From Candidatus Saccharimonadota bacterium (GTDB lineage Bacteria; Patescibacteriota; Patescibacteriia; 2-12-FULL-60-25), in NCBI GenBank assembly GCA_022843095.1, contig JALHOH010000001.1, positions 651,556-683,555 of the forward strand: a stretch of DNA of 32,000 bases, in the 5' to 3' direction. The translations under genes were made by a program, and so were the position numbers. The notes under the pieces were generated by a model. It worked only from the letters and a program-made list of their open reading frames with translations. It ran no database searches and had not been told where the DNA came from. Shown in pieces: positions 1 to 32,000 of the stretch; positions within the stretch are counted from its first letter, which is position 1, and the number at the start of each line of letters is the position of its first letter.

Positions 1-219
1 TCGCGTGATCGTGAGGAACGCTCCTCCGGCCACGAGCACCATGCCACCGCTGATACCGACCGAGGATTCCGTGCTGACCGTGTAGGCCCCGGCAACAGGT
101 GGGGAGAAGACAAGCGCGACGCGCTGCGTGCTGGCTCCGACCACTTGTGAGGCGGAGGTGTCAACGGCAATTGGCCTGACTCGGCTGCTTCGTTTTGGGG
201 CGCCGCGCTCGCTCATCAT
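1..219 (-). CDS. hypothetical protein, N-terminal part only (gene runs off the window start)
   Basis: Reverse-strand frame opens at ATG 219..217 (MMSERGAPKRSSRVRPIAVDTSASQVVGASTQRVALVFSPPVAGAYTVSTESSVGISGGMVLVAGGAFLTITR) and stays open to position 1. Its ATG overlaps the TGA stop of the upstream gene (ATGA at 216-219). It is absent from the ORF track because it is not stop-bounded. No family recognised. Confidence 0.4.
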   Translation of the reverse strand, partial: MMSERGAPKRSSRVRPIAVDTSASQVVGASTQRVALVFSPPVAGAYTVSTESSVGISGGMVLVAGGAFLTITR

Positions 220-1028
220 CCCACCTGCGCCTTTCCGTTGTCCTTCGATCCGAGGTAGACGACCTGCAGCGCGCCTGTGAAGTTGATGATGGTCGCCGAG
301 GTCACCGCGAACATCTCGAGTCGAGGGGGCGAATACGATTCGAATCGCCCCCACTCCCCCAACGACCCGTCGTAGAACACATCGGCGGTACGTTGTCCGG
401 CTGCTTCTGTGCCGATTGTTCCGGGCCGCAGCACTTGATTGTCGAACGTCAGGCGGGCGGAGAGCACGCCTGCTCCTTGCAGTTCCAGCCCAATGACGGC
501 GTATGTGCCGGCTGCCAGGGTATCCTCGAACGTAAAGGTCGCGCTCTGCCACTGGAACGGATTGGTGGCGACGCTCGCTTGGGTGCCGGAGAACCGCACC
601 CAGTACCGCGGCCCAGTGGGGGCAGCGACGTACTTGTCCTGCAACATCAGGAACGCGTACGTGGTGAGGCCTGGTCCGGTCCCTGCGGCCTCGACCTGGA
701 TCTCTTCCTGACGTCCGAGAGTGATGTTGGAAAACACAGCGACGTTCGGGTCTGTGGGCACAACAAACGCTGGCGCAGTACCCAGGCTCAGTGCGGTCGG
801 TACGACCTGAATGTTTGCGATCTTGCGTACCTGTGGTGTGCTGATCCGGGCCGCAACAATGGGAGTCTCCCCGATCACGAACGCACCGATGAGATCCATC
901 GGCATCGTCGTGAGCAGGCGATTGTTCGTGATCTGCATCTGGTTCTCGTTCAGCCCAGCGGCAGAGAGATTGGCGTATGCGTTGGGGGCTCCTGCCGAGC
1001 CAGAGTATGCGCCGACGTGAAATGGCAT
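216..1028 (-). CDS. hypothetical beta-rich protein (270 aa); function unknown
   Basis: ORF 216..1082 (-). I prefer the internal ATG at 1028 (MPFHVGAYSG...) because GGGAGG lies 6 nt upstream. The composition is natural (T/V/G/A-rich, few Arg), unlike the Arg-rich antisense ORF 195..1034 (+). No catalytic motif seen. Confidence 0.6.
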   Translation of the reverse strand: MPFHVGAYSGSAGAPNAYANLSAAGLNENQMQITNNRLLTTMPMDLIGAFVIGETPIVAARISTPQVRKIANIQVVPTALSLGTAPAFVVPTDPNVAVFSNITLGRQEEIQVEAAGTGPGLTTYAFLMLQDKYVAAPTGPRYWVRFSGTQASVATNPFQWQSATFTFEDTLAAGTYAVIGLELQGAGVLSARLTFDNQVLRPGTIGTEAAGQRTADVFYDGSLGEWGRFESYSPPRLEMFAVTSATIINFTGALQVVYLGSKDNGKAQVG

Positions 1029-1401
1029 TCGTGACCTCCCGTGAGTTTCATCAATCGTCCGCGACGGCACGACGCAAGTCAACGCACTCGGGTAGCAAAC
1101 CGGCCGCGAGTCATGCCGAGTAACGTCTCGGTGTTTGGTATGATTGCCTGCAGGATCAAAGCAAAGCAGTCCGAGTTATTCCGGGGGTTGCTGCATAAGC
1201 ATGGACAATGCGGATGCTGGATTGGGCACCGGAGAGCGACCGCTCATTCGTGAAAAATCGACCCGTCTCAGCGCGAAACACGAAGATTGAAGTCATGCTC
1301 GCCGCGTTGACGTGATTCGTGAATCAATTCTCGCGGCTTATCACAACGATGATGATGCTCGACACATTGTCAGGAACCTACTCGTGTGCTAGGGCCAGCC
1401 A

Positions 1402-1896
1402 ATGATTGTTACGCTGCGGCGTTTGGCTCCGTTAGTTTGCGTGTTTGTCGGCTGCGCCTCTCCGACCCCGGTCGGCGATTCCTCTGTTGATTCCGCAGCG
1501 GTTGACGCTGCACCAGAGGATGTGAGCGCGCAGCTTCAGTTTCAGCGGAACCTGGAGCGGGGAACCTGGTCGCGCATGCACCCAACGCTCAACATCGTCT
1601 ACCGCTACGAGTTTCGCGGTGGGCGCGTGAGCCGCGTGCGTGACTGGATGATGTCGGCCTGCCTCGAGCGCACCACGTTCGAGGGTCTGTATACGCTCCT
1701 CGCTAACTTGCTCACCGTGCGGTTCGAAACTGGAACGATCGAGCGTACAGGCTGCAGCATGGCCCAAGAGAACCAACCGCTCACGCCGCTGCCGGCCGAA
1801 GCGATCACGATGGCGAACCATACCGCGACCCTGCGAATCACGGGTGACACGCTCACGCTCACCCGCGACGGTATGGACGAAGTCTACACGCGCTGA
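1402..1896 (+). CDS. putative lipoprotein
   Basis: N-terminus MIVTLRRLAPLVCVFVGCASPTP has a basic n-region, a hydrophobic core and a lipobox-like FVGC. The rest has no recognisable motif. Confidence 0.6.
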   Translation: MIVTLRRLAPLVCVFVGCASPTPVGDSSVDSAAVDAAPEDVSAQLQFQRNLERGTWSRMHPTLNIVYRYEFRGGRVSRVRDWMMSACLERTTFEGLYTLLANLLTVRFETGTIERTGCSMAQENQPLTPLPAEAITMANHTATLRITGDTLTLTRDGMDEVYTR

Positions 1897-2179
1897 GGTC
1901 TGGGCGGCCGCCGACTTCGCCGACGCTACACGATGAGTGAGCGACCTCGTCGCCCGAAGTTCTGGGACTGTTGGATCCACGACAATCTTCCCCCTGGTGC
2001 CACTGCGTTGTTGGCGGAACGAACCACGCGACGAATTTGTGTGCGCGGCATAGGATCGCGCGACGCAGCGCGTGTCGATCGATCCATGCTTTCGCTCTAT
2101 TGCTCGAGCAGCACTCACCACCCTTTCCTCAACGTCTCCTCATGGGATCTGACGCTCCCGCTCGCGCCCTTCAACAACC

Positions 2180-2626
2180 ATGACGAACGCAGAACTGAAA
2201 CGCGCCATCGGCGCGCTCGCGCAGGATCTCGCAGACAAAGTGATCGCCGCCTTGATCACGCTGCCGCTTCGATCTCTCGCAAGCAACGCTGATCGCGCCA
2301 CGGTCACGCCGCGGGATGCGGCAGCACCCGGCCGTCCCTCAGCCCGGCGCCGGGAAACGCGCCGCCCGACCCGCGCGACTCGCTCGAAGTCCACGAAGCG
2401 ATCGGCGACACGCCCGCTCGACAAAGAAGTGCTCGCAGTGCTCCAACACAGCAAAGAGTGGATGACAGGGGAACTGATCAAGCGAGAACTCCGCGAAGCG
2501 CCCGACCGTCAGGTGCTCTCCCTCACGCTCCGAGCGATGCACAACGACGGCCTCGTCGTGAAGCGGGGAGCGACGCGCGCCACTGAATACCAAGTCACGA
2601 GGAAGGGGCTCGAAACCAGCGTGTAG
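2180..2626 (+). CDS. small DNA-binding protein: basic linker plus C-terminal winged-helix-like domain
   Basis: 148 aa. It has an N-terminal helix, an Arg/Lys/Ser/Thr-rich low-complexity middle (RRRETRRPTRATRSKSTKRSATR) and a C-terminal segment VLAVLQHSKEWMTGELIKRELREAPDRQVLSLTLRAMHNDGLVVKRGATRATEYQVTRKG. That segment fits a MarR/PadR-style helix-turn-helix plus wing. Family not resolved. Confidence 0.55.
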   Translation: MTNAELKRAIGALAQDLADKVIAALITLPLRSLASNADRATVTPRDAAAPGRPSARRRETRRPTRATRSKSTKRSATRPLDKEVLAVLQHSKEWMTGELIKRELREAPDRQVLSLTLRAMHNDGLVVKRGATRATEYQVTRKGLETSV

Positions 2627-2785
2627 CGACGGAACGACGTCTCTCGCCCGACCCAAGAGCCGAGCGCTTGGCGATCCCCGAGACGGCTGAACAGGGCGAC
2701 GCGCCTTCCCACGCTCAAGTGCGACTCGAGTAACGAGCTGAGTGTCTAGCCGCAGCGCTCGCTTCTGTCGTTGCCGCAAAGGGGG

Positions 2786-3748
2786 TCACTCGATCACGTC
2801 GAGCGCCTCTGCCGGAATCGACGTGAACAGCGCGCTGCGCAACCGCCTCGCCCTGTCGTGCTGGTAGTCGAGTTCGTGTGCCCGAAGCTCCGCGATGATC
2901 CGAGCGAGTGCGCGCGCTGTGGGGTACGCCATCTCTTCCGGCATCGCGCGCAAGAACGACTCGACGGACTCCAAGAGATTGTAGTCGTCCCAGATATGCA
3001 GCTCGAGCATATCGACGAACACGGCGTCCCATGCGGATGCCGCGGTGAGGTCGAGGTAGGAGCGTTCGATCGAGGCGCACACCATCGCCATGTCCGAGCC
3101 CGAGTCGTCGACGTGTTCCATACACTCGAAGATCGCGGTGAGCGCGCACCGATGAAGCGCCAGGAGCTTGTAGGTGCACCGTGCGCGGCGACTTTCGCGC
3201 TCGACGACTCCTTCGATTGTGTGTGCGAGGAACGAGACCCCCGACCATTCGCACGTCTGCGCGTCGCGTATGAGCGGAGCGAAAAGCGCTTCATACCTCG
3301 CCGGGTTGACTGGAAACTGCGCCCAGTGACCACGCAGCGCTCGTTGCGCGAGCATACGCTTCGGAGGGTTCATCATCGCCTTCGTCTTGGTGTGGGGCCC
3401 ATCGCGCCACACCCGCTTCATCGCCTTCCTCTTCAGCCATTCGCTCGCACGTTCTTCGCCATCGAGGACCTCCGCGGGCGTCATCGCGAGCGCGGAGAGG
3501 CGTGCCTGCAGGTCATCGATCTGCGCGATCAGCGCCTCGGCGGCGACACTCTCGTTGCGCTTCTTCGAGCGAGCGCGAAACTCTGCGCGCATGCCGGCAA
3601 GTCCGTTGTGCGTGTCTAGCGCAAGGCGCAACAGCCAGCGATCCCAGTGACAGAAGGCGACGCCGTTCATCTCGCACCACGGCTCTGCGCCCGAGCGCGG
3701 AGCGTCGTCGAGGGGCCGTTCGGTCTCGCGCGTCGCGGGGCGAGTCAC
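2786..3748 (-). CDS. hypothetical protein (320 aa)
   Basis: Long ORF with balanced composition, downstream of and co-oriented with the SbcC-like gene (148-nt gap). The start is uncertain: GTG at 3748 has no SD, and an alternative ATG lies at 3670 (MNGVAFCHWDRW). No motif recognised. Confidence 0.55.
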   Translation of the reverse strand: MTRPATRETERPLDDAPRSGAEPWCEMNGVAFCHWDRWLLRLALDTHNGLAGMRAEFRARSKKRNESVAAEALIAQIDDLQARLSALAMTPAEVLDGEERASEWLKRKAMKRVWRDGPHTKTKAMMNPPKRMLAQRALRGHWAQFPVNPARYEALFAPLIRDAQTCEWSGVSFLAHTIEGVVERESRRARCTYKLLALHRCALTAIFECMEHVDDSGSDMAMVCASIERSYLDLTAASAWDAVFVDMLELHIWDDYNLLESVESFLRAMPEEMAYPTARALARIIAELRAHELDYQHDRARRLRSALFTSIPAEALDVIE

Positions 3749-3896
3749 GAAGGCGAACGTTATCGCACTTCGGCGCTGGATTCGCGCTCGCTCGCCACGT
3801 CGCTACTTCTGGCAAAGATGAGGGTGAGTCTTCGCTTTTCGCAACGCCACACTCCAACCATCGAACGGCGATGGCTGCGCTGCTCCCGTGGATTCG

Positions 3897-6800
3897 TCAC
3901 GTTGGTGTCCCGGTGTGGTTGTTGGAGAGCGCGAACCGATGTTCGGTCCACGATCCCGGAGCGAGAGAGCTGCGCGCGAGATCGAGATTTCGTTCGTGGT
4001 GCGTAAGCAGCAGAATTTGGGTCGTCCGGGCGAACTCTGCGAGCACTTCGAGGCCTGCGCGTGCGCGTTCATCGTCGAAGTGGATGAAGATGTCGTCGAG
4101 CACCAACGGCATCGGTTCTTGCGCGCCGAGGTGCTGCTCGAGGCTCGCGAGGCGCAGCGAAAGGTAGAGCTGATCGAGCGTACCGTCGCTCAGGCCATGC
4201 TTGACGTCGATCATTTCACTGCCGCGCGCGCAAATCAGCTTCGCCCGATCTCCTTCGTACTCGACGTGTAGGCCTTGGTAGCGCCCGAGCGTTAGCCGCT
4301 CGAACAGCGCGCCCGCCCGGCGAAGAATCGCGCCTTCGTTCTTCTGGCGGTAGTTCTCGATCGCTTTGCGAAGCAGTGCGCTGCCGAGTCGGAGCCGTGC
4401 GTATCGCTCCGCATCCGCTCGTGCGTGCGCGAGCAACTGATGCGCCTCGCCGAGCACGACCGCCGCGTCGTCGGACCCGGAGAATCTCTTCTTTCGCTCT
4501 TCGAGTGCGCCCTGCGCCTTGTGGTGCTCGTCATGCTCGGATTCGAGCGCCTTCAAGCCTTCGTCGAGCGCGGCCATCGACGCAGAAAGCTGGTCGCTGT
4601 CTGTATCTCTCGCTGCTTCTTCGAGAGCTTCCAGCGACCAGCCTTCGCCAACGTCGGCGAGGTGCTTCTCTGCATCGACCTTGCGCGCCTCGATTTGTCT
4701 CGCTTGGTTCGTGCGACTGATCTCGACGTCGAGTTCGGCAAGGTCGCGACACCCAACGCTCTGCAGCAGCGCGTCGAGTCGCTGCCGGGCGGTATTCAAC
4801 GCAAGCGCCGCGTCTTCGTGTTCTCGTGCGAGATTCACGATTTGTTCGTCGATCGTCCGTCGACGCTCGGCGTTCTTCGTGGCAGTCGTGTGAAGTCGAT
4901 CGAGCGCGTCTGCGCGTTCGATCGAAGTGCCGGTAAGTGCGGGCGCGAGTTCATCTACGAGCGCCTTCACGGCAGCATCGAATTTCGCCATTTCCTTCTC
5001 GATCGCTCGGAGCCGCGCCTCCTGGCGCTCGCAGCTCGCCTCCAAGCGAAAGATCTCTGCGAGTCCGTCCATCACAACGTGCGCTTGCTCAATGAGGGCA
5101 TCCTCTGGGAGCCGGAGCTTCGCCACGGCTTCGCGCCACAAGTTGCGCCACGCCGCCTGCTCGTTTTGGTACTGCACGAGCTGCTCCTCGATCTCCTCGA
5201 GCTGTCTCTGGTCGTTGCTGAGGTTGTGTTGGAGGAGCTTGCGGGACTCGTCACGCGCACTGGCCGTCTTCAGCGTCTGCTCTGCATGCACGAGTAGCGC
5301 GAGCCACGACATCGTGCCCGGTGACGCATCAGCGATGTTCAGTGCGTGCTCGATCGTGTGCGTTTGTTCTTGCATCGTCGCGCGCAGGGCCTCGAGCTTC
5401 GCGGCGCGTTCGTTGCGGCGATGCGCTTGCTCGACGATCGCCGAGTGCTCTGCGCGCCAACGGAGCATGTCGCGTGGACGCAACGGTTCGAAGCCGCACG
5501 CGAGCCAAAGTCGCCGCCACTCATCGTTGCGCTGCTGAATGCGCTCGTCGATCTCGTGCAACTCGCGCTGGCACGCGACGAGCTCCGAGGCGAGCGCTTC
5601 CTCGGTTCGTCGAAACCCGAGTAGCTCTGCAGCCCGCCGCGCATCGCGGTTGAGCTCGTCGGCGAGTTCGTCGGCGGAGCGCACGCTCGCGACGTACTCC
5701 ATCTCCAGTGACTCGCCGGGATGTGTCTCGGGGTCTGGGAGCGAGGGGGCGACTCCCGACCTCCAGGCAATCAGAACGCGTCGCCATACGCGCTCGCGGA
5801 GGGATCGTGCGTTCGCAACCCGTTCTACGGACGATGGCTCGCCCGCTGCGACGACGGACGAGATGCTGGAACGAATGTCAGTCAGCTTCAGCTCGCACGC
5901 GCCGATGCGCTTGGTGATCTCGTTCCGTGAGCGTTCCTCGTGCTCGAAGGTCCGGTCGAAGTCGCGGATGACATCTTCTGGAAGGACAGGTAGCGCGAGC
6001 GCTTCGGTCAGCGCGCCACGCCACGGGGCGAGCTTGGGGAGGGCGGCGCCACAACCAGCATCGAGCTCCGCGAGCTGAGTCTCTGCCTCCCGCACGTTGT
6101 CCGCGAGCCTCTTGTCTGGTCGCAAGTACTCCCAGATCGCGCGGAGCGCTGTCGTGTCTTGGGGCTTTGCTTGCGCAGTGAGGTCATCGAGCTGCCGCGC
6201 GACAAGCGAGCGTTTCTTTCTGCCGCTCTCGAGCAACAACTGCAGACTCGACTGCCGCTTGAGTTCCTCTTGCGCGAGGGAGCGAACGCGGGCGAGCGAC
6301 GCGTCGTCGATTCTCTCGTTGCCCAGGTTGCGAGTGTCGACGTCCCCCCAGCCGATTCTACGTAGGTGCTCCCGCTGCTCGTTGCGATAGGTGATGATTT
6401 CCTTCTGAACGCCGGGATAGTCCCGTTGCTCCGTCTTGTGCTTGCCGAGGTGTTCGACCAACGAACGGATGCGAATGCTCGCACCGACGATCGCTTCGTT
6501 AACCTCCAGTTCATCGCGATCTCGTGACGCTCGTTCGAGCGCTCTGCTCGTGCGGAGACAGGTCTCTTCGGCGTGTTCGACGGCGAGCTCGAGCTGGTTG
6601 CGTTGGTGCTCGATGTCTCGTGGCAGTCGTGCTTGTTCCCCCACGGCCAAGAGTTCGCGTTGTGCCGCCTCGCGGAGCCGAAGCCACGGCAACGCTCGCA
6701 GCAATCGCTCGAGACGGTGGCGTTCGGCACGGCAACGCGCCTTCTCGTCGATCAGTTGTTGCTGCTTCACGGTTGCCGCGTCGATCTCGCTCGAGATCGA

Positions 6801-7421
6801 GAGCCAGTCCTTCGGCGGGGCCGCGAGTGCCTTCATGCGGGCAAGCCGTTCGCGGTAGGCGACGAGCGACTTGGTGATCGACCCTGCGTTTCCGCCGGAC
6901 GAAAGGAGCTTCTCTGCGTCTGCGTCGAGGCGCTGAAGCGTTCGGTGGAGCGTCGTGCCGTCGAGCGATGCGCCGAAGAGCATCTTGCCGAGGTCTGTCT
7001 TCGGATCGGCGAGCGCTGCGCCAGCGTGACGGAGTTGCTCGTGGCTGAGGCCAAACATCTGCTCGAAGTGTTTGCGATCACTGATGCTGAGCCAGGCCCT
7101 GAGTACGGCCTCGTCGACGTTTGCCTCCTTCGAGTCAAGCAACGTGGCGCGGTTGCCTTTCTTGCGGACGAACGTGCGTGTGTCCCCATTGGAGTGGAGG
7201 AGTGTTGCGCCGATACGAAGCTCGCTCATTGCGTGCAGGTGCGCGTCGCTGGTCTGCGTCTCGATTCCGTAGAAAAAGCCGGTGATCGCTCGGAGCGTTG
7301 TGCTCTTGCCGGCCTCGTTGGGGCCGTACACGATGTGAAAGTTCGGGCCGGCGGCGAGGAACTCTAGCGACCGACGCGTGAACGGGCCGTACGCGAGCAG
7401 ATCAAGACGGAGAAGCTTCAC
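3897..7421 (-). CDS. SbcC/Rad50-like coiled-coil ATPase (YhaN/AAA_27-type), 1174 aa
   Basis: N-terminal MKLLRLDLLAYGPFTRRSLEF...IVYGPNEAGKSTTLRAI carries the Walker A. A very long charged helical middle follows. The C-terminal LSDGTLDQLYLSLRLA is a signature-like motif, and PLVLDDIFIHFDDERARAGLEVLAEFARTTQILLLTHH gives the Walker B and H-loop. I saw no CxxC zinc hook in the coiled coil. The GTG start overlaps the stop of the upstream nuclease gene (GTGA at 7418-7421). Confidence 0.9.
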   Translation of the reverse strand: MKLLRLDLLAYGPFTRRSLEFLAAGPNFHIVYGPNEAGKSTTLRAITGFFYGIETQTSDAHLHAMSELRIGATLLHSNGDTRTFVRKKGNRATLLDSKEANVDEAVLRAWLSISDRKHFEQMFGLSHEQLRHAGAALADPKTDLGKMLFGASLDGTTLHRTLQRLDADAEKLLSSGGNAGSITKSLVAYRERLARMKALAAPPKDWLSISSEIDAATVKQQQLIDEKARCRAERHRLERLLRALPWLRLREAAQRELLAVGEQARLPRDIEHQRNQLELAVEHAEETCLRTSRALERASRDRDELEVNEAIVGASIRIRSLVEHLGKHKTEQRDYPGVQKEIITYRNEQREHLRRIGWGDVDTRNLGNERIDDASLARVRSLAQEELKRQSSLQLLLESGRKKRSLVARQLDDLTAQAKPQDTTALRAIWEYLRPDKRLADNVREAETQLAELDAGCGAALPKLAPWRGALTEALALPVLPEDVIRDFDRTFEHEERSRNEITKRIGACELKLTDIRSSISSVVAAGEPSSVERVANARSLRERVWRRVLIAWRSGVAPSLPDPETHPGESLEMEYVASVRSADELADELNRDARRAAELLGFRRTEEALASELVACQRELHEIDERIQQRNDEWRRLWLACGFEPLRPRDMLRWRAEHSAIVEQAHRRNERAAKLEALRATMQEQTHTIEHALNIADASPGTMSWLALLVHAEQTLKTASARDESRKLLQHNLSNDQRQLEEIEEQLVQYQNEQAAWRNLWREAVAKLRLPEDALIEQAHVVMDGLAEIFRLEASCERQEARLRAIEKEMAKFDAAVKALVDELAPALTGTSIERADALDRLHTTATKNAERRRTIDEQIVNLAREHEDAALALNTARQRLDALLQSVGCRDLAELDVEISRTNQARQIEARKVDAEKHLADVGEGWSLEALEEAARDTDSDQLSASMAALDEGLKALESEHDEHHKAQGALEERKKRFSGSDDAAVVLGEAHQLLAHARADAERYARLRLGSALLRKAIENYRQKNEGAILRRAGALFERLTLGRYQGLHVEYEGDRAKLICARGSEMIDVKHGLSDGTLDQLYLSLRLASLEQHLGAQEPMPLVLDDIFIHFDDERARAGLEVLAEFARTTQILLLTHHERNLDLARSSLAPGSWTEHRFALSNNHTGTPT

Positions 7422-8674
7422 GGCGTTTCTCCGCTGTCGAGCAGCATCGGGACGAGAAGTTGTTCGACCTCTGCGAGCGCATCTCGCACGGCGCTCGCCG
7501 TATCGAATGCGGGGCGATCGTCGGCGGGCACCGCAGCGAACTTCTGCTGCATGGGGGAGAGCTCGGCCACGAGCGCGTCGAGCGCCGCAGGGTCTTCACG
7601 CTGCGCAGCGATCGTACGAAGCAACTCGCCGAGTGGGGTCGGCTGTCGTCGTAGCTCCTCGATGTCGATCGGCGCTCGCGTGTCGAAGATCACTTTCTCG
7701 ACCCACAGCGCTTCGAGTTCCGCCGCCCTCGCGCGGATCTCGGTTGCGTAGTGCTCGGAGCTCGCGATCAGTTCGCGGTGCGCTGGCGTTGCACCAAAGA
7801 GTCGTACGCGAACTGCGAGGGGCGTCGCCGCCTCGGTTCGGCGAAGCGCCTCGAGGCTCGCGAAGACGAGGTCGACCGCGTGCTGTGCGTTCTGCGCGTG
7901 ATCGAGAGCAACCTCACGCAAGTACCACCGCATCACGTCGAGCGAGCGAGCGTCGAGGGTTGCCTGGCGATCAGCGACCGTGACGAGTGTCGCTCCTTTG
8001 GGACCGGTTTCGCGAATGTGTCTGCCCTGAAGATTGCCAGGAAAAACGACGAATGGGTCGCTTCGGAGCACTTGACGCCGGTGCACGTGTCCGAGCGCCC
8101 AGTAGTCGTAGCCTCGATCGACGAGGCCTTGGATGGCGCATGGTGCGTAGACCGCGTGTTCCTTCGCGCTTCCGTCGGCGCTCGTGTGGAGCAGGCCGAT
8201 ATTGAACATGCCGTTGGCTGGCGGCGGGTACTTCGACGAGAGATCGTGCTGGACGTCGGCGTTTGCGTAGCTCTGTCCGTGCAGCGCGACGCCATGCTCC
8301 GCCAAGATGATCGTCTCGGGCTTCGAAGCGGAGAACTCGCGGACGTTCGACGGTAGTTGAAGTGACTTTGTCATCGAGTTCACCGCATCGTGGTTGCCGC
8401 GCACGATGAAGACTCGAATCTCGCGCTCCTTGAGTCGAAGCATCTGCTGGTTGAAGAAGAGCCCCGTGTTGAAGTCCTTCCAGTCTCCGTCGAAGAGGTC
8501 TCCGACAATCAGCAAGAAGGCGACCTTCTCATCAATGCAGCAGTCGACGAGACGGACGAACGCCTGCCGAGTCGCGCTGCGGATCTCTGCCGATGGTGCG
8601 CCGTCGTATCGCTCGAGGCCTTTCAGCGGGCTGTCGAGGTGAATGTCGGCGGAGTGCATGAACTTGAAGGTCAC
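7418..8674 (-). CDS. SbcD/Mre11-like metallophosphoesterase nuclease (YhaO-type)
   Basis: (V)TFKFMHSADIHLDSPLKG is calcineurin-like motif I. FLLIVGDLFDG is motif II (GDxxD). VFIVRGNHD is motif III (GNHD). GLLHTS and WALGHVH are the later His motifs. I chose the GTG at 8674 (or ATG 8659) because the 5' extension to 8842 has visibly poorer third-position GC and no protein-like sequence. Confidence 0.9.
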   Translation of the reverse strand: MTFKFMHSADIHLDSPLKGLERYDGAPSAEIRSATRQAFVRLVDCCIDEKVAFLLIVGDLFDGDWKDFNTGLFFNQQMLRLKEREIRVFIVRGNHDAVNSMTKSLQLPSNVREFSASKPETIILAEHGVALHGQSYANADVQHDLSSKYPPPANGMFNIGLLHTSADGSAKEHAVYAPCAIQGLVDRGYDYWALGHVHRRQVLRSDPFVVFPGNLQGRHIRETGPKGATLVTVADRQATLDARSLDVMRWYLREVALDHAQNAQHAVDLVFASLEALRRTEAATPLAVRVRLFGATPAHRELIASSEHYATEIRARAAELEALWVEKVIFDTRAPIDIEELRRQPTPLGELLRTIAAQREDPAALDALVAELSPMQQKFAAVPADDRPAFDTASAVRDALAEVEQLLVPMLLDSGETP

Positions 8675-8912
8675 GTGCTTCTCTTGCCTTTCCACTACAC
8701 GAAGCGTTGCAGCGACCCTCGCGAGACGCAGGAGGAAGTCGGAAGTTGCGCACCGAATCCCCCCATGATGTCGTTGCGATCGAGCGCTGTCGGGAGCGAA
8801 TAGTGTCACGAAAGCGTCCGCAGATACATCCATCCAGCGCAATCTCGTGCGCGTGGTCTGCCGCGAGGCGTCTCTTGAAATGAGCCCGTATTCCGCTCAA
8901 AGTCACATGGAT

Positions 8913-9314
8913 TCAAGGCGCGATCTCGCACTCGATCACGATGTCGTGCACTGATCTGGCAAGCAGTGCGAACGTAGCATCTATCTGTTCGTTTTGCGCT
9001 GACGGAGCCGAGTAGCGCAGCTGCGGCAGCACGAGGCACACACAGCCAGCAGCGCGCGCGGCGCAGAGAAGCGCATCGAGGTCTCGGGTGGTCATCGGCG
9101 CGTCTCCGACCAGGAGAATCGTGGGCGGGTCGGTCTGGAGAACTGCGAGTGCTGCCGCGATCGTCGCGTAGACGTTGACTACCTTCACCCACGACTCACG
9201 CTCGAACACGGAGCAAAGCGACGTGCGCGCAACATCGCGCTGATCGAGAACTCCAATTGTATGTCGTCTGCTCTCTGGCATCACTCGTCTGTTATCGTTT
9301 CGCTGGGAGATCAT
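8913..9314 (-). CDS. single-domain receiver (CheY-like) protein, possibly degenerate
   Basis: The alternating beta/alpha pattern TIGVLDQRDVARTSL...VVNVYATIAAALAVLQTDPPTILLVGDAPMTTRDLDALLCAARAAGCVCLVLP resembles a REC domain. DQ replaces the acidic DD pair, and an Asp sits at the expected phospho-acceptor position (LLVGD). The assignment is by pattern only. Confidence 0.45.
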   Translation of the reverse strand: MISQRNDNRRVMPESRRHTIGVLDQRDVARTSLCSVFERESWVKVVNVYATIAAALAVLQTDPPTILLVGDAPMTTRDLDALLCAARAAGCVCLVLPQLRYSAPSAQNEQIDATFALLARSVHDIVIECEIAP

Positions 9315-9424
9315 ACTCCTTGGTCTTGCGTCTCGTTGCGCAGCGCGCTCACACGTTCACGCAGGGGTGACCATCACAGGAGCCCCACGCGAATGCTTCA
9401 TGCTCAGCGCGGGGTCGCGTTGAG

Positions 9425-9655
9425 TCACGCTGAACAGCCGCCGTGAAGATGGCGCCCGCACCGACCGCAGCCAGAGCAGCAGAGCACATCCTCGAGTTTG
9501 CACGATGAGCAACGCGCCGCCTTCGGCAACAACATTGGCGCGAACGCCCCCTTGCACCCCGTGTGCAGGTGTTCGCCGCACCGGCCGCATGAAGAGCAGC
9601 AGAGCACTCCGGATCGAAGATCCTCGCAGCACACGGCCTTGATCGCGTTGATCAT
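9425..9655 (-). CDS. 76-aa Cys/His-rich peptide with an internal tandem duplication
   Basis: MINAIKAVCCEDLRSGVLCCSSCGRCGEHLHTGCKGAFAPMLLPKAARCSSCKLEDVLCCSGCGRCGRHLHGGCSA has 14 Cys and 4 His. The motif VLCCSxCGRCGxHLHxGC occurs twice, 40 codons apart, and is also visible as a DNA repeat at about 9457-9487 and 9577-9607. Codons are mostly G/C-ending, which favours this frame over the overlapping Arg-rich 199-aa ORF 9357..9956. Confidence 0.55.
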   Translation of the reverse strand: MINAIKAVCCEDLRSGVLCCSSCGRCGEHLHTGCKGAFAPMLLPKAARCSSCKLEDVLCCSGCGRCGRHLHGGCSA

Positions 9656-9855
9656 GATTCAAACGGTATCGCGCCCTCGTGTCGGTGGGGGAGGGGCTAG
9701 CCTCGCAAACCAACGCCGGGCGACGGCGCGAGGCGGGATCGCAGTCGAAGGCGATCGCTGTCGCGGCGTCAATAGCGACCCCAGCTCTTGGCGTTGTTGC
9801 TTCCCGTGGGCTGGTTTCGCGCAGTGGTCCAGAGATTGGCAAACGAGCAACGCGC

Positions 9856-10461
9856 TTACGGTTCCAGGCCCCATGTCGTGGTTCCAAAGAGCCGTCCGCC
9901 GGTGTCCGTCGGTCCTCGACCGACGAACGAACGATCGGAAAGCCGCGCGACAACAACGTCGATGTGTGGCTTTTCGCTCACGAGCAGTTCAACCGTTGGT
10001 CGATAGCCGACGAGCGCGACGATCACGATCTGTTTTACGCCCAGCTTTTCAAGAGGATCGAGCAATGCGCGCAGCGACTTGCCCGTGTTGATGACTGCAT
10101 CGACCACCACGACCACCCGATTGGACGCGGGCAGCACAGGCGGCGTGTCCGCGCGGCTGTCGTGGAGGACAAGTGAGCTTCGAGCGAATCGCTCCCACAC
10201 TCCTTCGGCGAGAAAGAGTCCGGCGCGCAGCATGGCGAGAACGATCGGCTCTTCCCCTTCGCGAATGCGAACCCCGACCGACGTGCCGGTGACGTGTTCG
10301 ATGGTGGCTTCCTCGAGCGTCACGTGCCTCGCGACGCATGACGCGAGCGCGCGACCGACCTCACGGTGAGCGTGAGCAAGCGCGGCTCCATGCGTCTCTG
10401 CGCGGCGAGTCACATCAACCAGCAGTCGGATCATTGGGTCAGCGGTGTGATCGATCAGCAT
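9856..10461 (-). CDS. uracil phosphoribosyltransferase-like (type I PRTase) protein
   Basis: IVLAMLRAGLFLAEG matches the UPRT ILRAGLGM motif. VVVVVDAVINTGKS is the PRPP-binding loop. The C-terminal GPTDTGGRLFGTT matches UPRT GLGDAGDRxFGT. The ATG at 10461 overlaps the end of the HAD gene by 23 nt. Confidence 0.8.
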   Translation of the reverse strand: MLIDHTADPMIRLLVDVTRRAETHGAALAHAHREVGRALASCVARHVTLEEATIEHVTGTSVGVRIREGEEPIVLAMLRAGLFLAEGVWERFARSSLVLHDSRADTPPVLPASNRVVVVVDAVINTGKSLRALLDPLEKLGVKQIVIVALVGYRPTVELLVSEKPHIDVVVARLSDRSFVGRGPTDTGGRLFGTTTWGLEP

Positions 10462-11197
10462 GATTTTGTCCTCCTTCGAGTACCAGTTGAATCAGACGGT
10501 CAGCAGTACACCTCGGGAGTCCCTCGAACCGGCGCTCGTCGACGACGAGATGATGCACTCCGCGGACGCGATGGAGTTCTTTGCGAAGCGTTGGGCTCCC
10601 CTTTGGATCCGGAACAAACAGCGCGGCGTCTGCGCGCATAAGCATCGGCAAGTCGATGGGGCTGTCGCCCGCCGCTGCGACGCGGAGTCCATGCTCCTGC
10701 ACGATCGCTACGAGCTCCGCTTTGGTTTCGGGGCACACAAGGTAGGGATCGAGCGCTTGGTTGCATCCGCCAACTACGAGCGCGTCGAAGTGCCTCGCGT
10801 CTGTGAGAATCCTGCGCCATACGTGCGGGATGCCCGCCGTGACCACGACTACGGGAACGCGTCCCCGAACCGCTTCGAGAATCGTGTCCCATGCCGCATG
10901 GATCTTGGTCGTGTCCGCGACCTCCGTGATCGCAGCGAAGTAGCGCTCGTTGTCAACGCAGCCCCAGATTGCCGCCACGCGCGAGAATGCTGCCTCGGAA
11001 TATCCGTGGGTCTCGAACGCCGCACGGATCTCTTCATTGACACCCAAGATTCGACCGACGCGTCGACCTGTGTCGTCGGGCGAGAGGGTGCGGTCGGCGT
11101 CGATGACCAGACACCAGCCGCCTCGCGCGTGATCTCGCAAGTACGGGCTGAGCGTGCGCTCGAGTTCTTGTCGTGTTGGGCGGCGAAGTGGCATCAC
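10439..11197 (-). CDS. HAD-superfamily (HAD-IB/SerB-like) phosphatase
   Basis: Motif I is LVIDADRTL (DxDxT). Motif II is VVVVTAG. A Lys lies in CPETKAEL. Motif IV is AAGDSPIDLPML (GDxxxD). The start (GTG 11197 or ATG 11194) overlaps the stop of the upstream kinase-like gene. Confidence 0.8.
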   Translation of the reverse strand: MMPLRRPTRQELERTLSPYLRDHARGGWCLVIDADRTLSPDDTGRRVGRILGVNEEIRAAFETHGYSEAAFSRVAAIWGCVDNERYFAAITEVADTTKIHAAWDTILEAVRGRVPVVVVTAGIPHVWRRILTDARHFDALVVGGCNQALDPYLVCPETKAELVAIVQEHGLRVAAAGDSPIDLPMLMRADAALFVPDPKGSPTLRKELHRVRGVHHLVVDERRFEGLPRCTADRLIQLVLEGGQNHADRSHR

Positions 11198-11781
11198 GAG
11201 AGCTGCGCATGTGTGTCGAGGAAATCCGAGAGCGCTCGGAGGCGGTCGGACAGCGTGGGGACAACCAGGACGAGAAATGGAACCCCCATCGATGCTGCAA
11301 GCCGGGCCGCTTCTTCGCGTTCTGCCGCGAGGTGCTCCTCGATCTCGGCGAGCGATTCTTGCTCACGAATTCGTGTGTCTCCGCTCCTCCATGATTCGAC
11401 TAGCTCGGCGCGGGCGTCGAGCAGCAGCAGCGCGTCGTAGAAGGCGCGGTCGCCCGGAGTAAAGATCGGTTCGACGGTCCTTGTCGTTCGGTTTCTGAGG
11501 GTGAAGTGTCCATCGACGAGCAGCCGACCAGGCGTCGTTCTACGCACGTCGCGCAGCTTGGTGATCGCTGCTTCACGAACCGCCACTCGACGTGCCGCGG
11601 GCCAGCTGTCGAGTTCTCGGACGGATGAAGGAGCGATGATCGCTTTGACGATCGACGAGCCAATGAGATGACGATCACGGAGTTCGTGCCCGCGCACGTG
11701 GGCCTCGAGGAGCGATGTCTTCCCAACGCCGGGAACGCCGCCAATACAAACGGAAAAGCCGTGCTCTAGTCGCAACTTCAT
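11194..11781 (-). CDS. P-loop NTPase, adenylate/nucleoside-kinase-like
   Basis: I chose ATG 11781 (MKLRLEHGFSVCIGGVPGVGKTSLLEA, Walker A) because GAGGGA lies 5 nt upstream. LLVDGHF is typical of small-molecule kinases of the AK/AAA_18 type. The 5' extension of the track ORF (to 11937) looks non-coding. Confidence 0.75.
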   Translation of the reverse strand: MKLRLEHGFSVCIGGVPGVGKTSLLEAHVRGHELRDRHLIGSSIVKAIIAPSSVRELDSWPAARRVAVREAAITKLRDVRRTTPGRLLVDGHFTLRNRTTRTVEPIFTPGDRAFYDALLLLDARAELVESWRSGDTRIREQESLAEIEEHLAAEREEAARLAASMGVPFLVLVVPTLSDRLRALSDFLDTHAQLS

Positions 11782-12046
11782 GAGGGTCCCTCGCGTGATG
11801 TGATGCATGGAAGAGGAGCGACTCTCTCCGTGCTCGATGAGACGAACTGAATCATCGGGCGCGGACTTCCTGTTGAGTGAGTGTTTCGCCGGACAGGGGG
11901 TGTTCCTCTCTACACGCGTGCGGAAAGCCTCCGGCACTCCTTCGCGGTGAGGTTGGAACGGCTTCGAACGGTTGTCTCGAGCGCGTCAGCGTTGTACGCA
12001 GAGCGGGGAGCAGTGCCATCCTTGTCACCATGCTCGAGGTCGCGCG

Positions 12047-12868
12047 TCAGCCACCGGCGAGTCGCGCCAGCGTCTCGTCGAACCACGCGAGCGCGCTGAA
12101 CTGGAGGCGTTCGAGTCGATCGTCCGGTTGGACGCCCGCGCGAACGGTCGGAAGCCCCATCATCGGTGTGCAGGTCGCGCACGATGGCAGCGCGCTCGGT
12201 TGGTGGAGATACGCCTCGAGGTCCGCGAGCGTCGTTGCGTCGTCGAGCGCGAGCCCTTCATCGTCGCGGCGCAGCTTGGGGATTCGCGAACAGGCAAACA
12301 ATCGCCCCCTCTCGATCGTGACGCAGTGACGACGATACCAACAGGTGTCGTAGAGTCGTTGAGCGCGCTCCGCGGAGACCCGCTGGATCGTGGACCAAGC
12401 GTCCCAACCATCGTCGTTACGGCGGACGCAAACTTCCACATGAGGAGCAACGATCGTGAGCCACAGACGCCACGAGTCGAGGAGCTGCGCTGAAAGGCCG
12501 TAGTCGCTGATCGTGAGCCGTTGGATGGCCGCAAGCGTGGCCGCGGTGACTCCGCGAGGTGTGAGGCCATTGGTTACGACCTCGATGCGATTTGCTGTGG
12601 CTGTGGCTCGAAAGGCCGTCACCGCCCGTTCGAGTAGCGGACCGTTGATTGTTGGCTCTCCCCCAAGCACGGCTAGGCTGTCGATTTTCACGCCGAGTTT
12701 GCGAAGGTGCACGAGCGCGGTTGCATGCTCCTCGACGGGGTCTCCCTGAGCAGGCATCGGCTGCTCGGGGACGAGAAACCCACACTCGGCGCACGCGAGG
12801 GTGCAGAACGGCGTGATCGAGACCTCGACCTCGCGGAGACGATGTTCAGCGAGAATTTTCAGCGGCAT
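12047..12868 (-). CDS. radical SAM enzyme (subfamily unresolved)
   Basis: SITPFCTLACAECGF carries the CxxxCxxC cluster motif. LAVLGGEPTIN is a GGE-type SAM motif. VVTNGL and LTISDYG follow. Additional C-terminal Cys (CWYRRHC, then C 10 residues later, then CATC) may bind an auxiliary cluster. A strong SD (GAGGAGG) lies upstream of ATG 12868. Confidence 0.8.
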   Translation of the reverse strand: MPLKILAEHRLREVEVSITPFCTLACAECGFLVPEQPMPAQGDPVEEHATALVHLRKLGVKIDSLAVLGGEPTINGPLLERAVTAFRATATANRIEVVTNGLTPRGVTAATLAAIQRLTISDYGLSAQLLDSWRLWLTIVAPHVEVCVRRNDDGWDAWSTIQRVSAERAQRLYDTCWYRRHCVTIERGRLFACSRIPKLRRDDEGLALDDATTLADLEAYLHQPSALPSCATCTPMMGLPTVRAGVQPDDRLERLQFSALAWFDETLARLAGG

Positions 12869-13168
12869 GCAGATTCCTCCTCACCGTCAATCGTGGGTGT
12901 GATCCAACAACGCTGCGGTCGCGGCTGTGTCTCGCGTTGGTGAGCGTCGTACGCCTCGCACGGGGAGCTGCGTCTGCTCGCTTGGGGCCCTTCGTCGGCG
13001 AACACAGTGCCGTCCTCGTCGGAAGCGCGACCGCGCGAAGGATCAGCGATTTGTGGAATGTTGTGCAGATCGAGCGATGGAGTGCGTGGGATGCACTGTG
13101 TCGGGCTCGAGGCAGTTGAGGAAAGTCGCACAGCATAGGCGCGTTGAACCTTTTTCGACGTTGTGAAG

Positions 13169-13345
13169 CTACGCCGCGCGCTTTGCGGACTTTGCCGGTC
13201 TCGTCGGAGTTGCAGGCGAGGGCAGCGCAGAGGCGGGGAGGTGGCCAAGCTTCACTCTGTTCGCGATGTCCGCAGCGTATGCTGCGGTCTTCGGATCTTT
13301 GACGATGCTTCGCTGATCGTTTGGGGAGGGATGGTGTTTCGACAT
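13169..13345 (-). CDS. possible small ORF (58 aa), unknown function
   Basis: MSKHHPSPNDQRSIVKDPKTAAYAADIANRVKLGHLPASALPSPATPTRPAKSAKRAA, with AAGGA 7 nt upstream of ATG 13345. It lies in the 600-bp divergent intergenic region between the radical SAM gene and the 916-aa gene. It is weakly supported. Confidence 0.3.
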   Translation of the reverse strand: MSKHHPSPNDQRSIVKDPKTAAYAADIANRVKLGHLPASALPSPATPTRPAKSAKRAA

Positions 13346-13471
13346 CGCGGGGTCCTTTGGCGGAGAGCGAATCGGCGACTGATTCGCCGGTGTGCTCGCA
13401 GGGGACGATGCACCGACGATCTTGCTGACGCAACTCTGCAAATCAATGCATCGATTGCAGTTTGTTGCATC

Positions 13472-16222
13472 ATGGAATTGCAATCGCATTGCGTGGCGCC
13501 GTACGGTCACTCCGTGGACGTCAAGAAGCGGATCGAGCGAACGGGTGCATCGAACGACGAGCTTGCGCGACGCGTGATGGAGTACGTCGCAAAGGGCCCT
13601 GGCTACGAGCATCGGGTGAGTGCGCGATCGCTCGGCGCGAAGATTGGAGAGCTCGCGAGGGGTACCGAAACGTGGTGGCGAAGCCCGAAGCAAGCGAACT
13701 ACCTCGACGCGCTTGCTCGCGAGCTGGAGTGCGATAGAGACGACCTCGTCGCACCGATCGAAGCGCGGCGTCCGCAGCCTGTCATCGTTGAGTTTCCCGA
13801 GCTTGCAGTCGAAGCGCTCGCTCCACTCGCCCCGCTCTACGGCGAGCAAGCGCTCAGCGACATCGTTGCGGCACAGCTTGGAACTGGCGGCTTCTCGTGG
13901 CTGGTTGTGCCTGACGGCGGTGGAAAGAGTCTCGCCCTCGAGTTTCTACGCCGCGTACGAATCGACGTGGTGACCATGTCGGCCCACACGCTCTACGAGG
14001 TCAGCGAACGAATCGACGCCAACCGACGTACTGCGATCGACCTCGACCGCCCCGACGCTCGCACTGACAACTTGCTCGTGCGGCGACTGCGCGAAGCGAA
14101 GTCAGTGTGCGTGCTCGCGCCGTTCCCGCCTCCGACAGCGCTTGTTGGAATCGTACGTGCCTTCGCGCTGCAGCTGCAGTCCGACTGGCGGCAGCGTCTG
14201 TTCTCGTGGCTGAACGCACAGCACCCTGAAAACAAGAGACTCGACGCGAAGGAGTGGGAGATCTTCCTGGAGCACTTCGACCCCGACCTGGTGCGTGTCG
14301 TGACTCCCGCCGATCTCCTTTCGTTGCTCGGCTGCGCGTTCTCGCTCGGCATCCCAACGAGCAAGACGAAATACGGCGAGCTCGCTCGTCGCGCGGTCGC
14401 TGCGCGCGTTCAGCAGTCCGGCCCCGGCGCGCCTTGGCTGTCGCGTCACGGTGCTGCGGCGTTCGAGGCGTTGGTGCGTCAGCGCTTCGAGTCTGTCGCG
14501 TGGCGCTCGTCGCTTCCCGATGATGCGTGGGCGACGCTGCTGCGCCCAGAGCACTGCCCTGCACCCGATGGAAAGCAGCTCCGAGCGCTGAGCGAGCGCG
14601 TGAAGCTCGGCGCGAAGAGCGCGCGCGACGCTAAAACGATCGGCGACGAGATCGCGGAGCTTGCCTCACGAGCCGATTCAATGACGGCGATCGCATCACT
14701 TCGCGCAAGCGGCCTCTTCGCTCGCACGGCGGATGGATCTCTGGAGCCATCGCCTACATGGGTACGCGACGCGCTCGAGGGGGAGCGCGCCGACCTGCTC
14801 GTTGCAGAGGGATCGATCGAACAGTTGGGGCGCGTCTGTGCTGACGTTTCGCGGCGGCCGCTGATGGATGCAGCACTGCTTCGACTGCCGCCGCCGAAGC
14901 TGGTTCAGCTCATCGTTCGTGCGCTCGCCGAGGTCGAAGCCACACTCGGCGTCGTGGCTACGATCGAGGCCCTGTTCGAGGCGGCCGGGCACCGAATGCA
15001 CGAAGGCTGGACGCCAACAAACGAGCAACTCCCAACGCTTCGCGCGCTCGGGCTTCGACAGTGGCAATTGCTGCGCGCGCTGCCATCCTTACCTGCGACA
15101 CAGCAGCACCTGCCGTTGACGCGTCGATCCGTGCGCGAGGGCGACGGACGCAGCGCAGAGTGGCTTGCTGCTGCATGGAGGTTCACGCTCACGGTCCCGC
15201 TGGTCGAGCCCGCGACAGTCGAGTTCGACTGGCGTTTTGCCGGTTGGAAGCGGCCCCTCACGTTCGCAGACCTTGCTGAACATCTGCCGTTTCCGTACCT
15301 CGCGGTGTACGCGCCATCCCCGAACGGACACGCTTCTGTGATCCCTGGTTTCGACGCGCGGCCGCTCTCGCGAGAGGAGAGACGCCTCCATCTGCCGCTC
15401 GCAGAGCTCGGACGAGAGCTACTCGAGCGGGTCACCGACTCGTCGATCGGCGACAACATCCCGCTTGGGCTCTTCGCGCCAGCTCTTCTGGTTGCACGTA
15501 CCAAGGGATGGCGCTTCGCCCGGCAGCACTTGGAGTCGCTCTTCGATTCCCGCGTGCTCGACGTCCTCTTCGCGTGGGTGCCTGAGGAGGACGACGAGTG
15601 GACGGGACTCGCCCCGTGGTTCTGGTCGATGTGGCGCGACGAGATGCCGAACGAGAAACGCACGCTCGACTACCTCTTGAAGCTCGACATGCGACTCGTG
15701 CGCGTGCTCGTTCGCAACCTTTCGTCAGCGAGCCTCGTCGATGGTTGCCCTGTCTTCCCACCTCCGCGGCTCGTCGACCTGCTGCACGACCTCGGTCGTG
15801 CGGAGGTCGTGAGGGACATCGCGCACCGCAGCCTCCGAGCGATCATCAACGCAGCATTTCCACGGCCAAGCACGGAGGAACTGTCGAAGATGATCGCGCT
15901 CGTCGGCGATGAAGACCTCGACGTGCTCGTCGAGTGCGCGACGGACGCGTACTGGTTCGGAGTGCAAGCTGCAGCGAGGGTATGGGAACTCGACGCCGAC
16001 CGCGCGCTGCAAGCGCTGCAGTTGGCGCTGACTCACGCGGAGGCAACACGCGCGTACGCGTGGCTCGTTAGCGCTCCGAAGCTACAGTGGGAGCGCGTGC
16101 TCGATGCGATCGACGCTGCACCGTCAGCGGCCGGCGCCGTGCGGTGGTTGAGCGATAGTCTTTCGCAGGCGGAGGGTCTCGCTCCGCGTATGTTCGAAGC
16201 TTGGTTGCGGCTCAAGGAGTGA
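13472..16222 (+). CDS. large orphan protein (916 aa): HTH-like N-terminus, degenerate P-loop, long helical C-terminal region
   Basis: I start at ATG 13472 (MELQSH...) because the upstream 103 codons are Arg/Cys-rich junk. The N-terminus ASNDELARRVMEYV...VSARSLGAKIGELARG resembles an Xre-type HTH. WLVVPDGGGKSLALEF is a Walker-A-like loop that deviates from [AG]xxxxGK[ST]. TAIDLD may be a Walker B. The remaining roughly 650 aa are Leu/Ala-rich and helical with no motif I recognise. Confidence 0.7.
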   Translation: MELQSHCVAPYGHSVDVKKRIERTGASNDELARRVMEYVAKGPGYEHRVSARSLGAKIGELARGTETWWRSPKQANYLDALARELECDRDDLVAPIEARRPQPVIVEFPELAVEALAPLAPLYGEQALSDIVAAQLGTGGFSWLVVPDGGGKSLALEFLRRVRIDVVTMSAHTLYEVSERIDANRRTAIDLDRPDARTDNLLVRRLREAKSVCVLAPFPPPTALVGIVRAFALQLQSDWRQRLFSWLNAQHPENKRLDAKEWEIFLEHFDPDLVRVVTPADLLSLLGCAFSLGIPTSKTKYGELARRAVAARVQQSGPGAPWLSRHGAAAFEALVRQRFESVAWRSSLPDDAWATLLRPEHCPAPDGKQLRALSERVKLGAKSARDAKTIGDEIAELASRADSMTAIASLRASGLFARTADGSLEPSPTWVRDALEGERADLLVAEGSIEQLGRVCADVSRRPLMDAALLRLPPPKLVQLIVRALAEVEATLGVVATIEALFEAAGHRMHEGWTPTNEQLPTLRALGLRQWQLLRALPSLPATQQHLPLTRRSVREGDGRSAEWLAAAWRFTLTVPLVEPATVEFDWRFAGWKRPLTFADLAEHLPFPYLAVYAPSPNGHASVIPGFDARPLSREERRLHLPLAELGRELLERVTDSSIGDNIPLGLFAPALLVARTKGWRFARQHLESLFDSRVLDVLFAWVPEEDDEWTGLAPWFWSMWRDEMPNEKRTLDYLLKLDMRLVRVLVRNLSSASLVDGCPVFPPPRLVDLLHDLGRAEVVRDIAHRSLRAIINAAFPRPSTEELSKMIALVGDEDLDVLVECATDAYWFGVQAAARVWELDADRALQALQLALTHAEATRAYAWLVSAPKLQWERVLDAIDAAPSAAGAVRWLSDSLSQAEGLAPRMFEAWLRLKE

Positions 16223-16481
16223 TCTGCTCCTCAATCGGCGCTCGTGAAATGCACAACATTCGATCGTCGTGGCAGCGATCTGCCCTCCCTGTCGTTTGAT
16301 TGGAACATGCCCGCCTCCACGGTGAGCCGTTGCTCTCGGTGGGCGTCGAGCCCTCCACAAAAGGAAAAGCGCACGAGGCAGGGAACGCGGTGGTGCTCGT
16401 CTGTGGAGAGCCGTGAGCTGTTCTCGTCGCTCGACTCGCGTTTGCGTTTGCTGCGTTCCGTCCGTGGTGCTCGGGGTTCGC

Positions 16482-17555
16482 TTATGGATCGACAGGGATA
16501 CCAGAGTCGGCGGCGGCTGAATCGGCGACATCCGGCGCTGCGCCTACATCCACGGCGGAGTCATCCGCATCGGTCGGCGTCGCGTCGGGAACTGCAGCGT
16601 CCGCACCGGCGTCTCCGTCTCGAACACACATCCCGCTTGGCTGCGGTTCGTCGAGCCGCTCGCAGCGAAAGCCCGGCGCACAGCCGTTGTTCGGCAGTGA
16701 GCTGAATCGCGCAAACAAGCAATTGAACGCGGAGCAGTAGCCCGTCGCACTTCGACCTCCCCCGCGATACTCGAAGAAGAGACAACGGTAGTTCGGGCGG
16801 CACTCGGAGTCCGCGCGGCACTCCTTGAAGCACTCCCCCCAATCGCCTTCATTGGCCTGAGATTCTGCGGGAACAAGCACGCTCCCTGCGGGGCAGTTCG
16901 ATCGCGGTAGCGGAATTCGTGGGCCGTAGAGCGCAGCGTCAGGCACCCGGCCGAAGCTCTCGCAATAGCCGTCGATCCAGCCCGTTGGCAGACCGTCGAA
17001 CTCTTCCGTGATACACGCGCCCCGGCAGTCTCCGTCTTCTCGGCACGGAGCGCCATTTTCGCCGAGATCCGGGTCGTGCGTGAACGTTGTGCACTCGCCA
17101 TAGCGCGTATAGGGATTGCACTGACGACCCGCGGTGCAGCTCGGCTCTCCTTCTGGAGGAGGTGTCGCGCACGACGGCAGACAGGCTCGGCGCTGGAGCC
17201 TGGTGCTGCTCTCGAACACGCACACGCGACTCGGCGAACACTCGCTGCCTCCGAGCGTGCAACCTGGCAAGCAGGTGCTCGCGATGCAGACGCCGCCCTC
17301 GCACTGCGAATCGTTGCTGCATGCTCGCGTACAAAGTCCGCCAGCGTATTCGAGCATGCACCGAGCGCGAGAGCCGCACTGGGCGTTGCTTGTACACTCC
17401 GAGAAGAGCGGTCGGCTTGTTGAGGCGTCTGCGACATCCGCGAGGCGAATATCGGTCGACGCGTCTTGCGCATCGACGTTTGCGTCAGCTCCGACCGCGG
17501 GTGCGCATCCAGCCACCGCGCAAGCCACGAACAAGGTGAATGACCGCCACTGCAT
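16482..17555 (-). CDS. secreted Cys-rich lipoprotein
   Basis: MQWRSFTLFVACAVAGCAPAVG is a signal peptide with lipobox VAGC. The mature part has many spaced Cys in repeated C-x-C/GxC contexts (SECTSNAQCGSRARC, CSNDSQCEGGVC, CREDGDCRGAC, CRADSECRPNYRC). The C-terminal tail is acidic and Ala/Asp-rich. Confidence 0.8.
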   Translation of the reverse strand: MQWRSFTLFVACAVAGCAPAVGADANVDAQDASTDIRLADVADASTSRPLFSECTSNAQCGSRARCMLEYAGGLCTRACSNDSQCEGGVCIASTCLPGCTLGGSECSPSRVCVFESSTRLQRRACLPSCATPPPEGEPSCTAGRQCNPYTRYGECTTFTHDPDLGENGAPCREDGDCRGACITEEFDGLPTGWIDGYCESFGRVPDAALYGPRIPLPRSNCPAGSVLVPAESQANEGDWGECFKECRADSECRPNYRCLFFEYRGGGRSATGYCSAFNCLFARFSSLPNNGCAPGFRCERLDEPQPSGMCVRDGDAGADAAVPDATPTDADDSAVDVGAAPDVADSAAADSGIPVDP

Positions 17556-17894
17556 GCACCCATGTTACCAGCCTGTGCTCGTGTTGGAGCGCTTCTGCTA
17601 GCGCGCGCGTGTTGAACATCTCTTGGTCTTCAACGCGACAGGTGCCCAACTGCAAACTGAAAGCAGGCGCGAAGAACGAAAAACCTATCGATTGCGATTG
17701 ATCGATTTCGAATGTAACGTGACGCACCTCCGCAATCAGGCACACGGAATCAACTGCCACGGTCGACCGCTGCGCATGTAGAAGAACCTCGAAAGCGTAG
17801 TCGGCACGGCGTTCTTTCTGTGAGGTGGATTCCGCGAATGGCGCGCTGACTCAAGACCCTCCAGTCGACTCCGCAACCGGAGCGCTGAAGAGCG

Positions 17895-18317
17895 TTACGC
17901 GAGCAGCGGTCGTCGACCTTGGCGCCAGAGCCGAGCGACCTCGTCCGCGCGTTGGTACGCCTGATCGTGGTCGAAGCAGAGCTGATCGAGCTCGTCGAGC
18001 ACGGGGCCGCAGCCCCCGGAGCCGCACCAGTTGCCGTGGATGTTACGCGGCAGTCCGTGCGGTGGACGGTTGCCGGAGCGGTTCTTCCCGAACCACTCGC
18101 GATCCGCGAACTCGACGCCGAGGCGAGCCTTTTCGCGAAGTTTGGGGTTCCAATGCGTCTTCGCGATGTGAACGGCGCCAGCGCGCAGGCGTTGGTCGGC
18201 CTCCCGTCGAATGCGGCGGGACTCTTCGGGTTCTGCGGTCAGGTGCAAGTACACGCCACCCACAAGCGCGCCCGCAGCAAGGATGCCAAACACGAGCGCA
18301 ACCTCTGAACGAGCCAT
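17895..18317 (-). CDS. membrane-anchored phospholipase A2-like protein (140 aa)
   Basis: Starts at ATG 18317. MARSEVALVFGILAAGALVGGVYLHL is an N-terminal TM helix. HGNWCGSGGCGPVLDELDQLCFDHDQAY matches the PLA2-type GNWCG...D..C..HD..Y calcium-loop and His-Asp motif. The rest of track ORF 17895..19055 is rejected as a 5' extension. Confidence 0.65.
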   Translation of the reverse strand: MARSEVALVFGILAAGALVGGVYLHLTAEPEESRRIRREADQRLRAGAVHIAKTHWNPKLREKARLGVEFADREWFGKNRSGNRPPHGLPRNIHGNWCGSGGCGPVLDELDQLCFDHDQAYQRADEVARLWRQGRRPLLA

Positions 18318-18449
18318 CGAACGAGGATAGTTCAGGGGGCCGAGGTGGCAATCACGACAGGACAGAATATGTCTCATGATTCGCCCCAGTGTGAATGCGC
18401 GTGACGCGCGAACGTTGCTCGCTCGGACGCCGGTGCTAGCGCGTAAAAC

Positions 18450-19013
18450 ATGGCGTCGTTCCCGGTTGTTTGCCCTGGTTGCCTGTGCGTGTATCCGAGC
18501 CCCGCGAACTGGTGCGACGCGATCGAACGCGTGATGCGCCCAGAGCAGGTGAAAGACATCTCGCGCCTGCTCACGCCGCAGGTGCATGCTGGACACGCGG
18601 CGGGAGACGTCGTCGCGAACTACGTTCGAAGCGAGCTCGCCACGAAGCGCCTTCGCTACATCGCAGACCCCGCTGGTTGCGATCTCTGGGGCCCGCCTGC
18701 GGCGACCCGCATGCGCGGTGGAGGGGACTGCGACGACCTTTCGGCGTTCGCGCTCTCGGTCCTGAACGTGATGGGTACGCCCGCCACGATGCTCGTGGGC
18801 TTCCTCTGTCGTGATCGTCGTTGCGAGGGGCACGCCTGGGTCGAGGGAGGCGATCGTCATGGATTTTTCCTGCTCGAAGCGACCTCTGGCGCGCTGTATC
18901 GACACGAGCGCCCGTCGAGGTATCGCGCGCACTACTCGCTCTTTCCAGGGCGTTGCCTCGACCTCCGGGACACAGAGATGAAGCGCGCTGGGCAGCGCGT
19001 CGTGGGCGTGTGA
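18450..19013 (+). CDS. transglutaminase-like cysteine peptidase-fold protein with N-terminal Cys cluster
   Basis: RGGGDCDDLSAFALSVLNVMGTPATMLVGF gives the catalytic Cys context. CEGHAWVEGG gives the His. FFLLEATSG gives an acidic third residue. Together these fit the transglutaminase core order Cys-His-Asp/Glu. The N-terminus has CPGCLC...C. Confidence 0.65.
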   Translation: MASFPVVCPGCLCVYPSPANWCDAIERVMRPEQVKDISRLLTPQVHAGHAAGDVVANYVRSELATKRLRYIADPAGCDLWGPPAATRMRGGGDCDDLSAFALSVLNVMGTPATMLVGFLCRDRRCEGHAWVEGGDRHGFFLLEATSGALYRHERPSRYRAHYSLFPGRCLDLRDTEMKRAGQRVVGV

Positions 19014-19273
19014 CCCGCGCGCGCCGTTTGCGCACAGCTTGTCCACAGCCGACACGCGAATTCAAGAAATTCGTCCCCTGACGCGCCGCACGCCCGTCCG
19101 GCACGCTTGTCCTGGGAGGAGACGAGCCGTCTGCACGCTGCATCGAGCTCACGCTCGGTCGCGAAGCTCCATGCGGCCCCGTGCACTGGGGTCGTCCCGT
19201 CCCTCCTGCACGCGAACACACGCATCATGCGTGACCCCATCGCACCTTTCGTCGCGTGCAGGAGGAGACGCCC

Positions 19274-20341
19274 ATGGACGATCCCCCTCCCACCAACATC
19301 ATTCACCTGGAACGCATCCGTCCTGCCAACCGCGCCCTGCGAGCGCTGGTGGGCGTGAGCGCGCTCATGCAATCGCTCCGTGCGGACATCGAGCGCTTCG
19401 CTCCATCCACGGCCCCCGTCGTGATCGAAGGCGAGAGCGGAACGGGCAAAGAACTCGTCGCTCGCGCCCTGCACGCAGAGAGCCCGCGCCGCACGCGTCC
19501 GTTCGTCGCAGCGAACGTCGCGGCCATCGAGCCCACGCTCCTCGGCTCCGAGCTCTTCGGTCATGTGCAAGGCGCTTTCACAGGTGCCCACCGCACGCAC
19601 CGCGGGCTCTTCGAGCAAGCAGACGGGGGCACGCTGTTTCTGGACGAGATCGCGGAGGCGAGTGCTGCTGCACAAGCGTCGCTCTTGCGCGTACTCGAGA
19701 CCGGTGAGCTTCGTCCCGTCGGAGGAGAGGGGATGAAGCGCGTGTCCGTGCGGCTCATCGTCGCATCGCACGAGAACCTGTCGGAGCGCGTCGCGCAGAA
19801 GCGCTTCCGCAGCGACCTGCTGTATCGCCTTCGCGTGCTCGTGCTTCGGACGCCCTCACTTCGGGCGAGGCCCGAGGACATCCCGCAGATCGCGGACGCG
19901 TTCTTCGCTGCGAACCACGAGGAGCTCGGGCCTCGTACGCTCCGCGCGGACGCAGAGGCCTTGCTTCGTGCGGCGCGCTGGCCGGGCAATGTGCGGCAGT
20001 TGCAGAACGTGCTCCGTCGCGCGGCGGTGCAGAGCGACCTCGCCGAGCTCGGTGCCGCAGAGATCGCGCCCGTGCTCGCCGCAGAAGACCCGGGCAGCGT
20101 GCCTGTCGGAACGCCGCCGAGCGCCGCATTGCTTCGCGCCGTCCTCGTGGCGTGCGGCGGACGCATCGCGACGGCAGCACGGAAGCTCGGGGTTGCGCGG
20201 AGCACGCTTCGCGCACAGCTCAAACGAGCAGGCGTTGTCGTTGCCCGCGCATCGCTCGGTTCTCCAAGCGCGCGAAGCGGAAGCACGGGCCACGGTGGCT
20301 CGCCATCCGCTTCGTGCACGGAGGAGGACGGAGTCTCATGA
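19274..20341 (+). CDS. sigma-54-dependent transcriptional activator (bEBP) lacking an N-terminal sensory domain
   Basis: GESGTGKE is the Walker A. GHVQGAFTGA is the GAFTGA sigma-54 contact loop. GTLFLDEI is the Walker B. WPGNVRQLQN is sensor II. The C-terminal GRIATAARKLGVARSTLRAQLKRAG is a Fis-type HTH. Only about 35 aa precede the AAA+ core. I chose ATG 19274 because GGAGGAG lies upstream. Confidence 0.9.
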   Translation: MDDPPPTNIIHLERIRPANRALRALVGVSALMQSLRADIERFAPSTAPVVIEGESGTGKELVARALHAESPRRTRPFVAANVAAIEPTLLGSELFGHVQGAFTGAHRTHRGLFEQADGGTLFLDEIAEASAAAQASLLRVLETGELRPVGGEGMKRVSVRLIVASHENLSERVAQKRFRSDLLYRLRVLVLRTPSLRARPEDIPQIADAFFAANHEELGPRTLRADAEALLRAARWPGNVRQLQNVLRRAAVQSDLAELGAAEIAPVLAAEDPGSVPVGTPPSAALLRAVLVACGGRIATAARKLGVARSTLRAQLKRAGVVVARASLGSPSARSGSTGHGGSPSASCTEEDGVS

Positions 20342-21186
20342 ATACAGGCACGGATCATCAAGAGGTCGCGCGCACGCGCCTGCCGCTCACGGTCGTTCCC
20401 GACGACCACGAGGGGCCGAAGCGTCCCGCGATCACCGTCAGTCGGATCAAGCAGTACCTCGCGTGTGCGCGGCAGTATGCGTTCGAGCACGAAGAGGGGA
20501 TCGTCCCTGCCTTCGAGCCCGCCGCACGCACGTTCGGCCAGGTCATGCACAAGGCCCTCGAACGGGTCCACCACTATCGGTTCGTTGGTGGGTATCCGCG
20601 TGCGGATCAGGCGGCGGATGTGTTTCGGAGCAAGTGGTTCGATCGCCCCAAGAACGGGCTTCGGTACCTTTCGGGCTTCTCCGCCAAGGTGTACGAAGAG
20701 CGCGGGGCAGAACTCATGGCCCGCTACGTCGAAGCCTGCGCGGACGATGCGGTGCTCGCCGTCGAACCCGACGTGCGTGTGCCGCTCTCAGACGCCCTCG
20801 ATCTCGCAGGACGGATGGACCTCGTTCGTCCCGACGATCGCATCGTCGAGTTCAAGACGGCCCATCGGCAGCCCTTCGGAACGCGCGAGCACCTGCTTCA
20901 GCTCGCCGCCTACGCGTTCGCCTACGAGCGCATGCACGGCGTCCGTCCGCACGTCTCGCTCGTCACGATGGTTGCCTCCAGCGTTCCGGAGGTCATCGTG
21001 CGCAACGTCCGTGTGAGCGACAACGACCGCGCGTTCTTCGTCGCGACGGCGCACGAGGTCGTGCGCGGGATCACTGCCAAGGTGTTTCCGCCCACACCCG
21101 GCGCGCTCTGCACGCACTGCCCGTTCGCCGCGCCCTGCGCGCAGTGGGACGGTCGCGCTGCGAACGACAACGCGAGCGCGGACTGA
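20338..21186 (+). CDS. Cas4/RecB-like PD-(D/E)xK nuclease with Fe-S Cys ligands
   Basis: The ATG at 20338 overlaps the bEBP stop (ATGA). The N-terminal Cys lies in SRIKQYLACARQYAFEH. GRMDLVRPDDRIVEFKT gives D...ExK. LLQLAAYAFAY gives QxxxY. The C-terminal CTHCPFAAPC gives CxxCx5C. One N-terminal plus three C-terminal Cys is the Cas4-type 4Fe-4S pattern. Confidence 0.8.
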   Translation: MNTGTDHQEVARTRLPLTVVPDDHEGPKRPAITVSRIKQYLACARQYAFEHEEGIVPAFEPAARTFGQVMHKALERVHHYRFVGGYPRADQAADVFRSKWFDRPKNGLRYLSGFSAKVYEERGAELMARYVEACADDAVLAVEPDVRVPLSDALDLAGRMDLVRPDDRIVEFKTAHRQPFGTREHLLQLAAYAFAYERMHGVRPHVSLVTMVASSVPEVIVRNVRVSDNDRAFFVATAHEVVRGITAKVFPPTPGALCTHCPFAAPCAQWDGRAANDNASAD

Positions 21187-21346
21187 TGCCACGCGCCACG
21201 CGCGAACTCCTCCTCTACGCGCACCTTCGTCCTCCCGGAACTACACGGATCACTCGTGAGGTTCCGGGGATTTCTTCTGGGGCTGACACCCGAGAGCCCG
21301 CACGCACGCGGACTGCTCTTCTCCCGGCCCCAGGAGGTGATCCACG

Positions 21347-22381
21347 ATGAACCTGAACGACACAGTGTCCTTTCACGACGTGCACGAAGCCGTGCGCGAG
21401 CGCGCCTCTCGCGCGCTACCCGATACCCTTGTGCGCTACGCAGACCTTCGGTTTACGCCCGAGGGATCGCTCCGAGCCCCGAGCCTGCCCGAGCTCACGT
21501 TGAACTCGTGGTCCAAGCGGCAGCTCGCGGCGCTCCTCGGCGTCCGCTGGGAGCGTTGGTTCTCCGACGCCGTCTCGGGCACCGAGCGCGCGGAAGAGAC
21601 CAATCGCCGCCTCACACGATTGCCCGGCGAAGTGAAGCTCCGCACCATCCGCGAGGAACGCGCACCCACAGGCGTCGTGCTCCGCGCGATGCTCGGGCCC
21701 AACTTCTCTCCAATCGACGACGTGCGGATCTTCGACACGATGGCCGAGACCTTCGGTCGCGCGCTCGATACGTTCCGCTTCACGCGCGTCGATCGCACGG
21801 ACGCAACCACGATCTACAGCGCCGTCCACGCGGACGTGCGCAAGGTGGGGGACGATGCGCTTCTCCCCGGCTGGACGCTCAGGAACAGCGAGGTCGCGGG
21901 CGCAGCGCTCACGATCGACGACGCGTGGCTTCGCCTCGCGTGCATGAACGGGCTCATCGTGTCTGTGGGCGAAAAACGCCTGCTCTACCGCACGCATCGC
22001 AAGATCGACCCCGATCAGCTCGTGGCTGCGCTTGCGGTCGCGATGAAGAATCTGCCCTCCCGATGGGGACAGACGCTCGCGCTCATGGAGGCAGCTCGCG
22101 CGACGCTCGTGCCTCACCCGGACGCGGCCATCGAGGCGATGCTCGAGAACGCCGCGATCCCGCGCGAGCTCGTGCGCGAGGCACAGACCGTCGCGCTGAA
22201 GGACGGGGATCACTCGCGGTATGGCGTCGTGCAGGCGGTGACGTACGTCGCGCACGCGAAGAACGACGCCCCCGAACTGCGCTTCGTGCTGGAACGCTCT
22301 GCGGGTGACTACCTCATGGCCACCGAGCCCGCGAGCGCGGCGAACGACGGCAGCGGGATCGTGGTGCGGGCGGTGTCGTGA
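21347..22381 (+). CDS. DUF932-like (phage/plasmid-associated) protein
   Basis: AGGAGG lies 10 nt upstream of ATG 21347. LRNSEVAGAALTIDDAWLRLACMNGLIV resembles the DUF932 core (NSxxGxxAl...r..C.NGl). LGPNFSPIDD resembles its upstream motif. The assignment is from memory of family patterns. Confidence 0.65.
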   Translation: MNLNDTVSFHDVHEAVRERASRALPDTLVRYADLRFTPEGSLRAPSLPELTLNSWSKRQLAALLGVRWERWFSDAVSGTERAEETNRRLTRLPGEVKLRTIREERAPTGVVLRAMLGPNFSPIDDVRIFDTMAETFGRALDTFRFTRVDRTDATTIYSAVHADVRKVGDDALLPGWTLRNSEVAGAALTIDDAWLRLACMNGLIVSVGEKRLLYRTHRKIDPDQLVAALAVAMKNLPSRWGQTLALMEAARATLVPHPDAAIEAMLENAAIPRELVREAQTVALKDGDHSRYGVVQAVTYVAHAKNDAPELRFVLERSAGDYLMATEPASAANDGSGIVVRAVS

Positions 22382-22401
22382 CGGCGTGTCGATGGGCTCT
22401 T

Positions 22402-22436
22402 CCCCGCGACTTCACCGGTCGCGGGGCTTTTCTTGC
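22402..22436 (+). terminator. rho-independent terminator after the DUF932-like gene
   Basis: CCCCGCGAC (22402-22410), loop TTCACCG, then GTCGCGGGG (22418-22426), followed by CTTTTCTTGCTT. It begins 21 nt after the stop codon. Confidence 0.75.
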
Positions 22437-22671
22437 TTCGTTTCACGCAGAGCGGCGGGCAGCGTTGAAGGAAGCGCGAAGTCTATGTACATCGATATCG
22501 GGGTGTCAGGTAGAGACGAACCATGCACGAGTTAGTTTCGTAAACCGAACTTCTGACTTGCGGAACTGACTTGACGCTACACGTCCGCAGATACACGAGC
22601 ATATGGTACCCGTGTTCTGGCGCGGCGAGCATGTAGTTCAGCAACAACTTGTTTGAGGATCCCAAAGCGCG

Positions 22672-23238
22672 ATGGTTGAGCCAACAACACCCAAGTCCCC
22701 TCGTTTCGAGTTCTTATGGAAAGTGCTAGGTCGCTTCGATACGTACATCGGAGCAACACTTACGCGTGCAGGGATGACCGCCGCATTCAACGCAGTGGTG
22801 CTTGGCCTCGCTGCAGGAAAGTGGTCGGAGTTCTTCGGAATGGACCACCAGCATGCAACCGCAAAGTGTGTTGTGGCGTTCGCGCTGGTGGCCTCGGCAG
22901 CATGTTCGCTATTTTCGCTCGCATGTGCGCTACTCGCAGTGGATCCACTGTTGACGACACCAACCACGCTGCCGAAGATGCATTCCACAGTATTCTTCGG
23001 AGACGTAGCTAGGTTCACAGATCCGACCAGTTACAAAAGTGCCGTGGACGCTGCCTCCGAACAGGATCTCGAGTCGGATCTTGCAACGCAAGTGTACGTG
23101 GTGGGTAAGATTGTTGACACGAAGTTCCGTTATCTGAAACGAGCATCATTCGGAATGATGCTATCGCTGGCGTTCATCGCAGTCGCAGTCAGCGCCAAAT
23201 CCTGCACAACGATCGTTGATGCAGTGGGAGGAATCTGA
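22672..23238 (+). CDS. 3-TM membrane protein, PycTM/DUF5706-like candidate effector
   Basis: Three hydrophobic segments are present: AGMTAAFNAVVLGLAAG, CVVAFALVASAACSLFSLACALLAV and SFGMMLSLAFIAVAVSA. The loop motif HSTVFFGDVARFTDPTSYKSAV...DLATQVYVVGKIVDTKFRYLKRA resembles the xxFFGxxxxxxxxxY...Kyxxl pattern I recall for the DUF5706 family, which contains Pycsar TM effectors. Its stop overlaps the cyclase start. Confidence 0.55.
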   Translation: MVEPTTPKSPRFEFLWKVLGRFDTYIGATLTRAGMTAAFNAVVLGLAAGKWSEFFGMDHQHATAKCVVAFALVASAACSLFSLACALLAVDPLLTTPTTLPKMHSTVFFGDVARFTDPTSYKSAVDAASEQDLESDLATQVYVVGKIVDTKFRYLKRASFGMMLSLAFIAVAVSAKSCTTIVDAVGGI

Positions 23239-24554
23239 TGGTACAGCCAACTCTTCAGCGCGTTCTTGAATCAGAATTCGCGCGATATCGGACGTTTTCG
23301 AGAGAAAAAGTGGCGCTGTCCGAACGTCACCGTGATTCAGCAACGAACCCAAGTGGCCAAGTATCTCCCGCACTTGCTCCTCACTATGGGGTGCAGGAGA
23401 TCGTTCGACCTATGTTCGGGAAGGGGCCAAGCAAAACCCCGTCGATCGGCGACCATCCGGACTTTCAGCACTTGAAACAGACGGACAAGCACGAGTTCTG
23501 CGCAATCACAACTCTTTTCATGGACATTGAAAGCTCTACGCGACTAGGGATCTTGTACGAACCCAAAGACGTGTTCGAGATCAAGAATGCAGTCATTCGG
23601 ATGGCCATGGATATCGTGCGTTCTTTCGATGGCCACGTTCACCGAATCATGGGGGACTCCGTCATGGCATTCTTCGGTGGTCGCTCGATTGTTGCCGAGC
23701 AGGGTGCCATCGACGCGATCAACTGTGCGGCTGTACTGCGCTTGTTCTCACAGGTCGTCGTTGCACCTTACCTTGCGCAAAACGGAATCACGGATCCGGT
23801 TGGAATCCGCACAGGGATCGACTTTGGACCAAGCGAAAAGGTGCTGTGGAAGTCCTATGGCTACCCTGGCATGGAAGAGGTAACAGCGACGTCGTTCTTC
23901 GTTGACGTTGCCGCAAAACTCCAGCACTCAGCAGGCCGAAATCAGATCGCGATGGGTCAGTCTCTTCGTGAGCTTTTGGACTTTCCTGACGAACTACTGG
24001 ACACCAAGACATCGATCAAAGATGGTGAACGTCAACGAGACCCATACATTCAACCCAATCACACCAACCGTGACGGCAAGCCGATCAACTATCGTATGTT
24101 TCTACTCAACTGGGAGCAATACCTTGCGTGCACAAGAATCGCACAACTCGAACAGCACTTGGTTGATTCAAAGAGGCATGGCGCTACTGGTCTTCAAGTC
24201 GAAGCGACCATCTTCCGCGAGCAAACCGATCCGCTCCCGATTTGTCCGTATCACCCCTGCGGATCACATGTAGCGAAGAATCGATCCATCCGGTTTCGGG
24301 CAAAACTTCAACACCAGCCGCACCTCCCGTTTACGGTTCGCTTCTCGGTTGAGAATCACGGCCAGGAGGCACGAACGCAAGGTGGAGAGTCGTTAGGAAA
24401 CCACCATACAGACTACTCGATTACAAAGACGGGGGTCTTGCAGTTTACTCATAGCGAACCGACGGCTTTTCGCGGACTTCACTACTTGAACGTAGAGATC
24501 CTGAATTCGGGTGCACTGCAGGAAAGAGTCCGCTTCGGAGTCTATGTCGAATAG
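23238..24554 (+). CDS. class III nucleotidyl cyclase domain protein with long N- and C-terminal extensions (Pycsar PycC-like candidate)
   Basis: GGAGGA lies 5 nt upstream. TTLFMDIESSTRL gives the first metal Asp in an F-x-D-I context. HRIMGDSVMAFFG gives K/RxxGD and the second metal Asp. VGIRTGIDFGP is the IGIHxG-like strand. SFFVDVAAKLQ occupies the position of the usual VNxAxRL. About 85 aa lie N-terminal and about 170-190 aa C-terminal to the cyclase core, with no motif I recognise. Confidence 0.8.
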   Translation: MVQPTLQRVLESEFARYRTFSREKVALSERHRDSATNPSGQVSPALAPHYGVQEIVRPMFGKGPSKTPSIGDHPDFQHLKQTDKHEFCAITTLFMDIESSTRLGILYEPKDVFEIKNAVIRMAMDIVRSFDGHVHRIMGDSVMAFFGGRSIVAEQGAIDAINCAAVLRLFSQVVVAPYLAQNGITDPVGIRTGIDFGPSEKVLWKSYGYPGMEEVTATSFFVDVAAKLQHSAGRNQIAMGQSLRELLDFPDELLDTKTSIKDGERQRDPYIQPNHTNRDGKPINYRMFLLNWEQYLACTRIAQLEQHLVDSKRHGATGLQVEATIFREQTDPLPICPYHPCGSHVAKNRSIRFRAKLQHQPHLPFTVRFSVENHGQEARTQGGESLGNHHTDYSITKTGVLQFTHSEPTAFRGLHYLNVEILNSGALQERVRFGVYVE

Positions 24555-24609
24555 TTGTTTCGAGCGATGGTTGGTGACCGGAACGAGCGATTAGCAGGGA
24601 TCCGGCGAC

Positions 24610-25180
24610 TCACGCTGCACTTCGTATCTGCTGAGATTCCGCTGACAGATCGCGGATGCACGAGGCGATCCTAGCACCCTCCACTGCGAGCTGTTCGGCA
24701 GAGAACAATCGAGTAAGCTCCTGCTGATCCATTCGGTCGGCGCCCGACGCGCACGACTCGAAGAAGAGAGTCAGCGTATCGCCGACTCGACTCACCGTCG
24801 CGAGGCGCATCAGCACCAAGTCACGGACGCGACTGAGGTACATCGCGCGCACAAACCGACGCCCGCTCTTGGCCAGCACAAGCTGCCCGTGAGTTGTGCA
24901 GCAAGAGCAGCAGGTGCTTGCACAACAGCTCTCCCTTCGCGGCGACGCGCACTTGCCGCCGCTCGGCTGCGTTCGTTCGCTCCTGTCGTCGCACCGACTT
25001 CACACGGAGCTCGCGCACTCGCTCCTGCTTCAGATACGGGCAATATAGCGCTGCCATCCGTTCGACGAACGGCACGGACCAATGTGGTGGGGCGCTAGTG
25101 GGCCGCCAACGAACAAGGTGGATCCGCCAGATCGGCGAGACGTGGTTCAACGGGGCAGCACTCGGTGCAGCGATCGTCAT
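24610..25180 (-). pseudogene. possible frameshifted gene (or two overlapping small genes), function unknown
   Basis: ORFs 24821..25219 (-) (ATG at 25180, MTIAAPS...MAALYCPYLKQERVRELRVKSVRRQERTNAAERRQVRVAAKGELLCKHLLLLLHNS) and 24610..24879 (-) (...LVLAKSGRRFVRAMYLSRVRDLVLMRLATVSRVGDTLTLFFES...) both show G/C-ending codon bias. They read as one continuous helical protein if a single-nucleotide shift is allowed near 24880-24898. Confidence 0.35.
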
Positions 25181-25523
25181 GCTCGCGTCCCGAGCGCGCA
25201 AGTAGCCGCGATCCCTCACACCTGATTTCGATTCTATCGCAGGAGCTCCAGTGGATTCTTCCGGAAGACACCACCGCGTCCGAGCAGCTCAATGAGCTTG
25301 GTGTGGAGGCTCACACGTGGTGCACCCGTCCCCGCGTACGCTGTCGCTGCACGCGCCTTCATCGATGGGTCGCTCCATCCACCGCAGAATTCGCAGCCAT
25401 TCACGCCTTCGTGCTCGCGCCCGCTCCGCGCACGGGCCACGAGCTGCGAAGTTGCTGCTCGCGTATCCTTGGAGGCAGTTCGGCTGGACGGCCCCACGGC
25501 GCACTGGTCCAGTTGTCGCGTTC

Positions 25524-25735
25524 CGTCACGCCCGTGACGTAACCCGTGACGAAACGCCTCTCCGTGGCACGTCGTGACGTAACTCCGTGACGCAGTCTCG
25601 CATCTTTTCCGCCACTTCGTGCGCGCTCGTGTTGCCCCCTTGGCATTCAAGTCCCCCTCCTCGCACTCATAAGGCCCCGAAATCGAAAGGTTTCGGGGCC
25701 TTTTCTTTGGTTCGTGACGTAACCCGTGACGTAAC
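25524..25735 (+). repeat. cluster of seven CGTGACG(T/A)AAC-type short repeats (putative protein-binding sites / att arm sites)
   Basis: Direct copies start at 25533, 25545, 25573, 25586, 25713 and 25725, arranged as three pairs with 12-13 bp spacing. One inverted copy (CGTCACG) lies at 25524-25530. The 19-mer CGTGACGTAACCCGTGACG is identical at 25533-25551 and 25713-25731. The two groups flank a terminator hairpin. Confidence 0.7.
25671..25708 (+). terminator. strong rho-independent terminator with no obvious upstream plus-strand gene
   Basis: AAGGCCCCGAAA (25671-25682), loop TCGAAAGG, then TTTCGGGGCCTT, running into TTTTCTTT. The stem is 10-12 bp and G/C-rich. On the minus strand the hairpin is not followed by a T-tract. 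Confidence 0.7.
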
Positions 25736-25769
25736 TCGGGCGGCGGATGCGGGTTGTTCAAGTCTGTGG

Positions 25770-26240
25770 CTATAGAGGTCTGATGATGGCTGGAGAGAAA
25801 CTGCGAATCGCATCCCCATCAGCCAACCACACCGCACTGACCTTGGTCGCGAGCGCCTCTGGATCAACGCCGACCTCTTTTCCGCTCGAACCCGAGTGCC
25901 ACCACACAGCCGGTGACCGCCCTGTGTTGTGCTGGATGAATGATTGGATCTCGGCTCCACTGTCAGTTCCGCCAGCTTGGAGAGTGCCTCGGTGGCTGAT
26001 TCCGTGACGGAAGGCCCTCCAGAACGCTTTCAGTAGGTCGCGCTCAGTGAGCCCCATCATTTTCTCCATCTCGGCGTAGTCGGTGTCGTTGAGGCTGGTC
26101 GCGGTGCTGCTTGTCTTCAACCTCGCGTACGCCTCGATGAGCGAACAGGTGAGTAGCAGTGTGGCGAAGCCATTTTCGTGATTTTTCACGAGTTCCATGA
26201 CAGGGTTGATGAACCAGTTCTGGAATTGCTCCCGTTGCAT
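25770..26240 (-). CDS. hypothetical protein (156 aa) with an Rx4H motif; possible HEPN-like protein
   Basis: I chose ATG 26240 because AAGGAGG lies 5 nt upstream. MQREQFQNWFINPVMELVKNHENGFATLLLTCSLIEAYARL is helical. AFWRAFRHGISHRG contains R-x4-H (RHGISH), as in HEPN RNase motifs. GC appears lower than the flanks. The family is not confirmed. Confidence 0.55.
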   Translation of the reverse strand: MQREQFQNWFINPVMELVKNHENGFATLLLTCSLIEAYARLKTSSTATSLNDTDYAEMEKMMGLTERDLLKAFWRAFRHGISHRGTLQAGGTDSGAEIQSFIQHNTGRSPAVWWHSGSSGKEVGVDPEALATKVSAVWLADGDAIRSFSPAIIRPL

Positions 26241-26280
26241 GTCTCCTCCTTCTCTCATGGTTACCACGCGAGGCGGTGCA

Positions 26281-27588
26281 TCAGGGAGGGGATGAGCCCC
26301 GCGGCGTTGGCAGCACCGGAAACACCTCACCAAACCCATCTCGCACACTCTCCGCCTCGCGAATGTAGCCCTGCGTCGTGTCGAACCCCGTGTGTCCCGC
26401 AGCCCGTTGGATACGCAGCGGTTCGTCGCCACGGATTGCACGCCACGTGATGCCCGTCGCGCGTAGATCGTAGAAGGTCATGGGCTTGCGCGTCGCGTCG
26501 CTCGCGAAGAGATCGCTCCTCGTGATCCCGGCGAGGCGCAGGTGTTCGCGCAGCAATTCGGCGCTGCTCTTCGGCACGCCGTCCGGCACGACGCGCTCGT
26601 CTGGCTTCTTCCCGCGCGCCATCTCGCGCAGCAGCGGGAGCAGGTTCGCTTCGATCGAGAACCGTCGCGCTTCCTGCGTCTTCACGGGCTTCACTGCGCC
26701 CGTGTCGTAGTGAACGGCGCGATGAATGTGCACGGTTCCACGTTCGAGGTCGAGGTCCTCCCACGCGAGCGCTTCGAGTTCGCCCGGTCGGGCGTAGAGG
26801 TAGACCGCAAGCGTATAGAGCACACGGAAGCGCTCGGGCACGCGCTCAGAGCGCACGAGAGAGAGGAACTCCGCGGGCGAGATGTACTGCTTCACCTTCT
26901 TCGTCCCGCGATCGGGCGCGGCGACACCATCACATGGGTTGTCGCTCCGCACACGAAGCGTGACCGTCTTCGAGCGCGACGCATCGCGGAACATCGCCCG
27001 CGTGAGTGCCCATCCGTTCCACGACGTGCGCCACGATTGCCCGGCCCGTGTCGCGTCGTCGAGCGCGCTCACGAGCGCCTCGATGTCCGCCTTGGACACG
27101 GTCGCGATCGACTTGTCTCCGAGCACGGGCTCGACGTGCGAACGAAACCTCGAGCGATCCGTGCGCACCGTCGAGAGCCCCTTCTGCGCCCGATCGTTCA
27201 ACCATCGCTCGAACCACACCCGCACTGTTTCGCTCGGAGGCTCGCTCGCACGCGTTGGAGCTGTTGATGGTACCGTGGTCCTTCGCGCAGGACGATCGAT
27301 CGCAGCAGGCATCGCAGCACGTGTCGCGGGCGCAGCCTTCGTGGCGGGCAGCGCGGGCTCAGACACCGCGATCGTCTGCACCTCTTCGGGCGACCATTCA
27401 CCGCGGTCGAAGCGCGCTTGTAGTTGGAGCCCCACCGCCCGCGCCCACGCAACGCCGAGCTCGATCCCTGGCGGGGGAGGAGCGATGAGCGCGACTGGGC
27501 GCACCCAGCGACGTCCATCCGGTAGGCGCACGCCCGTGTACACGACGCCGCGCTGCTTGAAGCCGATGCCACTGCGCGGCCGCGCCAT
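26281..27588 (-). CDS. int: tyrosine recombinase / phage-type integrase
   Basis: I chose ATG 27588 (MARPRSGIGFKQRGVVYTGVRLPDGRR) because GGAGGG lies upstream. A SAM-like N-domain is present (WFERWLNDRAQKGLSTVRTDRSRFRSHVEPVLGDKSIATVSKADIEALV). The catalytic region has YLYARPGELEALAWEDLDL (Arg I), FYDLRATGITW (the HxLR box with Tyr in place of His) and AAGHTGFDTTQGYI (His and the nucleophile Tyr). Confidence 0.9.
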   Translation of the reverse strand: MARPRSGIGFKQRGVVYTGVRLPDGRRWVRPVALIAPPPPGIELGVAWARAVGLQLQARFDRGEWSPEEVQTIAVSEPALPATKAAPATRAAMPAAIDRPARRTTVPSTAPTRASEPPSETVRVWFERWLNDRAQKGLSTVRTDRSRFRSHVEPVLGDKSIATVSKADIEALVSALDDATRAGQSWRTSWNGWALTRAMFRDASRSKTVTLRVRSDNPCDGVAAPDRGTKKVKQYISPAEFLSLVRSERVPERFRVLYTLAVYLYARPGELEALAWEDLDLERGTVHIHRAVHYDTGAVKPVKTQEARRFSIEANLLPLLREMARGKKPDERVVPDGVPKSSAELLREHLRLAGITRSDLFASDATRKPMTFYDLRATGITWRAIRGDEPLRIQRAAGHTGFDTTQGYIREAESVRDGFGEVFPVLPTPRGSSPP

Positions 27589-27589
27589 C

Positions 27590-27934
27590 TCAACGCCCTC
27601 CAAGAAAGCGTGCGACGGCTTCGTTCGCGGCGTGTCCCAGGGGATCACGCGTGGCTTCGCCCAGACCACAGACGACGCGATCGACTTCGGCGGGCGAGAC
27701 CCATTGGCGCCTTCCGTCGCGTCGGATCTCGACGCGATGACGCTGACACCATCGCCGAAAACTCCGCGTTCCTTTGAACCCTCGTCGCATCGCCTCCGCC
27801 GGCAATAGCACCCACGCGACGAGTGCGGTCGCATGCGACGCCTCGGCGATTTGGAGGCTTGCGTTGTCGCGGGACGCCCCCGCTCCGCTCGACGCGCCAC
27901 GCACCATCGTCGCTTCGTCGCGTGCGGGCTTCAT
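27590..27934 (-). CDS. excisionase/MerR-like HTH DNA-binding protein
   Basis: I chose ATG 27934 (MKPARDE...). WVLLPAEAMRRGFKGTRSFRRWCQRHRVEIRRDGRRQWVSPAEVDRVV fits the Xis/AlpA-type pattern (HTH followed by 'r.g.r..f....v..w'). It ends 2 nt before the integrase start. Confidence 0.6.
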   Translation of the reverse strand: MKPARDEATMVRGASSGAGASRDNASLQIAEASHATALVAWVLLPAEAMRRGFKGTRSFRRWCQRHRVEIRRDGRRQWVSPAEVDRVVCGLGEATRDPLGHAANEAVARFLGGR

Positions 27935-28116
27935 CGCACACCCCCGCGTGGAGTCATGGAGCGATCTGCGTGTCGCGCGGACGCACGGATACACGACACG
28001 CACGCCTCTCGTTCGAGCAAGACGAGTGACGCTCCGAACCACGTGAGCGAGCGGTGATATTCGGGCTCAGGGACCTGCATATCCGCGTGGCAATTTCCAA
28101 GGCAATCACGCGGTCG

Positions 28117-28141
28117 GACCGTCGCAACCGTTGCGACGGTC
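28117..28141. repeat. perfect 25-bp palindrome in the xis-int upstream region
   Basis: GACCGTCGCAAC-C-GTTGCGACGGTC has 12-bp perfect arms around one central base. It lies between the Replic_Relax-like stop (28254) and the excisionase-like start (27934). Confidence 0.7.
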
Positions 28142-28253
28142 TGCTGCGATAGGAGTGCACGAACGCGACGCGGCTCCCGTGGCGTCAGGTCGTCGCGACA
28201 CCCGGGCGCGACGCTCCGTCGCGTGGGGTCCGTGATCGTTCCGCATCGCGGAG

Positions 28254-29111
28254 TCATTGATGCGCCCCCGTCGCAACGAGCTCGCGCCACGGGATGTCTC
28301 CGCCGCGCGGCAGCCGCGCGAGCATGTCCATAGGCACCCACGAAGGGCCGAGGATTCCCTGGTCTCGCACGCGCTCATCGGTCGTGCCGAACCAGAGCCG
28401 AGCTCCTGCGGTCGCCTGGAGCGCGATCGCGAGGTTGCGCAGTCGCACCTCGGACGTCGTGAGCACGAGCGCGCTCCACGTAGAGATGCCCCACATCGAT
28501 GCGCCTTCTGCGGCGATCTTTGCGATGGCCTCGCCCTTCGTACGCGCGAAGAACGCGCAGCTCTCCTCGGCGAGATCAACCTCGACGTTCCACCCGAAGC
28601 TCGCCCCTCGTTCCTCGATCGCGATGAGGAGGTCCGGGATATACGGCGCGCCATCTTCCCGTGCCAGATACCGTAGTTCGTGGTCCGAGTAGATCGTGAG
28701 CGTGCCCTCCGCCCTGACACCCGAGAGCGCTTGCTCGAACGCGATCCGCACGTCCCCGATGCCCAGGATATGCGCAAGCGCGCGGGCCTCGGGCGCGCGA
28801 GGTAGTGGCGGCGCAACGACATCAATCCCTTCCCGTTCGAGAAGCGTCAGTCCCTTCGTGGTCAGGGTGTAGATGTTCGGCGCGTTCTGGTGTGCGACCG
28901 TCACGCGCACGAGCCCGTGGCTCTGAAGAACCGACGTTCGCCTCGCGGTCGTCGTACGATCCGGAAACCCTCCAGCGACTTGCAGTTGGAGGAGTGTTGC
29001 CGCGCGAAGGCGCGCGAGGGTGGCGAGCGCTCCGCGCACATCGCGTGGCTGGAGTTCACCGTGCACCCGTGCGGGCGTTTCTCGCCCGCGTCGTCGACGT
29101 GCTTCCTTCAT
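28254..29111 (-). CDS. replication-relaxation (Replic_Relax)-like protein
   Basis: The ATG at 29111 overlaps the upstream stop (ATGA). LQPRDVRGALATLARLRAATLLQLQVAGGFPDRTTTARRTSVLQSHGLVRVTV...NIYTLTTKGLTLLE fits the N-terminal wHTH pattern of that family (l..rD..il..l...r.lt..ql......a.rrl..L...glv......vy.Lt..G). The upstream 207 codons of the track ORF belong to other frames or genes. Confidence 0.65.
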   Translation of the reverse strand: MKEARRRRGRETPARVHGELQPRDVRGALATLARLRAATLLQLQVAGGFPDRTTTARRTSVLQSHGLVRVTVAHQNAPNIYTLTTKGLTLLEREGIDVVAPPLPRAPEARALAHILGIGDVRIAFEQALSGVRAEGTLTIYSDHELRYLAREDGAPYIPDLLIAIEERGASFGWNVEVDLAEESCAFFARTKGEAIAKIAAEGASMWGISTWSALVLTTSEVRLRNLAIALQATAGARLWFGTTDERVRDQGILGPSWVPMDMLARLPRGGDIPWRELVATGAHQ

Positions 29112-29446
29112 GACGACCCCCGATCCGGGCGCACGCAGGCGACTCCACACTGCGGACACGGCACGAACTGATACTCCGCGGAACAGAGCGGACAGCGCCA
29201 CGCCGAGCCCTCCGTGACCGCGCGGCACGCGCTGCAACGAAACCGCCCATACACCGACACCGTCGCATTGCAGCTCGAACACCGCATGGTCGGCGCATAC
29301 GCACGCGCGAGGCGGGCGAGCGAGAGGACGAACGCCGCCACGGCGAACGTGAACAGAACGATGCCCGCGACCCATCCGACCGCGACATACGCCGCGACGG
29401 CCGAGAGGCCGACGAGAGCCGCTCCCACGCGAAGGAGGGACTTCAT
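29108..29446 (-). CDS. small membrane protein with double Zn-ribbon-like Cys motifs (112 aa)
   Basis: MKSLLRVGAALVGLSAVAAYVAVGWVAGIVLFTFAVAAFVLSLA gives two TM segments. It is followed by CSSC...CSAC...CPLC...CPQC (four CxxC pairs). ATGA overlaps occur at both ends (29443-29446 and 29108-29111). Confidence 0.6.
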   Translation of the reverse strand: MKSLLRVGAALVGLSAVAAYVAVGWVAGIVLFTFAVAAFVLSLARLARAYAPTMRCSSCNATVSVYGRFRCSACRAVTEGSAWRCPLCSAEYQFVPCPQCGVACVRPDRGSS

Positions 29447-30978
29447 CGCGGCCTCCGAGATGCGAGCACGTCCGGCGTCTGCCAGGCGCGTGCATCGATC
29501 CCTGCGGCAAACGCGCGGGTCTCCTGTGCTTCGGCGTGCGCGATGAGCGACGCACGATCGACGCCTGTCGCGCCTCGTTCGAGCTGCCCGAGCAGCTCCG
29601 GTGAGAGCGTACGCAGATCGAACGGTACAAAGGGCTCTGCATCGAGCCCCGTTGGACCGAAGGGCGCGCCTCGATCCGTGTAGATGAACCGCCGACTCGG
29701 CATCCGGGTCGCAAACTCGATGCGCGCAGCATCGGTCGCGCCTCGTGTCCCCGCGCCGACGCGAGACGGAAGCAGGTCGAGTTGCGCCCGCGCCTCGTCG
29801 CGGCTCGCGCGAAAGAGCAGGCGGTGGCGCGCGTTGGTCGCGAGGCTCTCTGCGAGCGCGGCGGGCAACTGGAAGAGCCCCTGGTGGCACGCCGTCACCG
29901 ACACGTCGTGCGCGCGAGCCGTTTCGAGCAACGTGCAGAGCACGCGCGTCGCGACCGGCGAGAGCGCCTGTTGAAGTTCGTCGGTGACGAAGAACACCGA
30001 CGCGTTGCGCTCCCGCCGCGGATCGAAGGTTTGAAACGCGATCGAGAGCAGCATGAGCGAGGCGATCGCGCGTGCACCTTCGAGCGCGAGGACCGCCCCG
30101 CTCACGTCGATGACGCTCAGCGCTCCGGGCGCAAAGCTACGCCCCAAATCGAAGCGGGTTGGTCCGGACAGCACCGCGCGAAGTGCAGGATCACGGAGCA
30201 AGAGATCGAGCTGGCTCCGTACGCCGTCGATCGTGGTGCGGCTCTCCCGCAGAAAACGCTCACGAAAGTACGCCGCGACCTCGGCGATCGGGCAACGCAT
30301 GCCCAGGCGTGCGAGCTCCTCCGGGCGCGACAGATACGCCCGCAGTTCGAGCAACGTCCATCCGTTCACGATGGCGAGCGCAAGCAAGTTGGTCAGCAGG
30401 AGCTCTTGCCGTCCGCCGAAGCGCGCGCCGAGCACCTGTTCCAGCACTTCGGCCTGCGCTCCCGCCTGCACCATGGTCGCGATCGAAGGTTCGGCCGCGA
30501 TCAGTTGCCAAGGCGTGAGCGCTCCGCCGCGAAAGAAGCGATGCACATGCGTGCGATCGAGCAACGCGCGTTGTCCCGCGCGGTTCTGCGTCGCGAGCTC
30601 CGCCGCCCGAAGTCCGAGCGCGATGTCGCCCAGAAATCCCTGGCAGACGAACACGATGATCGCGATGGGCATGCCATCGCGTTGCAGTCGCAGGAGATCG
30701 CGGATCAGGGACGCGACGACGAAGCTCTTCCCAGATCCACTGGCCCCCGTCACATGCAGGTGCATGCCTCTGAGCTCGCGAAGAAGGGCTCGGACGCGGG
30801 TGCGGTGTTGGGTGCGGCCGAGGACGATGCCGGGTTCCCGAGCTGTTCGACCGAGCGCATCGAGCAGCCGCGGATCATCGGCGTTCGCCGCGTCCTCTTC
30901 TGCCTGGAGTGCCTGCCGGGCGAGTGTGCGTTCACGCGAGCGTGTGAGTCCGAGCAGCGTATGACGGATGTCGCTCAT
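29443..30978 (-). CDS. FtsK/HerA/TraD-superfamily P-loop ATPase (putative DNA translocase / coupling protein), soluble part
   Basis: HLHVTGASGSGKSFVVASLIRDLL is the Walker A. NASVFFVTDELQQA is the Walker B. At 511 aa it has no N-terminal TM segment. Its start overlaps the stop of the upstream membrane-protein gene (ATGA at 30975-30978). Confidence 0.75.
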   Translation of the reverse strand: MSDIRHTLLGLTRSRERTLARQALQAEEDAANADDPRLLDALGRTAREPGIVLGRTQHRTRVRALLRELRGMHLHVTGASGSGKSFVVASLIRDLLRLQRDGMPIAIIVFVCQGFLGDIALGLRAAELATQNRAGQRALLDRTHVHRFFRGGALTPWQLIAAEPSIATMVQAGAQAEVLEQVLGARFGGRQELLLTNLLALAIVNGWTLLELRAYLSRPEELARLGMRCPIAEVAAYFRERFLRESRTTIDGVRSQLDLLLRDPALRAVLSGPTRFDLGRSFAPGALSVIDVSGAVLALEGARAIASLMLLSIAFQTFDPRRERNASVFFVTDELQQALSPVATRVLCTLLETARAHDVSVTACHQGLFQLPAALAESLATNARHRLLFRASRDEARAQLDLLPSRVGAGTRGATDAARIEFATRMPSRRFIYTDRGAPFGPTGLDAEPFVPFDLRTLSPELLGQLERGATGVDRASLIAHAEAQETRAFAAGIDARAWQTPDVLASRRPR

Positions 30979-31379
30979 GACTCCCGCTCCTCTCGCTCGG
31001 CGCGCTCGCGGCCACGCACAATGGGTGGTGTCGCGCGTCCCTGCCTCGCGACGCGACGCCGAAGCGTGACGATCGCAACGACAAGAGCTACATGCCCAAA
31101 GGCGACGAGGACGCCGAGCGCGACGACCGCAGGACGACGCGCAACGTCCTCGAGCGTGGGACCGAACGCGGGAACCTCAGGCAGCCCCGCGCGGCTCTCG
31201 TGGACCAATGCAGACACAAGCCCGCTTACGAGCGGTGCCATGGCCGCTCCGAGTACGCAGAAGATGAGCAGTCGATCGAGTGGTCCTTTCAGGGCATCGG
31301 CGCCGAGGATGGTCGCGACGCCTCGTAGCGTGAGGGTGGTGATGGCGATGCACATGACGAGATGATCGAACGCATCCAT
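30975..31379 (-). CDS. small integral membrane protein (134 aa)
   Basis: Three hydrophobic segments are present: HLVMCIAITTLTL, LLIFCVLGAAMAPLVSGLVSALV and AVVALGVLVAFGHVALVVAIV. The C-terminal tail is basic. It is translationally coupled to the ATPase gene. Confidence 0.6.
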   Translation of the reverse strand: MDAFDHLVMCIAITTLTLRGVATILGADALKGPLDRLLIFCVLGAAMAPLVSGLVSALVHESRAGLPEVPAFGPTLEDVARRPAVVALGVLVAFGHVALVVAIVTLRRRVARQGRATPPIVRGRERAEREERES

Positions 31380-31463
31380 GACGGTTGCTCCGTGGGAACG
31401 AGGTGGGGGATCGCGCGAAAAAGCCCCGGAATCAGCGCGAGCCGGGAAGGGCAGTCGGGAACG

Positions 31464-32000
31464 TCAGTCGGTCACGCGGACCGGGTTCGTGCGGGTGATC
31501 GTCGCGACCTCGGTCGCGGTCACGACGACCGGTACGGCAGGCTCTGCCGCGCGACGGGCAGCATCACGGGCCTCTTCCGCGCGGCGCTCTGCCGCAACAC
31601 GCTCGTACTCGGCGCGAAGGGCGCTCTCGGCGGCGGCGCGTTCGACGAGCGCACGATCGAGCGCCGTCGTGGACTCGACGACCACACGACGATCCCGCTC
31701 GTTTCGCCACGCCTCGTGCACGCGAAGCGCCGCGCGTGCGACTTCGATCACGAGCACTGGCTCGTTCAGCGCGAGGGCGAAGGACGCGTTCTCCATCGCA
31801 CGCGCGACGACTTCGTTCACATCGCCGAAGGTCTCCACTGCGACGATGAGCACGGGAAGGGTGCGAACTCCGTCGTACGTCCCTTCGATCGGCGCACAAT
31901 TCACCGGTGTTCCCGCGGCGAATTTGCCGAGCACGTCCTCCGTGTGGCGCGCGAACCACTCGCGAAACAGCGGCTCGGCGAGCTGCTGCCCGATCGGAGC
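31464..32000 (-). CDS. hypothetical protein, C-terminal part (frame open to the window end)
   Basis: Track ORF 31464..31934 starts at a GTG, but the same frame remains open to position 32000 (...APIGQQLAEPLFREWFARHTEDVLGKFAAGTPVNC...). It ends in an Ala/Arg/Glu-rich helix. No motif recognised. Confidence 0.5.
   Translation of the reverse strand, partial: APIGQQLAEPLFREWFARHTEDVLGKFAAGTPVNCAPIEGTYDGVRTLPVLIVAVETFGDVNEVVARAMENASFALALNEPVLVIEVARAALRVHEAWRNERDRRVVVESTTALDRALVERAAAESALRAEYERVAAERRAEEARDAARRAAEPAVPVVVTATEVATITRTNPVRVTD

Follow-up and report, generated by a model that had tools for sequence, protein, structure and literature searches.

The minus strand of the window, by which we mean the whole 32,000-nt stretch of DNA that was analysed, carries four co-oriented genes between positions 9856 and 12868. 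These encode a radical SAM enzyme (rSAM; 12047-12868, 273 aa), a P-loop kinase (11194-11781, 195 aa), a HAD phosphatase (10439-11197, 252 aa), and a phosphoribosyltransferase (PRTase; 9856-10461, 201 aa), and together they represent a stand-alone form of the cassette described here. The last three genes are interlocked: the kinase stop overlaps the HAD start at 11194-11197, and the HAD end overlaps the PRTase start by 23 nt (10439-10461). A sequence-only reading of this DNA had reported the same gene layout and the same overlaps, together with a set of signature motifs (CxxxCxxC, GVPGVGKTS, DxDxT/GDxxxD, VVVVDAVINTGKS, and RLFGT); the open reading frames reproduce the former, and all of the latter can be read in their translations.

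That reading also noted a gap of 265 bp between the rSAM and kinase genes (11782-12046) and took it to weaken the link between them. The length of this non-coding spacer depends on where the kinase begins. The longest kinase frame is open to GTG 11937, but an alignment with 14 homologues (A2) places the start at ATG 11781, which makes the gap 265 bp; no homologue was found for the 52-codon N-terminal extension that the GTG would add. The spacer itself contains no promoter-like or terminator-like site, has no match in Rfam, folds with a z-score of -0.94, is not repeated elsewhere in the window, and shows no similarity to the inserts found at the same cassette in two relatives (L008 and L053). 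In most relatives, there is no gap but a 4-bp overlap between the rSAM and kinase genes, and in the closest relatives the position of the gap is occupied by genes for an MkoA-like helicase and an MkoB-like nuclease. Because the slot holds this pair in the closest relatives, the gap is no argument against a functional link.

Four genes as one functional unit

Homologues of the rSAM gene lie at 39 distinct loci, 29 of which contain all four genes. Contig ends interrupt seven others, in which the genes that remain stand in the expected order, and the last three are truncated remnants; among the distinct loci with enough room, none places the rSAM gene in an unrelated neighbourhood. Two gene orders occur (rSAM-kinase-HAD-PRTase and kinase-HAD-PRTase-rSAM), and successive cassette genes overlap in most relatives. 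Moreover, the genes are fused in several of them: kinase to HAD at three loci (L035, L038, and L039), rSAM to kinase in P0121, and all four in P0124, a single 791-aa kinase-HAD-PRTase-rSAM polypeptide. Divergence from the window copies is likewise correlated among the four genes, with Spearman coefficients over 27 distinct loci of 0.83 (rSAM-HAD), 0.75 (rSAM-PRTase), and 0.91 (HAD-PRTase), and of 0.59 for rSAM-kinase over 21 loci. In two contexts the trio lacks a detectable rSAM, and a Thermoplasmata MAG carries the trio. Since the arrangement recurs in dozens of unrelated contigs, it is far beyond chance, and co-occurrence extends past the trio to all four genes, which shows that they form one functional unit.

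No other gene of the window travels with the cassette in the comparison of neighbours across loci. This includes the adjacent nuclease/ATPase pair (AAA_27 and Metallophos), to which the sequence-only reading had drawn attention. Nor was a transporter, regulator, immunity, antitoxin, or sensor gene found to be conserved with the four.

Enzyme families

The rSAM protein carries the SAM-cluster motif C22xxxC26xxC29 and a GGEPT motif. Its family alignment (A1) conserves further cysteines for an auxiliary cluster (C176, C193, C230, and C233, and also C182) and a basic patch specific to the family (CWYRRHC...ERGR...SRIPK; in the family, CWYR[KR]HC / ERGR / SRIxK). The 98 homologues share 39-71% identity. 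Although the Pfam Radical_SAM profile scores only 26.5 bits, under the Pfam cutoff of 29.5, the protein is established as a radical SAM enzyme because its model is confident (pLDDT 93.4) and matches SpeY (7wzv/7wzx) over its full length as the best Foldseek hit (E 1e-13, TM 0.71). A profile search against the PDB also finds SpeY (3.3e-12), with the CxxxCxxC and GGEP motifs and the four auxiliary cysteines aligned. SpeY, like BtrN, is a twitch radical SAM dehydrogenase of an aminoglycoside pathway. Thus, the cassette enzyme is a twitch-domain enzyme nearest to the sugar dehydrogenase SpeY. It differs from SpeY in sharing only ~20% identity, in the basic patch, which SpeY lacks, and in its partners, which are nucleotide enzymes rather than aminoglycoside genes.

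Viperins, MoaA, AbmM, and DesII are among the structural neighbours that follow, all of them enzymes whose substrates are sugars or nucleotide riboses; for viperin and MoaA, the match is confined to the N-terminal core. A viperin-like assignment is rejected, as the viperin match covers ~155 residues at TM 0.41 and the NCBIfam viperin_w_prok model gives 15.3 bits where 180 are required, and so is a QueE-like one, given that the twitch-domain enzyme lies closest to SpeY. The viperin-type and deazapurine precedents first cited for this locus are therefore analogies, not homologies.

The PRTase matches Pfam UPRTase (PF14681, E 1e-29) and aligns over its full length with UPRT 1o5o (2.5e-26), with differences at the residue level. 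The PRPP loop VVVVDAVINTGKS and the LRAGL motif are intact, but the base-binding loop is altered (G-R-G-P-TDTG-G-RLFGT), and in the window's clade the flexible loop is shortened, which could mean reduced or changed activity. Against the two NCBIfam upp models, the protein scores 66 and 62.6 bits, well under cutoffs of 114 and 208. Judged from its sequence, it is a divergent UPRT paralogue and not an orthologous upp.

The kinase, with its Walker A motif GGVPGVGKTS and a conserved DGH motif, matches AAA_17 (E 4.7e-9) and, below cutoff, the NCBIfam archaeal adenylate kinase PRK04040 (4.3e-6). Archaeal adenylate kinases are also what its profile finds in the PDB (7owe at 3.4e-7 and 1nks at 2.5e-6, over most of their length), so the protein resembles an archaeal adenylate kinase. 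The phosphatase (PF12710, E 3.9e-10) has all four HAD catalytic motifs, D33xD35xT37 (read as D33-A-D35-R-T37), T119, K159, and G177-D178-xxx-D182 (G177-D-S-P-I-D182), the residues of which are invariant in alignments A4 and A6. Its model (pLDDT 93.9) has a helical cap at residues 43-110, and its structural neighbours are HADs of the phosphoserine-phosphatase/ThrH type (TM ~0.55), with cytosolic 5'-nucleotidase III further down; the sequence match to the pyrimidine 5'-nucleotidase cN-III is weak and partial (1.6e-4). A large C1 cap is typical of HAD phosphatases that act on small molecules rather than macromolecules, and the cassette enzyme is a C1-capped small-molecule phosphatase.

Mobile and defence-rich contexts

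The family is very small: 1.84 billion proteins include only 22 representatives at E<=1e-30. Its members are scattered over Pseudomonas, Stutzerimonas, Halopseudomonas, Gallaecimonas, Ectothiorhodospira, and Ketobacteraceae, as well as Myxococcales and Deltaproteobacteria MAGs. In P. aeruginosa, a plasmid-like contig of 12.9 kb carries the cassette downstream of its genes for replication and mobilisation, and in Gallaecimonas the cassette is flanked by guaA on one side and a 3' remnant of guaA on the other. Searches of IMG/VR, phage, and PLSDB records did not recover it, so its link to mobile elements is drawn from a few loci. The cassette is horizontally mobile and sporadic, not core.

The defence-like and mobile setting proposed for the window holds up. 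Besides an integrase and a relaxase, the window has a Pycsar system (PycC 5e-126), and in relatives, where anti-phage systems are often close by, the cassette adjoins a type IIG restriction-modification gene, BREX PglZ/BrxL, or DrmB and PD-T4-6-like genes (DISARM). Pooled neighbours also match ThsA, LmuA, and JukA/B in an analysis run without a background control. The immediate neighbours in the window give no solid defence matches, and one context (L048: PadR, MacB, and GH64) is not defence-like. A recurrent association is with a helicase/nuclease pair resembling that of Mokosh type I, which consists of MkoA, a serine/threonine kinase joined to a Upf1-like helicase, and the PLD nuclease MkoB (bioRxiv 10.1101/2022.05.11.491447). 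In three clades, MkoA-like (1.4e-103) and MkoB-like (2e-32) genes stand beside the cassette or within it, and many relatives carry the pair; it is missing from the window and from most loci. The cassette-linked helicases match only positions 424-1092 of the 1112 in the MkoA model and hence lack its kinase-domain region, and genes for an rSAM, a PRTase, a HAD, or an NMP kinase are absent from the Mokosh systems that have been described.

A candidate nucleotide pathway and its alternatives

No description of the cassette was found in the literature searched, and none of its four proteins matched a PADLOC 2.0 defence model. The closest validated analogue, which is non-homologous, is Ophion, composed of OpnA (rSAM), OpnB (a PHP phosphatase), and OpnC (PRTase) (bioRxiv 10.1101/2025.09.30.679545). 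Ophion is a proven defence against jumbo phages that depends on residues of its rSAM and PRTase, and its proposed mode of action is interference with the synthesis of phage nucleic acids (bioRxiv 10.1101/2025.09.30.679545). Both systems unite an rSAM, a phosphoesterase, and a PRTase in one small operon, and both occur in Gammaproteobacteria. However, OpnA and the cassette rSAM family align over only ~100 residues, within the generic core of rSAM enzymes (77% probability), OpnA has no visible counterpart of the C-terminal cysteines, its phosphatase is a PHP and not a HAD enzyme, OpnC is placed in the ShosT/retron PRTase clade rather than being UPRT-like, and Ophion has no kinase. Prokaryotic viperins (pVips) offer a second comparison: their rSAM acts on a nucleotide ribose, some have an adjacent nucleotide kinase, and viperins are among the structural neighbours of the N-terminal half of the cassette enzyme. 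Viperins nonetheless lack the twitch auxiliary cluster, and the cassette rSAM has no match to the PADLOC pVip models.

We put at about an even chance that the cassette is one mobile unit which converts a free base into a sugar-modified pyrimidine-type nucleotide, most likely against phages or mobile elements. In the route that we infer, the UPRT-like enzyme would couple PRPP to a uracil-like base, and the resulting nucleoside 5'-monophosphate would be phosphorylated by the adenylate-kinase-like enzyme. The twitch rSAM, gripping the phosphorylated substrate with its conserved Arg/Lys/His patch, would then abstract a ribose hydrogen, and its auxiliary Fe-S cluster might help to oxidise or dehydrate the sugar. 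Finally, the capped HAD would take off a phosphate, either to release or tune the product or to protect the host pool. The product may poison viral nucleic-acid synthesis or act as the small-molecule partner of the Mokosh-like RNA helicase/PLD nuclease pair. Against this route, the substrate of SpeY is an aminoglycoside precursor and no nucleotide, so a sugar outside nucleotides could equally be the target of the rSAM, and a phosphatase seems counter-productive if the active species is an NTP analogue.

Alternatively, although this is unlikely, the cassette might be a miniature gene cluster whose product, a nucleoside antimetabolite, is secreted to compete with other bacteria. In this case, the PRTase would join on the base, the rSAM would elaborate the sugar, and a last dephosphorylation by the HAD would yield an exportable nucleoside. 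PRTases and HADs are combined in the nucleoside-antibiotic pathways of toyocamycin (ToyH/ToyI) and angustmycin (AgmE/AgmB/AgmC). The same combination occurs for minimycin (MinD/MinC-N), with the PRTase either installing the base or competing for it and the HAD removing the 5'-phosphate, and the minimycin cluster includes a UPRTase and a terminal dephosphorylation by a HAD (PMC6908994). A capped HAD suits such a final step, SpeY is itself an antibiotic-pathway enzyme, and plasmid carriage suits a competition trait. However, the cassette has no NRPS, C-glycosynthase, or QueC/D/E, and no conserved transporter, regulator, or immunity gene; it resides in defence islands and plasmids beside defence systems and Mokosh-like partners rather than in actinomycete gene clusters among secondary-metabolite genes; and the kinase would be superfluous if a nucleoside were the end product.

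It is improbable that the cassette acts by abortive infection, with a triggered futile cycle of PRTase, kinase, and phosphatase draining PRPP and ATP or distorting pyrimidines and the rSAM serving as trigger or auxiliary toxin. PRTase effectors do occur in ShosTA, PsyrTA, and type III retrons, and ShosT disrupts purine metabolism (PMC11961720); kinase-phosphatase fusions could make such a cycle, and the contexts are defence islands. Yet the cassette PRTase belongs to the UPRT family and is hit by the ShosT model in the PRPP loop only (E 0.003), antitoxin or sensor genes are not conserved, and an elaborate, strictly conserved twitch rSAM fused to three other domains points to biosynthesis rather than pure degradation.

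A protective role is quite improbable. Here, the UPRTase would raise UMP, the HAD would dephosphorylate a toxic monophosphate, and the rSAM would inactivate a nucleoside analogue from a competitor, a phage, or a neighbouring system of the host, much as MinD and MinC-N safeguard minimycin producers (PMC6908994). The trio can indeed occur without the rSAM, but nearly all loci have the rSAM, which P0124 joins to the trio in one polypeptide, the base loop is unlike that of canonical uracil-binding UPRTs, which argues against simple UMP boosting, and no producer cluster was found nearby.

Processing of RNA or DNA ends left by the Mokosh-like nuclease, with the kinase and HAD working like the 5'-kinase/3'-phosphatase T4 Pnkp and the other two enzymes modifying a base or sugar of the polynucleotide, is highly improbable. 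The fusions do mirror the order in T4 Pnkp, with an N-terminal P-loop kinase and a C-terminal DxDxT phosphatase, and the helicase/nuclease association is recurrent; against this, the C1 cap favours small molecules, the best kinase matches are NMP kinases, and neither the window nor the majority of loci carries the helicase and nuclease. Ordinary pyrimidine salvage by a upp paralogue, an NMP kinase, and a nucleotidase beside an unrelated rSAM gene, which the salvage-type domain families and the gap ahead of the trio in the window would suit, is largely refuted by the sub-cutoff upp scores, the rare, sporadic, and mobile distribution, and the conserved, sometimes fused, rSAM.

The modified-nucleotide pathway proposed by the sequence-only reading is thus supported by every computational check made, with a predicted chemistry and a putative antiviral role. 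The four genes appear to be an uncharacterised mobile cassette that probably encodes an antiviral pathway.

Domain assignments of the four cassette proteins

The four minus-strand ORFs that the sequence-only reading had placed in the cassette are real, and ORF translation assigns the UPRT-like phosphoribosyltransferase (PRTase) to 9856-10461, the HAD phosphatase to 10439-11197, the P-loop kinase (as its longest ORF) to 11194-11937 and the radical SAM enzyme (rSAM) to 12047-12868. The kinase/HAD overlap at 11194-11197 and the 23-nt overlap between the HAD and PRTase genes are both visible in the translations, and all of the motifs quoted in that reading were found directly in them. Pfam recognises UPRTase (1e-29), HAD (3.9e-10) and AAA_17 (4.7e-9) domains in the PRTase, HAD protein and kinase, respectively. 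The Radical_SAM match of the fourth protein (26.5 bits) lies slightly below the Pfam cutoff; its predicted identity as a radical SAM enzyme is settled by a confident structure model together with profile matches.

The rSAM model (pLDDT 93.4) has its best structural match in SpeY, the twitch radical-SAM dehydrogenase of an aminoglycoside pathway (7wzv/7wzx; Foldseek E 1e-13, TM 0.71, full length), which is also the best match in sequence (profile search, E 3.3e-12). In the family alignment, C22, C26 and C29 of the CxxxCxxC motif are invariant, and GGEPT, with the GGE motif for SAM binding, is conserved; C176, C193, C230 and C233 are likewise invariant and align with SpeY cysteines, and C182 is also conserved. 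Judged from the model and these alignments, the enzyme is of the twitch type, with a C-terminal domain bearing the cysteines for a predicted auxiliary [4Fe-4S] cluster. A basic patch (CWYR[KR]HC, ERGR and SRIxK) is conserved within the family and missing from SpeY, which may hint at a phosphorylated substrate.

The viperin-type and QueE-like affinities considered earlier did not hold up, the SpeY twitch type being closest. In Foldseek, the matches of viperins and MoaA are confined to the N-terminal core, the viperin alignment covering about 155 residues at a TM of about 0.41, and AbmM, EpeE and DesII give longer, looser alignments (TM 0.42-0.48). A viperin or pVip (prokaryotic viperin) identity is rejected by NCBIfam NF038283 (15.3 bits vs. 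a cutoff of 180), and the PADLOC pVip model yields no match at E<=0.1; a single-cluster viperin fold is rejected on account of four to five extra conserved cysteines, which align with the SpeY twitch cluster. QueE identity is likewise rejected, as QueE is absent from the NCBIfam matches and the 19 profile-vs-PDB matches; nor is it among the 50 Foldseek matches listed for this protein. With no QueE-type rSAM, and no QueC, QueD or FolE domains in the window ORFs scanned, a deazapurine pathway of the toyocamycin/queuosine type is rejected as well.

The kinase is most similar to archaeal adenylate kinases (7owe, 1nks, 1ki9 and 6pjw; E 3e-7 to 1.5e-5), the profile-vs-PDB matches spanning most of the length of each. 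G15, G18, G20 and K21, together with the G91-H92 pair of the DGH motif, are invariant, and the protein has both the P-loop and the overall architecture of an NMP kinase; it misses the AdkA equivalog cutoff (PRK04040, 26.4 bits vs. 155). In the HAD protein, all four catalytic motifs are kept: D33, D35, T37, K159, G177, D178 and D182 are invariant, and motif II has T or S (residue 119 in the window) in xxT/SxG, upstream of the invariant G122. In its confident structure model (pLDDT 93.9), five helices at residues 43-110 form a C1 cap that separates motif I from motif II, and the nearest folds in Foldseek are phosphoserine phosphatase (PSP)/ThrH, with cytosolic 5'-nucleotidase III (cN-III) further down.

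The PRTase is a UPRT homologue over its full length (profile E 2.5e-26 to 1o5o) with intact PRPP motifs; R79, D121, V123, N125 and G127 are invariant (VDxVINTG), and both the PRPP-binding loop and LRAGL are present. In its base loop, a conserved GxGxTDTGxRLF replaces the canonical UPRT GLGDAGDRLFGT; the uracil-binding loop G-L-G-D-A-G-D-R-L-F-G-T is not present, and the substitute is one residue longer. The flexible loop is shortened in the PRTases of the window's clade.

Co-occurrence and spread of the cassette

Close homologues of the rSAM number 98, at 39-71% identity, and come from scattered taxa. Among the 55 loci fetched in all, 39 distinct ones contain an rSAM homologue, and in 29/39 of these it is accompanied by kinase, HAD and PRTase genes; the question whether all four genes or only the kinase-HAD-PRTase trio recur together is thereby answered in favour of all four. 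Another seven of the 39 loci end at a contig edge, with a partial order as expected, and three retain only the rSAM gene and the 5' two-thirds of the kinase gene. None of the 39 loci that has room places the rSAM gene in an unrelated neighbourhood. The three reduced loci, from Stutzerimonas frequens (L009), a Ketobacteraceae MAG (L010) and a short contig (L022), carry the same truncated remnant (at about 9971-11330 in L009 and L010), consisting of an intact rSAM and the first ~137 kinase residues, which suggests a decayed copy spread horizontally.

In the nearer relatives, the genes run rSAM-kinase-HAD-PRTase, the stop of one usually overlapping the start of the next, and in the remoter ones kinase-HAD-PRTase-rSAM. 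Fusions also occur: the kinase and HAD are joined in a 440-aa protein in three loci (L035, L038 and L039; L038:2079-3401), the database protein P0121 (456 aa) is an rSAM-kinase fusion, and P0124 (791 aa) unites all four domains in a single polypeptide, the family HMMs scoring 8e-16 for the kinase, 6e-19 for the HAD, 3e-23 for the PRTase and 2e-103 for the rSAM part. The four genes have diverged from their window counterparts in a correlated manner (Spearman 0.59-0.91 over 27 distinct loci, which are phylogenetically non-independent), and no other window gene travels with the cassette in related loci. A HAD-side search revealed the trio without a detectable rSAM in two contexts, an IS-rich contig and a Thermoplasmata archaeon MAG (L050:1921-4347; 50-52% identity to the window proteins); thus, the trio is a sub-module, of which the rSAM is the usual but not obligatory partner. 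In the archaeal locus, an unrelated 160-aa ORF occupies the rSAM position ahead of the trio, and a resolvase and an N6/N4 DNA methyltransferase follow it.

Of 1.84 billion cluster representatives, only 22 belong to the rSAM family proper at E<=1e-30, with a sharp score drop thereafter; related twitch rSAMs number roughly 1000. A contig scan with single-sequence patterns returned only 4 loci, the patterns being too specific. No match was found in PLSDB plasmids or INPHARED phages by tblastn of the rSAM, or in IMG/VR scanned with the family alignment. An exact-sequence look-up likewise returned no record for the PRTase or rSAM of the window itself. Hosts include Pseudomonas aeruginosa, Stutzerimonas, Halopseudomonas, Gallaecimonas, Ectothiorhodospira, Ketobacteraceae, and Myxococcales and Deltaproteobacteria MAGs. 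It should be added that P0135 (2198 aa), a very large, AT-rich protein of several domains in which a related twitch-rSAM domain occurs twice amid uncharacterised regions, reads like a giant-virus or protist gene.

Mokosh-like genes, the 265-bp spacer and the rest of the window

In three separate clades, the cassette occurs with an MkoA-like Upf1-type helicase (E 1.4e-103) and an MkoB-like PLD nuclease (E 8e-24 to 2e-32), i.e., relatives of the Mokosh type I pair. In one clade (L028-L033 and L040), these genes lie downstream of a second rSAM, as in L028:5136-9071 (also L029, L030, L033 and L040), where the order is kinase-HAD-PRTase-rSAM, second rSAM, MkoA-like helicase. A pVip identity of this second rSAM is rejected: PADLOC matches are weak, and the protein is SPASM-type, nearest to CteB and anSME. 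In another clade (L037 and L038), the Mokosh-like genes are convergent to the cassette. In the third, the pair sits inside an otherwise intact cassette, between the rSAM and kinase genes; the seven genes of L053 (1137-9285), all co-oriented and tightly packed, encode rSAM, MkoA-like (885 aa) and MkoB-like (842 aa) proteins, a 70-aa ORF, kinase, HAD and PRTase. A frameshifted version of this layout is found in L008 (8001-16211), and L055 (3-3120) has MkoB-kinase-HAD-PRTase. These three loci are the closest relatives of the window cassette (rSAM identity 64-71%). In the helicases linked to the cassette, the match to the MkoA model is limited to its helicase part; MkoA of type I, as published, includes a Ser/Thr kinase domain as well, and for Mokosh the original description went no further than a hypothesis (bioRxiv 10.1101/2022.05.11.491447).

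The window itself lacks MkoA-like and MkoB-like proteins, as judged by tblastn with those of cassette-linked relatives, and a Mokosh identity of its cassette is thus rejected. Alignment with homologues places the kinase start at ATG 11781, and no homologue was found for the 52 codons upstream; the 265-bp gap between the rSAM and kinase genes (11782-12046), described in the sequence-only reading, is therefore real. This unusual spacer coincides with the slot that the helicase/nuclease pair occupies in the nearest kin. No remnant of such an insert was found in it by sequence, so that loss of the pair and its never having been gained are indistinguishable. The spacer also contains no promoter-like or terminator-like site, no Rfam family, no unusual structure and no repeat.

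Elsewhere in the window, a complete Pycsar pair (PADLOC; PycC 5e-126, PycTM 1.5e-24) is encoded on the plus strand at 22672-24554, PycTM (188 aa) being followed directly by the PycC cyclase (438 aa) with an AGS_C domain; the GC content of this patch (53-56% vs. about 64% elsewhere) suggests recent acquisition. Further right, the minus strand carries a phage-type integrase (26281-27900), a Replic_Relax protein (relaxase; 28254-29732) and, overlapping its gene, a HerA/mad8-like ATPase ORF (29443-30978); these genes (26281-30978) give the right-hand side of the window the look of an integrative mobile element. On the other side of the cassette, translationally coupled minus-strand genes at 3897-8842 encode an SbcCD-like pair of an AAA_27 ATPase (1174 aa) and a calcineurin-like phosphoesterase (474 aa), which has only weak LmuB/PtuA-type PADLOC matches and accompanies the cassette in no related locus. 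Just downstream of the PRTase gene, a 76-aa cysteine-rich minus-strand ORF (9425-9655) shows an internal duplication, with CCSxCGRCGxHLHxGC occurring twice, which matches a 45-nt direct repeat at a spacing of 120 nt; it has no Pfam match and no homologue in related loci. It may encode a small protein that binds metal, or the ORF may be spurious and merely reflect the repeat in the DNA. Divergent from the rSAM gene is a plus-strand 1019-aa ORF (13163-16222) that neither Pfam nor PADLOC recognises and that has no counterpart beside the cassette elsewhere. Neither it nor the AAA_27/Metallophos pair, the genes flanking the cassette, has convincing defence matches.

Proposed pathway, competing explanations and known systems

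On the best-supported reading, the cassette would encode a self-contained pathway that starts from a free pyrimidine-like base and ends at a sugar-modified nucleotide; what the enzymes act on, in which sequence, and what they make is inferred. The PRTase would join the base to PRPP to give an NMP, which the NMP kinase would phosphorylate; the twitch rSAM might then abstract a ribose C-H hydrogen, with oxidation or dehydration helped by the auxiliary cluster, and the HAD enzyme would remove phosphate for product release or tuning, or for protection of the host pool.

The genomic company of the cassette bears on its purpose. On a 12.9-kb P. aeruginosa contig with TrfA, KfrA, MobA and TraD, it follows the replication and mobilisation genes. 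On the chromosome of Gallaecimonas sp. GXIMD1310 (L005:7087-10892), it has guaA on one side and a 34-aa copy of the guaA C-terminus on the other, an arrangement that resembles a minimal insertion at the 3' end of guaA; the interval also takes in some 0.9 kb of DNA upstream of the cassette, and no integrase was called in the part displayed. In E. marina, its neighbours are a type IIG R-M gene and a Y1 transposase, BREX PglZ/BrxL lie about 6 kb away in a marine genome with an IS3 element between, and DrmB-like and PD-T4-6-like genes flank it in L018. In another locus (L048), PadR, MacB and GH64 surround it, a non-defence context. Pooled neighbours (138 ORFs) also match ThsA, LmuA, JukA/B, integrases and transposases, a scan that is qualitative only because it has no background control. 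Since the distribution is mobile, sporadic and of the defence-island kind, and linkage to the Mokosh-type pair recurs, an anti-phage or anti-mobile-element role appears to be the most likely biology of the cassette, with the balance standing about level. A more specific proposal is put forward tentatively: the cassette may be an unrecognised anti-phage module that starts from a free base and PRPP and whose twitch rSAM makes a new sugar-oxidised or dehydrated pyrimidine nucleotide, by a chemistry unlike that behind the 3'-deoxy-3',4'-didehydro-NTPs (ddhNTPs) of viperin; this product would poison viral polymerases or partner the kinase-less Mokosh-type helicase/PLD nuclease, the window holding the autonomous four-gene version.

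The same enzymes could serve other ends. A secreted nucleoside antimetabolite is unlikely, and abortive infection through a drain of PRPP and ATP is decidedly improbable. Minimycin biosynthesis offers a precedent for a UPRTase + HAD pair acting as a 'safeguard' (PMC6908994), and a protective module of this kind is very unlikely here. Pnkp-like end processing of nucleic acids seems extremely doubtful; the HAD protein is, according to its model, a small-molecule phosphatase of the PSP/cN-III fold group. Plain salvage is scarcely credible: it had been noted that the PRTase might prove to be the orthologous upp, and it scores far under both NCBIfam equivalog cutoffs (NF001097, 66 vs. 114; TIGR01091, 62.6 vs. 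208.35).

Among validated systems, the closest by logic to the proposed nucleotide-modifying pathway is Ophion, which combines an rSAM (OpnA), a PHP phosphatase (OpnB) and a PRTase (OpnC) and is active against jumbo phages (bioRxiv 10.1101/2025.09.30.679545). The components that define it have no homologues among those of the cassette. With the OpnA sequence of Table S1 of the Ophion preprint, hhalign of the rSAM family aligned 100 columns of the rSAM core only (probability 77%), and homology is rejected. The cassette phosphatase is a HAD (PF12710) and not a PHP, a domain absent from the window ORFs scanned, and OpnC belongs to the ShosT/retron PRTase clade, whereas the cassette PRTase is UPRT-like throughout, the PADLOC ShosT model matching residues 113-152 (the PRPP loop) only (E 0.003). 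None of the four proteins is covered by a PADLOC 2.0 model, and the gene combination is described neither there nor in the literature searched. The cassette is rated as a putative conflict system of the kind that makes nucleotide analogues, but with a different set of enzyme families.

If this reading holds, the cassette would be another prokaryotic route to antiviral nucleotide analogues, with enzyme families unlike those of viperin and Ophion, and its twitch rSAM would bring to nucleotides the chemistry of the SpeY/BtrN type, in which a secondary alcohol of a sugar or cyclitol is dehydrogenated. Because the cassette would be self-contained, from base to modified nucleotide, it should be easily moved and reconstituted, and the four-domain fusion P0124 is a ready single-polypeptide version for biochemistry. 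The Mokosh-like pairs embedded in cassettes provide a handle on Mokosh, and the product of the cassette could be a new nucleoside-analogue scaffold.

Follow-up and report, generated by a model that had tools for sequence, protein, structure and literature searches.

An overlapping gene pair on the plus strand of the window (the whole 32,000-nucleotide stretch of DNA that was analysed) represents, with a probability that we put at roughly 0.9, a Pycsar anti-phage operon, intact and acquired horizontally, of the clade E or 'Pycsar-2' type, in which pycTM is followed by pycC. A preliminary description of the same DNA had already read the pair as a Pycsar cyclase with a membrane effector, and this reading is correct and strongly supported by Pfam, PADLOC, phmmer and Foldseek, the HMM E-values of both proteins being far past chance level. 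Its headline of an atypical architecture did not hold, because each oddity that it listed is the norm for the clade of PycC enzymes that bear an AGS-C domain. In the cyclase, a helical pair at the N-terminus precedes the class III core, which is followed by a clade E beta insert and then by an Ig-like AGS-C domain. The locus is a divergent representative (at most 53% identity to any relative) of an already described Pycsar subgroup.

Two genes sharing one nucleotide within a lower-GC islet

Both open reading frames have the extents originally given to them, with the effector at 22672-23238 (188 aa) and the cyclase at 23238-24554 (438 aa), both on the plus strand. They meet, as described, in a TGATG at 23236-23240, where the effector stop codon TGA (23236-23238) and the cyclase start codon ATG (23238-23240) have one base in common. 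A Shine-Dalgarno-like GGGAGGA at 23226-23232 stands ahead of the cyclase ATG, and the plus-strand segment 23226-23240, GGGAGGA followed by TGATG, reads as a translational-coupling junction.

The claimed shift in base composition is real, with a GC content of 0.51-0.55 over 22501-24500 compared with 0.66-0.69 upstream. GC3 is 0.57 in both genes of the pair and 0.80 and 0.85 in the two genes just upstream, and it also differs from that of an ATPase gene on the right; such a foreign composition relative to the upstream genes leads us to consider the pair horizontally acquired. The islet has a sharp left border at about 22400, where GC drops from 0.65 to 0.55, and a gradual right border at about 24600-24800. 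A terminator had been placed just before the islet and is indeed present, as a hairpin at 22402-22426 that starts 21 nt past the stop codon of the upstream gene and has a 10-bp stem with eight G-C pairs, followed by CTTTTCTT. Taken with its T-run, this terminator-like element spans 22402-22436 on the plus strand (the stem, then CTTTTCTTGC); it closes the upstream high-GC gene (21347-22381) and coincides with the compositional edge of the islet on its left side. The lower-GC intergenic leader of the operon follows at 22437-22671 (plus strand), and a promoter is presumed to lie within it. No sigma-70-like consensus was found on the plus strand of the leader upstream of pycTM, and an Rfam scan of the window, this leader included, returned zero family matches. 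A ribosome-binding-like GAGGA is located at 22655-22659, 12 nt upstream of the pycTM ATG.

The integrase said to lie about 1 kb away is more distant, as 1.7 kb separate the end of its ORF (26281-27900, minus strand; Pfam Phage_integrase, phrog_1 with an E-value of 1.6e-38) from the cyclase. This tyrosine integrase and a TrwB/HerA-like ATPase are both encoded less than 7 kb from the pair, and a sigma-54 activator gene is among the flanking genes. Direct or inverted att-like repeats were not found at the island borders: when the left border was compared with the sequence as far as 29.5 kb, exact matches did not exceed 10-11 nt, which is chance level. A tRNA gene search of the window found none.

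The upstream gene encodes a PycTM effector

The product of pycTM (22672-23238, plus strand) is a 188-aa Pycsar effector of the pJV1-spdB3 family, whose members are described in the literature as 3TM proteins and named after pJV1 SpdB3. It matched Pfam PF18967 (PycTM) with an E-value of 2.6e-16 (60.4 bits, against a cut-off of 27.2 bits) and, over nearly its full length, the PADLOC PycTM/2TM effector models PDLC00700 (E 8.7e-26) and PDLC02364 (PycTM, E 1.5e-24), placing it in the PycTM family. An NCBIfam search with both proteins of the pair gave zero matches. Among the three transmembrane segments proposed earlier, TM2 and TM3 were borne out, whereas TM1 is weakly hydrophobic in this protein and clear in three homologues; the hydropathy profile has hydrophobic segments at residues ~30-50 (weak), 62-96 and 157-182. 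The effector had also been considered too short for a canonical cNMP-binding domain, but its 188 residues are ordinary for a family with a median length of 189 aa, and PycTM proteins typically lack such a domain.

Across 61 family members, conserved residues form a cluster before TM1 (R21, D23 and Y25) and recur in the TM2-TM3 loop (P92, S105, F108-F109, Y121, D136, Q140 and K151). Residue 30 is Leu here and Asn in 85% of relatives. The protein is 32% identical to a syntenic homologue from Nitrospirota (E 7e-33) and, in a pairwise comparison, barely similar to one E. coli PycTM (E 0.039).

The downstream gene encodes a class III cyclase with a PycC active site

The downstream gene, pycC (23238-24554, plus strand), encodes a Pycsar pyrimidine cyclase (438 aa) from clade E, the 'Pycsar-2' type with its AGS-C domain. 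A significant match to a cyclase family was obtained end to end with the PADLOC PycC model PDLC00764 (E 5.2e-126, residues 22-437 on positions 26-448 of 449), and three more PADLOC PycC models matched with E-values of 1e-53 to 1e-102. At least 470 homologues were collected, nearly all of them carrying PF18134, and the closest is 53% identical. The AlphaFold2 model of the whole cyclase is confident (pLDDT 89.3, pTM 0.90).

The catalytic core occupies residues ~68-250 (23439-23987, plus strand). PDB 8JSF, the clade E cytidylate cyclase EaPycC of Elizabethkingia anophelis (PMC11224242), is its best PDB relative by sequence (phmmer E 4e-27) and the best by fold as well (Foldseek E 1.3e-21, TM-score 0.80-0.82, target-normalised). 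All motifs quoted from the sequence were recovered, namely LFMDIESST at residue 93, IMGDSVMAFFG at 137, GIRTGIDFGP at 189 and VDVAAKL at 222, and the core further contains an invariant GDHPxF at 71-76. Two marks of a physiological cyclase are absent from the protein: Pfam Guanylate_cyc scored 20.1 bits, below its cut-off of 21.9 bits, and V-D-V-A-A-K-L stands where the Asn/Arg pair of the transition state would canonically be. Despite the sub-threshold score, the core fold is class III according to Foldseek.

The metal-binding Asp residues align as they should, with D96 and D140 corresponding to EaPycC D102 and D146 and present in 120 of 120 homologues. The two enzymes also have in common F94 (F100 in EaPycC; 119/120 homologues), R136 (R142; 120/120), the Lys within AxK(L/M)Q and a beta insert after the core. 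D102, D146, F100 and R142 are required in EaPycC for metal binding or cCMP synthesis (PMC11224242). By contrast, EaPycC is 342 aa in length and lacks an AGS-C domain, its cCMP-determining Q144 is replaced here by Met138, the residue of the family majority (109/120), and it has T-S-L-A-C-K-M where the present clade has V-D-V-A-A-K-L. The preliminary description had noted VDVAAKL as a replacement of VNxAxRL. The replacement exists, but it is the clade consensus rather than an oddity (V222 in 120/120, D223 in 116/120 and K227 in 120/120 homologues), and the Lys at K227 also occurs in the biochemically active EaPycC. All 57 family-invariant columns are kept in the cyclase.

The N- and C-terminal extensions are clade features

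Neither extension of the cyclase turned out to be unusual. The N-terminal one is a conserved pair of helices, after which comes the invariant GDHPxF. This 'bihelical' element (residues 6-33, 23253-23336, plus strand) is modelled as helices 6-19 and 22-33 with a pLDDT of ~80-86, and by secondary structure it fits the bihelical domain of Pycsar-2. The C-terminal extension, in which no motif had been recognised, comprises the clade E beta insert and the AGS-C domain. The beta-rich insert (residues ~251-309, 23988-24164, plus strand) has modelled strands at 254-256, 258-261, 264-267 and 286-290 together with a conserved P273-N274 and Y285, and the alignment to EaPycC reaches residue 296. A 'Y-shaped' beta structure has been described close to the active site of the clade E enzyme EaPycC (PMC11224242), and the insert is probably a structure of this type.

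The beta-rich C-terminal part that the sequence had suggested is an AGS-C immunoglobulin-like domain (residues 319-437, 24192-24548, plus strand) by Pfam and by fold. PF18134 (AGS_C) matched with an E-value of 2e-10 (41.2 bits, cut-off 26.7 bits), and the model of the domain has a pLDDT of 89.1. Foldseek ranked 9ARD, a structure of the EcPycC AGS-C domain, first among its matches (E 4.5e-6, TM-score 0.65/0.68), and the two have the motifs NHGQEA, FRGLH and GVY in common. A role in phage sensing or cyclase regulation has been proposed for AGS-C in the literature, and here too the domain presumably would serve as a sensor or regulatory module.

Effector-first order is the rule in a mobile family

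The effector gene coming first had been listed as another oddity. However, in 57 of the 58 homologous loci whose upstream sequence was long enough to assess, a PycTM-like gene lies directly upstream of the cyclase on the same strand, so that both the order and the pairing of effector and cyclase are conserved across genomes. The single exception has a downstream CNBD-TIR gene in place of the upstream PycTM. RefSeq-annotated E. coli and Salmonella loci likewise have the effector first, and a RefSeq 'Pycsar system effector family protein' followed by a cyclase occurs on a Salmonella IncF plasmid, beside tRNA-Thr and inside a P2-like prophage. Relatives of the family were found on 36 plasmids and 2-3 phages.

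Comparison with known systems

The E. coli Pycsar system reportedly consists of EcPycC and EcPycTM. It resembles the present locus in having two genes, for a 3TM PycTM and for a class III-type pyrimidine cyclase with an Ig-like AGS-C domain, and F-x-D, HR(L/I)MGD and VDxxAKLQ are common to the cyclase and an EcPycC-like contig. By contrast, identity to 9ARD over the AGS-C domain is ~21%, E. coli and Salmonella PycC homologues are ~32-37% identical to the cyclase over their full length, and the host genomes have very different GC contents. The EcPycC-like contig is a frameshifted Logan contig, 96% identical to the EcPycC AGS-C domain, and encodes HRLMGD, with Met at the place of residue 138. 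The three E. coli loci examined are other PycC variants, ~25% identical to 9ARD; a search for full-length EcPycC with the 9ARD fragment yielded fragments only, and the corresponding search of plasmids gave zero matches.

Pycsar-2 has been defined by an N-terminal bihelical domain, a cyclase, an AGS-C domain and a 3TM effector (Chakravarti et al. 2026 preprint, 10.64898/2026.08.12.744502). The locus agrees with the full stated definition, including an effector of the 3TM pJV1-spdB3 family and not a CNBD-TIR, and we found zero architectural differences; the predicted Pycsar-2 assignment is one by domain build and by HMM and fold similarity, not by tree placement. [quoted passage not shown] Pucsar differs in making cGMP and in being a sister of Pycsar-1, with AGS-C not described for it (10.64898/2026.08.12.744502). 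Type I CBASS systems with CD-NTase-AGS-C fusions also attach an Ig-like AGS-C module to the signal-making enzyme, often use a small TM effector and follow an abortive-infection logic, but theirs is a CD-NTase of the Pol-beta fold making an oligonucleotide, whereas a class III cyclase predicted to make a cyclic mononucleotide is found here. CBASS was rejected as an identity of the locus, since CBASS cyclase models match residues 311-437 (AGS-C) only and the core has the class III fold.

Alternative explanations

The alternative that deserves most weight, although we regard it as clearly the less likely one, is a Pycsar-family pair with the same logic that uses another signal than predicted, for example cUMP or, as in Pucsar, a purine cyclic nucleotide. 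Position 138 is Met, whereas EaPycC needs Gln for cCMP; preprint AF3 modelling of Pycsar-2 preferred UTP to GTP, with CTP unreported (10.64898/2026.08.12.744502), and cGMP-making relatives with 3TM effectors exist. However, the cyclase falls with clade E enzymes by both sequence and fold, and its AGS-C build is that of EcPycC, which its PDB entry calls a cytidylate cyclase. The EcPycC-like contig likewise has Met at this position, and Pucsar is placed as a sister of Pycsar-1, with no AGS-C fusion described for it. Given that the best homologue is 53% identical, the specificity of the cyclase could have drifted; a shift associated with Met138 and Leu30 to a cyclic nucleotide or phage trigger undocumented for Pycsar nevertheless appears unlikely. 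In that reading, the well-folded AGS-C domain could also help to show directly whether AGS-C senses phage.

It is improbable that the pair is a decaying, inactive Pycsar remnant that has lost its defence function. Such a reading could draw on the unusual Leu30 of the effector, on the lack of a recognisable promoter upstream and on a best relative so distant (53%) that close relatives for a selection test are missing, but both ORFs are full length without frameshifts, the start/stop overlap and the Shine-Dalgarno-like run are retained, 57 of 57 family-invariant columns are present in the cyclase and its model is confident at pLDDT 89. Still less probable is a housekeeping cyclic-nucleotide signalling pair without an immune role. 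The class III core fold, with TM-scores of ~0.8 to CyaC and CyaB, and the flanking sigma-54 activator, which places regulatory genes nearby, would suit it. By contrast, the best matches are defence-specific PycC models and not physiological cyclases, the synteny with PycTM is strict, the family rides plasmids, phages and prophage hotspots, and the composition of the pair is foreign to the surrounding genome. We give least credence to the idea that the TM protein has an SpdB3-like role in plasmid spread and belongs to the adjacent integrase and FtsK/HerA-like element, the cyclase being an unrelated passenger. The name of the PycTM family does derive from pJV1 SpdB3, and the integrase and the TrwB/HerA-like ATPase are close by; however, the two ORFs share a base and stay together in 57/58 loci whatever their neighbours, their GC3 is unlike that of the upstream flank and of the right-hand ATPase gene, and att repeats linking the pair to the element were not found.

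A model for the operon and its implications

For the favoured reading as a Pycsar operon, we propose by analogy that the cyclase dimer would stay inactive until phage infection, which would activate it, possibly through the AGS-C domain or modulated by it. The active enzyme would then cyclise a pyrimidine NTP. Most likely it would convert CTP to 3',5'-cCMP, since no clade other than E has been shown to make cCMP; the main alternative product is cUMP. This cyclic nucleotide would bind the small membrane protein PycTM, and we would guess that the binding site is the conserved cytosolic face made up of the pre-TM1 R-x-D-x-Y and the loop between TM2 and TM3, where Lys151 is invariant. PycTM, to which cCMP-triggered membrane impairment is attributed in the literature, would in turn impair the inner membrane; death or arrest of the infected cell ahead of progeny release would amount to abortive infection.

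The locus adds a divergent example from a high-GC host to a Pycsar subclade that has many known members and was already described; here Pycsar has arrived as a compact islet of two low-GC genes near an integrase. How PycC is activated, what AGS-C senses and how a PycTM of roughly 190 aa recognises a cyclic pyrimidine without a canonical CNBD are questions of the whole family, which this locus does not make newly testable. Its value is mainly one of annotation and lies in the correct label, given that NCBIfam names neither protein.

Foreign composition and Pycsar membership of the gene pair

The 188-aa effector ORF (22672-23238, plus strand) and the 438-aa cyclase ORF (23238-24554, plus strand) were recovered with the coordinates, lengths and strand of the preliminary description, as was the TGATG junction at 23236-23240, where the effector stop and the cyclase start have one base in common. 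A GGGAGGA run can be read 6 nucleotides 5' of the cyclase ATG, and this run and the overlap are consistent with a translationally coupled effector-cyclase operon. The proposed compositional islet was also evident: GC content is 0.51-0.55 over 22501-24500 versus 0.66-0.69 upstream, and GC3 is 0.57 in effector and cyclase alike versus 0.80 and 0.85 in the two genes directly upstream. Its left edge, at ~22400, is abrupt and falls at a terminator-like hairpin (22402-22426) with a T-run behind it, just past which the islet had been said to begin; its right edge is gradual. The base composition of the pair is foreign.

Database models bore out the Pycsar interpretation of both genes. Pfam PF18967 ('PycTM, Pycsar effector protein') recognised the effector with 60 bits where its cut-off is 27 bits (E 2.6e-16), and the PADLOC PycTM and 2TM-effector models matched it over nearly its full length (E 1e-24 to 1e-26). 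The cyclase aligns end-to-end with PADLOC PycC model PDLC00764 (residues 22-437 on 26-448 of 449, E 5.2e-126) and matches several further PADLOC PycC models. Effector hydropathy reveals strong segments at 62-96 and 157-182, with a third, weaker, at about 30-50, all three being clear in three homologues, and thus fits the 3TM pJV1-spdB3-family protein described as PycTM in the literature. The effector had been thought too short for a canonical cNMP-binding domain, but 188 aa is typical given a median of 189 aa over 58 effector ORFs. PycTM by nature lacks a canonical CNBD. Family conservation clusters in the pre-TM1 R21-x-D23-x-Y25 and in the TM2-TM3 loop (P92, S105, F108-F109, Y121, D136, Q140 and the invariant K151), and the window effector retains every one of these residues; this conserved cytosolic face suggests a candidate ligand site. 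Residue 30 in the pre-TM1 motif is Leu in the window and Asn in 85% of 61 PycTM relatives, and residue 32 is Arg where 92% of relatives have Lys.

Domain build and catalytic residues of the cyclase

Pfam AGS_C exceeded its cut-off on cyclase residues 319-437 (E 2e-10), and Guanylate_cyc matched weakly (20.1 bits, cut-off 21.9 bits). The nearest solved relative by sequence is 8JSF (E 4e-27), that is, EaPycC of Elizabethkingia anophelis, a clade E Pycsar cyclase with biochemically demonstrated cCMP production (PMC11224242). A confident AlphaFold2 model made from 24 homologues (pLDDT 89.3, pTM 0.90) opens with an N-terminal helix pair (residues 6-19 and 22-33), which a low-confidence linker joins to the cyclase core; a beta-rich insert (~254-290) and then a beta-sandwich C-terminal domain (319-437) follow. 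Foldseek placed 8JSF first for the whole model (E 1.3e-21, target-normalised TM 0.80-0.82), with class III cyclases next. The C-terminal part had been described as beta-rich and without recognisable motif, and a Foldseek search of it had been proposed. With the last 139 residues modelled separately (pLDDT 89.1), the best match was 9ARD, the AGS-C domain of the E. coli cyclase EcPycC (E 4.5e-6, TM 0.65/0.68), which has NHGQEA, FRGLH and GVY motifs in common with the window domain at the sequence level. The fold match and these motifs identify the domain as AGS-C, so that the beta-rich reading stood. The same build, AGS-C included, is found in EcPycC, the cyclase of the founding E. coli Pycsar system.

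Among 120 homologues, the metal-binding D96 and D140 and also R136 are invariant and F94 is kept in 119; they align with D102, D146, R142 and F100 of EaPycC, confirming the expected metal-binding Asp residues. VDVAAKL had been regarded as an odd replacement of the usual transition-state motif. However, V222 is invariant, D223 is found in 116/120 and K227 in 120/120 homologues, active EaPycC shares the Lys (…SLACKMQ), and FFVDVAAKLQ occurs verbatim in the annotated cyclase of E. coli ST2747. The sole difference from EaPycC among the compared active-site residues is Met138, in place of the Q144 required for cCMP synthesis in EaPycC. Met is the family majority here (109/120; Gln in 10), and HRLMGD is found in a contig that encodes an AGS-C with 96% identity to that of EcPycC, this contig being a frameshifted assembly and not EcPycC itself. 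On these grounds Met138 is compatible with a cytidylate cyclase lineage.

The extensions flanking the core are likewise the clade norm: the N-terminal region holds the family-invariant Q53, R57 and G71-D72-H73-P74-x-F76, and nearly all of at least 470 full-length homologues carry AGS_C. An earlier preprint had already noted AGS-C fusions as clade-specific within PycC enzymes, and the window architecture is exactly that given for 'Pycsar-2', a subclade that the Patel, Aravind and Nobrega laboratories defined in a 2026 preprint (10.64898/2026.08.12.744502) by a bihelical N-terminus, a cNMP cyclase and a terminal AGS-C, together with a 3TM effector.

Gene order and mobility among relatives

Three relatives from genomes, one of Sorangium and two of Nitrospirota (48-51% identity), have a 178-198-aa TM protein directly 5' of the cyclase. 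The synteny test was widened to 80 metagenomic loci with a profile from four effectors (one iteration), 58 of them assessable by having at least 550 nt upstream of the cyclase. A PycTM-like gene was found immediately upstream on the same strand in 57/58, at spacings of -28 to +168 nt and down to a cyclase identity of 31%. RefSeq likewise annotates a 'Pycsar system effector family protein' ahead of the cyclase at four sites: on a Salmonella IncF plasmid, in a P2-like E. coli prophage and at two further E. coli chromosomal positions, one of them beside a tRNA-Thr. The pairing is therefore conserved, and the effector-first order, previously listed as unusual, is the rule. Neighbouring genes vary between loci, indicating a self-contained two-gene unit. 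In the prophage, on the chromosome of E. coli ST2747 (NZ_CP007394.1), a same-clade PycTM-PycC pair (L087:1644-3546) lies between the virion-morphogenesis gene and that for baseplate V; phage defence hotspots of this type are known, and the case illustrates the mobility of the module.

One locus of the 58 differed. On metagenome contig Ga0268299_1002014 (L010:3007-5329), a PycC with an AGS-C domain and 46% identity to the window cyclase lacks an upstream PycTM and is followed on the same strand by a 311-aa CNBD plus CAP12/Pycsar-TIR protein (PF00027 E 2e-10; PF10137 E 3e-32). According to the published account, the AGS-C-bearing subclade takes TM effectors and excludes CNBD-TIR; as read from its sequence, this locus shows an effector swap with changed gene order and contradicts that exclusion.

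Genes surrounding the pair

Genes for nucleases, ATPases and mobile-element functions abound around the pair. The integrase noted earlier is present as a tyrosine integrase-like ORF (26281-27900, minus strand; Pfam and PHROG phrog_1, E 1.6e-38), although the distance between its end and the cyclase is 1.7 kb rather than about 1 kb. We found no att-type repeats bracketing the pair and no tRNA gene in the window, leaving a link between pair and integrase element plausible but unproven. Upstream of the integrase, at 27590-30978 (minus strand), lie a 150-aa ORF, by its sequence a candidate excisionase/HTH-like protein, and a 511-aa HerA/TrwB-like ATPase (weak Pfam DUF87 and TrwB_AAD_bind; PADLOC mad8 E 2e-9), which suggest that an integrative, possibly conjugative, element extends rightward. 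Directly past the integrase 3' end on the same strand, a 223-aa ORF (25770-26441) in a second GC dip (0.56-0.61) probably starts at an internal MQREQF… (~155 aa); it matched nothing in Pfam, PADLOC or PHROG and could be cargo of the element.

On the other side, a 344-aa protein just 5' of the islet (21347-22381, plus strand; host-typical GC3 0.85) matches phrog_1362 of unknown function (E 4e-11) and nothing in Pfam or PADLOC. It is preceded by a stand-alone Cas4-like PD-(D/E)XK nuclease (20152-21186, plus strand; PDDEXK_1 E 3e-28, PADLOC Cas4 E 2e-15) with no cas genes or CRISPR array seen nearby; because a sigma-54 activator gene (19256-20341) runs into its listed start, its actual start is probably later. 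A radical-SAM protein is also encoded in the neighbourhood. Farther off, a 1174-aa AAA_27/SMC-like (SbcC-like) ATPase (Pfam E 1e-61; weak PADLOC LmuB, E 1.4e-6) and a 474-aa calcineurin-like metallophosphoesterase overlap by 4 nt (3897-8842, minus strand) and form an SbcCD-like pair, which might serve repair or defence. Two 45-nt direct repeats (78% identical, 120-nt spacing) lie at 9443-9607, namely GTGAAGATGGCGCCCGCACCGACCGCAGCCAGAGCAGCAGAGCAC and a variant, and a coding-like 1019-aa ORF (13163-16222, plus strand; GC3 0.72) had no match in Pfam, PADLOC or PHROGs.

Proposed mechanism and standing of the pair

By analogy with characterised relatives, infection would activate a cyclase dimer, with AGS-C as a candidate sensor or regulator, a role unproven even family-wide. 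The activated enzyme would produce a cyclic pyrimidine, for which our estimates are about 60% for cCMP, about 30% for cUMP and about 10% for other products. Binding of this product by PycTM would then impair the membrane and abort infection.

CBASS membership was rejected because the signal enzyme is not a CD-NTase. By contrast, every Pycsar membership feature that can be assessed in silico is present in the pair, as are those of the AGS-C-bearing clade E, or 'Pycsar-2', subclade. The supposed atypical architecture is refuted, as gene order, effector length, extensions and VDVAAKL all follow the clade norm; the same architecture already existed in RefSeq annotation, PADLOC and Pfam models and the literature, and is partly solved (8JSF, 9ARD). 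The pair is thus a divergent Pycsar member, at most 53% identical to relatives, of known architecture, and its remaining novelty lies in possible specificity shifts in such a divergent member.
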